Source of the DNA: a virus | Lineage: Duplodnaviria; Heunggongvirae; Uroviricota; Caudoviricetes | Strand: one strand, 5' to 3' | Virus record (IMG/VR): IMGVR_UViG_3300034104_004745 | Span: 1 to 64,000 of that record | DNA: 64,000 nt | Part shown: one piece after another, positions 1-64,000 of the stretch | Position numbering within the stretch: position 1 is the stretch's first letter | Layout: each line of letters opens with the position of its first letter | Position numbers and translations under genes: made by a program | The notes under the pieces: model-generated | Seen by the model: the letters and a program-made list of their open reading frames with translations, nothing else | What the model was told of the DNA's origin: nothing | Database searches by the model: none

Positions 1-64
1 TATCCTGGGCATATGATACTGTTGCGACCAGAGCTAGAATTGCGATTGTTAAGACCTTTTTCAT
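1..64 (-). CDS. N-terminal fragment (21 aa) of a secreted protein; the gene continues beyond the window start. Sequence is MKKVLTIAILALVATVSYAQD.
   Basis: ATG at 62-64 on the minus strand. A classic Bacteroidetes-style signal peptide ending in AQD, open to the window edge. Confidence 0.4.
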   Translation of the reverse strand, partial: MKKVLTIAILALVATVSYAQD

Positions 65-97
65 GTTTTATTTGTTTTGTGTGTGAATAATAGAATG

Positions 98-105
98 CAA
101 ATATA
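98..105 (-). promoter_or_regulatory. Candidate host-type (Bacteroidetes sigma-A) -7 box, TAtaTTTG in the sense orientation, about 35 nt upstream of the ATG at 64.
   Basis: The plus strand reads CAAATATA, whose reverse complement TATATTTG fits TAnnTTTG. No clear -33 TTTG partner was found. Confidence 0.2.
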
Positions 106-202
106 CTATGATGTTTCTTAATATTCCAACTATTTTATTGATTATTTTAAAAATATTTTTCAGGTATTGATTATCAGTTAGTTATGTTTTCCCCCCGGAA
201 AT

Positions 203-226
203 GAAAAAACCGGCTGGTGTGCCGGC
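203..226 (-). terminator. Rho-independent terminator downstream of CDS 277..1224. Stem CCGGC/GCCGG, then a T-run on the minus strand.
   Basis: AAAAAACCGGCtggtgtGCCGG: a GC stem flanked by an A6 run on the plus strand, which is a T6 run on the minus strand. Confidence 0.5.
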
Positions 227-276
227 TTATCTGACCAGTTAATCTGGTAAGTTCCTAGTCTTATCTGGGGAGTATA

Positions 277-1224
277 TTACACATTATTCTTACATTTAAA
301 ACTACATGCAGTTTTCAAACCTCTATTAAGATCAGTTAGAAAATATACCCTTTCATCTCCGCAATCACATCTAGCAATCATTCTTCTATATGGTTTTCCT
401 GATTTTAGATAGTAAGGTTCCGCATGATCAATAACGGTTAGTTTACCAAATCTATCCCCAGGATTTATATTTACTCTGATGGTATCTTTGGTTGTTGTTT
501 TGTTTTGAGATTGAATTTCAATAGTTGCCCATCTACAATTTTCGGGGCTGTAATCAGCATCGTTATCAATCCTATCTATGGAATGTTGTCTGGATGGTCT
601 TGGTCCCATATCCTCAAAAAAGGTAATAAAAGAATTAACCCATCTATCACATACCTTTATTCCTCTACCACCATATCGATGATACCTATCATTTTTTGGA
701 TTATAACATCTGGACTTCATTGCTGTCCATGTTTGATACTCTACGCTTTTTGTTCTTCCATCGAAAATCCGATCCCTAGATGTGTGACCATGATAACTAA
801 TCTTATTAGTTGGTTTATTTTCCCTTTTTGGTTCTAGACATCCACACGACTTAATTGATCTATTTTTCCTAGTAAATGAAATCAATCTGGTGGCGAATGG
901 ATTATTACAATGAGCACAGATGGCTTCAACATATCTAACAATCGCGCCATTTGGTTGTGTGCGTGTAGGTAGCTCCTTCACAAACTTATGACCATTTGCA
1001 ATAATATCCCCAGGAGAATAACTTAGTTTTTGTTTACAGCCACAATTAACATCTGGCTTATTAAATAATTTTGGTCTAGCTCTTTTAACTATATTCCCAC
1101 AATCACACTTACAAGTATAATAATCATACCTACGATTTCTACCCCCATCATATTTTATGATAGTTTCTGGTCCATCAATAATGGTAAGCATACCAAACTT
1201 ATTTCCAATATATGATTCATTCAT
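277..1224 (-). CDS. Cys-rich modular protein with two zinc-ribbon-like modules (G.KFG.LT.ID ... CKCDCG ... CGC) and a central YxxWxxMxxRC...GGRGIxVCxxW...DMG...SIDRIDN..Y.P.NCRWAT module. Probably a DNA-binding, nuclease-associated (homing-endonuclease-like) protein.
   Basis: 315-aa ORF with an internal duplication of a Cys module. The same module is present in CDS 14369..14923. The family resembles freestanding phage HNH/AP2-like ORFs, but the exact family was not identified. Confidence 0.55.
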
Positions 1225-1315
1225 AGTACTAATATAAGAAATAATCTTTAAATAAAAAAACCGGGATGAAATTATTGATCTTCGTCATATATATAAAAAA
1301 AGACACAATATTACT

Positions 1316-1531
1316 ATGGAGAAATTAATAGGCCACTACAAAGTAATCCTGGAAACCATCTTAGATCCAGAAGGGGAAATAATATACCACAAGGTAAACT
1401 CGCCGATATTCAACGGTAAATCATTAAGGGTAATGAGTGAGGATGAGCTGACGGAAGATATGATTAAGAATCATATACAGGTAACAGATCAATACCATTT
1501 AGATGAATGGTATCCAGATTCCCATATATAG
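1316..1531 (+). CDS. Hypothetical protein (71 aa), the only plus-strand ORF between two minus-strand genes.
   Basis: ATG at 1316. Non-repetitive sequence. The stop runs into a terminator hairpin. Confidence 0.4.
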   Translation: MEKLIGHYKVILETILDPEGEIIYHKVNSPIFNGKSLRVMSEDELTEDMIKNHIQVTDQYHLDEWYPDSHI

Positions 1532-1554
1532 AAAAAAACCGGCTGGCGCCGGCT
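1531..1554 (-). terminator. Rho-independent terminator (AACCGGCtggcGCCGG, then a T-run on the minus strand) downstream of CDS 1566..2357.
   Basis: GC-rich hairpin with A7 on the plus strand (T7 on minus). Same hairpin family as the terminators at 203, 5032, 7918 and 18093. Confidence 0.5.
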
Positions 1555-1565
1555 CTTAAAATAAA

Positions 1566-2357
1566 TTAATTAAATGCGGGTAAATCATCTCCTTCCCAGG
1601 TGGATTCTCCAGATCTTGCCACGAATCCTGCCAACCATTTTGATCCTTCTTCATATCGCTTTACATCTTGATCACTTATATTCAGATAGCCAAGATTATT
1701 CAAGTTCTTCTGTACGCTATATCTAAGTAATTCTGGATTATCACTCATATAGAAATCACAATTAACCTCATAATATTTTCCTTTCTCAGTTAGATATTCA
1801 TATATCTTTGAAACTCTATATCCTTTGGTTTTATATAGATTATACCCTATTACAGAAATTCTGCTACCATCTTCATTATCTACCTTTGATATTAAAAATA
1901 CCACGTTTCTTTTCTTTTCCTTTGTTTCTTTGGATAGTTCAAATTGAGATGAATCTGCTTTTAATGTTACATTGAATCCCAGATTCATTGCATTGATCCT
2001 ATCCATCTCTTCAATGAATCTATAATCATGTCCGGCATTTATATGTTTTTGTAACCAATAGATATGAATCATTTCATGTGCTAATACATTTTTGAAATGT
2101 TTATATGTGATTGCCAAGAATTTGGATATGCTTAGTGATTTAATAACAACTTCACCCGTGCGTCTGAATTTTTGTGCTTTAACTTGTCCGTGGGCTGATC
2201 TTGTCCTATTCCACATCATTTCAATTGGATATAGTTCATTATTAAACAATAGGGCGTTTAATTTATCAAATTCATGCTGAAGATTTATTTCATTAAAATC
2301 CACGATCTCATCATCAGCATATTCCTTAGCCTCATTTATAATATATAATAACTTCAT
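1566..2357 (-). CDS. SprT-like zinc metallopeptidase domain protein (HEMIH motif).
   Basis: LAHEMIHIYW contains HExxH in a SprT-like context. 263 aa. Confidence 0.45.
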   Translation of the reverse strand: MKLLYIINEAKEYADDEIVDFNEINLQHEFDKLNALLFNNELYPIEMMWNRTRSAHGQVKAQKFRRTGEVVIKSLSISKFLAITYKHFKNVLAHEMIHIYWLQKHINAGHDYRFIEEMDRINAMNLGFNVTLKADSSQFELSKETKEKKRNVVFLISKVDNEDGSRISVIGYNLYKTKGYRVSKIYEYLTEKGKYYEVNCDFYMSDNPELLRYSVQKNLNNLGYLNISDQDVKRYEEGSKWLAGFVARSGESTWEGDDLPAFN

Positions 2358-2372
2358 GTATATAAATATTAT
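2358..2372 (-). promoter_or_regulatory. Start-proximal conserved motif, sense ATAATATTTATATAC immediately 5' of the ATG (plus strand gTATATAAATATtat).
   Basis: One instance of the recurring TATAAATAT core found directly upstream of many start codons (see findings). Confidence 0.35.
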
Positions 2373-2830
2373 ACAAACCAGCTTGGGATATCTCTTAACT
2401 TCCAGGATGAGAATGTTCTTTTCTCTCCCATATAGTACTGTCTATAGGATTGGATGGGATTAATAGACTTATACTCGTCCGGCATGGCTAGAGGTGGGGC
2501 AGTGAATCTTATATCCTTTATCTTCGGGTGATTATCACAGCACCATAGAATAACATCATAGGACTTATGGGTCTTTCCATATCTATGCTTATATTCATAA
2601 CATAAATGTATTCCCAGTTCACATAACCAGATATAGTTATGTAGATCTTCCCTGGTCCATTTGGCACTAGGATGGTTTGCATGGGATAGTTTATAAGGGG
2701 CGGTTGATCCTGTCATCCAATGGGCACCACATAGTAACTGGGCGGTCTCCAGAATCATCTTAACCACATGCTTATCATTATGATACTGAGCACATTTGGC
2801 TGGGGATTTGTCCAAATAGAATATGTTCAT
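2369..2830 (-). CDS. Hypothetical protein (153 aa); conserved-looking DKHVVKMILETAQLL block.
   Basis: ATG-initiated ORF that packs tightly against its neighbours. Confidence 0.55.
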   Translation of the reverse strand: MNIFYLDKSPAKCAQYHNDKHVVKMILETAQLLCGAHWMTGSTAPYKLSHANHPSAKWTREDLHNYIWLCELGIHLCYEYKHRYGKTHKSYDVILWCCDNHPKIKDIRFTAPPLAMPDEYKSINPIQSYRQYYMGEKRTFSSWKLRDIPSWFV

Positions 2831-2832
2831 AT

Positions 2833-3234
2833 CTATTTTGTTAAAAGGTGAAAGGTTAAAAACAATTGAGCATAGTGAAGCACCTGGTCAAATCCAATAA
2901 TGGTAAATGCTCCGAAGTTCGGGATTGGTGATCCATAATGGTTATTTGCAAATCTTTTGCTTACAATCCTGCTGGTAATATAATCCGTTGCGAAATGAGC
3001 CACGAATGTGATCAATGTGAATGCTAGTGAATGGATAACATACCACTCAGTTGTTTCTGTTGGTCTTGCATATCCAAGTAATAAACAAGAAGCAAATAAC
3101 CAGAAGGTAGAATATACCCTCACATGGTGGAATAGTGCCATGTTGTTCTTGCTTTTATTGATGGCCCATTCTTCGGCCTGAAAGATGAAATCCGCAATGA
3201 AGTGGATTACAATCATTAAAAATGGTATTAACAT
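2833..3234 (-). CDS. Integral membrane protein (133 aa, 4 predicted TM segments).
   Basis: Several hydrophobic stretches. ATG start. Confidence 0.55.
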   Translation of the reverse strand: MLIPFLMIVIHFIADFIFQAEEWAINKSKNNMALFHHVRVYSTFWLFASCLLLGYARPTETTEWYVIHSLAFTLITFVAHFATDYITSRIVSKRFANNHYGSPIPNFGAFTIIGFDQVLHYAQLFLTFHLLTK

Positions 3235-3244
3235 ATTGTTTTAT

Positions 3245-3556
3245 TTAAATTGCTTCGCTGTATTGTTTATGATCTTCTACCACCTCTTCAATGAACGGCT
3301 GGTTCTCCAATTGCTCAATAACAATATTGATTGCTTCAGGATATTTGGTATGCCCGGATTGGAAATATACGGATGTTAAACCCAATACCTCATTGTTGAT
3401 ATAATGACGGTTCTTACCCTTGGCATTTAATATCTCATGATCCATGGACACGTCATCCCAATCATCAAGCACACATTGGTGCCCACCTTTGATTTTGTGG
3501 TGTAATCTCACAATATTATTGTGAGAAAAATTCTTGATAAATTCTCCTAATTTCAT
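3245..3556 (-). CDS. Hypothetical protein (103 aa).
   Basis: ORF with an ATG start at 3556. Confidence 0.5.
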   Translation of the reverse strand: MKLGEFIKNFSHNNIVRLHHKIKGGHQCVLDDWDDVSMDHEILNAKGKNRHYINNEVLGLTSVYFQSGHTKYPEAINIVIEQLENQPFIEEVVEDHKQYSEAI

Positions 3557-3721
3557 GGTTTTGTTGTTATGAGTTTCATATTATTTTATTTTAATTAAAA
3601 GATTTCCATACGGTATCAGAGATCTCCATACTTAATCCTAGATTATTTGTTATTAAAACCCCAAAATTTGTTTTTATTACTTTGGGATTACCGTTTATGA
3701 TTAACCCATTAGCGAATTTTA

Positions 3722-4141
3722 TCATAACACCTCAGTTAAGATCCTCCATTCCCTTAACAACGTACCATCAAAAGTACATTCAACTGGAACACCTTTAAGT
3801 TTATCAACACTACTTACTTTCGCTTCTTTTAATAACTTCGATAAGAACCTCATGGTTTCATCATAACCTTTTGTTCTATCCTTTTCAGTCCATTTACAAT
3901 TCTCCGTGTGTTTAATAGTTTCGGCATCCCAACTTCCTTTAAAGTCATTTACACCCCAACCATTAGCGGATAACGTGACAGTTAATCCCAACATAGCGTC
4001 TTGATAACCCCCATGTCCGAATCTAACTGATTCGATTTTTCCTAATTTCTTTTCCATATTAATAATTTTTAAGTAACCCAAATAAGAAACTGATTTGAAT
4101 GAATCCTCTTTGTCCCCACTCAATATAAAGTAGACATTCAT
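3722..4141 (-). CDS. Hypothetical protein (139 aa).
   Basis: ORF with an ATG start at 4141. Confidence 0.5.
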   Translation of the reverse strand: MNVYFILSGDKEDSFKSVSYLGYLKIINMEKKLGKIESVRFGHGGYQDAMLGLTVTLSANGWGVNDFKGSWDAETIKHTENCKWTEKDRTKGYDETMRFLSKLLKEAKVSSVDKLKGVPVECTFDGTLLREWRILTEVL

Positions 4142-4219
4142 TGTTATTGATTTCCAATAATGAAAACCATGACCTACCTTTTCTTTCGATGTATATGTCG
4201 AATAGTTCTAAGTTTAATC

Positions 4220-4393
4220 TCATATTAAATTATAATATTTTAAGATGTAAATGATTGAAAGGACAACCCCACCAATACCTGAAAGTCTTGCGAAAATCTT
4301 GTGGACAATGTTGCCGTTATTTACCGAAGCCACGGTGAAGAAAAGTGACGTTGGTAGAGTCACAAATGATAAAATTAATCCGATAATTGCCAT
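4220..4393 (-). CDS. Small membrane protein (57 aa), below the ORF-track size cut-off.
   Basis: ATG at 4391-4393. Two hydrophobic segments. Fills the gap between 4141 and 4398. Confidence 0.3.
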   Translation of the reverse strand: MAIIGLILSFVTLPTSLFFTVASVNNGNIVHKIFARLSGIGGVVLSIIYILKYYNLI

Positions 4394-4397
4394 AATT

Positions 4398-5000
4398 TTA
4401 ATTTATATTTAATGAGTCTGGATAATATAATAATGTTGGATTCTTCTTTTGAATATCAATATCTGGGTATTGTTTTTTGAATTCCATGACATCAAATCGT
4501 TTTGTGATTAGGTGATATCCGTTCTTTGTTGGAATGCACACTTCATTCTTGCTACCTTCAGGTCTTAGTCCATCAATAAACAAAGATACCCTCTGAACTT
4601 CTTCAATACTCTTATCATCAATATCAACAATCCATCTCTTCTCCAGGGTTTTAAGCTGACCAACCACACTATCAAATACATTCTTTTGATTCAACTGTCC
4701 GGATTGGATTCTGGTAACGATCTCCGTGATCATATTCATCCCCACATCCCTATGATTCTGTTTGCTAACATGAATATAAGCGCGAGCTTTGAATACCTCA
4801 CATAACATCTTAACCTCATCATACCTTTTATCAAGATATTCCAATGAGGTTACACAATATGATTTAATGGTTCTAACCGACTGATGATTCGCCTTGTCTG
4901 TTGTCTGGTCCTTCTTTCTTAGTAGAACAAACAACTGATAGAAATCCCCATCGTCAGAGAAATTAAGCAATGGCTTTATGAGATTAATGTTATCAATCAT
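4398..5000 (-). CDS. Hypothetical protein (200 aa).
   Basis: ATG at 5000. No recognisable motifs. Confidence 0.55.
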   Translation of the reverse strand: MIDNINLIKPLLNFSDDGDFYQLFVLLRKKDQTTDKANHQSVRTIKSYCVTSLEYLDKRYDEVKMLCEVFKARAYIHVSKQNHRDVGMNMITEIVTRIQSGQLNQKNVFDSVVGQLKTLEKRWIVDIDDKSIEEVQRVSLFIDGLRPEGSKNEVCIPTKNGYHLITKRFDVMEFKKQYPDIDIQKKNPTLLYYPDSLNIN

Positions 5001-5031
5001 AAAGCAAATGTAGACAATATTTTTAATATTC

Positions 5032-5060
5032 CAAAAAAAAACCGGAAAATCATTCCGGTT
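5032..5060 (-). terminator. Rho-independent terminator (AACCGGAAaatcaTTCCGGTT) with T9 on the minus strand, downstream of CDS 5067..6578.
   Basis: Perfect 8-bp stem plus A9 on the plus strand (T9 on minus). Confidence 0.55.
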
Positions 5061-5066
5061 ATATGT

Positions 5067-6578
5067 TTAGTTTTGATAATTTGCGAATCGATTAAACTCT
5101 TCTGTAATCTTATCTTTAGATTTCTTCGGGGCTTTTGGTGTGGATAATCTACCTATGACTGTAGACTTGAGACCATTATACTCTTCATGCTTCTTAACAT
5201 CAGAGATAAAGGTAAACATATCACCCTTATTATAATCACCATATAATTGTTCTGTACCCTCAGATGTTCTTAGTGCTGTGGATAGTTCACCGAACTTCTT
5301 AATACTATTACCATCTGTATCTTCAAATGACCATATGTTTCCATCACCAAATTGGCTAACGAAACTTCTATGGCTTTTAAGTGTTAGATCCGTGAACAAC
5401 ATCTTCTCACCAACCGTTCCAACAAATTCACTTGGTTTCTTCTCACCCATCGCCAGAACCTCCATATATTTGTGGACAGCATAGATTAATTTGCTACATT
5501 CTAATACTCTAAACTCTCCGGTTTCAAGCATTCTCTTGATTTCTGTTTGGAACATACCAAATCCTGATTCTGGATCTTTAACTTCAACTGAAGCCCAATA
5601 TGCTTTTAGTTTATTTGTAAGATCGTTATCTGGTTGAAAGCTATGAACCCTCTCATCATTAAACATAATCTCTTCACATAAATCGGCAGTTGCTTTACCT
5701 TGATTAGTTCTTATATACTCATAATCCGATCTCCATGCACTTATCTGTGTTTCTTGCTTATATCCCAATTTTTTAACATAACCTCTATCATCCAAAGCAT
5801 ATTTAACAACCGCTACCGCTACTGGTAATGGAATCGCAATCATAAAAGGAGAAACACGTTTCTTTCCACCACCATAAGAATCCTCCTCATCAAAATCACC
5901 AAGAGTGCGGTTCAATAACTCAAAAAAATCTATGGCTTTAATAAACTTTGCTGGATCAATTCCGAATACCTTCTTAACACAATCACCACCAAATCTTTTA
6001 TATTCACCAGTGGATTGCTGTTTAACAACCCAGCTCTTACCTCTATATCTATTAAGATGACAAAGATCACATTCTTGAGAAGGTTGAGTTAATTCTCCTG
6101 GCATTGGTGAATCACCAATTTTTACAGAACCACCACTTACGTTATCCACCACGCCTAATACTTCATAGTCAGGTAGTTGGAACATGTGTTTAACATTAAC
6201 TGTAACCGGAATCAAATCAACATAGTATTTGTACTTACCCCAAATCTCATCATAATGAACCCCTTTCCTTATTTTATCAGAAACAATAATCTCGGGTTCT
6301 GGAATTCTAAATTTTTTACTCATCTTTTTGATGGTCTCGACAGCTTTTTTCAAAGAAAATTCACTAGATACATGAAACTTATATTCCCTGAATATTTGCT
6401 TGGGTAGATCCACACTATCATCATCTTGATTAATATTGTCAGCATCAACCATAGCATCAGCTGTGGCAATAGCTTTCATATCTTCTTCAGAATCAACAGG
6501 TTCGTTAAAATTTTCCTCGTTTTCGGCCAAACGATTCACCAAATCGGTGTCTTCTTTAATAATGTCTAGAAATTTCAT
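5067..6578 (-). CDS. Hypothetical protein (503 aa). The start is re-called to the ATG at 6578; the track start at 6674 overlaps the divergent gene.
   Basis: Long ORF. CDLCH...GGDC Cys motifs. No family recognised. Confidence 0.55.
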   Translation of the reverse strand: MKFLDIIKEDTDLVNRLAENEENFNEPVDSEEDMKAIATADAMVDADNINQDDDSVDLPKQIFREYKFHVSSEFSLKKAVETIKKMSKKFRIPEPEIIVSDKIRKGVHYDEIWGKYKYYVDLIPVTVNVKHMFQLPDYEVLGVVDNVSGGSVKIGDSPMPGELTQPSQECDLCHLNRYRGKSWVVKQQSTGEYKRFGGDCVKKVFGIDPAKFIKAIDFFELLNRTLGDFDEEDSYGGGKKRVSPFMIAIPLPVAVAVVKYALDDRGYVKKLGYKQETQISAWRSDYEYIRTNQGKATADLCEEIMFNDERVHSFQPDNDLTNKLKAYWASVEVKDPESGFGMFQTEIKRMLETGEFRVLECSKLIYAVHKYMEVLAMGEKKPSEFVGTVGEKMLFTDLTLKSHRSFVSQFGDGNIWSFEDTDGNSIKKFGELSTALRTSEGTEQLYGDYNKGDMFTFISDVKKHEEYNGLKSTVIGRLSTPKAPKKSKDKITEEFNRFANYQN

Positions 6579-6696
6579 ACCAATAAATATTTGATGTATA
6601 ATGTTTGCACAAATGTAGAATATATTTTTGATACCACAAAAAAACCGGGTTAATATTTTATATACTTCCAACAATATTCTTCATATATTTATCAGT

Positions 6697-7911
6697 ATGA
6701 GGATATTATTGAACAAAGCACAAGTTAGTAGAATTATTGAAAATTATAATAATTCCAAAAATATAATTAAAGAAGAAACTGGTGGATTTTTTGCGAAACT
6801 ACCCCCAGGCTTCTCACAAGACGACTTTCTAAGTCCAGAACAAGCATGTGGTGCACAAGAAGAAGTTACTGAGGAAAACCAAACCCTAGACGATTTAAAA
6901 TTTGCTGCGCAATCCAGAGTAGACTCATTATTAAAAAGAAGAGCCGCTGGGGAAAAACATAGAAAAGGTGATCCTATTCTTCATTCATCGGTAGTTAGCA
7001 AAGTAGTGGATGAAAATGGTGTAGAAATAGATAAAGAAAAATTAAAAGCATTATTCTCCACAAGACCAGCAAGAATTATTAATGACACCAATAATAAATT
7101 ATTAAAATTAAACACCGTTGCAATAACAATGCCCACTTTCATGGGCTTAATGCATGATGAAACAGAAAATGTCCTAAGAATTGTAAATACCTGTCCCAAC
7201 GCAAAAGATTGCGTATTCAGTTGTTACACATTGAAGGGGCATTATACAATGTACGATGCCTCATCTAAAAAATCTTGTCAATCCCTTACATATCTTTTTA
7301 ACGATTATATGGGTTGGAAAAATCAAGTTCTCAGAGAATTAGAAGAGATACAATATAAAATAGAAAGACCTATATTAAGATGGCATGATGCTGGTGATTT
7401 TATGTCACGTAAGTATCTAGAAATCGCTATAGACATCGCCAAAGCCACTCCTGATGTTCAACACTATGCTTATACAAAAGAAGTGTCCCTTTTAAAATCA
7501 GCTAAATTGCCACCAAATTTCGAAATAACATTTTCGGAGGGAGGTAAAGAAGACATGTTAATAGATAAAACAAAAGAAAGATATTCAACAATTATATACA
7601 ACCAACCAGATAAAAATAAAAAAGCTAAAATCATAATTGATTTTAAAAAATATTATGATCAAAAGAAAATAGGTAGAGATAAAGACACATCCATTATATG
7701 GGTACCAAAGAGTGATGAACATATAATAGAGTTTAAAAAAGAACTATCAAAAGAAGCAGGTTTAGAATTGAGCTCTATTCTAACACTTAGAGAACTATTA
7801 AGAGTACCTGATAAACAAGAACGGATATACAATGTTATTGTTACCCCTAGCGATTCGGATTCTGCTGCAATTAGAAAAGACGTGTTGGGTATATTCTTAC
7901 TATACCATTAA
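6697..7911 (+). CDS. Hypothetical protein (404 aa). The start is re-called to the ATG at 6697 (MRILLNK).
   Basis: Plus-strand ORF divergent from 5067..6578. The upstream sequence carries AATATTTTATATAC and ATATATTTAT motif copies. Confidence 0.55.
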   Translation: MRILLNKAQVSRIIENYNNSKNIIKEETGGFFAKLPPGFSQDDFLSPEQACGAQEEVTEENQTLDDLKFAAQSRVDSLLKRRAAGEKHRKGDPILHSSVVSKVVDENGVEIDKEKLKALFSTRPARIINDTNNKLLKLNTVAITMPTFMGLMHDETENVLRIVNTCPNAKDCVFSCYTLKGHYTMYDASSKKSCQSLTYLFNDYMGWKNQVLRELEEIQYKIERPILRWHDAGDFMSRKYLEIAIDIAKATPDVQHYAYTKEVSLLKSAKLPPNFEITFSEGGKEDMLIDKTKERYSTIIYNQPDKNKKAKIIIDFKKYYDQKKIGRDKDTSIIWVPKSDEHIIEFKKELSKEAGLELSSILTLRELLRVPDKQERIYNVIVTPSDSDSAAIRKDVLGIFLLYH

Positions 7912-7917
7912 TGATAA

Positions 7918-7957
7918 ACAAAAAACCGGATGTTTATTCCGGTTCTAAGCTTTTTTT
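7918..7957. terminator. Bidirectional rho-independent terminator between convergent genes: AACCGGAtgtttatTCCGGTT, with T7 downstream on the plus strand and A5 upstream.
   Basis: 7-bp GC stem with T-runs available on both strands. Confidence 0.5.
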
Positions 7958-8328
7958 AAATTGGTTTTATCAAATATTAGGATATTCAATCCATTTTCAA
8001 ACCCATCATAATCCTTGGACATTAGGAACTTAATTAGTTCGGGGGTTGGTTCATAGATATACTCTTCAGGATCTGTCATAGGATCAAAGGTGTCAATGAG
8101 AGATTCCCATTCAGAATAATCATATACCACATCTACTATCTTAAGATTGGTGGGTATAAGGTATTTTGTAACTTGGCCATACTCAGCAGCAAACTCTTCA
8201 TCTTCACTTACCCATATAGAATCGCCAACATGTTCATGCGTTTCACCTCTATACACTTCGGTATATGACATATCTGGCACATCTTCCAGGTCTTCTAATA
8301 TTGCTTTAAGTATTGTTCTAAACTTCAT
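7945..8328 (-). CDS. Acidic hypothetical protein (127 aa). Its N-terminus MKFRTILKAILED is shared with CDS 9677..11926.
   Basis: ORF. Paralogous N-terminal module (see findings). Confidence 0.5.
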   Translation of the reverse strand: MKFRTILKAILEDLEDVPDMSYTEVYRGETHEHVGDSIWVSEDEEFAAEYGQVTKYLIPTNLKIVDVVYDYSEWESLIDTFDPMTDPEEYIYEPTPELIKFLMSKDYDGFENGLNILIFDKTNLKKA

Positions 8329-8330
8329 CT

Positions 8331-8831
8331 TTATTCATATTGCTTGGAATCAATAAACTTCTGACCTTGGTCAGTGGGTTCATCAAATATAATTTGGTCT
8401 TGTGATATATTAAAATCCTTTCTTAGTTCCTGAATCATGTATGTGTTAATACCTTGTCTTCTCATATTGGGATTAACGGTCATCATATTGATTTGTAATG
8501 TTTTATTCTCCTCATCCCAAAACCCTTCTATAATACCCATTAGATGTTCAATACCTTTTTTGGTTTTTTGAAATTGTTTTGTCCAAATCTTGTTTAATAA
8601 ATCTTGTCCACCTATTTGCATTCCGTCTGGCCTTGGGAAAGTAATAAAACTATATTCACCACTTTGTAATTTGGATAACGCATCAGGGTCATCATATAAC
8701 CACGCGTATACCGTACCTTCTTGTAATATTTCTCTCCTACCTGATAAATGTATTAGTACTTCATTAAATGGGGCTTTATCTTCCACACCCATTACTTCTT
8801 TAATCCTTTGTATGTTCTCTTGTAAGTTCAT
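8331..8831 (-). CDS. Hypothetical protein (166 aa); weak GNAT-like RRQGIN motif.
   Basis: ORF only. The family assignment is weak. Confidence 0.5.
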   Translation of the reverse strand: MNLQENIQRIKEVMGVEDKAPFNEVLIHLSGRREILQEGTVYAWLYDDPDALSKLQSGEYSFITFPRPDGMQIGGQDLLNKIWTKQFQKTKKGIEHLMGIIEGFWDEENKTLQINMMTVNPNMRRQGINTYMIQELRKDFNISQDQIIFDEPTDQGQKFIDSKQYE

Positions 8832-8840
8832 ATTATTATT

Positions 8841-9623
8841 TTAATATATTGAGAATTTATCCTTTAGGTAATCAATCATATCCCCAAATCTTTTAAAGTT
8901 TTGTTTATCTTCATCACCAGTATCATATAATTGAATTTCTAGGTTAAATCCGTAGTCAAAATATATCTCAATATAAACAGCACCATAATCAGCATTTAGA
9001 ATCGCATCGGTATATCCACCCACATGACCTCTTTTGTCAAAATCAAACGTACTCTCCCATCTCCAATAATCATCATCAGCATTTGGATCATTATTAATTT
9101 GTGCTAATAAATCCAACAATATTTCTTTTTCATCTTTATCATTTTCAAATACTTCAGGGTATATACTATTCATAAAAACAAATATTAAACCATCTCTTCC
9201 TTTATCATATTTAACATTTGGATATTTTTTGGTCAGGAATCTGAAGTAAATCTTCATTCTTATGGGGTCGATGAAAATATAATCGCTATCACCTTCACCT
9301 CTTGCACCAGAGAATACTATCTTCTTTATTCTATATTTGGCCACAGCTTCTTTAACAATAGCGTCCACCGTATAAAGAACAGTGTTTAAGTGAGTAACAT
9401 CCTTTCCGGTTCTATATGCCACATTATCTTGACCAACCACACCGAAACCTAATTCAAATAGTTGTCTATCTTCTGTACCAAGTAGTGTTACCACGTACTC
9501 AATGTCATCAATATTAAAACTATATTCAATCCGATTCTCAACTTCCTTTGTTTGTTGGAATGGCATTATCTCATACTCTAATAATAAATTCTTTAACTGA
9601 TTTTCCGTGATTAATATCTTCAT
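8841..9623 (-). CDS. Hypothetical protein (260 aa).
   Basis: ATG at 9623, preceded by the TATATAAATAT motif. Confidence 0.55.
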   Translation of the reverse strand: MKILITENQLKNLLLEYEIMPFQQTKEVENRIEYSFNIDDIEYVVTLLGTEDRQLFELGFGVVGQDNVAYRTGKDVTHLNTVLYTVDAIVKEAVAKYRIKKIVFSGARGEGDSDYIFIDPIRMKIYFRFLTKKYPNVKYDKGRDGLIFVFMNSIYPEVFENDKDEKEILLDLLAQINNDPNADDDYWRWESTFDFDKRGHVGGYTDAILNADYGAVYIEIYFDYGFNLEIQLYDTGDEDKQNFKRFGDMIDYLKDKFSIY

Positions 9624-9676
9624 GTATATAAATATTTTAATTCCAATAACCGTGAGACTTAAGGTAGAAGTCCGGA

Positions 9677-11926
9677 TTATTTCTGTTCAAGTTTCTGTTT
9701 CAATCTAGCTAGAATTGAATCATTCCTATCTCTGAGTAAACTCATTAGTTTATTCCTATCGTTACCAGCATGCTGCATTAACTTCATCCATTTAGGTTTA
9801 AATTCATTACATGAATCAGGTTTAATTGGGCATATCAATCTAATATCCTCATCAAAATATACTTCATTCCATTTAACAAACCCTTCACCTTTATAATAAT
9901 CAATTAATACATTTAAAACAGTACCATCAATATCTTTACTTAATAAGTCATTAAGATGTCTATCTATTTTGCTACCTTCAAATTCAAATATGAATGTATA
10001 TAAGTGGCTTACTTTTCGATTTATATCATCCAAGATTTCATTTATTACCGGATCAAGAATATCTTTCATCTCTTTTGATAACATATTCTTATAATACTTT
10101 GGACCAAATAACTTTAATATTGTCTTTAATATTTTTTCATTATTAAATCCAACTTCCATAAACCTTTTAATAACATCAAAACGATTGTTTTCTATGATAC
10201 CTATTACAACTGTTTCATTTTCCATATAACTTGATAAACTTTTTAGTTTCTCAGTATCATCGTTTTTATAGTCAATTTTCTTATCACCCAAAGCATCTGT
10301 TCTGAATTTTGGTAACCAGGTTCTAACAAAGTTTTTGAATTTATCTGTTGGTGATCCCCAAAAAGCCTCAGTGTTTTCACAATACACTCCCGATGCAAAT
10401 CTTGATATTGGGTCCTTTATATTCCAATCACCGTGCTTAATCAAATAGAATATAATATCCCCGTTTTTAATCATTTGTTTTGGTCTAACACCTTCACCAT
10501 CATAAAACATATTATCCTCATTGCCAGCAAAAATTGTTTGAGATATATCTTTATAATCACTCAAATCCTCACAACTACTAAATCGATAGTACGATCCCAT
10601 AGATGCGATATCGTGAGAGTGTCTTGAAACAACACAATAAAATTTATCATTATCATCCAATCTTTTACTCTTTGCGTCAAGGAATAGATTATATCTATTA
10701 TAGATGTTTTGGTTATAATCTGATATGATCTTTGTTATCTTTACAACCTGATTTGTTTTATTATTGATAGCTCTGTTATTATCAAAGTCCTGGATGGTGT
10801 AGTCTATTTTAGCTAAGAATGATTTTATATCATCATATAATTGATTCTTTATATCCACATCCATTTCTAGCTTTGGCTTCTTAGCGGTCGGCTGTACTTG
10901 TTTACCTGTATTCAAATCATAATATAATCTAAACACATTTACACCGAATATATCCTCCAACCTTTTATCAGCACTGGTCTTCTTTTGAAATTGTCTGATT
11001 TGTTTGGATAAATTAAGATTAATGTTTTCGTTAACACTATCTTCCGGTTCTGAATTACTTAGTTCTTTATATTGTTTTATTTGTTTTGGCCATAATAGTT
11101 GGCTTCTAATATAATCATCTCTCTTAAGGTAATCTAAAACGTCTTTCCAATCATAACCTTTAGCATCTGTTATAGCTTTTAGTTTTTCCATAGAGAAATC
11201 ATCATTAGGTTTAAAGAACTTGTTAGATACTCTGTGGATTTTTTCATTTCCCTTGCTGTCTTTTTCAAGAATATCCCCGTATTTTCTTAAGAATGACTTT
11301 CTATCATATCTCGTCCATGGTTCATTGGTTTTGTTTCTAAAATATCTACCTTCATTAAACCATACCGATTTAATTTCATTTGGGTTTAGGTTACCAATGA
11401 ATAAAGCTTGCTTCTCATAGTTACCATATAAACTATCCCCAAGCTCTGGTCTATCACTCTTAGATATTCTATTGTTATGATAATCTCCCTCTGGATCTTC
11501 TTGTCTATACTTCTCCCTCTTTCTTATTGTCTCTTGATTTCTTTCTTCATCATCCTTAAAGCTTTTGGTATATTGTCCTTGAACAAAGTAAGTATCTTGC
11601 CCAGCCCACACCGGAGCTTCCAGATTTGTTGCACGTGTATCAAATTCTATTATGATCCCAGATCCGGCAAAGTTTTTCTTAACCACATTAAAGTCGGTGG
11701 AAACAAATAAACCCTTTGGGTTATTTCCAGATTCATATGAATATATTCTTGCAGCTCGCATTTCACCAGATAAACCATATGATAAAGTAACAAGAGCATC
11801 TGCTGGACTGTAGAAACCATGATAGACCCTGATCTTATCAGTATCTTTGATTGGTTCTTTGTCCTTGTAGTAATTTAAAACCTTTGTGTCTTCTAGAATT
11901 TGGTGGATTATACTTCTAAACTTCAT
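9677..11926 (-). CDS. Large hypothetical protein (749 aa). Its N-terminal module is shared with CDS 7945..8328 (MKFRSIIHQILED).
   Basis: Long ORF. ATG at 11926, preceded by the TATATAAATAT motif. Confidence 0.6.
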   Translation of the reverse strand: MKFRSIIHQILEDTKVLNYYKDKEPIKDTDKIRVYHGFYSPADALVTLSYGLSGEMRAARIYSYESGNNPKGLFVSTDFNVVKKNFAGSGIIIEFDTRATNLEAPVWAGQDTYFVQGQYTKSFKDDEERNQETIRKREKYRQEDPEGDYHNNRISKSDRPELGDSLYGNYEKQALFIGNLNPNEIKSVWFNEGRYFRNKTNEPWTRYDRKSFLRKYGDILEKDSKGNEKIHRVSNKFFKPNDDFSMEKLKAITDAKGYDWKDVLDYLKRDDYIRSQLLWPKQIKQYKELSNSEPEDSVNENINLNLSKQIRQFQKKTSADKRLEDIFGVNVFRLYYDLNTGKQVQPTAKKPKLEMDVDIKNQLYDDIKSFLAKIDYTIQDFDNNRAINNKTNQVVKITKIISDYNQNIYNRYNLFLDAKSKRLDDNDKFYCVVSRHSHDIASMGSYYRFSSCEDLSDYKDISQTIFAGNEDNMFYDGEGVRPKQMIKNGDIIFYLIKHGDWNIKDPISRFASGVYCENTEAFWGSPTDKFKNFVRTWLPKFRTDALGDKKIDYKNDDTEKLKSLSSYMENETVVIGIIENNRFDVIKRFMEVGFNNEKILKTILKLFGPKYYKNMLSKEMKDILDPVINEILDDINRKVSHLYTFIFEFEGSKIDRHLNDLLSKDIDGTVLNVLIDYYKGEGFVKWNEVYFDEDIRLICPIKPDSCNEFKPKWMKLMQHAGNDRNKLMSLLRDRNDSILARLKQKLEQK

Positions 11927-11937
11927 CTATATAAATA

Positions 11938-12162
11938 TTAGATAATCCTATTATCTGGGTACGATTCAAATATGAATTTCCTATTATATAGGTTGGACCA
12001 ACATCTCCCATCCATTTCAAATATCGCCGCATTATGTGCTGAAGCCAGTGCAGATCTCACATGTCCCTTAGCGAATTCAATCATAATTTCACTCATTGTG
12101 ATGTTCTTATTCTCCGCCATCATTTTCTCCATAAACTCTTGTGCACTTTGTTCCATTGTCAT
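11938..12162 (-). CDS. Hypothetical protein (74 aa). The start is re-called to the MTM ATG at 12162.
   Basis: The track start at 12228 lies inside a terminator hairpin. The ATG at 12162 is preceded by TAAATATAAATATTTTA. Confidence 0.4.
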   Translation of the reverse strand: MTMEQSAQEFMEKMMAENKNITMSEIMIEFAKGHVRSALASAHNAAIFEMDGRCWSNLYNRKFIFESYPDNRII

Positions 12163-12202
12163 TTTTATGTTCGTAAATATAAATATTTTAGCGATATAAA
12201 TA

Positions 12203-12242
12203 AATAAAAAACTAAAATCCCCATCCAATATGGACGGGGATT
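12203..12242 (-). terminator. Rho-independent terminator (11-bp stem AATCCCCATCC/GGACGGGGATT with one mismatch, then a T-run on the minus strand) downstream of CDS 12269..12664.
   Basis: Hairpin followed by a T-rich tract on the minus strand. Confidence 0.5.
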
Positions 12243-12268
12243 ATTACACTAACTAAGTACACAAAACA

Positions 12269-12664
12269 CTATCTTTTAACCAACGCATCAATCTTTTCAT
12301 ACTCTTCCCTAACCAGCAAATTCTCAATTGCTTTCTCTTTAGAGAATTGATATAACGATTTGTTATGGTCAAGATTACCACACATTAAATCTTCATATAA
12401 CTTGTCCGTAGATTCGTCGTCCAATACTTGATTTGGATCGTGACCTTTAGATTTGTTTAACATTTCCATTAAAGACATTACCTTACCAAATGCTATGTTT
12501 TCGTCATTAGTTAAGTTCAACTGTTCGTCAGTATCAAACATTCTTTGCATAACTTTTTTTGCAATTTCCTGTTCCTCTTTACTAACCACACTAAAGATGG
12601 GGTGTTCCATTATTTTAAAGAAGTCTTCGTACATATTAATTTTGTTTTGGTTTTTAAAATACAA
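12269..12664 (-). CDS. Hypothetical protein (131 aa).
   Basis: ORF. Confidence 0.5.
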   Translation of the reverse strand: MYFKNQNKINMYEDFFKIMEHPIFSVVSKEEQEIAKKVMQRMFDTDEQLNLTNDENIAFGKVMSLMEMLNKSKGHDPNQVLDDESTDKLYEDLMCGNLDHNKSLYQFSKEKAIENLLVREEYEKIDALVKR

Positions 12665-12685
12665 ATATAGAATTTTATTTTGATA

Positions 12686-13225
12686 TCACAACTTGATTTT
12701 TGTTTTTGTTCCATCGGGTTGTGAAAACATAATATGACTTGGTGTTGTCATAAATTCATTTGCGCCTTTGTTCTTAAACATTTCCATATACTCTTTTCCT
12801 TTGCCTGGTTTTAAATAAGCAATGGTCATATGTGGATGATAGTCCGGATATGTTTGAGTGTTGGGTAATATCTTTAATTTCTGATTACATTGATGTAATG
12901 AGGAATCCTTATTTGTTTGATAACCAATATCATATTTTAAAACATCAAACTCAGGATTCTCAAACAAAGATGGGTTAAATGCTCTTAAATTAGAAAATTT
13001 AAATTGATTAACAATATTTGTAACTTGATCAAGAGTGACCCCATCATGTAAACCATATAGTAATGTACAATGTGGCTCGTACTCAATACCAGGATCTTGC
13101 AAATCAGCAGGATTAATAGTATCTTGTAGTTTAATAATTTCACCAGGGAAATCACTGTAGAGCATAACGCAACCGTAGTCATAATTCTTCTTTCCTTCTG
13201 TAAGTAAATTACTTAATTTTAACAT
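12686..13225 (-). CDS. 2H phosphoesterase superfamily protein (LigT / 2'-5' RNA ligase-like, cyclic phosphodiesterase).
   Basis: Two H-x-T-x motifs (HCTLLY and HMTIAY) at the spacing expected for the 2H fold. Confidence 0.6.
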   Translation of the reverse strand: MLKLSNLLTEGKKNYDYGCVMLYSDFPGEIIKLQDTINPADLQDPGIEYEPHCTLLYGLHDGVTLDQVTNIVNQFKFSNLRAFNPSLFENPEFDVLKYDIGYQTNKDSSLHQCNQKLKILPNTQTYPDYHPHMTIAYLKPGKGKEYMEMFKNKGANEFMTTPSHIMFSQPDGTKTKIKL

Positions 13226-13231
13226 ATATTT

Positions 13232-13423
13232 TTAATTTTTTATTAAACCATTGGTAATTCCGGATGTTGCTGCGAACGCAAGAATTAAATATAAAGTCTT
13301 GGTCACCCAATGCCAAAGAAATAGATTAGGTTCGGTGGTTATAAACCAAAATATTAGATACCAAAATCCAAATCCAAAAATGATGCCGACTATGGCTAAT
13401 AACATTATTTTTAACGCTTCCAT
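13232..13423 (-). CDS. Small membrane protein (63 aa, 2 TM segments).
   Basis: Hydrophobic ORF. Confidence 0.45.
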   Translation of the reverse strand: MEALKIMLLAIVGIIFGFGFWYLIFWFITTEPNLFLWHWVTKTLYLILAFAATSGITNGLIKN

Positions 13424-13738
13424 TTATATGAAAAAATATTTGGTTTTTAATAAATCTAAATCATTCAATTTAACCCATTCCTCTTTTAGCCCGTGGCCAA
13501 AAGTGTCCACTCCTTCAAATGTCCATACAGGATTATACCATTCTAATGGGCCACCTTGTCTGAATACTTTTCTAAAGTTACCATCATCATATACTGGAAC
13601 ACATTGATCTTCGTAGTATTTGATTAATCTTTCTCTATTATCTGACATAACAGTTATTCTACCTGTTTCGGCTCTATCTGTCACTGGATTCATTACAAGG
13701 TAAAAAATTCTACCTTCCATTACTGTTCTAGTTTCCAT
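13424..13738 (-). CDS. Hypothetical protein (104 aa).
   Basis: ORF. Confidence 0.5.
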   Translation of the reverse strand: METRTVMEGRIFYLVMNPVTDRAETGRITVMSDNRERLIKYYEDQCVPVYDDGNFRKVFRQGGPLEWYNPVWTFEGVDTFGHGLKEEWVKLNDLDLLKTKYFFI

Positions 13739-13741
13739 AAT

Positions 13742-13894
13742 TTAACTTAAGTTGACGTAAAAAAATATTGCATCAAATCTTGAATGAGCAAGAAAGTATG
13801 TCCCATCCTTGCGTCGATACAGATTAACGTCTCTACCATTCACCATATCGGTAAATCGGTATTCAACAAAGGTAGCAAATAATCTACTAATCAT
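13742..13894 (-). CDS. Small hypothetical ORF (50 aa).
   Basis: ATG at 13894. Fills a 158-nt gap. Low information. Confidence 0.2.
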   Translation of the reverse strand: MISRLFATFVEYRFTDMVNGRDVNLYRRKDGTYFLAHSRFDAIFFYVNLS

Positions 13895-13896
13895 AA

Positions 13897-14136
13897 TCAA
13901 TATTTTATATATAAATGCTTTTTATTTTTACGATTCCGATCAGAATCAATTCTTTCTTCCGCCATTGTTAAATTATAAATAATATTTGGCGGCATTTGTT
14001 CCCAAGAAAAAAATCTTCTTTTTTCTGGTTCGTAATATTTCATTGAACCATGTTCAATTACTTTAATCCGATACTTAACACACGACTGTAATGTAAACAC
14101 TCCCATTAACATTACAAAAAATAATTGTTTTTTCAT
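13897..14136 (-). CDS. Small lipoprotein (79 aa): signal peptide with a lipobox-like LQSC.
   Basis: MKKQLFFVMLMGVFTLQSC is a Bacteroidetes-type lipoprotein signal. Confidence 0.5.
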   Translation of the reverse strand: MKKQLFFVMLMGVFTLQSCVKYRIKVIEHGSMKYYEPEKRRFFSWEQMPPNIIYNLTMAEERIDSDRNRKNKKHLYIKY

Positions 14137-14367
14137 TTATGTTGATCGATTCTTTTTATTAAACCTAGCAAAATAAGATGGTGTAGTCATATAATGTTTA
14201 AATGACATAAAATATCTAATATGTTCTCTACTTTGATTAACATATTCAAATGAGTTATTATACATCCTTTTAACAGTACAGTAATCCCCCTTATAAATAA
14301 AAGAGTCACCCGGTCTTAAATAAGGCCAGGTGACTAATGGTGGATTATCCATTGAATATTCTAACAT
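14137..14367 (-). CDS. Hypothetical protein (76 aa). The start is re-called to the ATG at 14367.
   Basis: The track start overlaps the upstream gene by 35 nt. The ATG at 14367 abuts the upstream stop. Confidence 0.4.
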   Translation of the reverse strand: MLEYSMDNPPLVTWPYLRPGDSFIYKGDYCTVKRMYNNSFEYVNQSREHIRYFMSFKHYMTTPSYFARFNKKNRST

Positions 14368-14368
14368 A

Positions 14369-14923
14369 CTACTTCTTGCTCTTTGTTTTCTTATCACAAC
14401 CACAAGATATTTTCAAGCCGTTGTATAAATTTCTGTAAAGATATGCTTTGATGGTTCCACACTTACAAGTTGCTTCAACCCATCTTCCTGGTTTATCAAG
14501 ATCTAATTCTCTAACCAATTTAAGCTTACCATATCTGCCACCTTTAACAAACTTAACAGTTCTACTAGTGTTTCTTGCTTGTTCTTTTGGTGTCGCCCAT
14601 CCACAGTTAGCTGGTGAATAGCCTTTGTTATTGTTGTAGCGTTCTAAACTGTAACCTGGTCCTGGTTTTCTACCTAAATCGTTTAAGAAGTTTATAAACC
14701 CAACACCCTTTGGCTTTCTCCAACGAGCACAGATCGTAATGTTTCTGTTGATATAGGTTTCATTATGGAAGATGTCGAACCTCTGGTAGTTACATCTTTT
14801 ATACATGTTTCTCCATGCATTGTATTCTGGGGTTCTTTTGTTCACATCCCCTAATTTCTTCGCGCTATTTTCGCCGTGGTAATAGCCTAAAGGTTTCTTT
14901 GTTGTTTTTTTTGTATTTTTCAT
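14369..14923 (-). CDS. Cys-rich modular protein, paralog of CDS 277..1224 (Y.AWRNMYKRC module plus a C-terminal G.RYGKL...CKCG...SCGC zinc-ribbon-like module).
   Basis: Shared motifs with 277..1224. 184 aa. Confidence 0.55.
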   Translation of the reverse strand: MKNTKKTTKKPLGYYHGENSAKKLGDVNKRTPEYNAWRNMYKRCNYQRFDIFHNETYINRNITICARWRKPKGVGFINFLNDLGRKPGPGYSLERYNNNKGYSPANCGWATPKEQARNTSRTVKFVKGGRYGKLKLVRELDLDKPGRWVEATCKCGTIKAYLYRNLYNGLKISCGCDKKTKSKK

Positions 14924-15044
14924 TTTATCTTTATTTTAATATAATATAGATAAAAAAAATCAAAAAACAAAATCTGGAGTGCATAAAATAAAAAAAACCT
15001 TAGATAATTCTAAGGTTTTCAATAGGTTATGAGATATTATTTTG

Positions 15045-15344
15045 TTATTTGTTTGGTTTTCTACCCTTTCTTGTAGCCCCGTTAGCAGCTTTTGCTACTT
15101 GTTTTGCCTGTTCGGTTACCTTTTTTGCTGCTTTAACAACATCTTTAGCCTCATCTTTAACTCTTTTAGCCCTTTTAGCCACTTCAACCTTCACTTCTTC
15201 TACTTTCACTTTAACTTCAGCTACTTTCTCTTCAACAGCATCAGGAACACCGTTTTTATCTTCGTCTTTTACGAATCCAAATTTTGTTGCTACTGCCACT
15301 CCGGCTACCACAACTGCAAGAATAATTAAAACTGTAATAAGCAT
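15045..15344 (-). CDS. Membrane-anchored Lys/Ala/Glu/Val-rich protein (99 aa), with an N-terminal TM segment and a charged coiled-coil-like tail.
   Basis: Preferred over the two antisense plus-strand ORFs: it matches the operon strand, has an ATG at 15344 and is preceded by the TATATATAAATATA motif. Confidence 0.5.
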   Translation of the reverse strand: MLITVLIILAVVVAGVAVATKFGFVKDEDKNGVPDAVEEKVAEVKVKVEEVKVEVAKRAKRVKDEAKDVVKAAKKVTEQAKQVAKAANGATRKGRKPNK

Positions 15345-15397
15345 AAATGTTATGTTTTATATATAAATATAATGAAAATTAAGAAAATTTTAAAGTA

Positions 15398-15607
15398 TTA
15401 ATCTGAATATTCTTTAAATGATTTCATGTGTTCAATGTACTCATCACATTGTTTTAGTTTAGTGATAAGTAGCCCTCTCACATACATTCCAAGTAATCTA
15501 TCATCTGTTGTTGATTCTATCAATTCTCTCGAAACCGTGACACTCTTCTTAGACTCTTCACTTAGTTCGATAGCTTGTTTAATATAAGGATTGTATCTTT
15601 TGCTCAT
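15398..15607 (-). CDS. Hypothetical protein (69 aa).
   Basis: ORF with a 1-nt overlap with the upstream gene. Confidence 0.45.
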   Translation of the reverse strand: MSKRYNPYIKQAIELSEESKKSVTVSRELIESTTDDRLLGMYVRGLLITKLKQCDEYIEHMKSFKEYSD

Positions 15608-16545
15608 TATATTTCAAATTTAACTCTAGGTTCAAAATTATCCGGTACTTGATCCCAAAAATCTTTTCCTACCTTCTCAACAAAAGTAACATCTTCATTA
15701 TCTTTCGTAATATTGATTTTTAATATTGGGTTACCCTCTTTAATTAACTTTTTTATTCTTTTCTCTACGTAAGGGATTATATCGTTATAGTAATCAGTAA
15801 ACCATTCTCCCCCAGTATTTCTGTCTTCATAATAATCATGTAGCTCGCTCTCTAAGTTTCTACATAATTTAGTGGGCATATACCAGGCTTTTAATGCTCT
15901 AACATACAATGGTGATAATGTTCCTCCGTGTCTTTTATCTTTGGATAATTCATCCATTCTTCTACCAACAATTTTAGCTATACCTATCTTCTTATCAAAG
16001 TATTTGAACTTAAATTGTTCTGGTCTCTCGTCTTCTTTCTTATCACCAAATTCTGCGATGTATAAAAAATATTTACTAACCGAATCTAATTCACTTTTTT
16101 CCTCTTCATCTTCAACAGATTTAATTGCAAATGTTTTAACACCATTGATGTCAATACTGTAATCTCTGAAATAATCTATTCTAAATTTAGAATGTTGACT
16201 GTAAGAGTTAATTGAATCGTATGTTTTCAAATGTCTTGATAATTCTTTGGCCGATGTGGCTATGATTTTTTCATTAACATTATCAATATCCATCACATCC
16301 ATAATATCAACAGCAAGAGCCTGTATTGATTCTGGAATGTCATATACCTTTGGTTTAATACCGCTAGCATCAACAATTGTTTCATTATTTAATAATTCCT
16401 TCCAGGTGATTTTAGAAAGGAATGTGTAGTCGCATTGAATCTCCTCAATACATTTTAATGTGAAATACCATTCGAAGTAACCCTGCGCTTTTAGATCTGC
16501 ATATATGAATTGTACATCAGCGTCAGTTAGATAAATTAACTTCAT
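15607..16545 (-). CDS. Hypothetical protein (312 aa).
   Basis: ORF with an ATG at 16545. Confidence 0.55.
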   Translation of the reverse strand: MKLIYLTDADVQFIYADLKAQGYFEWYFTLKCIEEIQCDYTFLSKITWKELLNNETIVDASGIKPKVYDIPESIQALAVDIMDVMDIDNVNEKIIATSAKELSRHLKTYDSINSYSQHSKFRIDYFRDYSIDINGVKTFAIKSVEDEEEKSELDSVSKYFLYIAEFGDKKEDERPEQFKFKYFDKKIGIAKIVGRRMDELSKDKRHGGTLSPLYVRALKAWYMPTKLCRNLESELHDYYEDRNTGGEWFTDYYNDIIPYVEKRIKKLIKEGNPILKINITKDNEDVTFVEKVGKDFWDQVPDNFEPRVKFEI

Positions 16546-16602
16546 TAAAAATTAATGTTTAATATAGTTTATTGCTAAGAAAAAATATAAGAAAAAAAAT
16601 CG

Positions 16603-16638
16603 ATAAAAAAAAATCCCCGTAATAAATTACGAGGATTA
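16603..16638 (-). terminator. Rho-independent terminator (12-bp stem AATCCCCGTAAT/ATTACGAGGATT with one mismatch, then T9 on the minus strand).
   Basis: Hairpin plus a T-run on the minus strand. Confidence 0.5.
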
Positions 16639-16660
16639 ATATTGTTACATGTAAGTTTGG

Positions 16661-16798
16661 TTAAAAAACCGCTTCGATTATGGCTTTAGCAAATACAAAT
16701 GCTGTTGTGAATATTAAAATACCAACAGCTGTTGCAATAACGAAGACCGCCACATCAACTAACTTTTCCCAATTAAATTTTTTCATATACTTAAACAT
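16661..16798 (-). CDS. Small membrane protein (45 aa).
   Basis: ATG at 16798. A single TM segment. Lies immediately upstream of the terminator. Confidence 0.3.
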   Translation of the reverse strand: MFKYMKKFNWEKLVDVAVFVIATAVGILIFTTAFVFAKAIIEAVF

Positions 16799-16839
16799 TA
16801 GTATTCCTTAATATAAGGAAACCATTTCTTAAAACAAAA

Positions 16840-18081
16840 TTATTCAGCATCTTTTTCTACTTTATCATCAGACATTGATTCAACACCATCGATAATAAAT
16901 TTAGAACACTTAACAATCACATTTAAATTTACCATAATCTTTTCTTTATTTGCTTTCCATAAAGCTAAGTATGTTGGGTGTTGTGTAACTGGTAATTCAA
17001 AATACTTCATAATAGCATATGATACAGACTCAGCTTGAAGCTCTCTCATCTCTGATGTTTGAGCTGCTGGATCGTCAATGTAGAATGGAGATTTTGTCTT
17101 CCAGTGTAATAATTCGTGAGCAAGCTCGTGAGCAAGTACACTCGCTTCTGCAACACCTTCAACATCAGATGATAAATTAATATGTTCACCAGCACTAAAT
17201 CCTTTTTCCCCACCTTTTGCTGTATCTTTTGTTATTCGTATGTTTAAAGATTCCGCAAACGCTTTTAATCTAGTGGTCAATGCATCAGCAACTTCGCTCT
17301 TTTCATTCTCAGCAAACCATTTAGGTTGTTCTGGTATTTTACCTTCATCATTTAATGGATATGTGTCAGAAATATCATATACCTTACCCATAGAAAATCT
17401 GGTAACAGTTTGACCCTTCTTAACAGCATCGTCAACCTGGCTAAAATCAACACCTGTAGTGTCAACTTCTGCATTTGATTTAACTTGCATTGGGAACCAA
17501 ATCCAAATTGGTGTAGCGCCCTTTACAACCCCTCTATTGGTTTTCTTCCATGTGTTATAACCAGCAACTTTCTTAGCATCTTTCTTTTGTAGATAGATCA
17601 AGAATGAATTGGTTAAACTATAGTTATGGAATCTACTATAGAATGTTAAATAGTTTCTGATAGCAGCATCCATTGCAGCCTGATCTGTAGCATTAGCTAA
17701 GTCGTTAATGTACATATCAAGCTTATCCATGATTAAGTTCTTCTTTGATTGTTCAACATCAGTGTCTTCAATGAAATCCTCAAGCGTTTCTAGATCGTTA
17801 ATGATCTTTCTAAGTTTATTATGACCTTTAATTAAAACATTAATGGCTTCTAACTTATCATAATCACCAACCCAGTGTCCCAGATCTGGTTTCCAATCAA
17901 AGCCTAATTTTCTAAACTCTTTAGATAAACCCATGGTTTCTTTAACCCTGTCTCGCTTATCTTCTTTGTCTGAAAATATAATAATTTTCTTATTGGTATC
18001 GTCTTTTTTAAGGAAAATATCTTCCTTTAAGTTACTTTGTAGCGTTGGCCACTCGGATTCTTTAATTCTAATCTTTTTCAT
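16840..18081 (-). CDS. ArdC-like protein: N-terminal ssDNA-binding ArdC-N (DUF1738) domain plus a C-terminal zincin HExxH metallopeptidase domain.
   Basis: RFHNYSLTNSFLIYLQKKDAKKVAGYNTWKKTNRGVVKG matches the ArdC-N signature. AHELAHELLHW carries HExxH. Confidence 0.55.
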   Translation of the reverse strand: MKKIRIKESEWPTLQSNLKEDIFLKKDDTNKKIIIFSDKEDKRDRVKETMGLSKEFRKLGFDWKPDLGHWVGDYDKLEAINVLIKGHNKLRKIINDLETLEDFIEDTDVEQSKKNLIMDKLDMYINDLANATDQAAMDAAIRNYLTFYSRFHNYSLTNSFLIYLQKKDAKKVAGYNTWKKTNRGVVKGATPIWIWFPMQVKSNAEVDTTGVDFSQVDDAVKKGQTVTRFSMGKVYDISDTYPLNDEGKIPEQPKWFAENEKSEVADALTTRLKAFAESLNIRITKDTAKGGEKGFSAGEHINLSSDVEGVAEASVLAHELAHELLHWKTKSPFYIDDPAAQTSEMRELQAESVSYAIMKYFELPVTQHPTYLALWKANKEKIMVNLNVIVKCSKFIIDGVESMSDDKVEKDAE

Positions 18082-18092
18082 AATATATAAAT

Positions 18093-18117
18093 ATAAAAAA
18101 ACCGGGAAATATCCCGG
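18093..18117 (-). terminator. Rho-independent terminator (CCGGGAaataTCCCGG, then T7 on the minus strand) downstream of CDS 18123..18533.
   Basis: Same AAAAAACCGG hairpin family as the other terminators. Confidence 0.5.
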
Positions 18118-18122
18118 CTATT

Positions 18123-18533
18123 TTACCTATTATCGATAATTTTAATATAATTGTCTTGGAAATCGCTACCAATTTTATTAAGAACTGACTTAGCTTTTAG
18201 TCTAAAATCATCATCATTTTCACAATGATCCTTAAATTTCAGTAACAAATTTCTTATGGTTGTATGGTCCCTATCCTCTAATAATTTACCAATATCGGTT
18301 AGGGTAGCTCTATGTTTTATTTTCAAAGCTGCACACAATATTTTGCGAGCATCAACAATAGTTCTTTTTCTACAATGAGAAATAATTTGTTCTTTGGTAA
18401 CAAAACATTCTTTACATACCACTTCGAAAATTTCTTCTTGATTGACTTGTATGTTTTCGAAATTAACGAAAGGAAACTTTTCTTTTTCCAATAAGGATAT
18501 TTTCAATCCTGGAAAAACATATGGATTCACCAT
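18123..18533 (-). CDS. DnaA domain IV-like DNA-binding protein (136 aa), i.e. the DnaA C-terminal helix-turn-helix domain alone.
   Basis: CRKRTIVDARKILCAALKIKHRATLTDIGKLLEDRDHTTIRNLL aligns with the DnaA C-terminus (..RR.R.V.ARQ.AMYL.KELT..SL.EIG..FGGRDHTTVLHA). Confidence 0.6.
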   Translation of the reverse strand: MVNPYVFPGLKISLLEKEKFPFVNFENIQVNQEEIFEVVCKECFVTKEQIISHCRKRTIVDARKILCAALKIKHRATLTDIGKLLEDRDHTTIRNLLLKFKDHCENDDDFRLKAKSVLNKIGSDFQDNYIKIIDNR

Positions 18534-18587
18534 GTTGAATAATTTTGTAACAAAAATAGTCTAAATTTGTTACAGTGACAAATATTT

Positions 18588-19238
18588 CTAGAACGGCATT
18601 TCATCTAGAACCCCATAGATTTCTGGTTTACTACCAAATCTATTGGTTACAATCTTATATATTGTACGTGTTAATTCAATATCATATTGAGCGTCATGAA
18701 GCTTAGACTCATCAATCTCAATACCTACAGCTGTAGCCACGCTCATCAATTTAAAGTTTGGCATAGCAACTCTTTTCTCTAAAAGATATTCAGATGCTAA
18801 TACCATAACATCCAATGAATTACCCCAGAAGTATGAATTAAAGAAATCATCTTTCTGGTGAATCTCATACCATCTTCTTAAAAATGGATTATCAAAAGAT
18901 GCGTTGTTATAACCAACTAAAAACATCTTATCTGTTTTTTTATACCTGTTGATATATCTATTGATCATCGCCATAAACTTAGCAAACATAGCCTCTGACG
19001 GTTCATAAGTAGCCAGCATTTCCATTGTTACATTAGATACCTCCAATGCTTTAGGTTCAATAACTGCGCCTTCGTATGGTTGCATCTTGAAGTTAAATTC
19101 TTCAACGACAGTTCCATCTATCTCGATACAACCTGAAAATTGATGGATAGCATTTGTGCGATAGTCTAACCCAGTTGTCTCCAGGTCAAAGAAAAGTTTT
19201 TTGATCATGATATTGTTTGTTAATGGTTGATGACCCAA
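18588..19238 (-). CDS. DnaQ-like 3'-5' exonuclease (DEDDh family).
   Basis: Exo I FFDLETTG, Exo II NASFDNPFL, Exo III HDAQYD. An alternative ATG at 19208 (MIKKLFFD) would remove the 19-nt overlap with the upstream gene. Confidence 0.65.
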   Translation of the reverse strand: MGHQPLTNNIMIKKLFFDLETTGLDYRTNAIHQFSGCIEIDGTVVEEFNFKMQPYEGAVIEPKALEVSNVTMEMLATYEPSEAMFAKFMAMINRYINRYKKTDKMFLVGYNNASFDNPFLRRWYEIHQKDDFFNSYFWGNSLDVMVLASEYLLEKRVAMPNFKLMSVATAVGIEIDESKLHDAQYDIELTRTIYKIVTNRFGSKPEIYGVLDEMPF

Positions 19239-19687
19239 ATTCTCAGGTCTGAAAGTTTAGATAAAGTTTTTCTTTTGTTTTTTGGTGAAGATAAGATTAC
19301 AAGATCATCATCTGTTATCTCTGTTAAGATCCATTTAGCCATCGGATTAGCCCAGGATGTTGTATATTCACCACCAATCTCAATCTTATCAGGTATTTTT
19401 TTGGTGTATTGAGTTTCTGAATTTTGTCTCTTCATATCCCAATGAATAAAATCTAGTTTAAAATGCTTACAAAACCTTCTTAGAAGTGTATCCTTCGACT
19501 CTACGGTTGTTTTGTTGGTATTTGTATTCAGGACTTTAAAAACGAAAGGATTGTTCTTAAATGGTAAAAGATCAACAACGTATGTTACTTTTTCGGTATC
19601 AACAGCAATCTGATCTTTAGAGTGTTCTCTAAAGGGTATATTGTATTTTGTGAATAAATCTCGATTTTTTGTTGATTGACCTGCCAT
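19220..19687 (-). CDS. Hypothetical protein (155 aa).
   Basis: ORF. Confidence 0.5.
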   Translation of the reverse strand: MAGQSTKNRDLFTKYNIPFREHSKDQIAVDTEKVTYVVDLLPFKNNPFVFKVLNTNTNKTTVESKDTLLRRFCKHFKLDFIHWDMKRQNSETQYTKKIPDKIEIGGEYTTSWANPMAKWILTEITDDDLVILSSPKNKRKTLSKLSDLRIWVINH

Positions 19688-19731
19688 TGAAACTAATATA
19701 GTGAATTTTGTTTAAAAAAAGAAAATTTGAT

Positions 19732-20208
19732 TTAATTTTCTTTTGATTTGTCCCATTTAGCTTTTCTTGCTTCTGGCGACAATTGAACATGCTCCTCTAT
19801 TGTATGAGGAATGTTAACCCTAACACATGTTTGTTGTAAACGGCAATTCATTAAATAGTTGTTTATATACCCCATCATGTTGGCGCTACCTATAGGATTT
19901 GCTGAATGTACATAAACTTGAGGAATGGGGATTCCTGTCTCAATACTTTTGTTTACTAACCATTTGCAGCAATCATAACCAGTTTTTTCTTGGATATTAG
20001 AATAATCTAATTGATAGTTGTTTCTAACATTTGTATAATATTCAGTCATCGCCTCATCACCTAAATCATGATCTAAAGATATTGTTTCAATATTCTCTAG
20101 ACCATGATACATAATAGTGCTTACAAACGCTTCGTAATCCCTAACTACAGTCCAACCCTCAACAGTAGGGGTTCTTACGTCATCTAAATAAATGCTTATT
20201 CTTTCCAT
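19732..20208 (-). CDS. Hypothetical protein (158 aa) with SLDHDLG and HSANP motifs.
   Basis: ORF. The motifs suggest an enzyme, but no family was identified. Confidence 0.5.
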   Translation of the reverse strand: MERISIYLDDVRTPTVEGWTVVRDYEAFVSTIMYHGLENIETISLDHDLGDEAMTEYYTNVRNNYQLDYSNIQEKTGYDCCKWLVNKSIETGIPIPQVYVHSANPIGSANMMGYINNYLMNCRLQQTCVRVNIPHTIEEHVQLSPEARKAKWDKSKEN

Positions 20209-20350
20209 TATGATTTTTTTCTGTGAAGACCCTTCTGCTGATTAAGCTTTCTGGATTTCTTCGCCATTTGTGCCCTGTTTTTTTGTTTTTTCTCTTTTTT
20301 TGTTAACATTTTAATTGATTTTATATCAATTAAATATGTGTTAACCGCTA

Positions 20351-21280
20351 TTAGTTTACTGGTTTATAGAGCATTGGCGCTGCACCATAAACTGGAAGCT
20401 TACCATCCCACTTGTTAATCCATTCTAATTGTAATAACATTGGGGTGATTGTCTTCTGCTTTAAGCTATTCGCTTCAGCTTCAGCCTTTGCTGATGTTAA
20501 CATAGCTTGAGCATTACCTTGTGCTGTAGCAACTTTGATCTTAGCTTCAGCCTCCGCTTGTTTAACTTTGTTCTCAGCCATCAATGCACCTTGAACAGCA
20601 TTATTCTTAGCTTCAATAGCTTTCTTAAATGTTTCTGGATATAATAGATTAGAAGTGAATTGTGTGATAACAAATCCTTCCTTACCTAATTCACCATCTA
20701 AGATTCTACGGACTTCAATTTCAAACTTCTGACGATTACTAATCAATTCATCGGCAGTATAAACGTTGGTTGCTAATCTGAATGCATCAAACACCGCAGT
20801 CTTTAAAAACCCTTCTTCTATTTGATCTAAACTTCTTCTATACTTCGCAAAGATTTGTGGAACCTTATCTCTCTGTACTGAGTAGTTAATAATCGGAGAC
20901 ACGTGAAACTCACTACCATCTTTACTGTTTACTACGAATGAATTCTCGCCAGTGTATTCTTTATGTTGGATAAATGTAGGGAACTCATAGATACTGTGTG
21001 TAATTGGATTGAAGAATACCATACCGGTTACTTCTACCACATCACTAACACCTTTGTTGTCACCATACTGGTTTACTTTAACACCTACGTGTCCTGCGTC
21101 AATTCTCTCGCAAGAGAAGAATAAAAAAGTTAATGTAAAAAATGCGGCTACGCCGATTAAAATGGTTCTCATAATTTGTTTTTGTTTTATTTGTTTGTTT
21201 AGTTTTTCTTCTTGTTCTTGTTTAGCACGCTCAATTAATCTTTGAGCTCGCTTTTCTTGTTCTTCTTCCCAATATCCCAT
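20351..21280 (-). CDS. SPFH/band-7 (stomatin/prohibitin-like) domain protein with an N-terminal TM anchor.
   Basis: N-terminal TM anchor. The IDAGHVGVKVNQYG...FFNP block is typical of SPFH. Coiled-coil AEAKIKVATAQG C-terminal region. Confidence 0.6.
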   Translation of the reverse strand: MGYWEEEQEKRAQRLIERAKQEQEEKLNKQIKQKQIMRTILIGVAAFFTLTFLFFSCERIDAGHVGVKVNQYGDNKGVSDVVEVTGMVFFNPITHSIYEFPTFIQHKEYTGENSFVVNSKDGSEFHVSPIINYSVQRDKVPQIFAKYRRSLDQIEEGFLKTAVFDAFRLATNVYTADELISNRQKFEIEVRRILDGELGKEGFVITQFTSNLLYPETFKKAIEAKNNAVQGALMAENKVKQAEAEAKIKVATAQGNAQAMLTSAKAEAEANSLKQKTITPMLLQLEWINKWDGKLPVYGAAPMLYKPVN

Positions 21281-21281
21281 A

Positions 21282-21683
21282 TTATTTATTGTTTATTTTT
21301 TTAACTGGATGATGTGGCGGTAAAGGATATTCCGATTTCTTTTTCTTTCTACTTTTTAGAAATGGCTCGTCACTTTTAACACCATCAAATTGTTTTGGAT
21401 TTTTTTTCTTTTTTGGTTTTAATTCTTCCGGGCTAATATAATCCAGTTCAGTTTCACCCGGCTCAACATGCGTGAATGTTTCATATAATTTATCAGCCTT
21501 CAGATAATAAAAAATAAATGTTAGTGTGAACACACCAACCAACGCGGAGATAATGTTTAATATTGTGTTAGCAGCTGTTAGTCCTGGAAACACAATGAAT
21601 GTAAAAATTGCGAATGCTCCGAAGCCAACAAAAACAGGTGATGATGTTTTCTCGGAGAAAACTTTTTTAAATAGTTCTTTCAT
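21282..21683 (-). CDS. Membrane protein (133 aa, 2 TM segments) with a Lys-rich C-terminal tail, overlapping the SPFH gene by 1 nt.
   Basis: ORF translationally coupled to the SPFH gene. Confidence 0.5.
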   Translation of the reverse strand: MKELFKKVFSEKTSSPVFVGFGAFAIFTFIVFPGLTAANTILNIISALVGVFTLTFIFYYLKADKLYETFTHVEPGETELDYISPEELKPKKKKNPKQFDGVKSDEPFLKSRKKKKSEYPLPPHHPVKKINNK

Positions 21684-21775
21684 TTTTTGGGTTTAATTAT
21701 TGTTATTATGGATGGTTGGGTTCAAAGTTTCAATTAAATAAATCTTAAAGGAAGTTTTAAGTTTGAGGAATAAAT

Positions 21776-21805
21776 GTTGATTCGTTGATTGTTAATTGTT
21801 GAATT
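21776..21805. repeat. Four tandem GTTGAWT(T) direct repeats inside a 226-nt intergenic region (GTTGATTcGTTGATTGTTAATTGTTGAATT).
   Basis: Read directly from the sequence. Iteron-like or operator-like. Confidence 0.3.
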
Positions 21806-21909
21806 CATTAACGATATCTATTCATCAGGCTTTGTAGATTAATATGTCAAATGACTTGTGGCCATTCGTCTTAATTTAATTAACATCCACCTATCCCCCA
21901 ACCAATATT

Positions 21910-22362
21910 TTATTCACCAGAACCTAAATCAATTATTGTTACGTGGTTCCAGTGATCTAATTCATCTTGAAGTTGTTCGATTCTTGATTCTAAATTTTTA
22001 ACAATCTTATCTCTCTCAACAACATTGATCTCAGCATGCTTCACTACCGGTTCACCTTCACCCCATCTTCCACCAGCTACCTTACCAGAAGAACAGTTTA
22101 AAGATTTAAGGTGTTTTATTTGATTTTTAAGCTCAGATATTTCAAATATCTTATCATAAACCGGTACATTAGCTTTGTGAATCGCAGTTTTTAAAACGAT
22201 CAAATCGTTTGTTAATTGCATCCATTTACCAATTGCTTCTGTTGCAGAGTATGGACGTGGATTACCTTCATCAACAACATTATATTGTGATGCTTTATGA
22301 AACTCTTCACTAATCATCCCGACTAGTTTGTTTTTCTTTTTAAGTGCTTGTTTGATATTCAT
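21910..22362 (-). CDS. Hypothetical coiled-coil protein (150 aa).
   Basis: ORF. Confidence 0.5.
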   Translation of the reverse strand: MNIKQALKKKNKLVGMISEEFHKASQYNVVDEGNPRPYSATEAIGKWMQLTNDLIVLKTAIHKANVPVYDKIFEISELKNQIKHLKSLNCSSGKVAGGRWGEGEPVVKHAEINVVERDKIVKNLESRIEQLQDELDHWNHVTIIDLGSGE

Positions 22363-22513
22363 ATTGTTTTATTTTAAAATTTACCCCATTGAGATTTATC
22401 TCTGTTTTGTTCTGCGATTTTGAATCCCAACCACACCTCTTTAAAAAATTGTTTGATTGTGTTAATTATCGATTTCATAATCTAATATAGATAAAATTGT
22501 TTAAATAAAAAAA

Positions 22514-23167
22514 TTACCCCTCAATATTTTGAATATCATCTGTGTGATGATCTATCGGCCCCATCTCACTACCAATTTCTTTTTTCTTCAACAACTTAAT
22601 TACTTCGTGTAGATTGTACGGTTCAAAGTCTGGATTACCATCCATACCCACATCCATTCTTCTACCGTTACTAATCTTTTGATTGTGTGGTAAATGACAG
22701 TGCCCATGCAAATGAATGCGACCTTTTCTTAACCCATTCCAACTTGATATCGGATAGTGACAACATTCAATCGTTTCACCCATGTACTCAAACTGATCAA
22801 ACCAATTCACACTTTTAAATAACTTTCTAATATCACCACGATTTCTATCTATGTGATGATCATGATTACCTAATATCAAGTGTATGTTTTTACAAATCAA
22901 TCTGTTATGAAACTCTTCAATATTTTCAAATCCACTAAATGACCAATCACCTAAATGAATCAACACATCGTCTTGACCAACACAAGTGTTTATGTTATTA
23001 ACAATGGTTGCGTTCATTTTTTCTATTGTATCAAATGGTCTGGTCTGCGCTTCTGGTACATCACCATTGGGTAAACGCCACTTAGTCACACCACGACATA
23101 TGTTTTTATGCGAGTAGTGCGTATCGGATGTTATCCAAACTTTTATATTATCATCTAACTTTATCAT
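22514..23167 (-). CDS. Calcineurin-like metallophosphoesterase. The start is re-called to the ATG at 23167; the track begins at a TTG.
   Basis: Motifs SDTHY, GDWSFSG and GNHDHH plus a C-terminal HLHGHCH. The ATG overlaps the upstream stop (TAATG). Confidence 0.65.
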   Translation of the reverse strand: MIKLDDNIKVWITSDTHYSHKNICRGVTKWRLPNGDVPEAQTRPFDTIEKMNATIVNNINTCVGQDDVLIHLGDWSFSGFENIEEFHNRLICKNIHLILGNHDHHIDRNRGDIRKLFKSVNWFDQFEYMGETIECCHYPISSWNGLRKGRIHLHGHCHLPHNQKISNGRRMDVGMDGNPDFEPYNLHEVIKLLKKKEIGSEMGPIDHHTDDIQNIEG

Positions 23168-23670
23168 TAGCAAAAATCTGTTGATGAACTTACACGAAGC
23201 CCATCTATTATTAAATCATCATACTTTTCATCATCGGTCCAGAATGATCCATGTCCTTTGGCTCTTTCTTTTATTCGATATATTTCATTAACAATCAAAC
23301 CATCCGGTTGTCCCCATTCAAGTGCCATTGTTATAAACTCTTCAACATCCTGTTCCTCACCATACTCATCAACAACTCTACCAGAACGAATATATTCTAG
23401 TAAACTTTCTTTATCTGAATAGTATTTTTCTTTATGGAAGTTCCAGCAGAATTTCCACCCCATGCTTCTCTTACCAAGATGGACATTTGTATCTTCTAGG
23501 AACATATCCCATGGTGAAAACCATTCCCAATCTTTTCTTGGGCTAATGATTTTAAATCCACCCTCAATGTTTTCTGGGGATAAGTCAAGGTTAGTCACAA
23601 ACCCAATAAGAGTTTGTTTACGAGCTTCCATCTCCTCTTGTGTTGGTATTCTATAATAATTTGTGCTCAT
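23167..23670 (-). CDS. Hypothetical protein (167 aa).
   Basis: ORF. Confidence 0.5.
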   Translation of the reverse strand: MSTNYYRIPTQEEMEARKQTLIGFVTNLDLSPENIEGGFKIISPRKDWEWFSPWDMFLEDTNVHLGKRSMGWKFCWNFHKEKYYSDKESLLEYIRSGRVVDEYGEEQDVEEFITMALEWGQPDGLIVNEIYRIKERAKGHGSFWTDDEKYDDLIIDGLRVSSSTDFC

Positions 23671-23751
23671 GTAAGTAAATGTTCTTACGCAAATATAGAT
23701 ATTATTTTCATGAAATCAAAAAATATGGATACAGAATCATATATTTTTTCT

Positions 23752-23766
23752 TGATATTTATATTAT
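23752..23766 (+). promoter_or_regulatory. Start-proximal motif GATATTTATATTATT immediately 5' of the ATG at 23768 (sense copy of ATATTTATAT).
   Basis: Same motif family as found upstream of the minus-strand gene starts. Confidence 0.3.
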
Positions 23767-23767
23767 T

Positions 23768-24319
23768 ATGGGGATAAGCATTATTTTAACAGAGGCTCAA
23801 GTAGCTAACCTAGAGAAAAAAGTCGGTAAAATTGACCTAAACGAGTTCAACGTTTCGTTGTCTTGTACGAATATGACCTACGAGGCTTTAACATCTTTCT
23901 TAAACGGAAAAGAACAAAAGAAATTGGGTAACAACACAATAGTTCATATGATTAGAAACTGGGACACTAATGAAGAAGAGGTGGCAGTTAAATACTATGC
24001 CACAGATATTCTTAGTATTAATTCAGAAAATATTGTAACATTAAAAACCAATAACCATAATACAGCAACTACTAAAGCTAGATTAAACCAATTTTTAAGT
24101 TGCAGAGGCACTTACATATATCAAAAAAACCATGAGTGGTATATCAAAAATGAGATAGAAACTGTTGAATTTAGAGATGGTATACAAATTTTACCTGATG
24201 GTCAATTTCATATGCAAGGTCATATAGACCATAACAAAATACAAACGTATTTGGATAGGGCAAAATCATTGGATATTGATCCAAAATACAGAGAACTTTA
24301 TGGTTTATCTGACGATTAA
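23768..24319 (+). CDS. Hypothetical protein (183 aa).
   Basis: Plus-strand ORF in a divergent arrangement. Its 3' end overlaps the 3' end of 24316..27414. Confidence 0.5.
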   Translation: MGISIILTEAQVANLEKKVGKIDLNEFNVSLSCTNMTYEALTSFLNGKEQKKLGNNTIVHMIRNWDTNEEEVAVKYYATDILSINSENIVTLKTNNHNTATTKARLNQFLSCRGTYIYQKNHEWYIKNEIETVEFRDGIQILPDGQFHMQGHIDHNKIQTYLDRAKSLDIDPKYRELYGLSDD

Positions 24320-27300
24320 GATTTCATAGTAAACTTACTGTAATCACCGGTTTGGTGATTGTACTTATAAAATATATCTTGTAAGTTCTTAATGATATAG
24401 GTTTTACCTGAAAGATCTATTTTATTTAAAGTTACACCCTTAAATTGTGGATGTAAAACTACTTCACCATTTTGTTTAATCAACCCCCAAAGATTTTCTT
24501 CAGTTTTAACCGCAATATTACCGTTTTTGTCTATAGGACTATTTTCTACATATCTAGCCAAGAATGGAACAACATCGGTACACGAGAATATGGTTCTTTT
24601 AATACCTTTAGCTGATAATATATCAATGTGTTCTTGTTCACTAAACTTCCTAAACCCATGATCGATATACTCACAGAACATTGTGTAATATTCAAATAGA
24701 TCTTGTGAAATTTCTTTTAGACTATCAGTAAACATTTCTTTCATTTCTTCTTCAGATACATTATCAATTTTTCTGATCAACGCATCATTCATTTTAGAAC
24801 CGAAGAATGACATGAAATTTCTTTTAACATCACCACTAATCCTTCTAAAGTCATTTACAACTTTGAATATGGTTTTGTCATTAAACTTATCAGCGAACTC
24901 TTGACCCTTATCCATATCTGATGCTGTTTTTAATAGTTCAGCCTTGATTTCATTTGAATAGTTATCAAAATTTAATTCCCCACTAAGAATTGCATTAATA
25001 ATTTCTGGCCAACTACCTTTATCATTAATATTAAATCTTAATGCTGGGTTAGCATCATAAACTCTTTGTAAATTCTGTGGAGATAAATCTGATAATTGAA
25101 AATTATCACCATACCTATGAACACCTTGCGATGTTAATTGAGTAACCGGAAATCTAGTATTAATTAAGAAGTCAACAATTTGTGGGTGCAATCTCGATGT
25201 TGGTTTTTTATTACCGTGTCTATGGAAATCACCAAGAACACCACCTGGTCTGTAATCTACCGTTATCAAGGATTCACCTTCACCAAAATCATTTATACCT
25301 CTTAGTGATATTAACTTACTACCTGGTGTATTTGCTCTTGCACAGTGACCCATTCTTTCAGCTTCTTGAGAACAATAGTTTTTATGTAAGTTAACCCAAT
25401 AGTAACCAATACCTTTATCATTTCTATAATCAATAAACACATCACCCTTTTCAGTATAGTTAGATTCCTTTCTTGCTTCTAATGTATCATGCCATTCTTC
25501 TGCTTGAGTGTAAGCATCTTGAAATGACATTTGGCGAATGTTTAATTGCTCTCTTCTAGGCGCTCTAAACCAATGTAAAATATATTCATAGGCGCTCTTA
25601 TATCTTCGGTCCCAAACATTACTTCCCTCAGGCCCATCACTATTTAATAAACCAACAACGTATCTTTCTGGTTCTTCATCACTTGGTATTTGAGTTTCTT
25701 TAATGATTTCTTTTAAGAAACTACCAGCTATCCAAATCGATATCTTCTTACTTAACATATGGAACTCGTTTGCCCATTCATCGTTAAACCCTAAAACGTT
25801 TTTGATTGCTTGTCTCTTATCTGATTCAATTAATAACTCTTCAGCTAATGTGGTTGTTTGATTTCTGGTTTTTAATTGAGCATAGATCGGAGCATTCTTA
25901 TCTCTGATATTTCCAATTAACTTTTTTAAACCAGCTTCATATGTTCCCGCTTCAGCGTACGCATAACCATTTTCGTTTTTAAAATCATTAACCAAATCTG
26001 ATGCTGTTTTACCTTTTACAAGATATTTTCTAGCAATTAAATCATAGTAAAGATTTACACCATCTTTAAAACTTGCTTGTGGATTATCCTTTTTTGCTGT
26101 GTTACCAACATTAAAAGGATTTTTAGTTTTGATTGGTCTATCGTTAGGATTAGTACTAAGACCGCCCTCTAAAGTTAATTGAGCTAATGCCAATTCTGGT
26201 GGTACATATTTTCCATATCTCTTAAATACCCTTTCAGCAGCAACTGCCATCATCTCCCCACTCACTTGAGCACTAGGGTTTCTTAATCGAATAAAGTTGT
26301 CACATATTTTTTTATATGATTCAACACCTTCTCCAGTATTTAAATCTAAATCAGTAAAATCAATCGAACCTCCAGTTGTAACTGCAGGGTCAATATGTTT
26401 TTTAATATCGTCAGATGTAATATTTTTTGATTTTAAATCACTAATCAATTGTTTAACCATTTCTGTAGATATGGTTGCGCCGCCTAAAACAGTTTCAGAA
26501 TTTCCACTATCATAGTAGGTGCCGATAGATGAACCAAAATATTGCATTGGATCAACTCTTTGACCATTTTTCTTAAGTGTTAAGTGTAAGTGAGGTCCTT
26601 TTGAATTTCCTGAACCTCGAGCACCGACAGCACCTCCGGTTAATCCTATCACGTGACCTTGATTAATAACATCTCCAGTCTTTACATTTATACCAGATAA
26701 ATGACAATAACTACTTCTTAAGCCTTCAGCATGTTCGATTGATATACCATCACCACATCTTGAATCTAAAGAACCAGCAGCTATTACTTTACCATCTGCG
26801 ATTGCTTTAATTGGTGTACCAACTTTAGCTCCGATATCTATACCACCATGAATTCTATTTCCTCTTTTTTCATTAAAACCATGTCTAATATCACTTGTAA
26901 TTGGTACTGGTGTTATCAATACCATTTCATTTAGATCGGTAGCATTCGATTGGGCAGCAGCGTTTACTTCTGCTGTATCGTCATCAACAATATCTTTATC
27001 TTGTTTGTATTTGTTTACAGCCGCTGCTGTTTCTGGGCCAAATAATCCGTCAGTACCAAATTTAGGAAAACTGTAACCCAATAATTGTAAACCAATTTGT
27101 ACAGCTTCAACCCCTTGTTGTCTGGTCATTGAACCAAACTTTTGCTGTGTAATTGGAGATTTTATACTATCAAGTACCTTGTAGAAGTCATCAACATTAG
27201 CACTAATAAAATCTGCTTTATCTGCTATATCAGTACTTTTTTTCTCAACTGGAACATCTAATCCTGAAATAAAATCCTTAACTGCGTCAATTCCTTTATT

Positions 27301-27414
27301 TGCGTAATCCGCTCCTTTGGATATTAAATCATCCAAAACGTCTTCATTGATGTTCTCGTTTGAGAGTCTGCGTTTTAACCTTACAATCTGGTCTTCGTTA
27401 AATATAAATCTCAT
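24316..27414 (-). CDS. Multidomain peptidoglycan hydrolase (1032 aa): PG_binding_1-like domain, M23 zinc endopeptidase, a glucosaminidase-like domain and a roughly 500-aa C-terminal region of unknown function. Likely a virion-associated lysin.
   Basis: M23 motifs HGGIDIG...D and GPHLHL. PG-binding block GLFGPETAAAVNKYKQ. Glucosaminidase-like block AQLTLEGGLSTNPND...NPFNVGN. Confidence 0.75.
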   Translation of the reverse strand: MRFIFNEDQIVRLKRRLSNENINEDVLDDLISKGADYANKGIDAVKDFISGLDVPVEKKSTDIADKADFISANVDDFYKVLDSIKSPITQQKFGSMTRQQGVEAVQIGLQLLGYSFPKFGTDGLFGPETAAAVNKYKQDKDIVDDDTAEVNAAAQSNATDLNEMVLITPVPITSDIRHGFNEKRGNRIHGGIDIGAKVGTPIKAIADGKVIAAGSLDSRCGDGISIEHAEGLRSSYCHLSGINVKTGDVINQGHVIGLTGGAVGARGSGNSKGPHLHLTLKKNGQRVDPMQYFGSSIGTYYDSGNSETVLGGATISTEMVKQLISDLKSKNITSDDIKKHIDPAVTTGGSIDFTDLDLNTGEGVESYKKICDNFIRLRNPSAQVSGEMMAVAAERVFKRYGKYVPPELALAQLTLEGGLSTNPNDRPIKTKNPFNVGNTAKKDNPQASFKDGVNLYYDLIARKYLVKGKTASDLVNDFKNENGYAYAEAGTYEAGLKKLIGNIRDKNAPIYAQLKTRNQTTTLAEELLIESDKRQAIKNVLGFNDEWANEFHMLSKKISIWIAGSFLKEIIKETQIPSDEEPERYVVGLLNSDGPEGSNVWDRRYKSAYEYILHWFRAPRREQLNIRQMSFQDAYTQAEEWHDTLEARKESNYTEKGDVFIDYRNDKGIGYYWVNLHKNYCSQEAERMGHCARANTPGSKLISLRGINDFGEGESLITVDYRPGGVLGDFHRHGNKKPTSRLHPQIVDFLINTRFPVTQLTSQGVHRYGDNFQLSDLSPQNLQRVYDANPALRFNINDKGSWPEIINAILSGELNFDNYSNEIKAELLKTASDMDKGQEFADKFNDKTIFKVVNDFRRISGDVKRNFMSFFGSKMNDALIRKIDNVSEEEMKEMFTDSLKEISQDLFEYYTMFCEYIDHGFRKFSEQEHIDILSAKGIKRTIFSCTDVVPFLARYVENSPIDKNGNIAVKTEENLWGLIKQNGEVVLHPQFKGVTLNKIDLSGKTYIIKNLQDIFYKYNHQTGDYSKFTMKS

Positions 27415-27443
27415 AACTTATAAATATCATGTTTAGTTAAGTT

Positions 27444-27611
27444 TTATCCGTTTCCTATTTGATTTTTATCATCTTCATCAAATACACCAAATAAATCATC
27501 CCCTTTGTAATCTGGGTGGTTTTTCATCATATAATCAATTCCAACCACCCATCTCCAGGAGATTAGGCCGACAACGATGAACATTAATCCAAAAACTGGT
27601 AAGTATTCCAT
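27444..27611 (-). CDS. Small membrane protein (55 aa).
   Basis: ATG at 27611. A single TM segment. Fills the gap between neighbouring genes. Confidence 0.3.
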   Translation of the reverse strand: MEYLPVFGLMFIVVGLISWRWVVGIDYMMKNHPDYKGDDLFGVFDEDDKNQIGNG

Positions 27612-27615
27612 ATGC

Positions 27616-27978
27616 TTATTTTTTAGTTTTATTGTGTGGTGTTGGGTTTCCGTGTTCGTCTACCGCAACAAATACTATTTTATCAATAACAGTTATTACT
27701 CGATGCGTATCCTTATTTCTAACAATACATTTTATTGTAATCGATGTTGTTCCTAGAGTAATCATTTCACAACCGATCTCAATTATATCCCCTAGCTTGG
27801 CAGATGCAATGAAATCAATTTCACTCATTACTTTTGTTACCACATTAGGTGTCCCCAATTGGCAAATACAATAGATTGCAGCCTCTTCATCGATCCACTT
27901 TAACAGTTGACCGCCAAATAGTGTACCTCTTGGATTTAGGTCTTCTGGTTTAATTAGTTTCCTTGTCCTGAATATCAT
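27616..27978 (-). CDS. Acyl-CoA thioesterase (hotdog fold, YciA/4HBT-like).
   Basis: The pattern NPRGTLFGGQLLKWIDE...VVTKV...GD.IEI...GTTS aligns with YciA-type thioesterases. Confidence 0.65.
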   Translation of the reverse strand: MIFRTRKLIKPEDLNPRGTLFGGQLLKWIDEEAAIYCICQLGTPNVVTKVMSEIDFIASAKLGDIIEIGCEMITLGTTSITIKCIVRNKDTHRVITVIDKIVFVAVDEHGNPTPHNKTKK

Positions 27979-28573
27979 CAGTTAAAAATTTTAAAATCTT
28001 TTCTTTAATTCCACTTTGTTTTATACCCTCAGATCCACGAGGCGTCTCAACAAAATTATCTAATCCCCAATTATGTACAAATTCCACACTATAATCCATA
28101 CCGGTTTTACCCATCCTTAAATCATCAATTGAAACCCAGTGAGTTATTTCCGGATGATCGTGTAGGTATTGTTTAATCTCAATACATCTGGTTTGTTCTA
28201 AGTCCCATTCGCGAGACCATGGAAATCCAGCTTTATAATCTTCAATATACCAGGTGCAATGACCGAGATTTGGTGTAAATGCTATAGGCTTCTTAATGAT
28301 ACCTTGTTGTTCATAATATTCACCCATCTGTTCAACACTAGCCCATCTCTTCCAATCTGAACTAACAACAATCTCAGCACCAGTTTCTTCTAAAATAGAA
28401 TTCAGTACTTTAATAGATTTGTCATCAAAGTCATCAAAACGATATTCCAAAGGAATTTCGTCATTAGTCATGGACAATTTACGTCCACCCCACTTTGCTT
28501 GTTTTTTAAAACGTCCACCCCAATTATTGGATAAACAAATCACACCATCGTGATCAAGAAATATTACTTTCAT
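27950..28573 (-). CDS. HAD-superfamily hydrolase (putative phosphatase or nucleotidase).
   Basis: Motif I FLDHDGV (DxDxV), motif II VVSSD, motif IV SIDD. Confidence 0.5.
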   Translation of the reverse strand: MKVIFLDHDGVICLSNNWGGRFKKQAKWGGRKLSMTNDEIPLEYRFDDFDDKSIKVLNSILEETGAEIVVSSDWKRWASVEQMGEYYEQQGIIKKPIAFTPNLGHCTWYIEDYKAGFPWSREWDLEQTRCIEIKQYLHDHPEITHWVSIDDLRMGKTGMDYSVEFVHNWGLDNFVETPRGSEGIKQSGIKEKILKFLTDDIQDKETN

Positions 28574-28892
28574 TTTTTCTATTTTTAAGTATTAATCTAA
28601 ATGTACTTAAAATACCTAAAAACATGAATAGTTGAACTGGCCAATATGGAAGATTTTGTAGTTCATGAAGCATCCAAAAGATGTTCATGTTAAGCCATGA
28701 TAAGAGAACTAAATTACTGTCTCTTAATTCTTTCTCCCTTATAAAAATGTATATTGCTAGAAGTAGAGTGGGTAAAACCATCACTGTAGCCATCCATGTC
28801 CATTTCAACGTCCAAAAAACGTCTTTAAGTAGCCACAAAATTACATGGATTTCATGAATATTCAAAATTTTTTTATGAGTTTCTTTCGACAT
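28554..28892 (-). CDS. Membrane protein (112 aa, 3 TM segments).
   Basis: Hydrophobic ORF. Confidence 0.45.
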   Translation of the reverse strand: MSKETHKKILNIHEIHVILWLLKDVFWTLKWTWMATVMVLPTLLLAIYIFIREKELRDSNLVLLSWLNMNIFWMLHELQNLPYWPVQLFMFLGILSTFRLILKNRKNESNIS

Positions 28893-29304
28893 ATTCTAAC
28901 TGAGGTGTCCAAACCCCTTCAGATATAACTTTAGGTGCCCCGTTTCTATCGATCATAACCCATTCATAATTTACAATTCCCCAAGGTTCGAATTGTTCAA
29001 TAACATCCTGAAGGGTAAAACACTTACAAGAATAGATATCAAATTGAGCCATAGCAGGTTCATGATGATCCCAAATATGTATTGAAGAATGTGATGTAGC
29101 TAAGGTAACCGTTCCAGTTAAACCCTCATTACCAGGGTAGTCAACATAAACACTGGTTGGTCCTCCAACCACTTCCATCTTTACTTTGTGAACTAAATCA
29201 ACAAACCATTTATTAAGAACATCCACCTCTTTTGGTGGATTTTTAACCCAGATCTTCATTAGAAGATGTTGATGATACGGAACGAATTCTTCCTGCATTT
29301 GCAT
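28873..29304 (-). CDS. Pyruvoyl-dependent decarboxylase of the S-adenosylmethionine decarboxylase (SpeH/AdoMetDC class 1) family.
   Basis: GTVTLATSHSSIHIWDHHEPAMAQFDIYSCK aligns with bacterial AdoMetDC [27 protein letters not shown], including the self-cleavage Ser. Confidence 0.6.
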   Translation of the reverse strand: MQMQEEFVPYHQHLLMKIWVKNPPKEVDVLNKWFVDLVHKVKMEVVGGPTSVYVDYPGNEGLTGTVTLATSHSSIHIWDHHEPAMAQFDIYSCKCFTLQDVIEQFEPWGIVNYEWVMIDRNGAPKVISEGVWTPQLEYVERNS

Positions 29305-29353
29305 AATTTTTACTATACATATATATCATCAAAATTGTATTTTTCTGGGGTGG

Positions 29354-30046
29354 TTAATTATTATTTTTTTTGTACTTTTTGAAGTTCTTAACGAACTCTT
29401 TTTCATACTTTTTTAGCTCTTTAGTCTCCAATCCATTATATAAACCAGTAGACATAAAAGCTTGGATTTCATCGTCAATTATCTTCTTATCATCAACATA
29501 CCCCATTTTAACAAGCTTCTTTCTTAATTTCTCATAATGAGTTGGTTTAATATTATTGATTAAGTTTTTAACTTCGACTTGATAATCTTTATTAGTATAA
29601 TATAACCCATGTGCTATCTCATGATCCATGGTCTTTAGATCTTTACTGCTAGCACCGATCAAATACCATTTTTTTCTTGTCCCATCATTTTTATTTTGGG
29701 AATCAATCGCACAATAGAAATAAATGTTGTTCATTATTTCATCATACTCAGTTTCTTTGTAGAATACGTTATTTGCTTTCTCAACAATATTAGATGGGAT
29801 GTTATACCCCGCCCAATCTTCTGGGTATGTAAACACGTCTTTCTTCCAGAATTGTTTATAGTGGCGCATATATTCTTCCCAAGAAAAATACTTACCTCTA
29901 AACTTTTTAAATGGAGACTCGTAGAATTCTTGATAACGACAGAACAACATTGCTCTATCATAGTTGTCATCAACAATCACACAATAAATGGATGGATGTA
30001 CCTCTTTTACAACCCCTTTAACTAGAGGGTGTTTAATTTTAATCAT
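29354..30046 (-). CDS. Hypothetical protein (230 aa) with an HEIAH (HExxH) motif.
   Basis: ORF. Possibly a zincin, but weakly supported. Confidence 0.5.
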   Translation of the reverse strand: MIKIKHPLVKGVVKEVHPSIYCVIVDDNYDRAMLFCRYQEFYESPFKKFRGKYFSWEEYMRHYKQFWKKDVFTYPEDWAGYNIPSNIVEKANNVFYKETEYDEIMNNIYFYCAIDSQNKNDGTRKKWYLIGASSKDLKTMDHEIAHGLYYTNKDYQVEVKNLINNIKPTHYEKLRKKLVKMGYVDDKKIIDDEIQAFMSTGLYNGLETKELKKYEKEFVKNFKKYKKNNN

Positions 30047-30324
30047 CTTAAATGTTTAAACCTATCGGCTAAATTATTAATATAGTTTTCTTCATCAACT
30101 GAAAGTAAATCCCTACACTTCGCTAAATGATCAATACTATCCCAAAATCTTTGATCATGAATAGTCGGTCTACTGACACCAGTTCCTTTGTTTTTTTCCG
30201 CTTGAGTTGGTTCAATATCACCATCTTCAATTAACCATTTAATTAATTCTTCTCTTTCTGACTTGCTACATGAATCAAGATATTCACTTGGGTCGATGTC
30301 TACTTCTGCTGTAAATTCTGGCAT
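30043..30324 (-). CDS. Hypothetical protein (93 aa).
   Basis: ORF with a 4-nt overlap with the upstream gene. Confidence 0.45.
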   Translation of the reverse strand: MPEFTAEVDIDPSEYLDSCSKSEREELIKWLIEDGDIEPTQAEKNKGTGVSRPTIHDQRFWDSIDHLAKCRDLLSVDEENYINNLADRFKHLR

Positions 30325-30328
30325 AACT

Positions 30329-30661
30329 TTAAGTTAAATGTTTAATAATAATTGTTAGTGAAATCATTATCCAAATAGTGTTAAATACTATTAATGTTGG
30401 AAGTTCTTTTCTCATACTGGCCCATATTAGTAATGAAGATGTTATCAACGTTAAAAAATGTAAATACCAAATTTCAATACCATATAGTAAACCTGGAACA
30501 ATAATAATCGCTTTAGTCATCCAAGCGGCAAATTCGATTATATTATAATCGGTCCAATAAGATTTATCTTTAAACATTAATAAACGCTTAAAAATCTTTT
30601 CCCACCCAATAAAACTATAAAGGATTGTTATGTAAACAATATAGATTGTTAAATTGAGCAT
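30329..30661 (-). CDS. Membrane protein (110 aa, 3-4 TM segments).
   Basis: Hydrophobic ORF. Confidence 0.5.
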   Translation of the reverse strand: MLNLTIYIVYITILYSFIGWEKIFKRLLMFKDKSYWTDYNIIEFAAWMTKAIIIVPGLLYGIEIWYLHFLTLITSSLLIWASMRKELPTLIVFNTIWIMISLTIIIKHLT

Positions 30662-30696
30662 GTATTAATATAAGAAAAAAAGATGAAATAAAAAAA

Positions 30697-31026
30697 TTAG
30701 AGTGAGAAACTTTCACCACACCCACAAGTTCTGGATGCATTGGGGTTTACCCATTGAAAGCCCTTACCATTCAAACCGCTAGAGTATTGCAGTTCAGTAC
30801 CAAACAAATAAAGAACAGATTTTTTATCAATTACCACTTTAAGTTCTGGTAGATTAATAATCTCATCCATTTCAGTAATGTCTGTATCAAAATCCATAAC
30901 ATATGAAAGACCACTACACCCACCACCTTTAACCCCTACACGCAAAAAATGGGTACCGTTGTCGATACCCTCTTCTTTCATAACGTCTTTGAGATGTGTT
31001 AATGCTGTCTCAGTAATAGTAATCAT
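30697..31026 (-). CDS. A-type iron-sulfur cluster carrier (IscA/HesB/ErpA family).
   Basis: Near full-length alignment to IscA, including GGCSG and the C-terminal CGCGESF Cys ligands. Confidence 0.85.
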   Translation of the reverse strand: MITITETALTHLKDVMKEEGIDNGTHFLRVGVKGGGCSGLSYVMDFDTDITEMDEIINLPELKVVIDKKSVLYLFGTELQYSSGLNGKGFQWVNPNASRTCGCGESFSL

Positions 31027-31028
31027 TG

Positions 31029-31262
31029 TTATTCGTTAGAAATTAACTTACCATCAGGAAAATACTTATGAAGTACTTCCAGTTTATCCTCAGCATCAAC
31101 TAATCTTTGTAATGCTATTTCCGCGTCATTTAGGAAATCATTAGCGGTGTGATCGCCAATACCAACAGCTTTTTCTGTTAATAATTCTAATGACATTAAT
31201 GCGTGTTCTTTTTCTGAAATTGCTTTAGCTACCAGTGCCTTAATAAGTCTTGGATTTGACAT
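31029..31262 (-). CDS. Hypothetical protein (77 aa).
   Basis: ORF. Confidence 0.45.
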   Translation of the reverse strand: MSNPRLIKALVAKAISEKEHALMSLELLTEKAVGIGDHTANDFLNDAEIALQRLVDAEDKLEVLHKYFPDGKLISNE

Positions 31263-31266
31263 TGTT

Positions 31267-31452
31267 TTATTTATTGTTTAGTTTATTTAAAAGCGAGTCT
31301 GTTGTTTTTTTATCAACAGTTATTTCTTTTACCACATGGGTTTCTTTTCTTAATTTAGACAACTCTTTTTGTTGAAAGTAACAAACAAGTAGTAGCACAA
31401 CTGCAGCGCCTTTTGTTATGTTGTCATGGTTTTTTTTAAAGAATTCTATCAT
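31267..31452 (-). CDS. Small membrane-associated protein (61 aa).
   Basis: ORF with a TATAAATAT motif upstream. Confidence 0.4.
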   Translation of the reverse strand: MIEFFKKNHDNITKGAAVVLLLVCYFQQKELSKLRKETHVVKEITVDKKTTDSLLNKLNNK

Positions 31453-31463
31453 AGTTATAAATA

Positions 31464-31709
31464 TTAAGTAATTAATTCATCTGTGTTGATGTTGTTGTCA
31501 TTTAGAATTTCGTATATTTTTTCATATACTAATTCAAGTACATCATATTTGTCCAAGTCTTTACCTTCTAAAGACCACTCTAATCCTTTTTTTGTATTAT
31601 GGGTAATCTCCCATAAAGCCATAGCCATATCTAGAGATTTAACAGCACGCTTGTGTGCAATCACATCATCAGGATCACTTAAATCAAATTTTAATATCGC
31701 CTCCGCCAT
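31464..31709 (-). CDS. Hypothetical protein (81 aa).
   Basis: ORF. Confidence 0.45.
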   Translation of the reverse strand: MAEAILKFDLSDPDDVIAHKRAVKSLDMAMALWEITHNTKKGLEWSLEGKDLDKYDVLELVYEKIYEILNDNNINTDELIT

Positions 31710-31843
31710 AAGTCACTTAGTTTTTTTGCTGGTCTTTTTGTTATTAATTTACCATCTTGGGTCTCCTCCATAAGAGGTGCTCTCCAAATTTCATATGCTG
31801 TCCACAATAATATAATTGCTGGAAGAAAAATTAAGTATTTCAT
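31691..31843 (-). CDS. Small membrane protein (50 aa).
   Basis: ATG at 31843. Fills an otherwise uncovered 145-nt stretch. One TM segment. Confidence 0.25.
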   Translation of the reverse strand: MKYLIFLPAIILLWTAYEIWRAPLMEETQDGKLITKRPAKKLSDLWRRRY

Positions 31844-31854
31844 GTTACTAAATT

Positions 31855-32160
31855 TTATCTAGTGAAGTATTTTGATTTCCAAAACTGCCACCACTTTCGT
31901 TCAACAACTGGCTTACATTCTGAGAAAGGGTTATCACCAAATGACGCTCTGTTTAAATATTTTGAAGATAAAACATTAAAGAAGATCTCATGGTATTTTC
32001 GATCTATCGTTGCAAAATCGGCAGTTACCTCGGTTCTTAATGTTACTGGGCCATCTGGTGTGTATATGACAAACTGTTCATCTAATCTAACCATTGAACT
32101 TGTTTTCATATTAATATAGGAACCATTACCTATATGAAAATCTGTACTTGTTTCACTCAT
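31855..32160 (-). CDS. Hypothetical protein (101 aa).
   Basis: ORF. Confidence 0.45.
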   Translation of the reverse strand: MSETSTDFHIGNGSYINMKTSSMVRLDEQFVIYTPDGPVTLRTEVTADFATIDRKYHEIFFNVLSSKYLNRASFGDNPFSECKPVVERKWWQFWKSKYFTR

Positions 32161-32161
32161 G

Positions 32162-32464
32162 TTACTCGGTTTGATGATTGTAAAAATCCTCGTATTCTTT
32201 TTTTAATTTGGGATATTTGTTTAATATTTCGTCTCTTGTTAGTTCATGTCTACCGGCATCAACTTTTTCAATAAACAGTGCATCATATAAACTATCCGCT
32301 CGATTAGTTAATTGATTTTTTTCAATGTCGCCACCTTGAAAGAATTCATAATCTTCTTTACATTTTTGCAATTCATCTTGCTGTTGAAAATAAAAGAATG
32401 TCATGATTGTTAATCCCAATAAAGACATTGCTATACCTGCTCTAAACTTTGTTTCTCTTGTCAT
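32162..32464 (-). CDS. Membrane-anchored protein (100 aa).
   Basis: N-terminal TM segment. Confidence 0.45.
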   Translation of the reverse strand: MTRETKFRAGIAMSLLGLTIMTFFYFQQQDELQKCKEDYEFFQGGDIEKNQLTNRADSLYDALFIEKVDAGRHELTRDEILNKYPKLKKEYEDFYNHQTE

Positions 32465-32465
32465 C

Positions 32466-32765
32466 TTAATCTAGATTTTTAATATCCATTAATGTTTTTT
32501 CGACTTCTTGTTCTGACAAGTGGCCAAGTACATCGTTTGTAATTGGTGTATCGTATGTTATATGTCCATTCTTACCGAATACCGCAATCTCATATAAACC
32601 ATTTGCGCCACCATAAGTGTTAGGACCTTGTACGATACTAGCCCCGTAGCCATTTGAAAATTGTACGATGCATTGTTTTCCCATTCCGATCGGGTGTGTT
32701 TGGAAATTCAACTCGTTGAATGTCGTCGTGTCCAGGTTGTTTGTGGGTCTTACTGTTTCGTTCAT
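32466..32765 (-). CDS. Hypothetical protein (99 aa).
   Basis: ORF. Confidence 0.45.
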   Translation of the reverse strand: MNETVRPTNNLDTTTFNELNFQTHPIGMGKQCIVQFSNGYGASIVQGPNTYGGANGLYEIAVFGKNGHITYDTPITNDVLGHLSEQEVEKTLMDIKNLD

Positions 32766-32816
32766 GGTGTAATTTTTTTGTGAATGCTCTTAATAAAAAG
32801 AAGTTCATGTTAAAAG

Positions 32817-32981
32817 ATTTCTTCGGCGATGCCTAGCGCCTCAGCTATAATTAATAATGCACCGGCAGACATATAATCACCATACCATAGTGTTATTCCG
32901 GCGCCAATTCTAAAACCAGATTTAACTAAACTGATCCAGAAATGTGTGTTTGATTTCGACTCTTTAGGTTGCATAAATCTA
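32817..32981 (-). CDS. Small hydrophobic peptide (54 aa, GxxxG/AxxxA-rich) encoded in a locally GC-rich patch of the 440-nt intergenic region.
   Basis: ATG at 32981. Sequence MQPKESKSNTHFWISLVKSGFRIGAGITLWYGDYMSAGALLIIAEALGIAEEIF. Confidence 0.25.
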
Positions 32982-33205
32982 ATATAATATATTTTTTTGA
33001 AAATACAAAATCACTTAACAAACATAGAAATTAAAACTAATTTTATGTGTTTAACCCAACCCGAAAAAGTATTTTCTCTTTGGTAGTTTTTGTACTTTTC
33101 TTGATAATACTCTTTGTTATATCGTTTCATGTTAGTGTTGTTTGATTTCAACCGCTAATTTATAAAAAAATAGTTAGAATCAAAAAGTTTTTTTTAATAT
33201 TTTTT

Positions 33206-34603
33206 TTAACTAATTGATTTTGAAGATGTTATAACATCATATTTTTCTTTGATTGGGTTGACATCTTTATATTTTTCCATCTTTTTATTAAAGATATCAA
33301 TAGCTTCAGTGAATTCTTTAGGGGGGTTAGAGTTTGCTTTTCCTCTAAACTGATTTAGATGCCCCTTTCTATATTGAATGTTAACTCTTTTACTACCAAC
33401 AGACATGGAAGCATGAATGTATAAACTACCCACTGGGAACTGCTTTGCCATACAGTTTTTCATTACCATACCCTCAATTTTAAATTGATCTTCCGTTAAA
33501 ATTAATGATGGTTTAAATAGTTTATCACCTATCTCAATAGGCTCTTCAAGATCATTGATCATTTCTTCTGGTAATGAATATTTTAATTTGTAACCAAGTT
33601 TAAAATGTTTCTTGTGAAGTTCCCAGGTGTCCTTTAATGATATCAGATGATGACAGTTGTTTGCTTTTATTTTAACAATTAGGTTTTCCTTTTTTAAGAA
33701 CTCTTTTAATAAAAAAAGATCTTGAATTGTATTAAGAATACCATCGCTAGTTATAACCTCAACCTCAGAATATTTTTTCAAAGACTTTGCTAATGCTCGT
33801 TTTTCGGATTCATCATCACAAACAAAGGTCTTGTTACTCTTAATGTATTCTAAGCAAATGGTTTCCCAATCAAACTCTCTAAGGTAATCAATATAGTTGT
33901 TACCAAACAAAGTACAAAGGAACTTGACTGATTTAAAGTTTATTTTGGGGATGGTTGATTTTCTACTTGATAATGCACCAATTAGATATTTGGTTTTAAT
34001 ACCATATTGATCCAAAATAGCAGGGATGAATTTCCAATCATTTTGTTTTAGGTATTTCTTTTTAGGGTATGCTTCACATATATCCCAATAGATACAGTCA
34101 TGACCTTTAATACCTTTTTTATTTAAATGATATTCTAGAATAAGATCGTACAACGGATTAACATTATGGTCTTTATCTTGTTGTGTTTTTTCTATTTTAA
34201 GATCATCAAGTATTAAGTTATAAACATCAAGACATGCTCTTTTATATTTCACTCCCCAGAAGTTAAAACGTTTTTCACCAGTATAAAATCCTCTGGTAGT
34301 GAATTCCATCAACATATCAAAGTTGTTCTTTTTTGCTCTCATAATATTCCTATGAAGAACGTGGCTATTTTCTTTTTTATTTAATAACCTGTAAATTACA
34401 TTAATATCTCCGGTTGATTTGTTAATAGTTAAACCGTGCTCATATGTTAAATAATTTTTCTTACCCAGTCTTGAATATTCAATATAAAATTCGGAGATTA
34501 ACATAAGAAAATCATTATCTGATGCTAACTTTAACTTACATACATTTCTGTGTGGTTTATTTCTTTCGTATTTTTCTTGTTCGTGATAAAATAAAACTTC
34601 CAT
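33206..34603 (-). CDS. PcfJ-like protein (tentative), paralog of CDS 34655..36568.
   Basis: Shares the YPKKKYLKQNDWKFIPAILDQYGIKTKYLIG block and a C-terminal EGMVMKNCMAKQF motif (PcfJ-like EGxxMxHCV) with 34655..36568. Confidence 0.5.
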   Translation of the reverse strand: MEVLFYHEQEKYERNKPHRNVCKLKLASDNDFLMLISEFYIEYSRLGKKNYLTYEHGLTINKSTGDINVIYRLLNKKENSHVLHRNIMRAKKNNFDMLMEFTTRGFYTGEKRFNFWGVKYKRACLDVYNLILDDLKIEKTQQDKDHNVNPLYDLILEYHLNKKGIKGHDCIYWDICEAYPKKKYLKQNDWKFIPAILDQYGIKTKYLIGALSSRKSTIPKINFKSVKFLCTLFGNNYIDYLREFDWETICLEYIKSNKTFVCDDESEKRALAKSLKKYSEVEVITSDGILNTIQDLFLLKEFLKKENLIVKIKANNCHHLISLKDTWELHKKHFKLGYKLKYSLPEEMINDLEEPIEIGDKLFKPSLILTEDQFKIEGMVMKNCMAKQFPVGSLYIHASMSVGSKRVNIQYRKGHLNQFRGKANSNPPKEFTEAIDIFNKKMEKYKDVNPIKEKYDVITSSKSIS

Positions 34604-34654
34604 CTACATCTTAGTTTACCTAAAATATAGATGGAAATTATATAATAATAAAGT

Positions 34655-36568
34655 CTAAAGAAGTCTTAATAGATCATCATAAAGGTTATCTTCTTTCCCT
34701 TCAATTTGTACACCGTTAATGATTAATGGGATCTTTTCTTTTGCTGTTGATTTGATAGAACCTTTAAAAGATAAAATTCTATCTTGTAGGATGACTAATG
34801 CTGAATCAAATCTTTCCGGTGGTTTAGCATTACAGAAATATTTTTCTTGTACACAACCTCTATCACGAGTGTCATATTCACAGGTTACTCTTTCATTACC
34901 GATAGGGCTATCTTCTCTAAGAGATACAATAATTGATTTTTCTTTATCTGCATACGATGCAACACAATGATGCATATGTTCACCCTCTTCAGTGTATTCA
35001 GCGTCAATCTTCAACAACACAGGATAATATATACCAATAATATCATTATTTTCGGTTTTGATTTTTATTGGGTTTTCAATAAGTTTTATTAATCTATCCT
35101 CGAATATGTATTTGATACTATATCCCTTTTTGATCGCTCTATCTAGTTTCGCTAATTCTAAATGTTCTCTATGGAAATCAGCAAGATTAGTTGCTCGCAT
35201 TTCAATATCAGGTAGATGTTTTCTTATTTTAATTAACATGTCTAAATGATCATTGAACGCACTAAATTGTGAACGAACAAGACTGTTACCAATTGTTACA
35301 GTATTCCTCTCACTATAAAGAGAACCATTATTAATTGTTTCGTTGATAAATTCATTTATTAATTTAAGTAAACAACTTTTTTCTGAATCTTTTATATCAT
35401 AAATGTGTTTATTATCTATTGCGTAATAGATGGGGGTATCATCACCAGGTATGTTTTTTTCTTTTTCTATTAACCAATATTCTTCATTTATGTTATGTAT
35501 GTATTTGTGTAAATCTACATAACCAAAATATCTAGCCAATAATATTAATCTACTAATATCTGTTTTAGGGAATTTATGTAACAATCTAATTGTACTCTTT
35601 GATTTAATACCAATTCTATCTAAGATTGCAGCCACTAATTTATTATCATTCTTTTTTAAGAATTTTTTAGTTGGGTAGGCTTCCATTAATAGGCGTCTAT
35701 ATTCATTTGGTACTTTAATTTTGTTAACCGCTATAAATGTTTCCATAACAATCGATAGTATTTTTTTTCTAGCACTTCCTTCGGTATTGGAAATGATATT
35801 AGCGTTATGTGGAAGTTTAGATAAGATGGTATGAAACAATGTTTTCATGAACTCATCATCATTAAAAATATCACTAGCTTCTTTGTTTACTGGGTGATGA
35901 CTTTCGGAATTATCACCAGAAAAGTGAAGAGTAACAGGCCCTACAGTTCTACCAAAAAATGATTGGAGAACTTGTGAAAAATGCTTGAAATTGTTCTGTC
36001 TTATTTTAGGTTTATCAGCACCTTCATAACTGATAATATTCCCAGTTTTAAAGTTTATTTTAAAACCTAATGCGGTTTTGATCTTCCTGAAAAATTTACT
36101 GTTTACTGTTCTTGTTTTTCTATGAGTATAAAACCTTACTGAAATGGTGTCCTCATCAACAGCAATATTTCTTTCATGTATTTCTACAGAAACTGCACTA
36201 AGTGGTCTACCATAGTGTTTTAATAAATGACGTTCTTTAGTGGTATAAAACGTTGGGTTTCTGTGATTCCAATTATCAAAGTTTAGTATTTCACCATCCG
36301 GTTCCTCACTATAAAAATATTTTGTGTTCTTCTTATTAAGTTTCTTTTTATTCGGAACCATCAATTGAAACATACTCTTTAACCTTGCTGAAGGCTTTCT
36401 ACCATCCTCCCTGTTAAAGAAATCAGCATCTAAAAAATCGACGTTTTCTAACCCAAGCTGAAACTTTTTATGGATTTCTTTTTCCTCCTTACTTTTGATA
36501 GAGGTATAATCTTTGTACGGCTCTATTCCATAGAACTGAAACCGCTGAGCTAATACGATTTTTTTCAT
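34655..36568 (-). CDS. PcfJ-like protein (637 aa; EGEHMHHCVASY motif).
   Basis: The C-terminal motif resembles the PcfJ signature. Paralogous to 33206..34603. Confidence 0.55.
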   Translation of the reverse strand: MKKIVLAQRFQFYGIEPYKDYTSIKSKEEKEIHKKFQLGLENVDFLDADFFNREDGRKPSARLKSMFQLMVPNKKKLNKKNTKYFYSEEPDGEILNFDNWNHRNPTFYTTKERHLLKHYGRPLSAVSVEIHERNIAVDEDTISVRFYTHRKTRTVNSKFFRKIKTALGFKINFKTGNIISYEGADKPKIRQNNFKHFSQVLQSFFGRTVGPVTLHFSGDNSESHHPVNKEASDIFNDDEFMKTLFHTILSKLPHNANIISNTEGSARKKILSIVMETFIAVNKIKVPNEYRRLLMEAYPTKKFLKKNDNKLVAAILDRIGIKSKSTIRLLHKFPKTDISRLILLARYFGYVDLHKYIHNINEEYWLIEKEKNIPGDDTPIYYAIDNKHIYDIKDSEKSCLLKLINEFINETINNGSLYSERNTVTIGNSLVRSQFSAFNDHLDMLIKIRKHLPDIEMRATNLADFHREHLELAKLDRAIKKGYSIKYIFEDRLIKLIENPIKIKTENNDIIGIYYPVLLKIDAEYTEEGEHMHHCVASYADKEKSIIVSLREDSPIGNERVTCEYDTRDRGCVQEKYFCNAKPPERFDSALVILQDRILSFKGSIKSTAKEKIPLIINGVQIEGKEDNLYDDLLRLL

Positions 36569-36640
36569 TTATGATTTTTTTTGTTCCAAGACAAATATAT
36601 AATATTTTTTTGAATAATTATAAAAAATAAAGAAAATATT

Positions 36641-36772
36641 ATGGCAAAAACAAAATCAGCGGGTAGCTCACAAAAGGTGTCTTTCGGGAAAAAAGGTAAA
36701 GGTAAAGCTAAGAAAAAATTCGGACCTAAAGAGCAAAAACCAAAAAGATATAGAGGCCAGGGTAGGGCCTAG
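36641..36772 (+). CDS. Small, very basic peptide (43 aa, MAKTKSAGSSQKVSFGKKGKGKAKKKFGPKEQKPKRYRGQGRA) on the opposite strand from its neighbours.
   Basis: ATG at 36641. The stop overlaps the stop of 36769..37251. Lys/Gly-rich, like nucleic-acid-binding internal proteins. Confidence 0.3.
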   Translation: MAKTKSAGSSQKVSFGKKGKGKAKKKFGPKEQKPKRYRGQGRA

Positions 36773-37251
36773 TCTTTAAGTCTACCAGCGCCTCGATAAG
36801 ATTTCATGTACCTAGGCTCCTTAAGGGAACTCACCTTAACACCCTCAAATTTATTTGCAGCGTGAACAAAATAGGTATTTCCTATGTAAGCCCCACAATG
36901 CCAACCAGATGGTGATTGTCGACTACGGAAGAAGACAATATCCCCAACTTGTAAACTATCACGCTTAATCCTCTGGGTTTGATTCCATTGCTTATATGCC
37001 ACGTTTTCCAACCCTTTACTATAAACATCTTTATACAAACGTTTTGTGAACTGGGAACAATCGATCCCCTTTTCAGTTTTACCACCTAACTTGTAGGGTT
37101 TACCTAACCATTTTAAAATAAAACTATTTAAAACGGAATCTTCAACAAAAACCCCGGAATCAAATTTCTCTAAAGGTACTTGAGCAATTGATGTTGCTGA
37201 TAATAATAGTGATCCAATCACTAAAATTAATTTTAATTTGTTTTTTCTCAT
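36769..37251 (-). CDS. Secreted NlpC/P60 (C40) cell-wall peptidase, a candidate endolysin.
   Basis: Signal peptide MRKNKLKLILVIGSLLLSATSIAQ. Catalytic Cys in GIDCSQF and His in HCGAYIG. Confidence 0.7.
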   Translation of the reverse strand: MRKNKLKLILVIGSLLLSATSIAQVPLEKFDSGVFVEDSVLNSFILKWLGKPYKLGGKTEKGIDCSQFTKRLYKDVYSKGLENVAYKQWNQTQRIKRDSLQVGDIVFFRSRQSPSGWHCGAYIGNTYFVHAANKFEGVKVSSLKEPRYMKSYRGAGRLKD

Positions 37252-37556
37252 ATTAAACTTAATAGATAGTAAGAAAGTTTGTAACCAGTAAATGCACCTA
37301 AAGCAGATGGGATTGGAAATACAATCATCTTACCTAAATCAGTGACATACTTGGGTCTGTTAACAATCTTACCCATAAAAAAATAATAGGTTAAATAACC
37401 TATTATTACTGCGATATCAGTTCTTGTTGCTATGAACACAACTAGGGTTGCACCGATAAATCCAAATGTAAAGTTATCTCGGACCCCTTCCCAAATTTCA
37501 AACCAGGTGGCGTCTTTCCATTCTTTATATATTTTTTTTGATTTATTTTTCACCAT
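37248..37556 (-). CDS. Holin-like membrane protein (about 100 aa, 2-3 TM segments), overlapping the endolysin gene by 4 nt. The ATG start is at 37556; the track starts at a TTG.
   Basis: Position immediately upstream of the endolysin gene, TM segments, and a charged N-terminus. Confidence 0.5.
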   Translation of the reverse strand: MVKNKSKKIYKEWKDATWFEIWEGVRDNFTFGFIGATLVVFIATRTDIAVIIGYLTYYFFMGKIVNRPKYVTDLGKMIVFPIPSALGAFTGYKLSYYLLSLI

Positions 37557-37668
37557 CAAACCTCCCTAACTCTTGTTGTAAAAGTTGTATTCTTAACTTA
37601 TCTTTTTGTGTGATAAGTTTCTTCGATTTTAATTCTAAAATCTCTTTAATGATTTCTTCTTTACTCAT
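37543..37668 (-). CDS. Small hydrophilic ORF (41 aa) upstream of the holin-like gene.
   Basis: ATG at 37668. Overlaps the holin start by 14 nt. Possible antiholin or lysis regulator, but very tentative. Confidence 0.2.
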   Translation of the reverse strand: MSKEEIIKEILELKSKKLITQKDKLRIQLLQQELGRFDGEK

Positions 37669-37671
37669 GGT

Positions 37672-37920
37672 TTAATTACTTAACGGTATTTTTATTTTTA
37701 TAGTGATACCCGCACTACCTGCTGAAACATCATATGTGTTCTGTCTGTTATCGTTTATCCAACCATACTTATTAAATCTGAATATGATTACCAATTTACC
37801 TTCAAAAACAGCATAAATTGCGTTGTCTGCGTAATCTATTGATGGATGAATAATGTGTCCTAATTTCCAGGACTCTCTAAACTCTTCTTCTAATTCGTCG
37901 GGTGTTATGTGGATAAACAT
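37672..37920 (-). CDS. Hypothetical protein (82 aa).
   Basis: ORF. Confidence 0.45.
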   Translation of the reverse strand: MFIHITPDELEEEFRESWKLGHIIHPSIDYADNAIYAVFEGKLVIIFRFNKYGWINDNRQNTYDVSAGSAGITIKIKIPLSN

Positions 37921-37921
37921 G

Positions 37922-39052
37922 TTAATTGCTTAATGGCGCTTTTATTGCTGGATGTGATTGATAGTTTTCTAATATTACATCCTTATCACCAAATGAAAAT
38001 ATACCATCCATAACATATACTGTTGGTAGATCAAATGGTTCTCTTTTTATTTGTTCTTTGGCTTGTTCAATATGATTTTTATATAGATGAACATCCCCTA
38101 AGTTACCAATTAATTCATCAGGAACCATGTTCATTTCATCTGCAATCATTTTTAATAGTAAACCATATGATGCAATATTAAAAGGTAGTCCCAAGAATGT
38201 GTCCACAGATCTTTGGTTCCACATCAATGAGATAGCTCTTGTTGGTATATTGTGTTTAATCATTTCATCTTCAGTATAATATTGCGGAAGATTTTCCGTT
38301 AGACCTAATTTTTTATCCATTAAAAGAACTCTTTCAGTTTCATCTAAAACTCTTGTATAAACTTGAAATCCATAATGACAAGGAGGTAAAACCATTTGGT
38401 CTAATTCACCTACATTCCAAGCAGATACCATTAACCTTCTGCTATCAGGATTTGTTTTAAGCTCGTCGATTAGATTTTGAATTTGGTCAATAGTTTTATC
38501 ACCTTCAACGTATGTATCGTTTCCAGTTAATGGGTCTTTCAGTGTGGTTTTAATTAAAGTTTTGGTGTGCCATCCTCTCCATTGTGAACCATATATTGGG
38601 CCTAGCTCTCCCCACTCTTCTGCAAACCCATCATCAGTTTTAATTAGGTTGATAAATTCTTCTTGTGTTAACGGTTCTAAATCGTCTGGATTACTAAATA
38701 ACTTTTCAGTGTCATTATCCATACCCAATATATCTCCACACATATATCCATCAATAATTTCATTTATATATTTGGTATAGTTTTTATACGCGTCACCATT
38801 CCAAATGTTACATCCATTCATCACCAGATACTTGATGTTGGTGCTACCGCTTAAGAACCATATCAACTCAGTTACCATTGTCTTCCAAGCCATCTTCTTA
38901 GTTGTAAGTAATGGAAACCCTTGTGACATTTTATGACGAATTTGTCTACCGAAAACTGAAATAGTTCCAGTACCGGTTCTATCTGTTTTAACAACACCGT
39001 TATCTAAAATGTCCTGTAATAAATCTTGGTATTTACTATCTAATGTGTTCAT
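37922..39052 (-). CDS. thyA: Thymidylate synthase (ThyA family) with two lineage-specific insertions. The start is re-called to the ATG at 39052 (MNTLDSKYQDLLQDILDNG), which aligns with the ThyA N-terminus.
   Basis: The following motifs are present: TDRTGTGT.SVFG, ELIWFLSG.TN, LPPCH (catalytic Cys), LPFNIASY (Asn implies dUMP specificity), GDVHLYKNH and a C-terminal HPAIKAP. There are insertions of about 65 aa and about 30 aa relative to E. coli ThyA. Confidence 0.85.
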   Translation of the reverse strand: MNTLDSKYQDLLQDILDNGVVKTDRTGTGTISVFGRQIRHKMSQGFPLLTTKKMAWKTMVTELIWFLSGSTNIKYLVMNGCNIWNGDAYKNYTKYINEIIDGYMCGDILGMDNDTEKLFSNPDDLEPLTQEEFINLIKTDDGFAEEWGELGPIYGSQWRGWHTKTLIKTTLKDPLTGNDTYVEGDKTIDQIQNLIDELKTNPDSRRLMVSAWNVGELDQMVLPPCHYGFQVYTRVLDETERVLLMDKKLGLTENLPQYYTEDEMIKHNIPTRAISLMWNQRSVDTFLGLPFNIASYGLLLKMIADEMNMVPDELIGNLGDVHLYKNHIEQAKEQIKREPFDLPTVYVMDGIFSFGDKDVILENYQSHPAIKAPLSN

Positions 39053-39407
39053 ATAATCTTTTTTTATTTTCCCTTTCAGTATCGTGTGAGAATATTTCTT
39101 TATATCCAATAATTCGGTGAAATTCTTTGTATGCTTCAGGATGATAATTTTTTAAATGATCTAAACCATATTCATATTCAAATAAGGTTTGCTCATATCT
39201 TTTTTCTTTACTATCCCAACCATCTTCCTCATGTTCTTTATCAATAATTAATTGATTGATAAGATTTTGTAATGAATCTTCTTTACATGTGTTAATTGGA
39301 AGTGGTGGTGCAACCATATTGTCCGGTTTTCTAATTGCAACAAATGTTAAGACTATTATGATGAACGAACCAATAATAAGTCTAATAGCTGTGTCCTTAT
39401 TTTCCAT
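39036..39407 (-). CDS. Membrane-anchored hypothetical protein. The start is re-called to the ATG at 39407 (MENKDTAIRL).
   Basis: ORF with a TM segment. The track start at 39446 is upstream. Confidence 0.4.
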   Translation of the reverse strand: MENKDTAIRLIIGSFIIIVLTFVAIRKPDNMVAPPLPINTCKEDSLQNLINQLIIDKEHEEDGWDSKEKRYEQTLFEYEYGLDHLKNYHPEAYKEFHRIIGYKEIFSHDTERENKKRLYEHIR

Positions 39408-39612
39408 TTTTATAATAAATGTTTTTTTGAATCTGTATACCCGCAAAGAATGTCAACCACCTAAAAGATAACCCAATAGCTGGTGATGAAATTCCCGTTT
39501 CAAAAAACACATCTTCTCTGTAAAAGAAAACTATCGTTGGTATAATAAACCAATGAAATTTCTTTTTATAGATAAAGAAGTCAGTCAAGTATTTTGGTTC
39601 TTTAGTCGTCAT
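39397..39612 (-). CDS. Small membrane protein (71 aa).
   Basis: ORF. Confidence 0.4.
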   Translation of the reverse strand: MTTKEPKYLTDFFIYKKKFHWFIIPTIVFFYREDVFFETGISSPAIGLSFRWLTFFAGIQIQKNIYYKNGK

Positions 39613-39892
39613 AATTCCCAGTTGTTCTTCTTAATAAACGATCTACATCGTCCTCTCTTTCTTTTAATTCGATAATCCGAATGTAATATCCATTAGGATT
39701 TGCATCAGAGTTTTCTGATTTTACATTCTTCTCAAACCATTTACTAAACCATTTACCTTTGTAAGCTAAAACCTGGCATCTTTCGGAAAACTCCTCTGAA
39801 TCAGATTGGTCTAATAGACCCTCACTTACCAATTTGTTTAGTACAATGTCTTTAACCTTGTTGTAATTCTCCATTTCCGCCGTTAAGTCCAT
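39602..39892 (-). CDS. Hypothetical acidic protein (96 aa).
   Basis: ORF. Confidence 0.45.
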   Translation of the reverse strand: MDLTAEMENYNKVKDIVLNKLVSEGLLDQSDSEEFSERCQVLAYKGKWFSKWFEKNVKSENSDANPNGYYIRIIELKEREDDVDRLLRRTTGNYDD

Positions 39893-40082
39893 CTTCTTTT
39901 TGTTTTAAATTTTTTAAACATTTGTATATAACATGACTTTCAATGATTGAAAATCTATCATTGCAACTATCTAATGCTATTTCTAATAGCTTGATAGCCA
40001 ATGTTTTATCCATTTTGTCTAATAGAGAATCTAGATCGTTTTCATCTCTAAATTCCAATAAATCGTTAAATATTGCTGGCAT
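39852..40082 (-). CDS. Hypothetical protein (76 aa).
   Basis: ORF. Confidence 0.45.
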   Translation of the reverse strand: MPAIFNDLLEFRDENDLDSLLDKMDKTLAIKLLEIALDSCNDRFSIIESHVIYKCLKNLKQKEDGLNGGNGELQQG

Positions 40083-40134
40083 AAGGCTAAGATAAGTAAA
40101 AAAAATTAAAAAACCAAAGATAGTATTTATTATT

Positions 40135-40491
40135 ATGCAATTAAGTGTTAATGGTCAAAAGTTTCCAGTTGAGTTAATGTCTTCTCCAGAAGATATCCAA
40201 AAGGGTATGCAAGGTAGAGATAATCTTGATGGTTGTATGGGGTTTAAATTAAAAAAGGGGCACCATACTTTCTGGATGAAAGACTGTTTAATACCGTTGG
40301 ATATTGTATTTGTTTTAAACGGGAGAATCAGTAAAATACATAGGGATTGTCAACCATGCTCTGGTGATGAATGTCAAAGATATCACGGAGCAGCTGATCA
40401 CGTTTTCGAATTCCCATCCGGTGATTGTGAAAGTTTTAAAGAAGGTGATCAAGCTAATCTTTATTTAGGTACAAAATTTAATCCAGCTTAA
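40135..40491 (+). CDS. DUF192 domain protein.
   Basis: GCMGFKLKKGHHTFWMKDCLIPLDIVFV matches the DUF192 core (GLM.R......GMLF....WM.n..ipLDi.F). Confidence 0.55.
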   Translation: MQLSVNGQKFPVELMSSPEDIQKGMQGRDNLDGCMGFKLKKGHHTFWMKDCLIPLDIVFVLNGRISKIHRDCQPCSGDECQRYHGAADHVFEFPSGDCESFKEGDQANLYLGTKFNPA

Positions 40492-40558
40492 GCTTCAACT
40501 TTTAATTTTTTTTCCTTATATTTCTATATAATAAACTATTTATTTAAAAAGAAATACT

Positions 40559-40732
40559 ATGGGATGCGGCTGCAAAAAAAAGAACAATGAACCCCAACAA
40601 ACTACAGAGGGGCAAGCTACAGCAACAGTTGTAACAGATAATCAAACACAACAACAACAACAACAAACACAAGAGCAAGTTGTACAGGTAGCTGTGGCTC
40701 TTCGTGAGATGATTGAAAATAAAGAACTTTAA
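40559..40732 (+). CDS. Small ORF (57 aa) beginning MGCGCKKKN and carrying a poly-Gln tract.
   Basis: ATG at 40559. N-terminal Gly-Cys-Gly-Cys, reminiscent of lipidation or metal-binding motifs. Followed by a weak hairpin and a T-rich tract. Confidence 0.3.
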   Translation: MGCGCKKKNNEPQQTTEGQATATVVTDNQTQQQQQQTQEQVVQVAVALREMIENKEL

Positions 40733-40808
40733 TATATAACGGGCGCCTTTTGGGTTGTCCGTTTATTTTCTTTATTTAAACATATATATAAATAAATAAA
40801 TATTTAAA

Positions 40809-41006
40809 ATGAAAAATAATACTAAACTAACGAGTGTCACCGTAGTGGATGACGTTTACAAAAAATTCAAATTAAAAACTATAGATGGATCTATTAACTT
40901 TCAAAAATTAGTTAACAGAGCAATGGATCTCTATAATAAGGATGACAATTTTCAAGAGAAAATAAATAATCACACTGGGTTATCAAACACCGGATCAAAG
41001 TTTTAA
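40809..41006 (+). CDS. Hypothetical protein (65 aa).
   Basis: ORF at the head of the glycosyltransferase operon. Confidence 0.4.
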   Translation: MKNNTKLTSVTVVDDVYKKFKLKTIDGSINFQKLVNRAMDLYNKDDNFQEKINNHTGLSNTGSKF

Positions 41007-41010
41007 TTTA

Positions 41011-42369
41011 ATGAAGAAAAAAATATTATTGTTATCTGATGATTTAAGAATGTCATCGGGTATCGCTACTATGTCGAAAGAGATTGTGATGGGTACCATT
41101 CACAAATATGATTGGGTGCAGCTTGGCGCCGCAATTAAACATCCTGAGTTCGGTAAAATTGTTGACATAAACGATGATATCCGTAAGAGAACAGGTGTTA
41201 AAAACGCTAATTTAAAAATAATCCCTTACAATGGTTATGGTGATATTGGGGTTTTAAGAAAACTAATTAAGGAAGAAAAACCAGACGCTATTCTCCATTT
41301 CACCGACCCACATTATTGGCAGTGGTTATATGACAATGAGCATGAGATTAGACAACAAGTTCCATTATTGTTTTATCACATATGGGATGATTTGCCAGAT
41401 CCATTATATAATAGAAACTATTATGAAAGTTGTGATTGGTTAGGTTGTATATCTAAACAAACATATGGTATTGTTCATAGAGTTGGTAAATTAGAAAATG
41501 GTTCCACATGGAAACCTTTAGAAAATTGGCAGATCAAATATGTACCTCATGGTATTAACCCAGAAACATTTAAACCATTAGATAAAGTTTCAGATGAGAT
41601 AACACAACTTGTACACGGAGATAAGAAGTATGATTTTGTTCTTTTCTATAATAATAGAAATATCAGAAGGAAACAACCATCAGATGTTATCTATTCCTTT
41701 AAATTGTTTTGTGATAAACTACCAAAAGAAAAAGCTGATAAGTGTTTGTTATTAATGCACACAGCAGCTGTAGATGAAAATGGTACAGACTTACCTGCTG
41801 TTATTGAGGCGCTATGCCCATATGATGTTAAATTCACTGGATTAAAGTTAGAGCAAGATAAGTTAAACGAAATCTATAATCTTGTTGATTGTACAATTAA
41901 CATTGCTAATAACGAGGGATTTGGTTTAACTACTGCAGAATCGTTAATGTCTGGCACACCAATCATCGCTAATGTTACAGGTGGCTTACAAGATCAAATG
42001 GGTTTTGATTTCAGTGAAGATGATTATATTACAATTGGTTCATTACACCACAAGGGGAAATCTAGAAGTTTAGTTCAAGAGGGTGAATGGGTTGAAGCAG
42101 TTTGGCCTGCAGCAATTAATCTAAACGGATCTGTACCAACACCATACATTTTTGATGATCGAGTTAATGATGATGATGTTGCTGACGCTATTATGAAATT
42201 ATATAAAAGCGGAAGAAAGAAAAGAAAAGCAAAAGGATTAAAAGGTAGAGAGTTCATGATGAATAACCTATCAAATAAAATAATGTGTGATAAAATGATT
42301 GAGGGTATTGAAGATACACTTAAGAATTGGGAACCTAAAAAAAGATTTGATTTATATAAAATAGTATGA
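41011..42369 (+). CDS. Glycosyltransferase, family 4-like (GT-B fold).
   Basis: C-terminal NNEGFGLTTAESLMSGTPIIA matches the GT4 E-x7-E region. Confidence 0.7.
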   Translation: MKKKILLLSDDLRMSSGIATMSKEIVMGTIHKYDWVQLGAAIKHPEFGKIVDINDDIRKRTGVKNANLKIIPYNGYGDIGVLRKLIKEEKPDAILHFTDPHYWQWLYDNEHEIRQQVPLLFYHIWDDLPDPLYNRNYYESCDWLGCISKQTYGIVHRVGKLENGSTWKPLENWQIKYVPHGINPETFKPLDKVSDEITQLVHGDKKYDFVLFYNNRNIRRKQPSDVIYSFKLFCDKLPKEKADKCLLLMHTAAVDENGTDLPAVIEALCPYDVKFTGLKLEQDKLNEIYNLVDCTINIANNEGFGLTTAESLMSGTPIIANVTGGLQDQMGFDFSEDDYITIGSLHHKGKSRSLVQEGEWVEAVWPAAINLNGSVPTPYIFDDRVNDDDVADAIMKLYKSGRKKRKAKGLKGREFMMNNLSNKIMCDKMIEGIEDTLKNWEPKKRFDLYKIV

Positions 42370-43625
42370 GTAAACCGTTTTTATTATTTAGAGGGCCGGT
42401 ACAAACTAGAAGTGGGTATGGCGCGCATTCAAGAGACCTTTTACAGGCATTGTATGAAATGAATTCATACGATATTAAAATTGATAGTTGTTCTTGGGGG
42501 TCAACACCACTGACAGCATTAGAGAAAGATAATGTTTTTCATAAGTGGATTGAATCAAATATCATTTCATCATTAGCAATACAACCAGATGTGTATGTTC
42601 AAGTAACCGTACCAAACGAATTTCAAAGAGTTGGTAAGATTAACATCGGAATAACTGCTGGAATTGAAACAACTGTCGCACCTAAATCTTGGGTTGATGG
42701 TTGTAATAAAATGGATATGATTATTACTACATCACAATTTTCAAGTGAGGTATTAATGAGTACTGTTTACAATGAGACAGATAATGTTACAGGTAAATTG
42801 ATCAAACAACATAAGATTGAAAAACCTATAAAGGTTCTTTTTGAAGGTGTTCATAATGACATATTCAATAATGAATATAATGATATTGATTTGAATATCA
42901 ATGAAGATTTCGCATACCTTTTTGTTGGCCATTGGTTGAAAGGTAATTTAGGCCAGGACAGAAAAGATGTGGGTATGTTAATTAAATGTTTTGTTGAAGC
43001 ATTTAAAAATGAAGAAGATAAACCAGCATTGATTCTTAAGACTTCATCAGCAACTTTCTCAATAAAACAAAGAGAAGACTTTGCTAAAAAGATAAAAGAG
43101 CTTGTTGGAAACATTGAGAACCCTCCATCGATTTATCTATTGTTTGGTGAATTAACAGATAAAGAAATGAACAATCTTTACAATCACCCTAAAATTAAAG
43201 CAATGATTAGTCTCACCAAAGGTGAGGGATTCGGTAGACCTTTATTAGAATTTACTATGACTGGTAAGCCTGTGATCGCATCTAACTGGTCGGGGCACAA
43301 AGACTTCTTACCAATGGATAAAGGGATTATGATTGGTGGTAAACTAAATGAGGTAGATGAAAGCGCTATTGACGACTTTATTTTAAAGGGTTCAAAATGG
43401 TTTACAGCAAATTATAATGAAGCCGCTGAAGTTATGAAGATTGTGAAGAGCGACTATCAAAAGTTTTTAGATCGTGCTGAAAATCTGAGAATAGAGAATT
43501 CAACTAAGTTTAGTTTTCAGAGAATGATTGAAGAATTTGAAAAGTTATTACCTAAAACAGTTTCACAAGAAGAATCACCAAAACAAAAACCAATTAATTT
43601 ACCTAAATTAAATAAAATAAAATAG
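42366..43625 (+). CDS. Glycosyltransferase, family 4-like (GT-B fold).
   Basis: KGEGFGRPLLEFTMTGKPVIASNWSG GT4 motif. 4-nt overlap with the upstream GT. Confidence 0.7.
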   Translation: MSKPFLLFRGPVQTRSGYGAHSRDLLQALYEMNSYDIKIDSCSWGSTPLTALEKDNVFHKWIESNIISSLAIQPDVYVQVTVPNEFQRVGKINIGITAGIETTVAPKSWVDGCNKMDMIITTSQFSSEVLMSTVYNETDNVTGKLIKQHKIEKPIKVLFEGVHNDIFNNEYNDIDLNINEDFAYLFVGHWLKGNLGQDRKDVGMLIKCFVEAFKNEEDKPALILKTSSATFSIKQREDFAKKIKELVGNIENPPSIYLLFGELTDKEMNNLYNHPKIKAMISLTKGEGFGRPLLEFTMTGKPVIASNWSGHKDFLPMDKGIMIGGKLNEVDESAIDDFILKGSKWFTANYNEAAEVMKIVKSDYQKFLDRAENLRIENSTKFSFQRMIEEFEKLLPKTVSQEESPKQKPINLPKLNKIK

Positions 43626-43626
43626 A

Positions 43627-43923
43627 ATGGCTAAGAGTAAAACAAAAAAACCGTGGGTGGTTGACTCTATGTTTAGATTAGAAGCACCACAAAGTGCTAG
43701 TTTCATAAGCATACCAAATAATGGAACCTTTAAAGATTGTGAATGGTGTTTTCAATTTGATGATAGTGACCCATTTGTATTCGCATCAACAAAACCTTTT
43801 TATGATGGGAAAGACGCTAAAATAAGTTTCACACTTACAAACCAAACAAACACAAATTTGGTCTTTAAAGACTCTAATACCGGCAAAGAATTTAAAATAT
43901 TCGCAAGAGAAAAACAGTTATGA
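43627..43923 (+). CDS. Hypothetical protein (98 aa) within the glycan operon.
   Basis: ORF with tight coupling (1-nt gap upstream, 4-nt overlap downstream). Confidence 0.45.
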   Translation: MAKSKTKKPWVVDSMFRLEAPQSASFISIPNNGTFKDCEWCFQFDDSDPFVFASTKPFYDGKDAKISFTLTNQTNTNLVFKDSNTGKEFKIFAREKQL

Positions 43924-44543
43924 AAATCAGTTTCGCAATCACAGTATGTAATGAATTAGAAGAAATTAAAAAGTTGGTTCCCTTCTTAATAGAAAACAAG
44001 AGAGCCAATGATGAAGTTGTTATTTTATTTGATAGTAAAAATGGTGATGACCAAGTCATAGATTATTTGTTGCAGTTTAATAAATTACCAAATGTACAAA
44101 CCTGGAAAGGATTTGATTTCAATAACGATTTTGCGGAATGGAAAAATAAGTTAAATGAATATTGTACTGGTGATTATATTTTTCAATTAGATGCTGACGA
44201 ATTAATAAATGAGTATATGGTTAAAAATCTACATGAAATTATCGAATCAAATGAAGAGATCGATTTATTCTTTTTACCTAGAATCAATACAGTAAAAGGA
44301 ATAACCGAAGAGCACATAAGAAGATGGAGATGGAATGTGGATGATAATGGCAGAGTTAACTTCCCTGATTACCAGGGTAGAATATATAAATCTAATTTAA
44401 AATGGGGCGGTAAAGTGCATGAAAGAATTGTAGGTGCTAAGTTTTATTCTTTGTTACCAACAGAAGAAATCTATTCGCTATCACACCATAAAACAATTAG
44501 TAGACAAGAAAAACAAAATGATTATTATGAAAACATTAAATGA
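43920..44543 (+). CDS. Glycosyltransferase-like protein (GT-A/GT2-like, DxD motif DADE).
   Basis: N-terminal FAITVCNE and QLDADE resemble GT2. Weakly supported. Confidence 0.4.
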   Translation: MKISFAITVCNELEEIKKLVPFLIENKRANDEVVILFDSKNGDDQVIDYLLQFNKLPNVQTWKGFDFNNDFAEWKNKLNEYCTGDYIFQLDADELINEYMVKNLHEIIESNEEIDLFFLPRINTVKGITEEHIRRWRWNVDDNGRVNFPDYQGRIYKSNLKWGGKVHERIVGAKFYSLLPTEEIYSLSHHKTISRQEKQNDYYENIK

Positions 44544-45069
44544 GATTTATGAAAAGTATCAATCACCGGAAGGTCATGGTGATAAAGGAACAGCACACAC
44601 ATACATAGATGAGTATGAAAGATTGTTAGCCCCATATAGAAAAAACTCAATCGTTCTTGAAATAGGTTTGTGTGAGGGTGAGTCGATGAGAATGTGGGAA
44701 GAATATTTTATCGATTCAAAAGTTATTGGTGTTGATATCGATAGTAGATACTTGATTAGTTTAATTAACGAGCCTGGACATAATATTATTATTGCTGACG
44801 CAACTAAAAATGATATTGTAGATAAGATTGATGAAAAAATGTTTGATGTTTTAATTGATGATGGTAGTCATAGATTAGCTGATCAGTTAAGCACATTTCA
44901 AATTTTTAAAAATCGAATTAAACCTGGTGGTATCTACATTATAGAAGATGTTGTCGAATTAGATCGAGTAAAAAATATCTTCTTAGGACTTCACAATAAC
45001 GTAGAAATTATCGATAATAGACATATAAAAGATAGACACGATGATGTGTTAATAGTATATAAATTTTAA
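44518..45069 (+). CDS. Class I SAM-dependent methyltransferase (Methyltransf_24/CmcI-like sugar O-methyltransferase family).
   Basis: DKGTAHTY...SIVLEIGLCEGESMRMW (motif I), then VIGVDID. The start is re-called to an ATG at 44518 or 44527. Confidence 0.6.
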   Translation: MIIMKTLNEIYEKYQSPEGHGDKGTAHTYIDEYERLLAPYRKNSIVLEIGLCEGESMRMWEEYFIDSKVIGVDIDSRYLISLINEPGHNIIIADATKNDIVDKIDEKMFDVLIDDGSHRLADQLSTFQIFKNRIKPGGIYIIEDVVELDRVKNIFLGLHNNVEIIDNRHIKDRHDDVLIVYKF

Positions 45070-45072
45070 ATT

Positions 45073-46068
45073 ATGAAAGTATTAATTACAGGTATTGCTG
45101 GACTACTAGGTTCCAGATTAGCAGATTACATCGTTGAAAATCATCCGGACGTTCATATAGTTGGTATTGATGATTTGAGTGGTGGGTATTATGAAAACAT
45201 TAACCCTAAGGTTCCGGAATTTAGAAAATTAAATTTAGTTACAGGTGATTTAGAAAGTTGCTTTGAGGAACATAAATTTGATTACGTCTATCATTTTGCA
45301 GCATATGCTGCTGAAGGGTTGTCACCATTTATTAGACAATACAATTATGAGAATAATTTGGTTGCTACAGCTAGAATAATTAACCAGTGTATTAAACACG
45401 AAGTAAAAAGATTAGTTTTTACTTCAACAATGGCGGTATATGGTCATGGTAATGGTAATATATTTGATGAATCTCAAATACCTCAACCGATAGATCCATA
45501 TGGTATTGCGAAATATGCGTGTGAAATGGATATTCAAGTTGCTGGTGAACAGCATGGGTTAGATTGGTGTATCATTCGTCCACATAATGTTTATGGTATT
45601 AAACAAAACATCTGGGATAAATACAGAAATGTGTTAGGTATTTGGATGTATCAACATATGAATGGCGAGCCAATGACAATCTTTGGTGATGGTGAACAAA
45701 AAAGAGCATTCAGTTATATTGATGATTGTTTAGATGGTTTGTGGAAAGCTTCTCAATTGCCACAATGCTCAAAGGAAGTTATTAATCTTGGTGGAACAAA
45801 ACATTACACGATCAATGAAGCTAACGCAGTATTAAAGCAAGTAATCAAAGATGGTGAAACTGTTTATAAAGAACAAAGACACGAAGTTAAAGCTGCCATA
45901 CCAACTTGGGCGAAATCTGTTGAGCTACTTGGTTATGAAGACAAGACATCTTTATATGATGGTTTAAAAACCATGTGGGAGTGGGCACAGAAACAACCTA
46001 ACAGAGAAAGATTTGTATGGGAATCATATGAATTAGATAAAGGAATTTATAGCTTTTGGAAAAAATAA
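45073..46068 (+). CDS. NAD-dependent nucleotide-sugar epimerase/dehydratase (extended SDR).
   Basis: Rossmann GIAGLLGSRL (GxxGxxG) and catalytic YGIAK (YxxxK). Confidence 0.8.
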   Translation: MKVLITGIAGLLGSRLADYIVENHPDVHIVGIDDLSGGYYENINPKVPEFRKLNLVTGDLESCFEEHKFDYVYHFAAYAAEGLSPFIRQYNYENNLVATARIINQCIKHEVKRLVFTSTMAVYGHGNGNIFDESQIPQPIDPYGIAKYACEMDIQVAGEQHGLDWCIIRPHNVYGIKQNIWDKYRNVLGIWMYQHMNGEPMTIFGDGEQKRAFSYIDDCLDGLWKASQLPQCSKEVINLGGTKHYTINEANAVLKQVIKDGETVYKEQRHEVKAAIPTWAKSVELLGYEDKTSLYDGLKTMWEWAQKQPNRERFVWESYELDKGIYSFWKK

Positions 46069-46072
46069 GAAT

Positions 46073-46654
46073 ATGAAAAAAATAGAATTTATTATCCCAA
46101 CGTATAATAGACCAGATAAATTAATGGTTATGTTATCATCAATAAAAGCACAATCTGTTGATTTATGGAAAGTGCATGTTGTTGCTGATGCTGTATATGA
46201 TGGGTATCAAGAAATAAAAGATTACTTTAAAAATGATGAGAGATTTATATTCTCTGAATTAAATGGCCCACACAAAGATTGGGGGCACACAGCTAGAAAC
46301 TATGGCTTAGAAAGAGCAGAAGAAGACTGGGTGGTGATGTCTGGTGACGATAACTATTATGTACCAATTTTCGTTGAGGCTTTTTTAGAATCGATTAAAT
46401 ATAGAAAAGATGTTAACTTTGTTCATTGTAACTTAGTACACAATTGGATTAACAATGAATACATCGGGTTATTATCAAGACCTCAAGTAAATGGTATTGA
46501 TATTGGTAACTTTATGACTAAAACAAAATTTGCGAAACAGATGAGATTAGATGTTACTAAAGTAAACGCTGACGGTATCTTTGTAGAAGAATACCTAGAA
46601 AAATTTAAGGGTAACATTATTCACATTCAAAAAATATTATATGTCCATAACTAA
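46073..46654 (+). CDS. Glycosyltransferase family 2 (GT-A fold).
   Basis: N-terminal EFIIPTYNRPDKL is the canonical GT2 start. SGDDNYY region. Confidence 0.6.
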   Translation: MKKIEFIIPTYNRPDKLMVMLSSIKAQSVDLWKVHVVADAVYDGYQEIKDYFKNDERFIFSELNGPHKDWGHTARNYGLERAEEDWVVMSGDDNYYVPIFVEAFLESIKYRKDVNFVHCNLVHNWINNEYIGLLSRPQVNGIDIGNFMTKTKFAKQMRLDVTKVNADGIFVEEYLEKFKGNIIHIQKILYVHN

Positions 46655-47762
46655 CATAACATTCGTTCTTGCTGTACTTGATAAATTAGATTTAACTAAG
46701 AACTGTTATTCTAGAATACGAGATCTATATCCCACCACACCATTTGTTATAAGTAGTGGTGGTTCAAGTGATGGTACAAAAGAATGGTTGTTAGAAATGT
46801 CCGAGAAAGATGAGAACCTAACAATTTTTCATGATGATGATAGGTTAGCATTTTCAGAAACTTACAACTCAGGAATCAAAATGGTCGATACCGAAAAATT
46901 AGTTTTGATTCACAATGATATGGTTATTGGTGAGGGGTTTTTAGAAGCTATAGAAAGGTTATTAAAACCAAATATGATGTTATCCTATACAACAATAGAA
47001 CCACCAATTTTTAAAGGACATCAAAGACCCGGAAAGGTATTAATTGATTTAGGTTCATCGTTTGATGATTTTGATTATTTTAATTTCAATGCGTATGTTA
47101 GTACACATAACAATAACGATGTTCTATATGATGGCGCAGTTTTCTTTATGAGTGGTTACAAAAAGATGTTTGAAGATGTTGGTTTTTTTGATGGGTTTAG
47201 CTTTGTACCTTGTTTCTGTGAAGATGATGATTTCATAATCAGGGCTAAGTTAAAAGGATATGAATTAAAAACTTGTGAGTCCGCGATCGTATATCATTTT
47301 GTTTCCCAAACGTCTAGATTTAGCGAAGAGTTTAAGAAAAATAGAGTTACCCATGAGGTTTCATCTATTAGAAACTTCGTAAGAAAATGGGGGATAACTA
47401 TAACTGTCTTTAATGAGCTACGCTACTGGGAAGAAAAAGAATTTAAGTATAAAACATTTTCAATGGGATTAATTACAAGAAACAAAAAAAGATTAATGGA
47501 TCTTGAACCGTTTTTTGATAAGATTGATCTGGGTGAAATACCTGAAGAATATATTGAGAATGAGCAAAAAAGAACTAGATACGATATTAGATCTAAATTT
47601 ACATTAACAGATACTGTGGATGTTGTTATAACTGAGGTTGATGAATTTACTGATGAAGATCTACAGACATTACGTAGACTAAGATTATCTATACCATATT
47701 ATGAACCAGGTGAATACCAAATAGGTAATATGTTGATACAAATAAAAAAGGAGCTTAATTAG
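46641..47762 (+). CDS. Glycosyltransferase family 2-like protein (373 aa).
   Basis: FVLAVLDK...YNSGIK...LIHNDMV architecture like GT2. Weaker match than 46073..46654. Confidence 0.45.
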   Translation: MSITNITFVLAVLDKLDLTKNCYSRIRDLYPTTPFVISSGGSSDGTKEWLLEMSEKDENLTIFHDDDRLAFSETYNSGIKMVDTEKLVLIHNDMVIGEGFLEAIERLLKPNMMLSYTTIEPPIFKGHQRPGKVLIDLGSSFDDFDYFNFNAYVSTHNNNDVLYDGAVFFMSGYKKMFEDVGFFDGFSFVPCFCEDDDFIIRAKLKGYELKTCESAIVYHFVSQTSRFSEEFKKNRVTHEVSSIRNFVRKWGITITVFNELRYWEEKEFKYKTFSMGLITRNKKRLMDLEPFFDKIDLGEIPEEYIENEQKRTRYDIRSKFTLTDTVDVVITEVDEFTDEDLQTLRRLRLSIPYYEPGEYQIGNMLIQIKKELN

Positions 47763-47776
47763 CTCCTTCTTTTTTT
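47748..47776. terminator. Bidirectional rho-independent terminator AAGGAGCTtaattAGCTCCTT plus T7. It is embedded in the overlapping 3' ends of the convergent genes 46641..47762 and 47755..48237.
   Basis: Perfect 8-bp stem. T-run on the plus strand and A-run (T on the minus strand) on the other side. Both stop codons lie inside the hairpin. Confidence 0.6.
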
Positions 47777-48237
47777 ACTTCTTTTTTAATCAGTTTAAAT
47801 AGTACCTGATATTTGTCTTTAGACTTACCAGCCTCTTTTAAATCTTCCTTAGTGATTTCAGGATACTCTAATTCAATTTCTTGATTTAAAAGTGTACCAT
47901 ATTCTTTATCAAATTCTATATATTTTGGATTGTACTCACCACCGATAACATTATCATTCTCGTCTTTAATTTCTTTAAGGTACATTTTAACCATGATGCC
48001 ACCCTTACCGTCATCTTCACCATGCTTCTTGATTAAATCGTCTCTTAGACCATCAACCTTAGTTCTTTCACCTTTAAGAACTGATGAGAAATCACTTAAT
48101 TCATATTTTAAAATGATTGATAGGTTTTGTTTGGTAAATCCTTCGAAAATCACTTCACCGTTTTTTGGGTCAACATATCCATTAATTTCGGTTTCTAATT
48201 GTAAAACTTCTCCTAATTTCAATTTAATTTTTTCCAT
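47755..48237 (-). CDS. Hypothetical Lys/Glu-rich protein (160 aa).
   Basis: ORF with TATATTATATAC upstream. Confidence 0.5.
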   Translation of the reverse strand: MEKIKLKLGEVLQLETEINGYVDPKNGEVIFEGFTKQNLSIILKYELSDFSSVLKGERTKVDGLRDDLIKKHGEDDGKGGIMVKMYLKEIKDENDNVIGGEYNPKYIEFDKEYGTLLNQEIELEYPEITKEDLKEAGKSKDKYQVLFKLIKKEVKKEGAN

Positions 48238-48290
48238 AATTTTGCAATTGTTTGTATATAATATATATCTTATTTTTTAAAAAGTCAAGT

Positions 48291-49298
48291 TTATAAAACC
48301 GTCAAAATAGCATAAGTTAACATAAAAGATATCCATATAACTAAAGCTTTTAGATAAGTTAAAAATCCAGTATGAAAGTACTTTTGACCTATCGGTAAAC
48401 ACTTATGTGATGGTGAAATTAGATATGCTGAATACTCTAATGTAAAGAATAAAACAAAGTACTGCATACCAAACACACTAGTTAATAAACTAACAATACC
48501 TGCATATTTTGCTGATGATCCAAGTAAGAATGATGCTACGAATCCTAACACAGAAACAATAAGAATATTTGACGGTGTACTATACTGTTTGATTATTAAT
48601 TCAATTTGTGAATAATATGATCCAACTAGGTTACCAAGAATGATTACTAAAGCAACTATCCAAATCAATTCCCAGTTAACATAGCCCATCAACTTACCCC
48701 AACTCTTAGAGTGATATACCAACCATAGTGTGAACCCAGTAAAGAATCCAAAATAATAATCAGTAAAGAAAACACACATCATGATGGTAACCAAGAATGG
48801 TATAACCACAAGATATATGTTCTTCCAATTAATTGGATCATCTTTAACTTCAATATCGATCTCATCATCATCTAATGATAGTATATAATAACTGATATAT
48901 AATCCTGAGATTAATAACAACGGCCAGATATATGACATAAACTGCACGTAAGTTAAACTTAGTACAGCCATTGGTATAATAACTGTTTTCTCTAACGGTG
49001 ACCATAGATAATAATGATGTGTTGCAAGGTAATCAATGATACCAAACTTCTTACGTTTCTTATTATCGACTGGTGCAATACTATTCAGCATAGATGCTGA
49101 CAATGCTACACGACCAGGTATAGGTAGAATACCACCGAATAGTGATACTAAGAATACCACCATCTTTTTAGATTTAACTTTTTGTTTAAGTAATCTAAAG
49201 ATGTCCATAAGGTACCCTCTTTCTTTGAGGATACCGGTTACGAACATAATGAATATTAAGTAGACAAGAAACTCTTGTCCTTTGATTAAAATCTCCAT
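48291..49298 (-). CDS. Polytopic inner-membrane protein (335 aa, about 9-10 TM segments); Wzy/EpsG-like polymerase or transporter candidate.
   Basis: Multiple hydrophobic segments. Overlaps the start of the OMP gene by 13 nt. Confidence 0.55.
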   Translation of the reverse strand: MEILIKGQEFLVYLIFIMFVTGILKERGYLMDIFRLLKQKVKSKKMVVFLVSLFGGILPIPGRVALSASMLNSIAPVDNKKRKKFGIIDYLATHHYYLWSPLEKTVIIPMAVLSLTYVQFMSYIWPLLLISGLYISYYILSLDDDEIDIEVKDDPINWKNIYLVVIPFLVTIMMCVFFTDYYFGFFTGFTLWLVYHSKSWGKLMGYVNWELIWIVALVIILGNLVGSYYSQIELIIKQYSTPSNILIVSVLGFVASFLLGSSAKYAGIVSLLTSVFGMQYFVLFFTLEYSAYLISPSHKCLPIGQKYFHTGFLTYLKALVIWISFMLTYAILTVL

Positions 49299-50170
49299 GC
49301 AAATATAATTGTGGTTCTAGATAATTTTGCGTCTTGATTAAGTCCTGGCATGTGTTCAATATTTAAATAACCTTTGTTACTAAAACGATATTGAACTAGA
49401 GGACCAAGATACCATTCTTGTGAACCACCATCAAAGTCGTTGTATCTAAACATATGTGAAACACCTAATGTTAAATCATTATTAATGATGTTAGCATATG
49501 ATGCGGTGTATGCATATTCATCTTCACGAAGTTCTTTGTTTCTAGATAAATTACCTTCATAGATTGCGTTGAAGCCCCATATACCACTTTTACCAATTCT
49601 ATCACCTAATAATAATTTAGGTTCAATACCCCAGTGACCGTCTAACATTTTGGTTTCCCAATACAATGTAGGATTACCCCATAGTTTGCCCCAATCAGCT
49701 AAAGCGTATCGAAACTCCCAGGAGAATCCTCTCCATTTAAATTGTTTATCACCATTGTAACCATCATACACAGTGTGTGAATATAAATCTAATTGCAATC
49801 GTTTACCTAAACCAAATGTAAACTCATCTCTCATTCTTATTTGAGCTGGACCATTTCTTCTTTGTCTAATATCAAACCACTTCTCATACATTGCTGTACC
49901 TGGAGGATTCATTACGTAAACTCTTGTAGATGCAAACATTCTCATTGTAGTCCAAAGTGGTTGACCATAAGGACCGACTTTGGTCATCAATGGTACTTTC
50001 TTTGCTGTAACAACGATCTCTTGTAATTGATTAGGGACACTGTCCGTTTGAACTTTTAAGGATTGTTCTGAACCTTTCTGAATTGCGCTACTACTATACT
50101 GTCCAAATGACATAGTGGTAGTCAACAATGACACTAACATTAGCGATAGTGTTTGAATTGTTTTTCTCAT
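49286..50170 (-). CDS. Outer-membrane beta-barrel protein with a signal peptide (294 aa).
   Basis: MRKTIQTLSLMLVSLLTTTMSFGQ signal. EIVVTAKK plug-like motif. Alternating amphipathic beta strands. C-terminal ...IFAWRF ending in an aromatic residue. Confidence 0.55.
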   Translation of the reverse strand: MRKTIQTLSLMLVSLLTTTMSFGQYSSSAIQKGSEQSLKVQTDSVPNQLQEIVVTAKKVPLMTKVGPYGQPLWTTMRMFASTRVYVMNPPGTAMYEKWFDIRQRRNGPAQIRMRDEFTFGLGKRLQLDLYSHTVYDGYNGDKQFKWRGFSWEFRYALADWGKLWGNPTLYWETKMLDGHWGIEPKLLLGDRIGKSGIWGFNAIYEGNLSRNKELREDEYAYTASYANIINNDLTLGVSHMFRYNDFDGGSQEWYLGPLVQYRFSNKGYLNIEHMPGLNQDAKLSRTTIIFAWRF

Positions 50171-50237
50171 TTTGTTTTTTGTTTAAGAAAAGTTTATTAT
50201 TGAATCTAATATAAACAAAAACACCCAAAAAGACAAC

Positions 50238-50903
50238 TTATTTACCAATTAAAAATATACCTAAACCATTCCAAAAATCATCTGGATCTTCACCAGATGT
50301 GAACAGTTGTCTTGAGTGTAAAATGAATAAATTATTTTCCTCAACAAACTTTTCAAACGCACCACTATCCCAGTTCCAATCATCCATTATTATGATTGTT
50401 TCTTTTGATATGATTGGTAGAATGTTTTTTAAAGCAATGTATTGATCATGAAATTTAGTTTCACCATCATAAAAAATAATGTCGGGATTTGGTAGTGTTT
50501 TAAAATCAAACAATTGATAGTCGGTTTTATAAACAGATATCTTATCAACGTCTCCAAATTTTTTTACGTTAGATAAAAATTCTTCTTGTGGTAACACATC
50601 GATATTGTGTTTATAGTAGTTCCCCATTTTTTGACTAACCCCGCGTGGTGTTAGATTGGGTGACATAAAATTATCAATTGCTATTGAGTAGATATCATTA
50701 CCATATATTGCAGAACAAAATGTTGCGCCACGAAAAACACCTATCTCTAGATAGGTTGCACCATCAATGTCACAAATATTATTTAGAAACGATCTAACTT
50801 TATTACTGGTGATTCCATGAATATCCAAAATGTCTTGAGTTAATTTTGATACTTCAAGTTTACCCCATTCAATTGAATCGTCTATATGTTTAACTAAGTC
50901 CAT
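50238..50903 (-). CDS. Class I SAM-dependent methyltransferase (Methyltransf_24/CmcI-like), paralogous in fold to 44518..45069. The start is re-called to the ATG at 50903; the track starts at a GTG.
   Basis: GATYLEIGVFRGATFCSAIYGNDIYSIAIDNF motif I region. Confidence 0.55.
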   Translation of the reverse strand: MDLVKHIDDSIEWGKLEVSKLTQDILDIHGITSNKVRSFLNNICDIDGATYLEIGVFRGATFCSAIYGNDIYSIAIDNFMSPNLTPRGVSQKMGNYYKHNIDVLPQEEFLSNVKKFGDVDKISVYKTDYQLFDFKTLPNPDIIFYDGETKFHDQYIALKNILPIISKETIIIMDDWNWDSGAFEKFVEENNLFILHSRQLFTSGEDPDDFWNGLGIFLIGK

Positions 50904-51927
50904 ATGATTTTTTCTTATGATCTGCAACAATATCACAGTAATTACAATCCCAACATTGGAATTTACATTTCTTTATTTTATTTCTCCAACCCTTAAGTTC
51001 TTCGTGTGGTATACCATCCAAATATATCTCAGATGTTTTAGATAAAACACTTTTACCCGCAGCGTACGAATCAACAATCTCCATAGTTTCATCTAATCGA
51101 TTGAAGCTATCTCTACCATGCATTTTGAATACATCAATATATTCTAAGAATTCGTCAAACTCTTCTTTGAATGGTGGTATAGTTCCTGTCTTAAAAAAGA
51201 AAGCATTAATATCTTTCTCCCATTTGTGTTCACAAGTTACTTTAGAGATCTCGTGATGAAAGTATGGTAACTCATTATTAGTTCTAAGATTGTTATATGA
51301 ATAATGTTCATCCATGACTGGGCACCTTCCTAAACAACCTTCATTAACTAGTAATGATATTTTTACATATCTACCTTTCTCTTCGTAATATTTTAACTGA
51401 GCTCTTTTGATATTTTTTAATTCTTCAACATCTCTCATTAAAATCCTATCAAGATTAATGTAATCAAATCCTTGATCGGCGTTATACCAAAAGTCTTGTC
51501 CAGTTGCCACTTTTCTTAATATGGTATTTTTAATTTCCATCTCTGGAAAATGTTTCTTCAATCCCATTGCAACCCAATGACCATGTGGAATAGTTATACA
51601 TCTTAAACCCTTTTCGTATAAAGGTTTTAGATTATCAATAAACAATTTATAGTTATCGAATCTAGGAGAAACGTTTATGTTGTTGAATGTTGCACTGATG
51701 GAGATACCTAATGCTTTTTGAATGATCATTGCATTATCAAACACAATGTCTCTGTCTTCATCTCTGAACACCGCACCCATCGCATCTTGTGTAAATGGTG
51801 GGACTCTACAGGTAAAATAAATGTCATATATCCATTCCTTATTTCTTTCTAAGAACGGATAAAATTTATTCATGAACATATCTTCCGACATCATCGGATT
51901 AAGTGGTATAGAGAATATCTTTTTCAT
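50890..51927 (-). CDS. Cys-rich protein (345 aa) with a C-terminal CKFQCWDCNYC cluster; possible Fe-S or zinc partner of the adjacent radical SAM enzyme.
   Basis: EGCLGRCP and CKFQCWDCNYCD motifs. 1-nt overlap with the radical SAM gene. No canonical CxxxCxxC. Confidence 0.5.
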   Translation of the reverse strand: MKKIFSIPLNPMMSEDMFMNKFYPFLERNKEWIYDIYFTCRVPPFTQDAMGAVFRDEDRDIVFDNAMIIQKALGISISATFNNINVSPRFDNYKLFIDNLKPLYEKGLRCITIPHGHWVAMGLKKHFPEMEIKNTILRKVATGQDFWYNADQGFDYINLDRILMRDVEELKNIKRAQLKYYEEKGRYVKISLLVNEGCLGRCPVMDEHYSYNNLRTNNELPYFHHEISKVTCEHKWEKDINAFFFKTGTIPPFKEEFDEFLEYIDVFKMHGRDSFNRLDETMEIVDSYAAGKSVLSKTSEIYLDGIPHEELKGWRNKIKKCKFQCWDCNYCDIVADHKKKSYGLS

Positions 51928-52928
51928 TATTTGTTACCTTCTAGACATCCACCACATATACCATTACAATCGCTCTTATAAAAGACACAATCTAAACAGT
52001 CTTGCGGTATAGTATAATTTTTATGATTATCGGTGTAAAGTTTATCAAACTCATCCCTTAAATCTAATATACCACTTTTAGCTGATATTTCCAAAACATT
52101 ATCAATCTTTACCTTATCTTGTAGTGGATAACAATGAATTGAACTTCCATCCGGGAAGACATCCAGTGGCATAAATCCACATATAGTATCATATTCAGGG
52201 ATTTTAAATGTTGCAAAGTTCAAAGAATTTTCTAAAACAGCTTTCTTTGTTTTACCCTCCCATAAACATGGCGGAACTTGACAATCTGAAGTGATCTTAA
52301 TACCGTTATATAAGCCGAATTTAAGGATCTTAGTAATCTCTGCACCCATTTCCCTATTATTGATAAGATAGGTCCCTGTGAGGTCTAATCCGACCCTTAT
52401 TGCGTTTATTTTACCATCAAGCTCGTGGTATAACCATTTGATGTATTCATAGAAGTTTCTATCCTTCCAATCTTTGGACATCGTTACAGCTAAATAAAGT
52501 CTAGGATTAGTATCAAACCCCCAGGTATTGGCATATGCTTTGTAAATTTCTAGGTAGTTCTTTTTAAATAAAACTATTCTATTTTTTTCATTAAGCTCTG
52601 CAGCATTAGGAAACACCCAGCGGATATTTTTGATATTTTCTATTAGATAATCTCTTGTTGTTTTACTAAACAAAAAATTACTAACAAGATTCACCTTAAT
52701 ATTTTTAGAAAAGAGGTGATCCAAAATACCAATAAAATTTGAATGCTGTGTTGGTTCCCCACCTAGAATTGTTATTTCTTCTTGGGGTGATTGTAAATTA
52801 TAATGGTTGATAAGTTTATCAACCATTTCTATTGACATTTCGCCTAAGGTATGTTTTAGTCTTGCGTCTTCTTTGGTGAAGCAGAATGAACATCCTTTAG
52901 CACATGTACCATTAATTGCTAAATTCAT
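51927..52928 (-). CDS. Radical SAM enzyme with a C-terminal SPASM-like Cys-rich domain.
   Basis: CAKGCSFC (C-x3-C-x2-C), the GGEPT SAM-binding motif, and C-terminal CLDCVFYKSDCNGICGGC. Confidence 0.75.
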   Translation of the reverse strand: MNLAINGTCAKGCSFCFTKEDARLKHTLGEMSIEMVDKLINHYNLQSPQEEITILGGEPTQHSNFIGILDHLFSKNIKVNLVSNFLFSKTTRDYLIENIKNIRWVFPNAAELNEKNRIVLFKKNYLEIYKAYANTWGFDTNPRLYLAVTMSKDWKDRNFYEYIKWLYHELDGKINAIRVGLDLTGTYLINNREMGAEITKILKFGLYNGIKITSDCQVPPCLWEGKTKKAVLENSLNFATFKIPEYDTICGFMPLDVFPDGSSIHCYPLQDKVKIDNVLEISAKSGILDLRDEFDKLYTDNHKNYTIPQDCLDCVFYKSDCNGICGGCLEGNK

Positions 52929-52938
52929 TAAAAAGCTT

Positions 52939-53679
52939 TTAGAAATCCATTCTCAATGTAAGAGGCGTTGTTGAAACGTTCTCGTCCTCTTTTTGTTGTT
53001 TACTCATTGCTACACCAAACTTCTCGTGTTTCAGTCTATGACAATCAGCGATAGTTTGACAAGCTTTAATTCTTTCTTCTAATAATTGTTGTTCCAATAG
53101 TAAGTTAGCTAACTTGGTATTGTAGTCTGTCACATTATTAATAATTTTTTGAACGAACGTGGCTTTATCTATCCCTCTACCTGTTGATAATATATCGATG
53201 ATTGGTGTTTGATAATCACTATCAGCAACCCAACCAAACGCTTCTCTCTTTTGTTCTTCCCATGTATCTTTTTCTAACATAGAAGCATCTACCATTAATT
53301 CTCTATATCTTTCAGAAAATCTATCAGCAACAAGTTTCTTCATAACCGCTTTATTAAAAGCAACACCGGCCGCTCTGTCTTCATCAGTCAAATAATGTTT
53401 AACTTTTTCTTCATCTGTTTCGCCAGATTCAGCTAACTGAGGAATCTCATCCATGATGTGTGAATTGGTTCTAACACTAATATAATCTTTGTAGATATCA
53501 GCGAATACAAAACCTTTAGCCACTTCTTCTGGAATAACAGCAGCGCCAAGTCGATTAAGTTCAACTCTCATATCATTATATTCATCAGCGATTTTACCAT
53601 AGTTGTAATTTAAATACATTCCTACAATTTGAATGTAGCCTGGTACGTTACCCTGTAGTTTAAAAATTATATGTGTCAT
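52939..53679 (-). CDS. Hypothetical protein (246 aa) in the tail-fibre module.
   Basis: ORF. Confidence 0.5.
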   Translation of the reverse strand: MTHIIFKLQGNVPGYIQIVGMYLNYNYGKIADEYNDMRVELNRLGAAVIPEEVAKGFVFADIYKDYISVRTNSHIMDEIPQLAESGETDEEKVKHYLTDEDRAAGVAFNKAVMKKLVADRFSERYRELMVDASMLEKDTWEEQKREAFGWVADSDYQTPIIDILSTGRGIDKATFVQKIINNVTDYNTKLANLLLEQQLLEERIKACQTIADCHRLKHEKFGVAMSKQQKEDENVSTTPLTLRMDF

Positions 53680-54440
53680 TATAATAGTTTTTCAGTTTCA
53701 ATATTATTTGAATTATCTAATCTTAATTGATTTTTTAATGATTCTTCAATTGAGAAATTATTTGTTGTTGCTTGTGTCATCAAGTGATTGATGTTTCTAT
53801 CAATTGATATTGTATATGCAGATGCTAAACTTAAAACTTGTTTCTGTTGTTCTGGATCCATCATAAGAATCGAATCTAAGTTACCTGTTCCAATTCTACC
53901 ATATGAAATCATATCAAGCATAGCTTGTTTAGCCATACGAACTGTCCAATACTCATGCTCAAATTTTTCTTCTAGTTCTGGATTACCAAACACATCAATT
54001 AATTTTGTCCCATCCGGAAGAATTGCTGCTTCTGTTTCTAAAAATTCTTTAATTAAATCAATAAACCCTTGTCTTTCTCTGTATGCGTCTTTTAGATTTC
54101 TCTTAAACTTTCTTAAGTCAATAAGTTTATCAGCAACAGTTAAATCAACCATTTCTTTTCTTTTTGGGTCAGTAATAAATTCTTTACTTTCCTCATCCAT
54201 TTGAATTTCAAGTTCAGCTTTTCTTACTGTATATTCAAGGTGTTCAACAGCGTCCTCTCTACCTCTTAATTCCAATAACCACTGTTTTAATTTAGCATAT
54301 GACGTTATTTGTGCTCCACCAACGAAATTATATGCTTTGTACTTTGGTAGTGCAAAAGACATACTTTCTGAAATCTTCATTAATTTTTCATCAAACGGGT
54401 TGTTTAAATTTTGTTCTCTGTCATATTTGTAACCTTCCAT
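53679..54440 (-). CDS. Hypothetical protein (253 aa). The start is re-called to the ATG at 54440; the track start at 54488 is a TTG.
   Basis: The ATG at 54440 is preceded by TATATTATACAAAAAC, a copy of the start-proximal motif. Confidence 0.5.
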   Translation of the reverse strand: MEGYKYDREQNLNNPFDEKLMKISESMSFALPKYKAYNFVGGAQITSYAKLKQWLLELRGREDAVEHLEYTVRKAELEIQMDEESKEFITDPKRKEMVDLTVADKLIDLRKFKRNLKDAYRERQGFIDLIKEFLETEAAILPDGTKLIDVFGNPELEEKFEHEYWTVRMAKQAMLDMISYGRIGTGNLDSILMMDPEQQKQVLSLASAYTISIDRNINHLMTQATTNNFSIEESLKNQLRLDNSNNIETEKLL

Positions 54441-54488
54441 AAATAAATTGTTTTTGTATAATATAAGTAAAATATTTCGTATTGTCAA

Positions 54489-55604
54489 CTATTGCCTCCA
54501 ACCACAGTGCCCTGAAGATGTTCCAGCGTTAACTGCTGGATTTAACCCAGTCACACTAGAAGTACCGGTATCCGCAGCATAGTAGAACTTCCAACTAACA
54601 TTGTTTTGACCACCCCCATCATAACAACCCAACATATACTGCCAATCTTGTCCCAACGTAAAGTTTTCTTCACCACAGTTAGGATGAGGTTTAGATACAT
54701 TCCCAATATTAGTATCGTTAGCATTGCTCCATCTTCTTAAATTATATCCTCCATTATAACTTCCCTCATTACCACAATATCCCTTTCCATGTTTGGAACT
54801 AATACCTTTTTGTTGTGCATGCGCACCCCATTGAGTAGATGATGTTGGGGTTTCATTTGAAAAATTAAATTTTATTCCAGCAGATGTTGTCCACGCATAC
54901 CCAAAATTTTCATCGAAAAATGCACCACCACCATCAGAACCATTAATTGATGTTACACCAAACCCACTTACATAACTTTCATTTGTAAGATTAAATTTTT
55001 CTATTGTGGTCGATCCTCCCGAAATTAGATAAGCCATTTCAGTTTCTTTTTGCATGGTTGCAACGTCACTTCTAGCAATACCCGTATTGAATTTTGTTTG
55101 ATGTGCATAATTTGTATCTGTCATCATATTAATTGCTGATGTCCTTGTACCATGAACACTATCGGGGCCCTTCCACGCACCATCATCATTAACCGACCAT
55201 TGAAAGAAAATATTTTTACTACAAGCACCAGATGTATATGATATAGGGTAATCTAATATTTCACCAATATGGGTTGTTTGATCAATAAGATTCACTGTTT
55301 TGTGTACGTTTTTCCATGGTGAAGCGTCTTTATAACCGCCAGCTAAATAAGAATAATTAATCACTTGTCTATATCTGAAAGCTGTTGGTTGTGTTTCTTG
55401 GGCAGCGATTCTTTCCCAACCGTTATCAATATTTGATACACCAGTATAAAGCATTAAATAACTACTTCCACTAGTTGATGTTTCAAGGTATAATGAACCT
55501 GAACGAGGGTTTGATGGTCTGTTAGCTCTAGTACCTCTAGGAGGTCTATTAACAACTCTATCTGACCTTAAACTACCGCTTACTTCTAAATTCTCGTATA
55601 ACAT
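54489..55604 (-). CDS. Adhesin-like tail-fibre tip protein, paralog 1 of 3 (371 aa; conserved N-terminus SGSL...PRG.R.NRPS.P..GSLYLE and C-terminus GHCGWRQ).
   Basis: About 60-70% identity to the two downstream paralogs. Sits directly 3' of the long tail-fibre gene. Gly-rich, with many N-x-S/T sites. Confidence 0.65.
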   Translation of the reverse strand: MLYENLEVSGSLRSDRVVNRPPRGTRANRPSNPRSGSLYLETSTSGSSYLMLYTGVSNIDNGWERIAAQETQPTAFRYRQVINYSYLAGGYKDASPWKNVHKTVNLIDQTTHIGEILDYPISYTSGACSKNIFFQWSVNDDGAWKGPDSVHGTRTSAINMMTDTNYAHQTKFNTGIARSDVATMQKETEMAYLISGGSTTIEKFNLTNESYVSGFGVTSINGSDGGGAFFDENFGYAWTTSAGIKFNFSNETPTSSTQWGAHAQQKGISSKHGKGYCGNEGSYNGGYNLRRWSNANDTNIGNVSKPHPNCGEENFTLGQDWQYMLGCYDGGGQNNVSWKFYYAADTGTSSVTGLNPAVNAGTSSGHCGWRQ

Positions 55605-55618
55605 ATTATATTTTTATT

Positions 55619-56725
55619 TTATGATCTCCAACCACAATGGCCTGATGATGTTCCTCCATTTACTCCCGGCGCTAATCCGCTTACACTAGTAGTTCCAGTA
55701 TCAGTTGTGTAAGAAAACTTCCAACTTGTATTATTTTGTGCGCCATCATAATTTCCTAACATATATTGATGATCTTGCCCCATGGTAAAATTTTCTTCTC
55801 CACAGTTTGGATGTGGTTTTGAAACATTACCAATGTTAGTATCATTCGCGTTGCTCCATCTTCTTAGATTGTAACCCCCAGCATAACTACCCTCATTACC
55901 TGCATATCCTTTACCAACCTTAGAACTAATACCCTTTTGTTGAGAATGTGCTCCCCACATTCCAGTTGATGTAAATGTTTCGGAAGCAAAACTAAATTTT
56001 ATACCTGCCGCAGACGTCCACCCATAACCAAAATTTTCGTCAGAAAATGCCGAACCACCATCAGAACCATCAATTGTTGTTAAGTTGAACCCAGTCATTA
56101 TCGTTTCATTACTTAAATCAAACTTCTCAACAGTTGAGCTACCTCCAGTAAACATATATGCAAATTCTGTTTCTTTATGCATTGTACCTAAATCACTTCT
56201 ATTAGACGTGGTATTGAATCTAGCACTGTGAGCATAATTTGTGTCATTAGCCATATTAACCGCCGATGTTCTACTACTATGTACATCTCCGGGACCTTTG
56301 AATGTGTTGTCAGTGTTAACTGACCACACAAAGAAAATATATCTACTACAAGCTCCCGATGTATAAGATGCTGGATAATCCAATAACTCACCAATGTGTG
56401 ATGTTTGGTCTGTGGAATTTATTGTTTTATGTACGTTTTTCCATGGAGAAGAATTCTTATATCCACCAGCAAGATATGAAACAGCAATAATTTGTCTAAA
56501 CTTAAAACCAACATTAGAATTAACTTGTGAGGAAACTCTAACCCAACCATCGTCACCATTACTTAGTCCAGTATAGACCATAAGAAAACTACCACTAGCC
56601 GCTTCTTCAAGATACAAAGATCCTGTGACGGGGCTTGATGGCCTATTCCCTCTTGATCCTCTTGGTGGTTTCGATACACCTTGAACTCTTAAGGAACCAC
56701 TAATTTCTATATTATCGTGACGCAT
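55619..56725 (-). CDS. Adhesin-like tail-fibre tip protein, paralog 2 of 3 (368 aa; ...GHCGWRS).
   Basis: Tandem paralog. Confidence 0.65.
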   Translation of the reverse strand: MRHDNIEISGSLRVQGVSKPPRGSRGNRPSSPVTGSLYLEEAASGSFLMVYTGLSNGDDGWVRVSSQVNSNVGFKFRQIIAVSYLAGGYKNSSPWKNVHKTINSTDQTSHIGELLDYPASYTSGACSRYIFFVWSVNTDNTFKGPGDVHSSRTSAVNMANDTNYAHSARFNTTSNRSDLGTMHKETEFAYMFTGGSSTVEKFDLSNETIMTGFNLTTIDGSDGGSAFSDENFGYGWTSAAGIKFSFASETFTSTGMWGAHSQQKGISSKVGKGYAGNEGSYAGGYNLRRWSNANDTNIGNVSKPHPNCGEENFTMGQDHQYMLGNYDGAQNNTSWKFSYTTDTGTTSVSGLAPGVNGGTSSGHCGWRS

Positions 56726-56743
56726 ATTTTATAAATACTATTT

Positions 56744-57877
56744 TTAATTTCTCCAACCACAATGGCCTGATGATGTTCCCCCATTTACCCCAGGAGCTAA
56801 TCCAGAAGGATTAACAACACCTGTATCTGTTGCGTAAACAAATTTCCAGCTTGTGTTATTTTGTAAACCATCATAATTTCCTAACATATATTGGTGGTCT
56901 TGTCCCATAGTAAAGTTTTCTTCCCCACAGTTTCCATGTGGCTTTGCTACGTTACCAATATTGGTTTCATTAAACACATTCCATCTTCTCAAATTATAAC
57001 CACCATTATAATTCCCCTCATTTCCAGCATATCCTTTACCCCATTTGGAACTAATACCTTTTTGTTGACCGCTAGCACCCCACTGTTGGTTATTTGTAAA
57101 TGTGTCTGTTGCAAAATATAATTTGTTACCACTTTCCGACCCGTAACCATATCCATAATTTTCGTCTGAAAATCCAGAAGCACCTAATGAACTGGTAATA
57201 GATGTTTTTAATGTTAAGTATGGTTGCATATTAGGATAATATACACTATACATAACTTCATTAGTTAAATTGAATTTTTCAACTGTGGCCACACCACCAC
57301 CAAATACCCACGCAAATTCTGTCTCTTGAAATAATGTTCCAAGGTCATCCCTAGCGTTTGCTAAATCCCATTTTGATTGGTGCGCATATGCGGTTTCATT
57401 AACCATATGAACCCCAGTTGTCCAAGTTGAATGTATTTGTGTTGCCGATTTCCATGCGCCATCCGTATTAGTTGACCAAACAAATAATATAGATTTACTA
57501 CAAGCTCCGGATGTATACGATGCTGGATAATCCATTAATTCACCTAAGTGAACTGTTTGATCTGTCGCGTTAGTTGTTCTATGAACATTTTTCCAAGGAG
57601 AAGAATCTTTATAACCGCCAGCCAAGTATGAAAAGTTAATAATTTGTCTATATAAAAAACCAATTCTATCTGTATTTTGTGAGCCAACAGGTTCCCATCC
57701 ATCATCTCTATTTGATGCGGCTGTGTATGTAACAACAAAACTTCCACTGCTAGATTCTTCAAGATAAAGAGACCCTATTTCTGGGCTAGATGGTCTATTA
57801 GCTCTTGGCCCTCTAGGTATTATATATTGTCCACTAACATCTAAAGAGCCACTAACAATTACATTTTCTCTTAACAT
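56744..57877 (-). CDS. Adhesin-like tail-fibre tip protein, paralog 3 of 3 (377 aa; ...GHCGWRN).
   Basis: Tandem paralog with a divergent middle segment (VMYSVYYPNMQPYLTLKTSITSS). Confidence 0.65.
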   Translation of the reverse strand: MLRENVIVSGSLDVSGQYIIPRGPRANRPSSPEIGSLYLEESSSGSFVVTYTAASNRDDGWEPVGSQNTDRIGFLYRQIINFSYLAGGYKDSSPWKNVHRTTNATDQTVHLGELMDYPASYTSGACSKSILFVWSTNTDGAWKSATQIHSTWTTGVHMVNETAYAHQSKWDLANARDDLGTLFQETEFAWVFGGGVATVEKFNLTNEVMYSVYYPNMQPYLTLKTSITSSLGASGFSDENYGYGYGSESGNKLYFATDTFTNNQQWGASGQQKGISSKWGKGYAGNEGNYNGGYNLRRWNVFNETNIGNVAKPHGNCGEENFTMGQDHQYMLGNYDGLQNNTSWKFVYATDTGVVNPSGLAPGVNGGTSSGHCGWRN

Positions 57878-57894
57878 ACTTTAATATACGTATT

Positions 57895-60800
57895 TTATCC
57901 GGTAACAACAAGTCTTCCTGTTCTATTTGCAGCAAAAGTTACTGTAACAGTTGTTGATGTTATGTTTATTTCAGAAGGGAAGAACATATTATCACTACTA
58001 TCAAATACTTGGGCAGTTAAATTCGCTGTTCCTAAATTATGTGTAAAGCTAACGCTCGATACGTTTGAGAAAGTTGTTGAATTACTCATTGCCACTCTCT
58101 TCCATGATGCCCAGGTTCCATTGTTTTTCCCTCTAACATACATTATACCAGTTCTATAATCGCCATAAATTTGATGTTGCCAACTTGAACTATATATTTG
58201 TGAATATAATGCACCGTCTGTTGAGTTACCTGTTAAATTAGTTGAACTACCGTCAACGTTAGTTACATACGTTGTACCATTAGAATCTAACGTATTGGCA
58301 TTTACACCGGAAGTATTAGTATTTCTAAACCCAATACTATCAATTTGATCTGCGGTTGTTGCGCTTGTTGCGTTACCTGAAAATGTTGTTGCTGTTATAG
58401 TTCCGCCAGCAACTGTTAAATTACCCGCAATCCATACATTTCCTGTATTTCCATGTACCGCCATGTTTGTGGATCCATTACCTACAAAGACGTATTCATT
58501 TGGGTTAGTACTATTTGACCAAATATTACCTGGGCCACCAGTACCGTTGGTTCCATATTGAGCACCACTATTTCCAGCCCAAAATAATCCCCAACCATTA
58601 TTACTACCAGGTGTACCGGCCACATTCACCATCCATCCAGAATAATCTTGACTAAATCTAAATGGTGCAAAATTATCGCCACTACCGGTACTACCTACAT
58701 ATCCACTTATATACCCCGCGGACATTAATAAGTTACCACTAAATGTTTTATTTCCTCCGATTGTTTGGTCACCAGTTGTATAAACACCATTTGTTACTGT
58801 GGACGCATTACCAGAAAGTGCTCCCGAAAACGTTGGGGCAGTTACAGTACCAGGGAAAGATGTGTTACCACTAGCATCTAATAATGTTGCGGTTCTTGTT
58901 AAAGTAGAGAACGTTCCAGAATATTGTCTAACATGTATTGGTTCAGTAGCATCATCGGCTGTTGCGATTTCAACAAATCCAGAGTTTGATGCACCACCAA
59001 CTCTAATTCTAAAGAAGTCGTTGTCTGCTATTGTAGAATATAATAAATTAGCTTCACTACCTGCAGATACTGTTCTAATAACTTCGGTTGCGGTTGCAGC
59101 ATTACCAGTTGTATTCTGATTACCCGCGGTGTTTACCCCTGGTAAATCAATATTTGCTGAACCATTAAATGAAACACCACCTATGTTTCTTGCTGTGGCT
59201 AATATTGTTGCGGTTGCGGCGTTACCTGTTGTGCTTTGGTTCCATGTTGGAATATTACCCGCGTGATAAACCACGTTACCACCATATGTTAATGCGCCTG
59301 TACTTGCTCTACCTAAAGCTGTTGTATCACCATTACCAAAAACAATATAACCATTAGCAGCATTTTGCACACCCTGTATTCTAAATGTGTTGGCTGCATT
59401 TATATCTCCAATCCAAACATCATCACCAATTCTAAAGTTGGTACCATTACCATTATTACTTGTAATAACTTGATCAAATGTTGGGGCAGCAGTTGTAGCT
59501 ACTGATTGACCTATTGAAACTGTAACTGAACCGGTTGTTGTATCAACACCAACACCAGTTCCTGCGTTAACTGCAGTTACTTTCGCTGCGGTATATGCTG
59601 TACCAATAGATGAACCATTCCAAGTTCCAGAACTAATTGTTCCAGAAGAAACTGTTAATCCATTTATTGTACCTGTAACAACTAAGTTACCTGTGGCACT
59701 TTGTAGTGTCATTAATTCAACAGAACCGTTGGAATACCAGCCAAATTTAGGTGTGTTTCCAGTATTTGAATAAGCAGCCAAATTTGGTATATGCATCGAT
59801 AACGTTCTATTCGCAATATCGGAAGCTAATCCCATACCGTATGCTCCTGAACTTGCACCTCTCGCACCGAAACCGTACATGTACCAATCGGCAGTTGCAC
59901 TATTAATTATATTAGCACTAAATGTTTTTGTTCCACCAATTGTTTGATCACCGGTTGTATAAACACCATTTGTTACTGTACCCGCATTACCATCAACAGA
60001 AACACCTGTTAAAGTTTGAGATGCTGATGCTCTACCTAATGATATTGACGTTGTACCAATATTAAAAGATGAGTTTGCTAATTTAGTATTACTAACTGAC
60101 CCATCTACTAATTGAGATGCGTTAATTGTTTTGTTTGTTAACGTTTGGCTTGCGGTTCTTAATACAATATCATCTTCAGAGCCTAATGGGCCTGCGATCC
60201 ATTTATCATTAGAAGTGTCCCACAATAAAGATCCTGAAGTTAATGTTGACGCTGTTGCATCTCTAACAACAAGACCTGCATTTGTTGCGCCAGTACCATT
60301 TAATTGAATAATATTATCTGCAATATTAACAGTTGTCGAGTTTACGGTTGTTGTTGTTCCAGAAACTGTAAAGTTTCCTCTAACTGTAACATCTGCACCA
60401 CTTAAACTAAACGCACTATTAAATGAACTAGTAAATGTATTTAAACTACTTGTTGCTGTATTAATAGCATTGATAGCTGTTGTGTTAGAACTAGTGTAAC
60501 TATTTAAACTACTTGTTGCAGTATGAATTGCATTTATATTTGTAGTGTTACTACTTGTGTAACTGTTTAAACTTGCAGTTGCTGTATGAATTGCATTGAT
60601 ATTAGTTGTATTAGAACTAGTATATGAATTCAATGATGCTGTAGTGGATTCAATTGCACTTAATCTTCCACTTGCACTACTTGTAAATGTATTTAATGAA
60701 CCAGTACTTGTTTCAATTAAACCTAATCTAGTATTTTGAGTTGAATTGGTTGTGTTATTAGAACTTGTATATGAATTAAAATCTGTTCTAATTGATCCAC

Positions 60801-63800
60801 TAGCACTTTCAAGAGAATTTAATCTACTATTTGCACTTGATGTAAATGTATTTAAACTTCCAGTGCTTGTTTCGATTGAACCTAATCTGTTATTTGTACT
60901 TGATGTATAAGTGTTTAAAGAAGACGTTGTTGATTCAATAACACCAAGTCTTGTGTTTGTGCTTGAAGTATAACTGTTTAAAGAACCTGTTGATGTTTCA
61001 ACATTTCCTATTCTTGTAACAGCGTTATTGAATTCAGTTTCTCTAACAATTCTTTGCTCAGATCCTAGCTGACCCGCAATCCAATAATCATTACTTGCAT
61101 CCCATAATAATGAACCAGATACTTGATTTGGGCCTGTAGTATCTTTAACTCTTAAACCAGCATTGGTTGCACCAGTACCGTTAAGATTAATTAAATTGTT
61201 GTCAACATCTAATGTTGTTACATTAACGTTTGTTGTTGTTCCTTTAACTAATAAGTTACCTTTAACTGTTAAATTAGAACCAGTTAATTCTATTGCTGTT
61301 AATACCGAAGAAGAGAAGTTATTTAAGCTTCCTGTTGCAATTTGAATTGCCGTTATATTTGGACTTGATATGTTTTGAGTAACAGCAAGTGTTCCTGTAA
61401 TTTCAGTATTTGAATTAATTGAAACTTTAGTTCCTGTATCAGTTATATTACTATCACCAACGTGTTCATCGATAGTTGATTTAACTAATCTATTATTTGT
61501 TAAATGAATTTCATTACCAATATCATTGTAGGTTTCGGGACCCATTATTAATAATGCCGATGTTACAGATGATTGATTTTGATGAACAAATATCCATTCG
61601 TTCTCGGTAGCATCAAATAATAATGAACCGGACACTTGTGGACTAGAACCACTATCGATAACAGCAAGCCCACCGAATCTTACTGCCGGATTTTGTGCGT
61701 TTACTGTAATGATGTTATCTGCAATATTAACTACTGACGAACTAATGTGCTGTATCGATGATGAACCAGCAACTATTAAATCCTGTGAAATATATAATGA
61801 TCCTGTTATTGTTTGATTACCAATAAAAATATTTGATCCAGTTGTTGCGTAGCTTCCGGTTTTTCCTTCAATAGAACTAAGTCTATTGTCTTGTCCAGCA
61901 TCTGTTGTTGCTAAAGAAGAACTAAATGTTGAATAACCTGTTGTATTTGATAATGTAACTTGTGCAGAACCAGAAATAATATTCTCAGCATTCAATCTAT
62001 CCTTAATTGTTGTGTTAATTGAATTTGTGAAAGAATTTAATGATGCTGTTGTAGACTCAATTGTATTGAATCTTGTATTTGCACTACTAGTATATGTGTT
62101 TAATGAACCTGTTGTCGATTCTATAGTACCTAATCTAGTATTGTTACTACTTGTATAAGAATTAAGACTACTAGTAGATGTATGAATAGCATTTATAGTA
62201 CTATTTGTACTAGATGTATATGAATTAAAGTCGGTTCTAATACTACCACTAGCCGATTCTAAAGAATTTAATTTACTATTCGCACTAGATGTGAATGTAT
62301 TTAAACTACCAGTTGTTGATTCTATAGTACCTAATCTAGTACTATTGCTGGATGTATATGAATTAAAGTCGGTTCTAATACTTGAGCTAGCAGATTCTAA
62401 AGAATTTAATCTACTATTCGCACTGCTTGTAAACGAATTTAAAGAACCTGTTGTAGATTCTATTATACCTAATCTACTATTATTTGAAGATGTATAACTG
62501 TTTAATGAACTTGTAGTAGATTCTATTACACCTAACCTACTATTATTAGATGATGTGTAACCGTTAAAATCACTTATAATACTTGAACTAGCAGATTCTA
62601 AAGAATTTAATTTACTATTTGTACTAGACGTAAAACTGTTTAAACTACCAGTTGTAGTTTCAATAACACCTAATCTTGTATTATTACTAGCTGTATATGA
62701 ATTTAAACTAGCGGTTGCTGTTTGAATACTAGATGCTCTGGAATCTATTGAAGTTGAAAACGTATTGTATTCATTAACTAATATAATTCTTTCTTCGCTA
62801 CCTAATTTACCAGCTTTCCAATTATCTGTTGCACTATCCCAAAGTAATGATCCGGAAATAATACTAGCACCACTAGCATCTTGAACAACAAGGCCGGCAT
62901 TACTTGCTGCTGTTCCATTTAATTGAATAATATTATCACCAATATTAAGTGTTGTTGAATCAATTTGTGTTGTTGTTCCTTTAACTAATAAGTTACCTTT
63001 AACTGTTAGATTAGATCCAGTAATTTCTACCGCGCCTAATACTGAAGAACTAAATGTATTTAAACTACTTGTTGCAATATGAATTGCATTTATATTAGCT
63101 ATATTTGAACTGGTGTAAGAATTAATACTACCAGATGTGGTTTCTAACGCACTTAACTTATCATTTTGTGTTGTATTTGTTGTAGCATTACTAGATGTAT
63201 ATGAATTAAAGTCAGTTCTAATACTACCACTAGCACCTTCAAGAGAACTCAATCTACTATTTTGGGTAGTATTTGTTGAATCGTTTGAAGAAGTATAACT
63301 ATTGAAATCTGTTCTTATACTACCACTGGCACTTTCTAGAGAGCTTAATATACTATTCGCACTACTAGTAAAACTATATAGTGACGATGTTGAAGATTCT
63401 AATGAATTTAATTTTCCATTAACACTACCGGTAAATTGCTCGATTGAACTTGTAAAAACATTTAAAGATCCACTACTTGTTTCTAAAGCGGAAACTTTAT
63501 TGTCGTTTGAAGATGTATATGTATTGAATACTGTTTCATCTAATTTACCTGTCCCAATTGGTTGTCCATTTAAAGACATTGATCCTGTTATATCAACAGA
63601 ACCTGTAACAGATAATGAACCACTTATTGTTTGTAAACCAGTAAGTGAATTAGATCCAGTTGTCGCTATTCTAGCTGGATCAATGTAAACCACACCTCTG
63701 TCAGCTTCAAGATTTAATATGTCAGAAACTACAGAGATACTACTACCCATACCAGGATGAGCAGTACAATAATAATATAGGGTTGATGGTGTACTATCAG

Positions 63801-64000
63801 TAACCTCAATTTGAATATAATTCGGTGTTGCACCAGTAGTTACTCCCGTAGAATATATTGTACCTCCATTATGTGACCCATCATTTGTTGTTGAAAACCT
63901 AAAAGGGTGAGACCCTATATTTGCATATAAAAATCTATATGTAAACCCTTTAACTAATGTTAATTGAGGGTTTCTTACATTATCAATAAAATATTTACCT
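57895..64000 (-). CDS. Long tail fibre protein. It is 5'-partial: the reading frame stays open past the ATG at 63750 up to the window edge. At least 2034 codons are visible. The protein is Ser/Thr/Asn-rich with a modular repeat architecture and the lambda-Stf/T4-type side-tail-fibre repeat.
   Basis: NAATATILATARNIGGVSFNGSANI motif near 59050-59200. Four copies of a roughly 95-aa module (VKGNLLVKGTTT...NAGL.V.D...SGSLLWD...W.AG.LGSE). Long runs of roughly 22-aa SLNSYTSSNxTRLGxIESTTG repeats. No stop codon in frame between 63751 and 64000. Confidence 0.8.
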   Translation of the reverse strand, partial: GKYFIDNVRNPQLTLVKGFTYRFLYANIGSHPFRFSTTNDGSHNGGTIYSTGVTTGATPNYIQIEVTDSTPSTLYYYCTAHPGMGSSISVVSDILNLEADRGVVYIDPARIATTGSNSLTGLQTISGSLSVTGSVDITGSMSLNGQPIGTGKLDETVFNTYTSSNDNKVSALETSSGSLNVFTSSIEQFTGSVNGKLNSLESSTSSLYSFTSSANSILSSLESASGSIRTDFNSYTSSNDSTNTTQNSRLSSLEGASGSIRTDFNSYTSSNATTNTTQNDKLSALETTSGSINSYTSSNIANINAIHIATSSLNTFSSSVLGAVEITGSNLTVKGNLLVKGTTTQIDSTTLNIGDNIIQLNGTAASNAGLVVQDASGASIISGSLLWDSATDNWKAGKLGSEERIILVNEYNTFSTSIDSRASSIQTATASLNSYTASNNTRLGVIETTTGSLNSFTSSTNSKLNSLESASSSIISDFNGYTSSNNSRLGVIESTTSSLNSYTSSNNSRLGIIESTTGSLNSFTSSANSRLNSLESASSSIRTDFNSYTSSNSTRLGTIESTTGSLNTFTSSANSKLNSLESASGSIRTDFNSYTSSTNSTINAIHTSTSSLNSYTSSNNTRLGTIESTTGSLNTYTSSANTRFNTIESTTASLNSFTNSINTTIKDRLNAENIISGSAQVTLSNTTGYSTFSSSLATTDAGQDNRLSSIEGKTGSYATTGSNIFIGNQTITGSLYISQDLIVAGSSSIQHISSSVVNIADNIITVNAQNPAVRFGGLAVIDSGSSPQVSGSLLFDATENEWIFVHQNQSSVTSALLIMGPETYNDIGNEIHLTNNRLVKSTIDEHVGDSNITDTGTKVSINSNTEITGTLAVTQNISSPNITAIQIATGSLNNFSSSVLTAIELTGSNLTVKGNLLVKGTTTNVNVTTLDVDNNLINLNGTGATNAGLRVKDTTGPNQVSGSLLWDASNDYWIAGQLGSEQRIVRETEFNNAVTRIGNVETSTGSLNSYTSSTNTRLGVIESTTSSLNTYTSSTNNRLGSIETSTGSLNTFTSSANSRLNSLESASGSIRTDFNSYTSSNNTTNSTQNTRLGLIETSTGSLNTFTSSASGRLSAIESTTASLNSYTSSNTTNINAIHTATASLNSYTSSNTTNINAIHTATSSLNSYTSSNTTAINAINTATSSLNTFTSSFNSAFSLSGADVTVRGNFTVSGTTTTVNSTTVNIADNIIQLNGTGATNAGLVVRDATASTLTSGSLLWDTSNDKWIAGPLGSEDDIVLRTASQTLTNKTINASQLVDGSVSNTKLANSSFNIGTTSISLGRASASQTLTGVSVDGNAGTVTNGVYTTGDQTIGGTKTFSANIINSATADWYMYGFGARGASSGAYGMGLASDIANRTLSMHIPNLAAYSNTGNTPKFGWYSNGSVELMTLQSATGNLVVTGTINGLTVSSGTISSGTWNGSSIGTAYTAAKVTAVNAGTGVGVDTTTGSVTVSIGQSVATTAAPTFDQVITSNNGNGTNFRIGDDVWIGDINAANTFRIQGVQNAANGYIVFGNGDTTALGRASTGALTYGGNVVYHAGNIPTWNQSTTGNAATATILATARNIGGVSFNGSANIDLPGVNTAGNQNTTGNAATATEVIRTVSAGSEANLLYSTIADNDFFRIRVGGASNSGFVEIATADDATEPIHVRQYSGTFSTLTRTATLLDASGNTSFPGTVTAPTFSGALSGNASTVTNGVYTTGDQTIGGNKTFSGNLLMSAGYISGYVGSTGSGDNFAPFRFSQDYSGWMVNVAGTPGSNNGWGLFWAGNSGAQYGTNGTGGPGNIWSNSTNPNEYVFVGNGSTNMAVHGNTGNVWIAGNLTVAGGTITATTFSGNATSATTADQIDSIGFRNTNTSGVNANTLDSNGTTYVTNVDGSSTNLTGNSTDGALYSQIYSSSWQHQIYGDYRTGIMYVRGKNNGTWASWKRVAMSNSTTFSNVSSVSFTHNLGTANLTAQVFDSSDNMFFPSEINITSTTVTVTFAANRTGRLVVTG

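Follow-up and report, generated by a model that had tools for sequence, protein, structure and literature searches.

Two overlapping genes in a 64,000-nucleotide stretch of a Caudoviricetes genome (positions 1 to 64,000 of the IMG/VR record IMGVR_UViG_3300034104_004745; hereafter the window) encode an outer-membrane β-barrel and a polytopic inner-membrane protein of the DUF401 family. We propose, with a probability of about 0.5, that they constitute a phage-installed uptake route, in which a TonB-gated channel in the outer membrane and a secondary carrier in the inner membrane serve the enzymes of the surrounding gene module (Table 1). Both ORFs are real, conserved genes, with 1379 homologues for the barrel and 1216 for the DUF401 protein at E<=1e-3.

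Table 1. Features of the barrel-DUF401 cassette and its operon, in window coordinates.
Feature	Positions	Strand	Evidence or remark
Bidirectional intrinsic-terminator-like hairpin	47744..47772	.	12-bp stem, T-run on both strands
160-aa soluble protein, last operon gene	47755..48237	-	phrog_1401; downstream of DUF401 in most related loci
Polytopic inner-membrane DUF401 protein, 335 aa, putative secondary carrier	48291..49298	-	Pfam, TIGR00529, PHROG
Barrel stop/DUF401 start overlap, 13 nt, ATGGAGATTTTAA	49286..49298	-	sequence
Barrel precursor gene, 294 aa	49286..50170	-	stop codon 49286-49288; ORF list, AlphaFold2, Foldseek
Barrel body, aa 93-294, 12 strands, C-terminal β-signal ...AWRF	49289..49894	-	alignment, AlphaFold2
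Conserved N-terminal segment, aa 59-92, VGPYGQPLWTTMRMF..TRVYV	49895..49996	-	alignment, AlphaFold2
TonB-box-like strand LQEIVVTAKK, aa 49-58	49997..50026	-	family alignment; flexible N-terminal extension
Signal peptide, aa 1-23, MRKTIQTLSLMLVSLLTTTMSFG then Q, cleavage SFG|Q	50102..50170	-	sequence
Methyltransf_24 SAM-dependent methyltransferase	50238..50936	-	PF13578
345-aa cysteine-rich TIM-barrel protein, U32-like	50890..51927	-	most constant DUF401 neighbour
Radical SAM enzyme, Cys-rich C-terminus	51927..52928	-	PF04055, E 5e-9

The two membrane proteins and their overlapping genes

A sequence-only reading had described this locus as two genes overlapping by 13 nt, one for an outer-membrane β-barrel with a signal peptide and a terminal AWRF, the other for an inner-membrane protein with roughly 10 transmembrane (TM) segments. 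Both ORFs are present as described, and structure prediction bears out the barrel: the AlphaFold2 model of the 294-aa protein has 12 β-strands at a pLDDT of 89.7, and its top fold matches in the PDB (Foldseek) are all outer-membrane barrels, headed by FapF (E 3.5e-9, TM 0.62-0.71) and including the COG4313 channel 4rl8 (E 5.6e-7) and NanC. The Bacteroidota-style export signals proposed for the phage barrel are likewise supported; the cleavage site, as read from the sequence, has no lipobox Cys, and the signal peptides of its relatives follow the same pattern with AQ|Y or SQ|V cleavage. Together, the signal peptide, the C-terminal aromatic residue (...IIFAWRF) and the fold matches of the model confirm that this is a genuine outer-membrane β-barrel.

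The barrel body carries an invariant motif in the family alignment, E-x-R-Y-A-L-A-D-W-G-K-x-W-G-N-P-T, and 15 of the 49 aligned family members match PF13557 (best E 3.4e-9), while the window barrel itself has no match to this model at the Pfam gathering score. The window barrel is a distant sister group of COG4313/Phenol_MetA_deg, not a clear member of it. PHROGs and NCBIfam searches give it no name, searches of the cultured phages in INPHARED, at both nucleotide and protein level, recover it in none of them, and plasmid searches with both proteins of the pair return zero matches. PDB sequence searches with the two proteins and their family profiles likewise yield no meaningful match. An identity as virion proteins was also considered for the pair and rejected.

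The assignment of the second protein to the inner membrane is upheld by 9-10 hydrophobic segments in a hydropathy scan and by a match to PF04165 (DUF401) at 36.5 bits against a gathering score of 24 (E 4.8e-9), which covers profile positions 60-385 of 393, the first ~60 positions being absent in the phage form. It also matches phrog_14035 (E 3e-83) and TIGR00529 (E 2e-13), the latter at 50.3 bits against a curated cut-off of 378 bits; by sequence it is related to this model (the AF0261 equivalog) but is not itself an equivalog. Like many of its homologues, it shows weak CitMHS matches, and the family has invariant basic/polar motifs, viz., GxLPxxGRV, HHYYxWSPxEK, GSSxK and SPxHKC. We take DUF401 to belong to the ion-transporter (IT) superfamily clan, and the 335-aa protein is probably a member of that superfamily. 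Its designation as a carrier follows from this family and clan assignment, in a family for which we found neither a solved homologue in the PDB nor a functional study in the literature on DUF401, PF04165 or TIGR00529. Secondary carriers of the IT superfamily have two repeats with re-entrant hairpins; an hhalign comparison of the two halves of the DUF401 protein detected no internal repeat.

The DUF401 start codon falls within the last codons of the barrel gene (...GCATGGAGATTTTAA...), and this 13-nt overlap points to the translational coupling that had been suggested for the two proteins. The coupling extends well beyond the window: among 80 related viral loci, the order barrel->DUF401 recurs with the same overlap in 57, and the junction is also seen in L001 and L004. 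Overall, the barrel adjoins DUF401 in about 70 of the 80, in three different gene orders, which include DUF401->barrel with another DUF401 lineage (12 loci; 37-40% identity) and barrel...p345-MT24-DUF401 (two loci).

These loci also bear on the possibility that the barrel and DUF401 are unconnected auxiliary genes, brought together only by an insertion hot-spot common to both within a late operon. Most viral DUF401 genes have no outer-membrane partner at all (at least 558 contigs, compared with 91 that have the barrel), and DUF401 is about six times as frequent as the barrel in viral contigs. Conversely, some phages, such as that of L135, have the barrel alone, and DUF401 never adjoins the barrel in the cellular relatives surveyed. 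Hence, the two proteins can evidently work independently. In other lineages, moreover, the position that separates the methyltransferase from DUF401 is taken by a halogenase, by 2OG oxygenases or by a prepilin-like protein. However, chance co-residence sits poorly with a conserved start/stop overlap, with an adjacency re-created in other orders with different DUF401 lineages, and with a second, unrelated TonB-box outer-membrane protein in exactly the same position (see below). We therefore hold the independence of the two genes to be improbable.

TonB-box-like strand, TonB neighbours and a TBDT-like slot-mate

Between the signal peptide and the barrel body, the sequence-only reading had picked out a plug-like EIVVTAKK. 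The motif is indeed present (aa 51-58), but it is better read as part of a TonB-box-like strand than as a plug. A hydrophobic-x-hydrophobic strand occurs at this point in 63% of 126 barrel-family representatives, against 29±4% in shuffles, and clusters 18-21 residues before a QPxW anchor. The window strand, QEIVVTAKK, fits a (D/E)-x-hydrophobic-V-V-T-A style and, as LQEIVVTAKK, resembles the TonB box of a canonical TonB-dependent transporter (TBDT) adjacent to the barrel relative in locus L018. In the AlphaFold2 model it lies in a region of low confidence (pLDDT ~50), and from aa 60 onward the pLDDT is >=95. TonB boxes are short and degenerate, and the function of the putative box is not provable from the motif alone. 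The segment that follows is nearly invariant in the family alignment at G66, Q70, P71, W73, R77, F79, R83 and Y85 and is a candidate plug or periplasmic latch. With 12 strands rather than 22, and with no match to the Plug (PF07715) and TonB_dep_Rec (PF00593) Pfam models, the barrel is not a classical TBDT. A literature search for 12-stranded proteins that bear a TonB box yielded no example.

A second line of evidence comes from the cellular relatives of the barrel. A Pfam-confirmed TonB_C gene lies immediately downstream of the barrel relative in about 28 of 69 bacterial loci, TonB_C being the sole recurrent neighbour family, and in two further loci, L018 and L028, a canonical TBDT lies directly upstream. 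This genomic coupling to TonB is a feature of the cellular relatives only; a search for a TonB gene across the window found none. These findings point to a hitherto unstudied family of small, 12-stranded barrels, about 330 sequence clusters, that carry a TonB-box-like tag and have TonB genes as neighbours.

A further link to TBDTs is furnished by 12 sister phage loci, where the barrel's slot beside DUF401 is filled by a TBDT-like protein of about 590 residues (585-591 aa), whose stop abuts the DUF401 start; in L183 it is encoded at 4223-5998. Its first 56 residues, encompassing the signal peptide, linker and TonB box, are 48% identical to those of the window barrel, and it shows weak matches to Plug (E 0.013) and, at an NPxL motif, to the TBDT PhuR (E 0.095). 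In favour of a transport role for the pair, this protein appears to be a functional replacement of the barrel in these phages.

Superinfection exclusion or receptor masking, which the sequence-only reading had entertained, is another conceivable role for a phage barrel with a TonB box: the barrel would titrate host TonB or mask a receptor, thereby shutting out competing phages or bacteriocins whose entry depends on TonB, and DUF401 would be an unrelated membrane moron. Phage-encoded outer-membrane proteins, such as Lom, Cor and Llp, often serve exclusion. The solitary barrel of L135 and the retention of precisely the N-terminal TonB-box segment when the barrel body is swapped would fit such a role. 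Nevertheless, PADLOC matched neither protein of the pair to any anti-phage defence or exclusion model, the coupling to DUF401 is kept in three gene orders and with the TBDT-like replacement, and strong conservation extends to the barrel body instead of being limited to the N-terminus. Exclusion is accordingly, in our estimate, a decidedly improbable role.

Operon context

The U32-like protein, the methyltransferase and the radical SAM enzyme are encoded upstream of the pair on the same strand and are its actual partners in the genome, which the sequence-only reading had overlooked. In many phages the methyltransferase is fused to its U32-like neighbour (JGI name of the fused form: YrrM-type O-methyltransferase), and the arrangement p345-MT24-DUF401 recurs, conserved, in marine contigs as well as in cyanophage S-H25 and Ralstonia phage RP31. 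Thus, DUF401 is tied to a U32-like TIM-barrel protein and a methyltransferase across cyanophages, Ralstonia jumbo phages and the present lineage. A scan for sigma-70 promoters was not above chance (33 sites against 38.7 expected).

On the other side of the pair, a cluster of glycosyltransferase, epimerase and methyltransferase genes (40135-47762, + strand) adjoins it in the window and in 32 of 41 close relatives, a proximity that lends some appeal to an earlier suggestion that the pair is a Wzx/Wzy-like protein with an outer-membrane glycan exporter. However, this cluster is on the opposite strand and convergent, lying behind the terminator-like hairpin that closes both it and the - strand operon. 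Moreover, diverged lineages that keep the pair have no glycan genes nearby, L004 has tail fibres after the pair in place of the cluster, and neither protein matches the MOP flippase, O-antigen polymerase or Poly_export families of Wzx, Wzy and Wza in Pfam and PHROG searches. A spanin-like lysis role, offered alongside it, fares no better: there are zero matches to lysis PHROGs, the barrel lacks a lipobox, and sizes of 294 and 335 aa and the respective folds are unfitting. Spanins are small and are held in the membrane by a single TM segment or a lipid anchor, unlike a 10-TM protein and a 12-stranded barrel. Both of these readings are largely refuted and retain very little probability.

A proposed solute route and its closest known systems

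In the uptake route that we favour, Sec would export the 294-aa protein, which, once cleaved behind SFG, would be inserted by the BAM machinery of the host to form a 12-stranded channel in the outer membrane. The flexible N-terminal part of this protein carries the TonB-box-like strand, and the conserved segment after it would probably occlude or latch the barrel. Host TonB-ExbBD, invoked because the window encodes no TonB, would bind this strand and gate the channel, and the DUF401 carrier would pass the same solute onward across the inner membrane into the cytoplasm. As part of a late-operon module, the cassette would probably supply a substrate or cofactor to the U32-like Fe-S, SAM methyltransferase and radical SAM enzymes. 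The folds, the signals for export, the coupling of the two genes and their conserved linkage, the TonB neighbours of the cellular relatives and the exchange with the slot-mate come directly from the analyses above. We infer that TonB interacts with the barrel, that transport runs inward and what the substrate is. For the last, our guess is a small anionic solute, e.g., a carboxylate or a metal-carboxylate chelate, because of the invariant Arg/Lys/His residues of DUF401 and its weak similarity to CitMHS.

The direction of transport could also be outward, since FapF, the best structural match, is a secretion channel. DUF401 would then export, and the barrel release across the outer membrane, a peptide or small molecule that the neighbouring enzymes (radical SAM, U32-like, methyltransferase, halogenase and 2OG-oxygenase) make or tailor. 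Consistent with this, FapF secretes polypeptides, and the cassette is always found among tailoring-type enzymes. Carriers of the ion-transporter superfamily can act as exporters, as in the case of ArsB. Oar/PopC provides a precedent for TonB-dependent secretion (PMC11658791). On the other hand, proteins with TonB boxes and TBDT-like proteins are overwhelmingly importers, no conserved precursor-peptide gene lies beside the pair (the gap upstream of the barrel gene in the window is only 67 nt), and the ABC/MFS exporter typical of natural-product clusters is absent. We consider export unlikely.

A more far-reaching version of the import reading, which we advance tentatively and as a possibility that is on the whole doubtful, is that the barrel represents an unrecognised class of TonB-dependent transporter built on a 12-stranded scaffold, captured by phages and wired to DUF401 for self-contained import through the two membranes that is powered by host TonB and feeds the Fe-S/SAM enzymes of the phage. 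Such a class would have a wide distribution among the Planctomycetota, Verrucomicrobiota and Bacteroidota.

Comparisons with characterised systems help place the two components. The COG4313/Phenol_MetA_deg channels (PF13557; Pput2725, PDB 4rl8) are likewise monomer-sized 12-stranded barrels with an N-terminal segment before the barrel, which in these channels lies within the lumen, and they are considered to let hydrophobic compounds pass passively. The window family adds the TonB-box-like strand, the ExRYALADWGKxWGNPT motif and the TonB gene neighbours, none of which, to our knowledge, has been described for COG4313 channels. FapF (PDB 5o65/5o68) shares the 12 strands and is gated by an N-terminal plug element; in contrast, the window has no fap operon, its barrel has no evident coiled-coil trimerisation domain and the sequence identity is 12-14%. 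Further, the cargo of FapF is unfolded protein, which it exports, and no link to TonB is described for it, unlike in our reading of the window barrel.

With TBDTs such as FecA, BtuB and PhuR, the barrel shares an N-terminal TonB-box-like strand after the signal peptide, the TonB linkage of its relatives and the exchange with the ~590-aa TBDT-like protein in sister phages, but it has 12 strands instead of 22 and no Plug domain. According to a 2024 review, the barrel of a typical TBDT has 22 strands, and Tsx, with 12 strands, is listed as a non-TBDT that lacks a TonB box (PMC11658791); if the present reading is correct, that definition would be widened by a 12-stranded family. As for the inner-membrane component, the DUF401 protein resembles IT carriers, such as the CitMHS citrate-metal symporters, in its number of TM segments (about 10) and in having conserved basic residues. 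In contrast to CitMHS, no DUF401 member has a known substrate, and the phage form is without the first ~60 model positions; the proposed route would give DUF401, a family without known function, a testable role.

Other phage genes likewise place proteins in the host envelope, including lambda Lom, the PA-2 Lc porin and cyanophage PstS, the last a classic phage boost of host nutrient uptake. Those are single components that join host systems, whereas here outer- and inner-membrane parts are encoded together and coupled. If our proposal is correct, the virus would thus supply a solute route with both its outer- and its inner-membrane part, and not just a single accessory component, with the outer part exchangeable between two architectures. 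It would also link transporters to an unstudied Fe-S and methyltransferase module of cyanophages, Ralstonia jumbo phages and an aquatic group, and would open to direct testing the question of what these abundant phages take in or modify in the course of an infection. The source phage of the cassette is itself large and aquatic.

The coupled gene pair

The two overlapping ORFs of the sequence-only reading were both recovered in place, with a 13-nt overlap in which the downstream ATG lies inside the last codons of the upstream gene (…ATA TTT GCA TGG AGA TTT TAA, with ATGGAGATTTTAA common to both genes). Since searches of 5.8 billion proteins yielded 1379 relatives of the upstream product and 1216 of the downstream one, with their lengths conserved and almost none of them named, both ORFs are evidently genuine conserved genes. 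The window is phage DNA: the neighbors of the pair are covered by PHROG families, a tail-type M23 protein is encoded elsewhere (see table), and close relatives of the locus, on contigs that reach ~320 kb, adjoin genes for tail fibres and sheath. The structural genes flanking the pair are distant kin of T4-like cyanomyovirus genes.

The upstream product has a Sec signal peptide cleaved at …TTTMSFG/Q, lacks a lipobox, and ends in …AWRF. The claim that it is an outer-membrane barrel is borne out by a confident AlphaFold2 model from a 49-sequence alignment (pLDDT 89.7, pTM 0.78), with residues 24-55 disordered, a well-defined segment at 60-92 and twelve beta-strands across residues 93-293. Foldseek against the PDB matched only outer-membrane barrels, headed by the 12-stranded FapF (E 3.5e-9), with NanC among the top matches and the COG4313 channel of Pseudomonas putida (4rl8) at E 5.6e-7. 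For the window's barrel itself, models of Pfam, NCBIfam and PHROGs gave no match. Of the 49 relatives in the alignment, however, 15 matched PF13557 (Phenol_MetA_deg, the COG4313 family). The barrel's family is thus an apparent divergent sister group of that one. It comprises 333 clusters at 50% identity (exhaustive HMMER search), and its alignment holds a conserved N-terminal block, G-x-Y-x-Q-P-x-W-T…R-x-F…T-R-V-Y-V, and an unusually invariant one, E-x-R-Y-A-L-A-D-W-G-K-x-W-G-N-P-T.

The downstream product, as proposed, is a polytopic inner-membrane protein, with 9-10 hydrophobic segments and an above-threshold Pfam DUF401 match (36.5 bits, profile positions 60-385 of 393); its phrog_14035 match is strong and its TIGR00529 match weak. 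DUF401 presumably belongs to the ion-transporter clan, a placement supported by weak CitMHS matches of this protein and many homologues. Phage lineages sharing only 37-45% identity keep invariant basic/polar motifs (GxLPxxGRV, HHYYxWSPxEK, GSSxK, SPxHKC), a pattern that we infer to be typical of anion-binding carriers. Its sequence has no detectable internal repeat, and we found neither a solved homologue nor a paper characterizing DUF401. We consider it very probable that the upstream gene specifies a genuine 12-stranded barrel of the outer membrane and is translationally coupled to the gene for a DUF401 protein of the inner membrane.

Coordinates of the features discussed (L-numbers label related viral or cellular loci)
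Feature	Location (strand)	Content
Barrel gene	window 49286-50170 (-)	294 aa
DUF401 gene	window 48291-49298 (-)	335 aa
Enzyme module	window 50238-52928 (-); also L007, L008, L171, L172	Methyltransf_24 methyltransferase, 345-aa U32-like protein, radical SAM enzyme
Bidirectional terminator	window 47744-47772	
Glycan cluster	window 40135-47762 (+)	Two large glycosyltransferases, two GT2 enzymes, NAD-dependent epimerase/dehydratase, methyltransferase
M23 protein	window 24316-27414 (-)	1032 aa, M23-type metallopeptidase domain; PHROG matches to tape-measure proteins and endolysins; probably a cell-wall hydrolase associated with the tail
phrog_1417 paralogues	window 54489-63750 (-)	Three in tandem (371, 368, 377 aa) beside a 1951-aa giant protein
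Cellular barrel loci	L010-L089, e.g. L021:5911-7594, L048:5938-9505, L018:3749-8283	Small loci: barrel then TonB, barrel-TonB-ChrA, or TBDT-barrel
585-591-aa protein	L183:4223-5998, L225:4244-6001, 10 further loci	No Pfam family
Prepilin-type protein	L250:5126-5998	290 aa, prepilin-type N-terminus (MKRGFTLIELLVVIAIISIL…), ahead of DUF401 in one diverged phage
U32-like homologue	L170:917-7238	Syntrophaceae MAG contig
Tailoring-type enzymes	L001:6209-10518, L244:4328-5848	Tryptophan-halogenase-like flavoenzymes, Asp/Arg-hydroxylase or 2OG-Fe(II) oxygenases

A TonB-box-like strand and the cellular relatives

Just past the signal peptide, in the flexible extension, the barrel family carries a short hydrophobic-x-hydrophobic strand ~20 residues ahead of the conserved QPxW anchor; the style and position of this strand resemble those of a TonB box. 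It reads QEIVVTAKK in the window, EVIVTAKK, EVQVSAEA or KEVLVTGE in Bacteroidota and Ignavibacteriota, and (W)ELPxVxVxG in Verrucomicrobiota and Planctomycetota. We found the strand in 63% of 126 family representatives, compared with 29±4% in shuffled sequences; its spacing to the anchor is 18-21 residues in two thirds of the matches.

A scan of 185,579 species genomes recovered 423 loci with barrel relatives, mainly in Planctomycetota, Verrucomicrobiota and Bacteroidota. A gene for a TonB C-terminal domain, confirmed by Pfam, lies directly downstream on the same strand in ~28 of the 69 cellular loci with enough flanking DNA, and is the sole recurring family among downstream neighbors. In two loci (L018 and L028) a canonical TonB-dependent receptor directly upstream bears a TonB box, ETVVITAD, similar to the KEVLVTGE of the adjoining barrel. 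Loci of the barrel-then-TonB kind often also carry a two-component pair (histidine kinase, divergently oriented, with a sigma-54 response regulator) and an MFS protein resembling EntS; in a planctomycete the order is barrel-TonB-ChrA, the last being a chromate-type anion transporter; Ignavibacteriota and Bacteroidota show a TBDT-barrel-(squalene-cyclase-repeat protein) order. We found no literature description of these cellular systems, and no TonB gene in the 64-kb window. The closest cellular relatives (54-57% identity) lie on Bacteroidota MAG contigs, a Gln follows the cleavage site, and the A-rich leader at the pair lacks a Shine-Dalgarno sequence, all of which suggests a Bacteroidota host.

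Exchange of the probable outer-membrane partner

Among 80 viral loci with the barrel, 57 have it ahead of DUF401 with the same overlap as the window, in 12 the order is reversed and DUF401 is of another lineage (37-40% identity), and two show barrel…U32-like-methyltransferase-DUF401; where the flank is long enough, only four or five lack DUF401. The strongest evidence for the link is a slot swap in 12 sister phages without the barrel, where a 585-591-aa protein lies between methyltransferase and DUF401. Over residues 1-56, which comprise a signal peptide, a linker and a TonB-box strand (LKEVVVVGG), it shows 48% identity to the barrel of the window; beyond them it is unrelated. Its last residue is aromatic or hydrophobic, and its stop codon directly adjoins the start of DUF401. 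It matches the Plug domain where expected (E 0.013), and its sole PDB profile match is to PhuR, a haem receptor, at a conserved motif, NPxL(x)PE (E 0.095); the two matches are each weak but follow the order of TonB-dependent receptor features; it is possibly a very divergent small receptor of this kind. The outer-membrane partner is thus exchangeable between two architectures, with the TonB-box N-terminus and DUF401 junction kept, which is hard to explain unless outer-membrane protein and DUF401 cooperate. We therefore think it likely that the two act together. Independent functions, with which the finding of no DUF401 at the cellular barrel loci would agree, seem improbable given this junction. 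Prepilin-type N-terminus proteins like that in the slot of one diverged phage are expanded in Planctomycetota and Verrucomicrobiota.

As the likeliest mechanism we propose, with a probability of about 0.5, uptake across both membranes: host TonB-ExbBD would engage the N-terminal strand and open the barrel, and a solute would cross the periplasm, enter via DUF401 and be used by the neighboring Fe-S/SAM enzymes, direction and substrate being what we infer. Export is unlikely. TonB titration or exclusion would draw on the same strand, but neither protein belongs to a PADLOC model; we regard it as quite improbable, and the earlier suggestion of superinfection exclusion or receptor masking is not supported by that result. 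Envelope proteins and auxiliary genes for nutrient uptake are familiar from phages; what is new is a coupled cassette for outer and inner membrane whose outer component is exchangeable, and a family of 12-stranded barrels linked to TonB, neither of which we found described in searchable literature. We suggest only tentatively that this family forms an architectural class of its own among TonB-dependent transporters.

The enzyme module and the glycan cluster

Upstream on the same strand, the radical SAM, U32-like and methyltransferase genes run into the pair, and the operon ends with a 160-aa protein before the terminator. The U32-like protein is a cysteine-rich TIM-barrel with seven invariant Cys and a C-terminal CX3CX2CX2C, often fused to the YrrM-type methyltransferase. 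This unit is the most constant DUF401 neighbor, adjoining it in cyanophage S-H25, Ralstonia jumbo phage RP31 and two marine contigs (L171 and L172) and also in most of 79 DUF401-bearing viral loci; the module with the radical SAM enzyme is common to cyanophages, Ralstonia jumbo phages and the window's lineage. Since DUF401 is far commoner (at least 558 viral contigs versus 91 with the barrel) and cyanophage-type loci have a tryptophan halogenase or 2OG oxygenases between methyltransferase and DUF401 and no outer-membrane protein, the barrel is an accessory joined, in one host range, to an older enzyme-plus-carrier module. As such genes recur beside barrel/DUF401 genes in other phage lineages, the locus is a hot-spot for tailoring-type enzymes. 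The module has a parallel in bacteria, where U32 (TrhP) and YrrM/TrmR lead to ho5U/mo5U, which suggests that the phage directs the hydroxylation and methylation of a nucleobase or aromatic compound. In the Syntrophaceae contig, a TauE/TSUP-family transporter gene and genes for sulfate activation (CysD-like, CysN/APS kinase) lie downstream of the U32-like homologue; the transporter is of another kind but comparably placed, which hints at an anion- or sulfur-related substrate.

The glycan cluster accompanies the pair in 32 of 41 close relatives. This cluster is convergent on the opposite strand past the terminator, and is absent near the pair in diverged lineages that keep it and in L004, where tail fibres follow. 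The Wzx/Wzy-like export pair once proposed is not sustained, as no match of either protein to the Wzx, Wzy or Wza families was seen; nor does either fall in a lysis PHROG, so that a spanin-like role is not supported. The structural part of the sequence-only reading stands, and the functions it offered lack support. The cluster is the region's only plus-strand block, where GC skew flips sign, and forms a phage glycan-modification island, its gene content varying among close relatives. The phrog_1417 paralogues are distant kin of cyanomyovirus genes, and the two marine contigs have the same arrangement flanking the module (three ~345-aa paralogues and a protein of >2200 aa).

Follow-up and report, generated by a model that had tools for sequence, protein, structure and literature searches.

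An optional radical SAM enzyme with a divergent SPASM-type domain in a widespread phage cassette of a U32-like protein and an O-methyltransferase

The radical SAM enzyme encoded beside the fibre genes of a virus of the class Caudoviricetes is an optional element that only some lineages of a widespread phage cassette have gained, its gene being inserted between those of p246 and the U32-like enzyme. This cassette consists of one to three adhesin-like proteins, the proteins termed here p269 and p246, the U32-like enzyme (CysTIM), an O-methyltransferase that is often fused to it and, frequently, a DUF401 transporter. The conserved enzymatic core is formed by CysTIM and the O-methyltransferase, not by the radical SAM enzyme. 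It is tentatively proposed that the radical SAM enzyme was added to a cassette whose enzymes modify an adhesin-like protein, an explanation that as a whole we regard as somewhat short of probable. The window, i.e., the whole stretch of 64,000 nucleotides that was analysed (IMG/VR record IMGVR_UViG_3300034104_004745, positions 1 to 64,000), has no near DNA match to any cultured phage, and its 749-aa ORF gave no tblastn match. The list of open reading frames confirmed all coordinates of the initial annotation and placed every gene of the block on the minus strand:

57895..63750, minus strand: giant repetitive fibre-like protein of 1951 aa, which heads the block (ORF)
54489..57877, minus strand: three paralogous adhesin-like proteins of 371, 368 and 377 aa with the phrog_1417 domain, ending SSGHCGWR[Q/S/N]
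53679..54488, minus strand: p269, helical cassette protein of phrog_1409 (PHROG match)
52939..53679, minus strand: p246, cassette protein of phrog_1604 (PHROG match)
51927..52928, minus strand: radical SAM enzyme of 333 aa, RRE-less, whose C-terminal domain is SPASM-like but divergent
50890..51927, minus strand: CysTIM, Cys-rich TIM-barrel protein of 345 aa, U32-like, with seven invariant Cys; putative Fe-S enzyme
50238..50903, minus strand: SAM-dependent methyltransferase, probably of the catechol/TrmR (YrrM) O-methyltransferase type (Pfam, PHROGs and PDB profile search)
49286..50170, minus strand: outer-membrane beta-barrel-like protein of 294 aa with an N-terminal signal peptide and the C-terminus ...AWRF
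48291..49298, minus strand: DUF401/TIGR00529 membrane protein of the ion-transporter superfamily (Pfam DUF401)
30697..31026, minus strand: A-type Fe-S carrier (IscA/HesB; Pfam Fe-S_biosyn), about 20 kb from the cassette

The assignment of the 333-aa protein to the radical SAM enzymes was borne out. It contains CxxxCxxC (C9-x3-C13-x2-C16) and GGEPT (G56-G57-E58-P59-T60), its residues 8-87 match Pfam Radical_SAM (PF04055; 36.9 bits against a cut-off of 29.5, E 5e-9), and both the GGE-type SAM-binding motif and the partial TIM-barrel fold are present. Nine further cysteines are conserved: among 31 homologues, down to about 28% identity, ten are invariant (C9, C13, C16, C216, C221, C250, C266, C311, C314 and C321), and C325 and C328 are conserved in at least 90%. 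The reference SPASM motif comprises seven cysteines, CX9-15GX4C, a gap, CX2CX5CX3C, a second gap and a final C. The enzyme shows C250-x10-G261-x4-C266 followed by C311-x2-C314-x6-C321-x3-C325, the first half of which fits this motif and the second half of which is one residue longer than the canon; judging from the alignment, the extra conserved C216, C221 and C328 could provide the remaining cluster ligands. The SPASM-like C-terminal Cys cluster that had been proposed is confirmed in conserved cysteines that come close to the motif, and the fold agrees, but every SPASM sequence profile stays silent. Neither PF13186 (E up to 0.1) nor TIGR04085 matched the whole protein, PF13186 found none of 17 C-terminal domains of the family scanned alone (E up to 10) and is missing from the precomputed Pfam annotation of all 98 homologue clusters, and the profile of the C-terminal domain recovered no SPASM chain from the PDB. 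The predicted structure is confident and its best structural matches are the SPASM enzymes anSME and SuiB, which modify proteins or peptides; the likeness reaches beyond the radical SAM core, and alignment of the full-length profile with SuiB (8-316) and TigE (2-319) is weak but runs from end to end. By motif and fold, this is a radical SAM enzyme of divergent sequence that lacks an RRE and has a SPASM-type domain, which would hold two auxiliary [4Fe-4S] clusters.

The layout without an N-terminal RRE domain, in which the radical SAM motif begins at residue 9, is anSME-like. However, identity to anSME (anSMEcpe 4K36, AtsB) is only 14%, the Cys spacing differs by the one residue mentioned above, and the anSME target (C/S)-x-(P/A)-x-R is missing from the candidate tails of the adhesin-like proteins (e.g., SSGHCGWR and SSGTGGWRD), whose Cys is itself dispensable. 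No SPASM or anSME profile matched the enzyme; among NCBIfam matches there was no anSME model, and weak N-terminal similarity was seen to the cofactor-maturase model TIGR04317 (27.7 bits against a cut-off of 380). The RiPP SPASM maturases (SuiB, CteB, TigE, ChlB, SkfB and PqqE) have an RRE/PqqD domain of their own or recruit one, and their substrates are short precursor peptides from nearby genes, whereas no short precursor ORF lies beside the radical SAM gene described here, which is flanked by the genes of p246 (10-nt spacer) and of the 345-aa protein. The stop codon of the radical SAM gene and the start codon of the latter share one base (TAATG), in agreement with the translational coupling noted before.

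This 345-aa partner, CysTIM, is indeed Cys-rich, with seven invariant cysteines arranged as C198-x3-C202-x29-C232 and a separate C-terminal C321-x3-C325-x2-C328-x2-C331. It had been described as a protein of no recognisable family, which holds for curated sequence profiles only, since CysTIM matches phrog_1458 (E 1e-94) and has a U32-like fold. Structure prediction for 50890..51927 gave a TIM barrel, (beta-alpha)8 of U32 type, and two methods agree on the one U32 'peptidase' of solved structure (Mk0906, 5D88) as its best structural match. The Pfam U32 profile (PF01136/IPR001539) matched neither CysTIM of the window nor 29 family members nor 10 remote relatives. The [4Fe-4S] cluster of U32 proteins is ligated by the four-Cys motif CX6CX15CX3C (PMC11574389), a spacing that does not occur in CysTIM. 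When 88 CysTIM family members were aligned with four E. coli U32 proteins by hhalign, the probability was 50.5% (P 1.6e-4, 107 columns); it was 27.6% with a smaller CysTIM alignment and about 1% or less against single UbiU or UbiV sequences. Colinear motifs are shared with UbiU, i.e., FKMHGR with VKIEGR (K-[IM]-[EH]-G-R) as well as WRxxIxxCK, and greedy extension of the alignment placed C198/C202/C232 opposite UbiU C176/C193/C232, at near-zero column confidence. CysTIM is thus a putative Fe-S enzyme with a U32-like TIM barrel, a fold to which the Fe-S hydroxylases UbiU/UbiV, TrhP and RlhA also belong. With these U32 'oxidases' it shares the fold and a conserved Cys triad after the late strands of the barrel, and tandem CysTIM paralogues in one Syntrophaceae contig echo UbiU/UbiV. 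It differs from them by CX3CX29C in place of CX6CX15CX3C, by the extra C-terminal CX3CX2CX2C cluster, by the absence of the C-terminal domains of TrhP and RlhA, and by a genomic company (adhesin, p269 and p246) unlike that of any known U32 system.

The methyltransferase encoded downstream scores barely at threshold against Pfam Methyltransf_24 (26.4 against a cut-off of 26.3) and matches positions 302-519 of phrog_1458, the same PHROG as CysTIM. Its profile found B. subtilis YrrM/TrmR as the best relative in the PDB (5zw3, E 1.2e-3; next 3ntv, E 0.13), and the JGI name for the fused homologues is 'predicted O-methyltransferase YrrM'. Starting from the ATG at 50903, the methyltransferase gene has a 14-nt overlap with the CysTIM stop, as in the related locus L003, and in most relatives CysTIM is fused to the downstream O-methyltransferase. 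In the yrrMNO operon, a U32 enzyme is known to be paired with an O-methyltransferase (PMC6599085). CysTIM is paired with a catechol-type O-methyltransferase as TrhP1/2 are with TrmR, and is also fused to it.

That fusion of a hydroxylase with an O-methyltransferase is the majority architecture, that U32 and TrmR-type O-methyltransferase genes form a known operon, that the best solved relative is the tRNA ho5U methyltransferase itself and that every characterised U32 enzyme with a macromolecular substrate modifies RNA may all suggest a nucleic-acid substrate. The two enzymes would then make 5-hydroxy- or 5-methoxy-pyrimidine (cf. TrhP plus TrmR, RlhA) in host or phage tRNA, in rRNA or in phage DNA, the radical SAM enzyme would add a further base modification and the proximity to fibre genes would be incidental. 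This alternative is considered rather unlikely. An RNA- or DNA-binding domain is missing, the window contains no tRNA gene, CysTIM has neither the C-terminal domain of TrhP nor a Pfam U32 match, and the tight linkage to p269 and the adhesin domain, found even in an unrelated jumbo phage, would be left unexplained. SPASM enzymes, moreover, are not known to modify RNA.

The distribution of the cassette shows that the radical SAM enzyme is optional. CysTIM was detected by tblastn in 126 cultured-phage records; the radical SAM enzyme gave zero matches in 50,697 phage records, including all of these 126, and its gene was found in none of 80 sampled IMG/VR loci of the fused CysTIM-methyltransferase form. 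More than 90% of CysTIM genes have no radical SAM partner. Since it is missing from the 126 records and from 80/80 fused-form loci, the enzyme cannot be the central maturase of the module; of the peptide- or protein-maturase architecture assigned to it earlier, the kinship with protein and peptide modifiers stands. Where the gene is present, its surroundings are constant: CysTIM is the downstream neighbour in all 75 loci selected by the radical SAM gene in which the contig continues, p246 is encoded immediately upstream in 69 of the 79 whose contig reaches that far, and the order is unchanged at 74%, 54% and 42% identity of the radical SAM enzyme. The initial annotation placed the gene between methyltransferases and fibre or adhesin genes. 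The block that it shares with fibre and adhesin-like genes is conserved, but the opposite-strand glycosyltransferase/methyltransferase cluster is not conserved beside it in the 42%-identity relative L006. The fibre-like protein of 1951 aa keeps its position in relatives L003-L005.

The pair of CysTIM and methyltransferase travels with p269, usually with p246, and with adhesin-like proteins, and the set was found in cyanomyoviruses, in many IMG/VR contigs and in the Ralstonia jumbo phage RP12, there without p246 or methyltransferase. p269 and the adhesin domain were each present in 56 of 56 sampled loci with upstream sequence. RP12 shows the order collagen-repeat protein, ORF142, ORF141, p269 homologue, CysTIM and DUF401; ORF142 matches the adhesin domain weakly (hhalign probability 65%), ORF141 has no assignment, and the neighbours include no counterpart of the methyltransferase or of the 294-aa protein. 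Some phage contigs carry CysTIM alone. Bacterial homologues of CysTIM (Smithella/Syntrophaceae, Bacteroidales) have no adhesin, p269 or p246 beside them; they neighbour sulfotransferase, PAPS synthesis, GNAT and ATP-grasp genes, and no single pathway is common to these contexts. A comparable setting is known from pelagimyophages, large marine T4-like phages in which variable gene cassettes with radical SAM genes accompany fibres and glycosyltransferases in a hypervariable host-recognition cluster (Zaragoza-Solas et al., 2020, PMC7029224). The presence of those radical SAM genes was noted there with no family, partner or function, and it is in their setting that they resemble the gene of the window.

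One may ask if the radical SAM enzyme serves CysTIM itself, as its dedicated maturase or activase, installing or remodelling a cofactor or a catalytic residue, with no third-party substrate. Wherever the radical SAM gene occurs it adjoins that of CysTIM, the two are translationally coupled, the seven invariant cysteines of CysTIM include the C-terminal CX3CX2CX2C knot, and the weak N-terminal similarity to TIGR04317 would be in line with it. Yet that match lies far under its cut-off, more than nine in ten CysTIM genes function without the radical SAM gene, and CysTIM sequences from loci with this gene retain the same invariant residues, which makes such a role very improbable.

The adhesin-like proteins are homologous to P-SSM4 gp032 (E 1e-22) and were found by tblastn in 123 phage records, with cyanophage counts identical to those of CysTIM (77 Synechococcus, 38 Cyanophage and 8 Prochlorococcus). 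The label 'adhesin' is suggested by position and by domains in relatives (He_PIG in L006); against the PDB, the adhesin domain gave coiled-coil noise or no match. The motif SS[G/A] marks the whole family: it is present in 167 of 167 distinct tails and usually lies six residues from the C-terminus, exactly so in 125 of 156 short-tailed proteins. The conserved Cys of the GHCGWR tails had been named as a candidate target of the radical SAM enzyme, which did not hold, as the L006/L007 lineage keeps the enzyme though its three adhesin tails have no Cys. A tail Cys is present at 36 loci without the radical SAM gene and is thus neither necessary nor sufficient for it. A GWR-type tail at first appeared to mark the enzyme, being seen in three lineages with it and not in cyanophages, until many of 80 further loci without it were found to end in SSGHCGWRD, SSGHCFWRD or SSGIGGWRD. 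In a raw Fisher test, a tail Cys was commoner in loci with the radical SAM gene (odds ratio 8.8); this enrichment was rejected as evidence because these loci form only about three lineages, one of which (L006/L007) is Cys-free. No adhesin residue tracks the presence of the enzyme once phylogeny is considered.

Phage fibres are often matured by C-terminal cleavage, and the invariant SS[G/A] resembles a processing site. The U32-like protein might then be a true peptidase that trims the adhesin tail after SS[G/A], with the radical SAM enzyme and the methyltransferase acting on the new terminus or being unrelated to it; the collagen-repeat protein of RP12, two genes upstream of CysTIM's partner, would recall the historical U32 name 'collagenase'. 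This is held to be highly doubtful, as the seven invariant cysteines and the methyltransferase fusion indicate redox or methylation chemistry, no residues have been defined as catalytic for a peptidase, and U32 peptidase activity is poorly substantiated in a family now understood as Fe-S oxidases.

Among the remaining proteins, p269 accompanies CysTIM in phages more faithfully than any other; it shares 33% identity with P-SSM4 gp034 and is homologous to RP12 ORF140 (hhalign probability 100%), and p246 is 32% identical to P-SSM4 gp033. Beyond their PHROGs, neither could be assigned to a protein family, and neither has a relative in the PDB, where searches gave at most coiled-coil noise, and the idea that p269 or p246 are chorismate-mutase-like suppliers of prephenate found no support. 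The A-type Fe-S carrier claimed earlier was confirmed (Pfam Fe-S_biosyn, PF01521; 57.6 bits against a cut-off of 26.3, E 1.7e-15) with its ligand cysteines visible (GGGC37SG and C101-G-C103-GESF), and it may be linked to the cassette. The DUF401 protein (Pfam E 4.8e-9) is 38% identical to RP12 ORF138, encoded directly after CysTIM in that phage; all 12 phage records with this protein also have CysTIM, and in 28 of 75 fused-form loci its gene is found no more than 10 kb downstream. The 294-aa protein belongs to no Pfam or NCBIfam family, and 30 of 34 close relatives keep its gene downstream of that of the methyltransferase. Literature searches on DUF401, U32 in cyanophages, SPASM in virions and a 'sericin-like' protein found nothing relevant. 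That the operon also encodes a transporter and a putative outer-membrane protein suggests a small molecule. The radical SAM enzyme, CysTIM and the methyltransferase could tailor a sugar, a quinone or another metabolite as an auxiliary metabolic function, in which the two membrane proteins import or export the metabolite and the latter may feed the neighbouring glycosyltransferases that remodel the host surface. We consider this small-molecule alternative unlikely. A virion protein is our leading guess as to the substrate.

By analogy to UbiU/UbiV plus UbiG and to TrhP plus TrmR, the preferred explanation is that CysTIM would hydroxylate an sp2 carbon without O2 and the O-methyltransferase would cap the newly made hydroxyl. 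In the clade of the window, the radical SAM enzyme would abstract a hydrogen atom from the same substrate and add one more modification, which might be a crosslink, oxidation or epimerisation. As substrate, the adhesin-like protein whose gene lies immediately upstream would be most likely, probably modified in its conserved C-terminal tail, where Cys would not be an obligatory site. Protein modification by the module is plausible, and its chemistry is proposed by analogy. The earlier proposal of virion-protein modification is kept as plausible, but its Cys does not hold as a required target. Several points weigh against this explanation. Synteny in phage structural modules can be inherited without functional coupling, the nearest solved relative of the methyltransferase methylates tRNA, and curated profiles miss both the SPASM and the U32 membership. 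The bacterial homologues without adhesin, p269 and p246 and the phage contigs with CysTIM alone count in the same direction. The substrates of U32 enzymes so far are quinone precursors and RNA bases, never proteins (PMC11574389). A more specific form, according to which CysTIM and the O-methyltransferase modify the SS[G/A]-x6 adhesin tails by O2-independent hydroxylation and O-methylation, the radical SAM enzyme assists in some lineages and p269 and p246 may take part, is judged a minority prospect, rather improbable as it stands.

In over 120 genomes of cultured marine phages, the enzymatic core of the cassette carries no annotation other than 'hypothetical protein', and IMG/VR contigs contain hundreds of its relatives. 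Cultured cyanophages that have been studied well, among them P-SSM4, Syn19, S-RIM2 and P-HM2, have the cassette, and the fusion of a U32-like enzyme to an O-methyltransferase, with an optional radical SAM enzyme, offers concrete hypotheses testable in these phages. If an adhesin were the substrate, host recognition by abundant ocean phages would depend on O2-independent protein chemistry that is new to viruses, and virion maturation of this kind would provide the first protein substrate of a U32 enzyme and the first radical SAM or U32 modification of a phage virion protein. If RNA, DNA or a metabolite were modified, it would be a new auxiliary function riding with fibre genes. With either substrate, the poorly explored U32 family and the SPASM sequence space are extended past the reach of current curated profiles.

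The entire block, as read from the ORFs of the window, lies on the minus strand with the fibre gene first in transcription order:

57895..63750 (-), giant repetitive fibre-like protein of 1951 aa
56744..57877, 55619..56725 and 54489..55604 (-), ORFs of three adhesin-like paralogues of about 370 aa, ending SSGHCGWR[N/S/Q]
53679..54488 (-), p269, a cassette protein without assigned function, after the adhesin paralogues
52939..53679 (-), p246, likewise without assigned function, between p269 and the rSAM gene
51927..52928 (-), rSAM, the radical SAM enzyme, between p246 and CysTIM
50890..51927 (-), CysTIM, a Cys-rich TIM-barrel protein of 345 aa, 3' of rSAM
50238..50903/50936 (-), methyltransferase, 3' of CysTIM
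49286..50170 (-), 294-aa protein with a signal peptide and a C-terminal ...AWRF, 3' of the methyltransferase
48291..49298 (-), DUF401/TIGR00529 transporter-like membrane protein, at the end of the operon

The initial annotation had placed rSAM and its Cys-rich partner correctly, and the translational coupling that it proposed is seen in the one-base overlap of the rSAM stop and the CysTIM start (TAATG). The methyltransferase ATG overlaps the CysTIM stop by 14 nt, and the spacer between p246 and the rSAM gene is 10 nt only. The phage IscA-type carrier, named there as a possible source of clusters, is genuine according to profile search, but it is encoded 20 kb from the block and no specific tie to the block was found.

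The composition of the cassette emerges from comparison of homologous loci. In tblastn searches CysTIM matched 126 phage records (77 Synechococcus, 38 Cyanophage, 8 Prochlorococcus and 3 Ralstonia) and an adhesin paralogue matched 123, with cyanophage counts identical to those of CysTIM; rSAM gave no match in cultured-phage records. The order in P-SSM4 is gp032 (adhesin domain, 29% identical), gp033 (p246), gp034 (p269) and gp035, the last being CysTIM fused to methyltransferase. In the Ralstonia jumbo phage RP12 the gene of a collagen-repeat protein is followed by ORF142, ORF141 (unassigned), a homologue of p269 (probability 100%), CysTIM (43% identical) and, directly 3' of CysTIM, DUF401 (38% identical); ORF142 has a weak match to the adhesin profile (65% probability in hhalign), shares the GGYKDS and NFGE...GFMMAGY motifs with adhesins and ends in SSGQMMQGF. 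Where rSAM is present, the order adhesins, p269, p246, rSAM, CysTIM, methyltransferase is constant at 74%, 54% and 42% rSAM identity. Two IMG/VR samples were analyzed, one of 80 loci chosen by rSAM and one of 80 chosen by fused CysTIM-methyltransferase. In the former, CysTIM is directly downstream in all 75 loci with continuing contig and p246 directly upstream in 69/79, and in the latter rSAM was found in 0/80. Cofactor maturation of CysTIM by rSAM, a rival reading, is considered unlikely. The fused-form loci with upstream sequence contain p269 (56/56), the adhesin domain (56/56) and p246 (48/56), and DUF401 is located within 10 kb downstream in 28/75; all 12 phage records with DUF401 are CysTIM-positive. 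The synteny in cultured phages, IMG/VR loci and RP12 therefore defines the adhesin domain, p269 and CysTIM as the conserved unit, which is usually accompanied by p246 and methyltransferase and often by DUF401, with rSAM as a sporadic insertion at a single fixed position.

The rSAM protein (333 aa) is indeed a radical SAM enzyme, with a Pfam Radical_SAM score of 36.9 bits (gathering score 29.5) over residues 8-87 only; NCBIfam models give only weak N-terminal matches, every one far under cut-off. Among 5.8 billion proteins searched, 98 homologue clusters were recovered, ranging in identity from 86% down to 29% and largely of environmental metagenome origin, with no precomputed SPASM Pfam domain in any of them (0/98). 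When 31 sequences from these clusters were aligned, ten Cys proved invariant (C9, C13, C16, C216, C221, C250, C266, C311, C314 and C321), as did GGEPT, and C325 and C328 are conserved in at least 90%. C250-x10-G-x4-C266 agrees with the SPASM motif in its first half, and C311-x2-C314-x6-C321-x3-C325 is the canonical CX2CX5CX3C plus one residue. Structural comparison gave anSMEcpe (18.5), SuiB (18.1), ChlB (17.6), TigE (17.2), CteB (16.6), BlsE and viperin (15.8 each), PqqE (15.6) and SkfB (15.5); SuiB and TigE also align weakly but end to end with the full-length rSAM profile, and the C-terminal domain alone gives no match to the SPASM Pfam model or to a SPASM chain in the PDB. The SPASM architecture claimed initially can thus be recognised from fold and, with the one extra residue, from motif, and fails at the level of sequence profiles, the domain being SPASM-like and outside all curated sequence models. 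Since CxxxCxxC begins at residue 9, rSAM is without an RRE domain, and its layout therefore resembles that of anSME and not that of RiPP maturases. A 75-kb metagenomic contig (L008, 1766..12714) carries nine consecutive radical SAM genes, one of them a 32%-identity relative of rSAM, with no CysTIM partner.

The partner had been described as belonging to no recognisable family, which holds for Pfam and NCBIfam, where no model matches, but not for PHROGs, where CysTIM matches phrog_1458 (E 1e-94), nor for its U32-like fold. The phrog_1458 profile has 519 positions, the second half of which is covered by the methyltransferase, the two being a single fused protein in most relatives. The CysTIM family is large, with over 1029 clusters when sequences are grouped at 90% identity and 532 representatives when they are grouped at 50%, and it has seven invariant Cys (C198, C202, C232, C321, C325, C328 and C331). 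Its model is a beta/alpha barrel (pLDDT 82.8, with low confidence precisely at the Cys loops), for which two methods rank the U32 fold first, one of them Foldseek (E 2.9e-7; runner-up 5.6e-6). When an 88-member CysTIM alignment was compared by hhalign with E. coli UbiU, UbiV, TrhP and RlhA, 107 columns were aligned at 50% probability (P 1.6e-4); a permissive extension is colinear across 270 columns and sets FKMHGR against the U32 hallmark VKIEGR, WRNKIKKCK against VWRQAIDRCK, and C198/C202/C232 opposite the UbiU cluster ligands C176/C193/C232. However, the curated U32 profile finds no match in CysTIM, 29 family members or 10 remote relatives, and the published Cys spacing CX6CX15CX3C (PMC11574389) is not that of CysTIM, so the protein is called U32-like and not a family member. 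For the methyltransferase, the closest solved relative by profile is B. subtilis YrrM/TrmR (E 1.2e-3), an O-methyltransferase that caps the hydroxyl put in by the U32 enzymes TrhP1/TrhP2, encoded together with it in the yrrMNO operon (PMC6599085). The combination of a U32-type hydroxylase with an O-methyltransferase acting after it is thus a known one, and in the CysTIM family the two are usually fused. RNA being among the known U32 substrates, one may ask if the cassette enzymes modify nucleic acid, which is given a low probability.

The adhesin tails bear on the proposal that rSAM acts on the Cys of GHCGWR. SS[G/A] is found in all 167 distinct tails from loci L001-L188 (ASG in a few), lying within 14 residues of the C-terminus in 156/167 and at exactly six residues in 125 of these 156; it is usually continued by x-C-x-W-[RK]-x, and Trp follows in 134 tails. 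Cys two residues past SS[G/A] is common and not tied to rSAM: the L006/L007 lineage, which has rSAM, has tails without Cys (SSSGTGGWRD, SSSGNYGYRD and ASSGAGAWRD), and 36 loci without rSAM have the Cys. The proposed Cys is thus not an obligatory target. An enrichment of tail Cys with rSAM (raw odds ratio 8.8) was rejected as evidence, since only about three rSAM-positive lineages underlie it. Tails of this type mark the cassette as a whole and not rSAM in particular, and SS[G/A] looks like a processing or recognition site for cassette enzymes. Proteolysis of the tail is a doubtful reading.

Against a protein substrate stand bacterial CysTIM homologues without adhesin, p269 and p246, CysTIM alone on some phage contigs, and quinones and RNA as known U32 substrates. 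In Syntrophaceae/Smithella MAG contigs (L013/L020, 1..1972; L019, 3949..14258) the homologues adjoin sulfotransferase, TauE, CysD, CysNC, GNAT and ATP-grasp genes, and such PAPS-synthesis and other neighbours suggest that bacteria employ the same enzyme in a pathway for a small molecule or glycan; one of these loci has two tandem CysTIM copies, echoing the pair UbiU/UbiV. In a Bacteroidales chromosome the neighbours are a NusG-like gene, an AraC-type regulator, UPF0489 and an S41 peptidase. A small molecule is also hinted at, against a protein, by DUF401, of an ion-transporter superfamily, and by the 294-aa protein, whose ...AWRF end resembles an outer-membrane barrel; as pure speculation, DUF401 might transport a substrate or O-donor such as the dicarboxylate prephenate. 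Tailoring of a metabolite or glycan by the cassette enzymes is judged improbable.

Other features of the window are the following:

41011..47762 (+), divergent glycosyltransferase cluster with two GT4-type, three GT2-type, an NAD-dependent sugar epimerase/dehydratase and a methyltransferase
37922..39109 (-), thymidylate synthase-like ORF, unusually long (395 aa), with apparent internal insertions in the translated sequence
33206..36568 (-), two adjacent large paralogue-like ORFs of 465 and 637 aa
24316..27414 (-), 1032-aa protein with a metallo-endopeptidase/endolysin-like domain at residues 170-295

The glycosyltransferase cluster adjoins the block in 74%-identity relatives and not in L006. 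The paralogue-like ORFs have several stretches in common, among them YPKKKYLKQNDWKFIPAILDQYGIK and YPTKKFLKKNDNKLVAAILDRIGIK, as well as a C-terminal motif with Cys/His, and they gave only a weak match, to a PHROG without assigned function. Metallo-endopeptidase/endolysin domains of this kind occur in tape-measure or virion-associated lysins. The window has a GC content of about 32%, no near DNA match among 50,697 phage records and no protein matches for several large ORFs; in IMG/VR, by contrast, rSAM genes of 75-96% identity are present on many contigs, some of them 170-330 kb long. The phage is a member of an uncultured, large-genome group, and a related contig (L016) was binned with a Bacteroidota MAG.

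In the papers that could be searched, no link of U32-like proteins or this rSAM family to phage fibres was found; the closest is a mention of radical SAM cassettes, left unnamed, within the host-recognition clusters of pelagimyophages (PMC7029224). No solved relative could be detected for p269, p246 or the adhesin domain, so that their roles are guesses. The initial observation holds, and its interpretation does so in part: a SPASM-type rSAM is encoded within the cassette, but the enzyme is optional there and the adhesin substrate putative. Tentatively, and at somewhat less than even odds, we favour a conserved cassette in which the U32-like Fe-S enzyme and the O-methyltransferase would supply the core chemistry, the divergent SPASM-type rSAM would add an optional further tailoring step, and the adhesin-like proteins would be the most likely candidate substrate.

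Follow-up and report, generated by a model that had tools for sequence, protein, structure and literature searches.

Three consecutive genes located directly downstream of a long tail-fibre gene code for paralogous proteins in which a short N-terminal module (N-module) precedes a predicted six-bladed Kelch-type propeller. On balance, we favour the view that they serve the long tail fibre as accessory proteins, none of them redundant with the others, and that their propeller heads would bind the host surface. Indirect evidence makes fibre-associated binding heads the best reading, since the paralogs follow the fibre gene, share the N-module and carry a head that ends fibres elsewhere, and since a homolog is co-expressed late. 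Little is understood of how T4-like cyanophages of marine and fresh waters, and large phages related to them, recognise their hosts, and the genes that come after long fibres are mostly annotated as 'hypothetical'. The widespread family to which the three proteins belong, T4-GC351 or phrog_1417, has so far been described only as 'hypothetical' or 'sericin-like'; our analysis provides it with a fold, a likely role, a position as C-terminal fibre head and a map in which blades 5, 6 and 1 are conserved and blades 2 to 4 are variable.

Three paralogs with a shared N-module and propeller

Within the window (the whole 64,000-nt stretch of phage DNA that was analysed), region 54489-57877 consists of three intact genes, all on the minus strand, whose coordinates in our ORF calls are exactly those of the initial annotation. 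The copies are numbered here in transcription order, P1 being the fibre-proximal one; numbering by ascending window coordinate turns P1 into 'paralog 3'.

57895..63750, minus strand: gene of the long fibre (1951 aa) with a repetitive, coiled-coil-like shaft; the string as visible in the window begins with it
56744..57877, minus strand: P1 (slot 1), 377 aa, N-module and six-bladed Kelch-type propeller, phrog_1417 E = 1e-46
55619..56725, minus strand: P2 (slot 2), 368 aa, the structure-modelled copy
56531..56665, minus strand: N-module of P2, residues 21-65 (PRGSRGNRPSSPVTGSLYLE...YTG...GW)
55622..56482, minus strand: propeller domain of P2, residues 82-368
55625-55639, minus strand: closing strand of P2 (HCGWR), residues 363-367, predicted to complete blade 1
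54489..55604, minus strand: P3 (slot 3), 371 aa

The pairwise protein identities of 65% (P1-P2), 61% (P1-P3) and 69% (P2-P3) agree with the 60-70% first estimated for three genes of about 370 aa, and the mean column identity of the three-paralog alignment is 79%, a likeness far beyond chance. At the DNA level, the repeats are the paralogs themselves (65-76% identical, period of 1125-1152 nt). Conserved termini and blocks in the pairwise alignments confirmed that these are true paralogs, and the internal blocks and C-terminal GTSSGHCGWR quoted in the initial annotation are present in all three. The expectation that the centre would diverge, most of all in paralog 3, was borne out for the centre (alignment columns 136-270) and for the outlier gene, 56744..57877, but this gene is the first copy in transcription order, P1, which also carries an extra 9-aa insertion in the loop between blades 3 and 4. 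A megablast search of 50,697 phage records with the region returned zero matches, and PHROG scans of 20 further window genes gave no taxonomic placement for the phage.

In the structure predicted for P2, six antiparallel blades of four strands each surround a central axis. Without strand 363-367 (HCGWR), which comes after blade 6, blade 1 would be left with three strands (82-86, 97-102 and 107-113), an order suggesting that HCGWR closes the ring by joining the N-terminal blade. Of the Kelch sequence motif (a hydrophobic strand with GG, then Y and W), the GG is seen after the B strand of blades 1 (87-88), 3 (194-195) and 5 (283-284); blade 6 has D-G, and in blades 2 and 4 the GG is missing. Pfam and NCBIfam searches assigned no family to any of the three paralogs, Kelch_1-6 included (Pfam E ≤ 1), and PDB sequence searches with the family profile or with P-SSM4 gp032 gave nothing meaningful. 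Rather than being specific attachment signals, the internal blocks and the C-terminus correspond to the propeller scaffold and its closing strand. We also considered GHCGWR as a radical-SAM/sulfatase-type modification motif and dropped this candidate because the strand closes the propeller, the Cys lies outside the family-wide conserved residues and cyanophage cassettes lack a radical SAM gene.

Blades 5, 6 and 1 display a patch of polar and aromatic residues that all of the family has conserved; the family-wide conserved polar set comprises K264, K269, E310, E311, N312, Q317, Q330, N332, S360 and S361, and the conserved residues also include W95, Y89 and Y121. In the model, the patch could be a ligand pocket common to the family, putatively on the BC/DA face, or else an interface for assembly. 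Such a polar set would also suit an enzyme, which speaks against a pure binding head. The propeller would then be a catalytic head carried on the fibre, of glycan hydrolase, lyase, esterase or mutarotase-like type, that alters or breaks down a host surface polymer, an explanation to which we assign little weight. Differences among the paralogs are concentrated in blades 2 to 4, where P1 is the most divergent, and these blades may give each binding head its own specificity. The assignment of propeller faces, and with it the putative binding face, was deduced from topology.

P1 and P3 contain stretches equivalent to the N-module of P2, and within the window the motif is confined to the three paralogs. 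It aligns with the N-modules of S-SM1 gp044-047 and P-SSM4 gp028, gp030, gp031 and gp032; it is divergent, reading GSLYLEE in the window phage versus G.IRYNT in cyanophages. Among PDB profile matches, phage tail proteins come out best, with marginal E values of 0.12-0.22, a weakness of the binding-head reading; a literature look-up for PDB code 9D83 ('Gp49') produced nothing relevant. We propose that the small N-module, the type of which also occurs in tail proteins of phages, probably docks the protein to the fibre or to a tail protein next to it, and that it is followed by a short linker and then by the propeller closed by its own C-terminal strand. The propellers would be made late, from the same gene string as the fibre, and then incorporated into the virion, where the heads would bind host surface structures, most plausibly glycans.

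Copy number, age and selection

All 70 complete related arrays contain exactly three copies in the same order. The dS values between paralogs, 1.0-1.9, indicate that the triplication is ancient. Among orthologs, dN/dS is 0.03-0.15 with the variable loops included, each copy being under strong purifying selection, and mosaicism is absent. A repeat comparison of the region found no near-identical repeats, inversion repeats or template/variable-repeat pairs, the sole inverted match being 33 nt long at 76% identity.

These results run counter to the initial annotation, which had seen in the array a signature of receptor-binding protein diversification with possible phase-variable receptor use and had suggested looking for copy-number variation among relatives. 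A multivalent adhesin cassette comparable to gp38, whether diversifying actively or phase-variable, would fit tandem paralogs with a variable centre placed after a fibre gene; given the fixed copy number and order, the dS and dN/dS values, the repeat comparison and the absence of gp38 homology and fold, we regard it as very improbable. As the triplication is old and purifying selection acts on all three copies, the array points to a stable three-part tip rather than to a fast-evolving or switchable set. The very low dN/dS and the lack of mosaicism are unusual for receptor-binding tips and weigh against our preferred reading of the proteins as binding heads.

A distant lineage, L092, also has exactly three copies, which share 52-61% identity with each other and 39-44% with the window paralogs. 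Since its copies are closer to each other than to those of the window, L092 appears either to have reached three copies independently or to have homogenised them. The exact number of three in two lineages is a new observation and raises the possibility of an obligate heterotrimer, in which P1, P2 and P3 would associate one-to-one through paralog-specific N-termini into a three-headed tip on a trimeric fibre, with blades 5, 6 and 1 as the inter-subunit or fibre interface and blades 2 to 4 facing outward. The invariant count and order, the strong constraint on every copy and the N-terminal enrichment of paralog-specific fixed sites (14 of 36 within the first 81 residues, 22% of the length) are consistent with such an assembly. 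However, only one propeller per locus occurs in cyanophages and in the fibre-fused versions, indicating that homo-oligomers work, the N-module genes after cyanophage fibres number two to five, not a multiple of three, and two lineages make for weak statistics. We consider the heterotrimer possible but unlikely.

Relationship to long fibres and to known tail proteins

The position of the array directly after the long tail fibre was confirmed: P1 is separated from the 1951-aa gene by a 17-nt gap in a tightly packed string. Pfam detected only coiled-coil-type and weak BppL_N matches in the fibre, and relatives carry versions of 2177 to more than 3900 aa at the same locus. A search of the coding strand ahead of the genes found no T4-type late promoter (TATAAATA).

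A PHROG profile search assigned the paralogs to phrog_1417 with E values of 1.3e-46 (P1), 1.8e-45 (P2) and 5.5e-39 (P3), over profile positions ~135-440 of 464, and BLASTP against P-SSM4 gp032 gave E values of 8e-35 to 2e-21 at 28-34% identity. T4-GC351 (e.g. P-SSM4 gp032, P-HM2 gp098 and S-RIM12 gp038) has a homologous propeller with an N-module upstream, and in both groups the gene comes after a long fibre gene with partners GC352, GC353 and GC354 downstream. Syn19, Syn33 and S-ShM2 carry the family as well. Cyanophages encode one T4-GC351 copy per genome with a longer N-terminal extension (389-464 aa), whereas in the window phage there are three copies, each specialised, GC354 is split and a radical SAM gene has been added. 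The database name of T4-GC351, 'sericin 1 precursor-like protein', stems only from its Ser-rich composition; literature searches for 'sericin' with cyanophage found no papers, and those for Kelch with phage tail fibre no relevant one. In other phages, the same propeller is fused to the C-terminus of tail-fibre proteins of 700-2400 aa. A 130-aa insertion in the L089 relative had no Pfam match.

In P-HM2, the propeller homolog is transcribed in the Late E cluster with fibre, sheath and capsid genes, and its three partner genes are grouped with terminase and portal in another late cluster, Late D. The three cyanophages with proteomes in Sullivan et al. 2010 (PMC3037559), S-SM1, S-PM2 and Syn9, are all devoid of T4-GC351, and the 2023 and 2025 cyanophage virion-proteome papers hold no data on the family. 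The only pointers to a virion protein are indirect ones, the N-module relatives S-SM1 gp044 and gp047 and the late co-expression in P-HM2.

The gp38 adhesins of T2, T6 and S16, to which the initial annotation had likened the array, resemble the paralogs in being encoded immediately after the distal long-fibre gene and in the proposed seat at the fibre tip. Sequence and fold are unrelated: the receptor-binding domain of gp38 is a polyglycine-rich sandwich as opposed to the predicted Kelch propeller, and neither Pfam nor PHROG returned a gp38 match. Sets of several receptor-binding proteins, such as CBA120 TSP1-4 and G7C gp63.1/gp66, are encoded by consecutive genes that combine different heads with conserved N-terminal docking parts; their heads are β-helix tailspike enzymes, unlike the propellers described here. 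TSP3 of CBA120 gave a weak match to the N-module profile (E = 0.12), with the motif at the TSP3 C-terminus and not in a docking domain.

Eukaryotic and poxviral Kelch domains (KLHL17, KLHL12 and Keap1) share only 12-15% identity with the paralogs, which lack BTB/BACK domains and Pfam Kelch matches and for which we propose an extracellular virion context instead of a ubiquitin-ligase adaptor role. Several Kelch-type propeller genes also cluster in the large genomes of jumbo phages (CBB_550/552/554 and 'virion structural proteins' of PhiPA3, Noxifer and Phabio; BFVD matches), and at least one of the proteins, CBB_552, was detected in the virion by mass spectrometry (PMC5259590). The likeness is at the fold level only (12-16% identity): the jumbo-phage proteins match Pfam/InterPro Kelch repeats, have no N-module or GC352-354 and are not reported beside a long fibre. 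In staphylococcal phage receptor-binding proteins and Brochothrix phage NF5 gp18, a five-bladed propeller 'platform' is the part of the trimeric tail protein that binds the receptor (PMC12917162). That platform, with one blade fewer than the window propellers, lies between stem and tower domains in siphophage baseplate proteins.

A conserved partner cassette downstream of the propellers

The gene string continues downstream of P3 with the following features.

53679..54488, minus strand: GC353 homolog, ~253-269 aa, helical, phrog_1409; BLASTP to P-SSM4 gp034, E = 9e-28
52939..53679, minus strand: GC352 homolog, 246 aa, phrog_1604; BLASTP to P-SSM4 gp033, E = 2e-20
51927..52928, minus strand: radical SAM protein, 333 aa, PF04055 E = 5e-9
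50890..51927, minus strand: U32-like TIM-barrel protein, 345 aa, invariant Cys clusters, equivalent to the N-terminal half of T4-GC354
50238..50936, minus strand: SAM-dependent methyltransferase (Methyltransf_24/YrrM-like), equivalent to the C-terminal half of T4-GC354
48291..50170, minus strand: 294-aa signal-peptide protein and DUF401 membrane protein (ORFs and profile matches)
47744..47772, no strand assigned: terminator-like hairpin, strong and bidirectional

The GC353 homolog probably starts at Met17 (54440), and gene calls for its counterparts in relatives give 253-254 aa. For the two partners of 253 and 246 aa, searches of PDB sequences returned only noise. The U32-like and methyltransferase genes are fused in most relatives, and the radical SAM gene lies within the cassette only in the window clade (L004, L089 and L091). 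A propeller gene placed after a long fibre gene and followed by GC352, GC353 and GC354 homologs was found in the window, L004, L089, L091, P-SSM4, S-RIM12, P-HM2, L092, L094, L095 and L098. In all eight lineages, the propeller is accompanied by the two ~250-aa proteins, the U32-like enzyme and the O-methyltransferase. This strict linkage, observed here for the first time, is unaccounted for by a simple adhesin. The four-part module moves as a block, being present in P-HM2 and missing from its sibling P-HM1 (PMC3037559, Table S5).

Such cohesion would also suit a propeller that is no part of the virion and works intracellularly with the cassette's enzymes (U32-like Fe-S, methyltransferase and radical SAM) and its two ~250-aa proteins, either as a substrate-recognition subunit or scaffold of a modification pathway, Kelch domains being classic substrate adaptors, or as a fibre-assembly chaperone like T4 gp38. 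We judge this improbable, as a propeller fused distally to very long fibre proteins is difficult to square with an intracellular adaptor and, in P-HM2, the propeller is expressed with major structural genes in Late E, apart from its partners in Late D.

Returning to the binding heads, the linkage and the recurrent triplets could point to fibre-tip maturation chemistry or to heterotrimeric tips. More speculatively, the propeller might be the client of a dedicated maturation system, in which the partners, joined by the radical SAM enzyme in this clade, would install a post-translational modification (e.g. hydroxylation then O-methylation) or otherwise assemble the head, with a heterotrimeric tip in this clade; we hold this combination to be improbable. 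If true, it would amount to an enzymatically matured receptor-binding tip; if the genes are merely linked, they would represent an ordinary set of accessory tail proteins. Fusion of the propeller to the fibre makes no difference to the presence of the partners. The hairpin at 47744..47772 is the probable end of the minus-strand gene string, and in distant relatives DUF401 recurs downstream of the cassette.

Gene string and predicted fold

The ends of three intact open reading frames coincide exactly with the limits initially annotated for the triplication (54489-57877), and every conserved motif quoted there was found in their products, P1 to P3 in transcription order after the long fibre gene:

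56744..57877, minus strand: P1, intact ORF, 377 aa
55619..56725, minus strand: P2, intact ORF, 368 aa
54489..55604, minus strand: P3, intact ORF, 371 aa

Pairwise identities are 65% (P1-P2), 61% (P1-P3) and 69% (P2-P3). A repetitive fibre gene (1951 aa) stops 17 nt upstream of P1, the paralogs are separated by 18 and 14 nt, and eight more same-strand genes, closely spaced or overlapping, follow P3 until the minus-strand string ends at a strong terminator-like hairpin at ~47.75 kb. The most divergent part is indeed the protein centre, with one outlier, but this outlier is the fibre-proximal P1, which also has a 9-aa insertion there; calling it paralog 3 holds only in ascending-coordinate numbering.

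Searches of P1-P3 against Pfam and NCBIfam gave no match. PHROGs assigns all three to phrog_1417 ('unknown function'), and they are members of this cyanophage family (T4-GC351). A Kelch fold is predicted for P1-P3; their sequences match no Pfam Kelch profile. In the predicted model of P2, a small three-stranded N-module (residues 21-65, pLDDT 80-88) precedes a six-bladed propeller (residues 82-368), with low confidence at residues 1-15 and 66-78. The strand order of the predicted propeller suggests these blade limits:

residues 82-113 plus C-terminal strand 363-367: blade 1
residues 124-168: blade 2
residues 180-216: blade 3
residues 225-254: blade 4
residues 263-302: blade 5
residues 313-345: blade 6

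Under this assignment, the conserved C-terminal GHCGWR is the predicted ring-closing strand, and the blocks SYLAGGYK..SPWKNVH, GKGY.GNEG.Y.GGYNLRRW and NCGEENFT.GQD.QYMLG.YDG fall in B strands and BC and DA loops of blades 1, 5 and 6, where they would form scaffold and one conserved surface rather than attachment signals.

Conservation of the triplet

All 70 complete related arrays recovered from viral and metagenomic contigs contain three copies in an invariant order, P1-type in slot 1, P2-type in slot 2 and P3-type in slot 3. Identity is 65-100% within one slot (mean 84-88%) and 53-74% between slots. Paralogs differ by a dS of 1.0-1.9 with dN/dS of 0.13-0.29, and orthologs with unsaturated dS have dN/dS of 0.03-0.15 in every region, the blade 2-4 loops included. 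No near-identical repeats, inverted repeats or template/variable pairs were found. The fixed copies and order, the dS, the low dN/dS and the lack of repeat or template/variable features therefore show the triplet to be ancient, fixed and constrained. The cassette proposed initially is scarcely credible: the ordered arrays, ortholog dN/dS and paralog dS speak against active diversification, and the missing repeats and template/variable pairs against phase-variable use.

Conservation is unevenly distributed over the predicted propeller. In the BC and DA loops of blades 5, 6 and 1, 78% of columns share the same majority residue across the three types (within-type entropy 0.22), compared with 36% (0.49) in those of blades 2-4. 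Of 36 paralog-specific fixed sites, only 5 lie anywhere in blades 1, 5 and 6, 17 anywhere in blades 2-4 and 14 in the N-terminal 81 residues. Across the superfamily (82 representatives, ~30% identity), a Gly and aromatic scaffold is conserved along with a polar set (K264, K269, E310 (100%), E311, N312, Q317, Q330, N332, S360 and S361), all in blades 5, 6 and 1. From propeller topology, we read this set as one probable conserved patch, a shared ligand pocket or assembly interface, and the second half of the propeller as variable, differing between paralogs. An obligate heterotrimeric tip made of the three paralogs is a possible but unlikely arrangement; that the propeller is a fibre-borne enzyme seems improbable.

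In the 261-kb contig L089, the P1-type slot-1 copy (7325-8854) is 509 aa long, with a ~130-aa beta-rich domain inserted within the N-module after GSLYLE; this domain had no match in Pfam and by eye looks like a carbohydrate-binding jelly-roll. Such an insertion reveals a degree of modular plasticity. Exactly three tandem copies (375, 358 and 357 aa) also occur in a far more distant lineage (L092, 1-4898); they are 52-61% identical to each other versus 39-44% to the window paralogs, and therefore reflect independent triplication or within-array homogenisation. The N-modules in L092 are of the canonical cyanophage type, and the upstream fibre gene there has a C-terminal SDERLKDV...coiled-coil tail that looks like an S74 intramolecular-chaperone domain. 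In a 99% identical viral contig (L009, at 4554-4715), slot 2 is followed by a gap of ~160 nt, and the slot-3 copy matches the family model from position 82 on only; the cause is a frameshift, a misassembly or a genuine loss of the N-terminus.

Probable association with the long tail fibre

An exhaustive profile search over 1.84 billion cluster representatives returned only 221 relatives. The propeller ends ≤25 residues from the C-terminus in 82/82 relatives with a complete domain, six of which are long proteins (711-2368 aa) that bear CBM_5_12, Ig-like or TIG domains and, over their N-terminal portions, match PHROGs of tail fibres (phrog_9851, E 6e-282; 17885, 5073, 5342, 693 and 23676). In the T4-like cyanophages P-SSM4, S-RIM12 and P-HM2, a T4-GC351 homolog lies just 3' of a very long fibre gene; these proteins, annotated as 'sericin 1 precursor-like' or hypothetical, are 28-34% identical to the window propellers. 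T4-GC351 is absent from the cyanophages with published virion proteomes. Other large phages also have Kelch-type propellers, among them the proven virion protein CBB_552.

The N-module pattern P-x-G-x3-RP-x2-P-x2-G-x-L/I...Y-x-G-x2-W occurs within the window only in P1-P3, and the module aligns with the N-termini of several post-fibre cyanophage genes whose C-terminal domains differ. Two such relatives, S-SM1 gp044 (T4-GC347) and gp047 (T4-GC1428), gave 32 and 25 peptide counts, respectively, in purified virions (PMC3037559 Table S8). Against the PDB, the top three matches of the N-module profile were CBA120 tailspike 3 and a 'Gp49', with clear motif correspondence and marginal E values (0.12-0.22). 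During P-HM2 infection, fibre gp096, gp097 and the Kelch homolog gp098 belong to the 'Late (E)' transcript cluster with g13-g16, g18, g19, g22 and g23, and the genes of the three downstream partners to 'Late (D)' with g17 and g20 (PMC5082946 supplement). The best-supported mechanism, which we hold to be somewhat probable, is that P1-P3 are specialised propeller heads, kept as a stable set, that are borne on the fibre and bind host surface structures. The gene position is that of gp38, as first proposed, but neither the sequence nor the fold, a Kelch propeller, is gp38-like. The resemblance of P1-P3 to multi-RBP sets that share docking modules at their N-termini, and to Gram-positive phage RBPs with propeller heads, is one of logic only.

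Other head domains occur on cyanophage genes with the same N-module, such as P-SSM4 gp030 and gp031 (6478-8522 of that locus, L001). By eye, gp030 has a fibrinogen-like stretch (GYYWIQP...YCYVDCDNYDGGWVCVM), and gp029, from the same row of genes, matches CBM_4_9 weakly. Such varied heads suggest a general design behind cyanophage fibres, 'N-module plus interchangeable lectin-like head'. Elsewhere in the window (24316-27414, minus strand), a 1032-aa protein with an M23-type metallo-endopeptidase domain (~residues 170-295) matches tail-lysin and tape-measure-associated peptidase PHROGs and is a candidate tail-associated cell-wall hydrolase.

Linked enzymes and neighbouring genes

The same partners follow the propeller-ending gene in 8/8 informative lineages (the window clade, P-SSM4, S-RIM12, P-HM2 and contigs L092, L094, L095 and L098), whose propellers are just ~30% identical and fibre-fused in two. 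They are two ~250-aa proteins, T4-GC352 and 353 (phrog_1604 and 1409), and T4-GC354, the best conserved of all (42-48% identity). T4-GC354 is divided in the window between two genes, one for a 345-aa protein and one for a methyltransferase, and ahead of both a radical SAM gene is inserted:

50238-52928, minus strand: cassette genes, radical SAM, then U32-like TIM-barrel, then YrrM-like O-methyltransferase

The U32-like protein has seven invariant cysteines and its gene overlaps that of the methyltransferase; the two are fused into one protein (T4-GC354) in cyanophages and in many relatives from metagenomes. P-HM2 carries the four-gene block, which its co-isolated sibling P-HM1 lacks (PMC3037559 Table S5). 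The constancy of the linkage suggests that the partners may be functionally tied to the head, in maturation, modification or assembly. The pair resembles the U32-family hydroxylase and YrrM of the bacterial TrhP/TrmR (yrrMNO) tRNA ho5U-to-mo5U pathway, so that the enzymes are perhaps unconnected with the fibre; by this analogy they may form a phage hydroxylation-methylation module for nucleic acid or protein. That the propellers themselves act inside the cell together with these enzymes is improbable. The fold and the proposed role for a widespread 'hypothetical' cyanophage family, the recurrent number three and the enzyme linkage merit an experiment; no result here overturns current understanding.

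Further enzymes surround these loci. In L004 (44-2248), a related locus, genes for a 2OG-Fe(II) oxygenase and another radical SAM protein lie immediately upstream of the long fibre gene, a position that corresponds to sequence beyond the right end of the window. The cassette is flanked by 2OG-Fe(II) oxygenases and tryptophan halogenases in L094, L095 and L098, and the fibre locus is thus consistently ringed by redox enzymes. The fibre gene string is met at its end by a convergent plus-strand glycosyltransferase cluster (41011-47762; two phrog_2170, two GT2 domains) that includes a nucleotide-sugar epimerase and may serve surface glycans or DNA glycosylation; at this place L004, L089 and L091 also have UDP-galactopyranose mutase-like and epimerase genes. 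The last genes of the string (48291-50170, minus strand) encode a 294-aa signal-peptide protein and a DUF401/TIGR00529 membrane protein. DUF401 also lies downstream of the cassette in the distant relatives L094 and L098, where the settings include a cyanophage-like one with genes for heme oxygenase and bilin reductase.

Many minus-strand genes, P2 included, have an octamer (minus-strand reading) ~4-5 nt 5' of the ATG:

2361, 9627, 11930, 18086, 27419, 56730, minus strand: positions of TATTTATA upstream of gene starts

This octamer could serve the phage as a promoter or as a signal for translation initiation. The leaders of the fibre gene and P1-P3 are AT-rich without a Shine-Dalgarno sequence, and together with the octamer they hint that the host does not depend on SD pairing.
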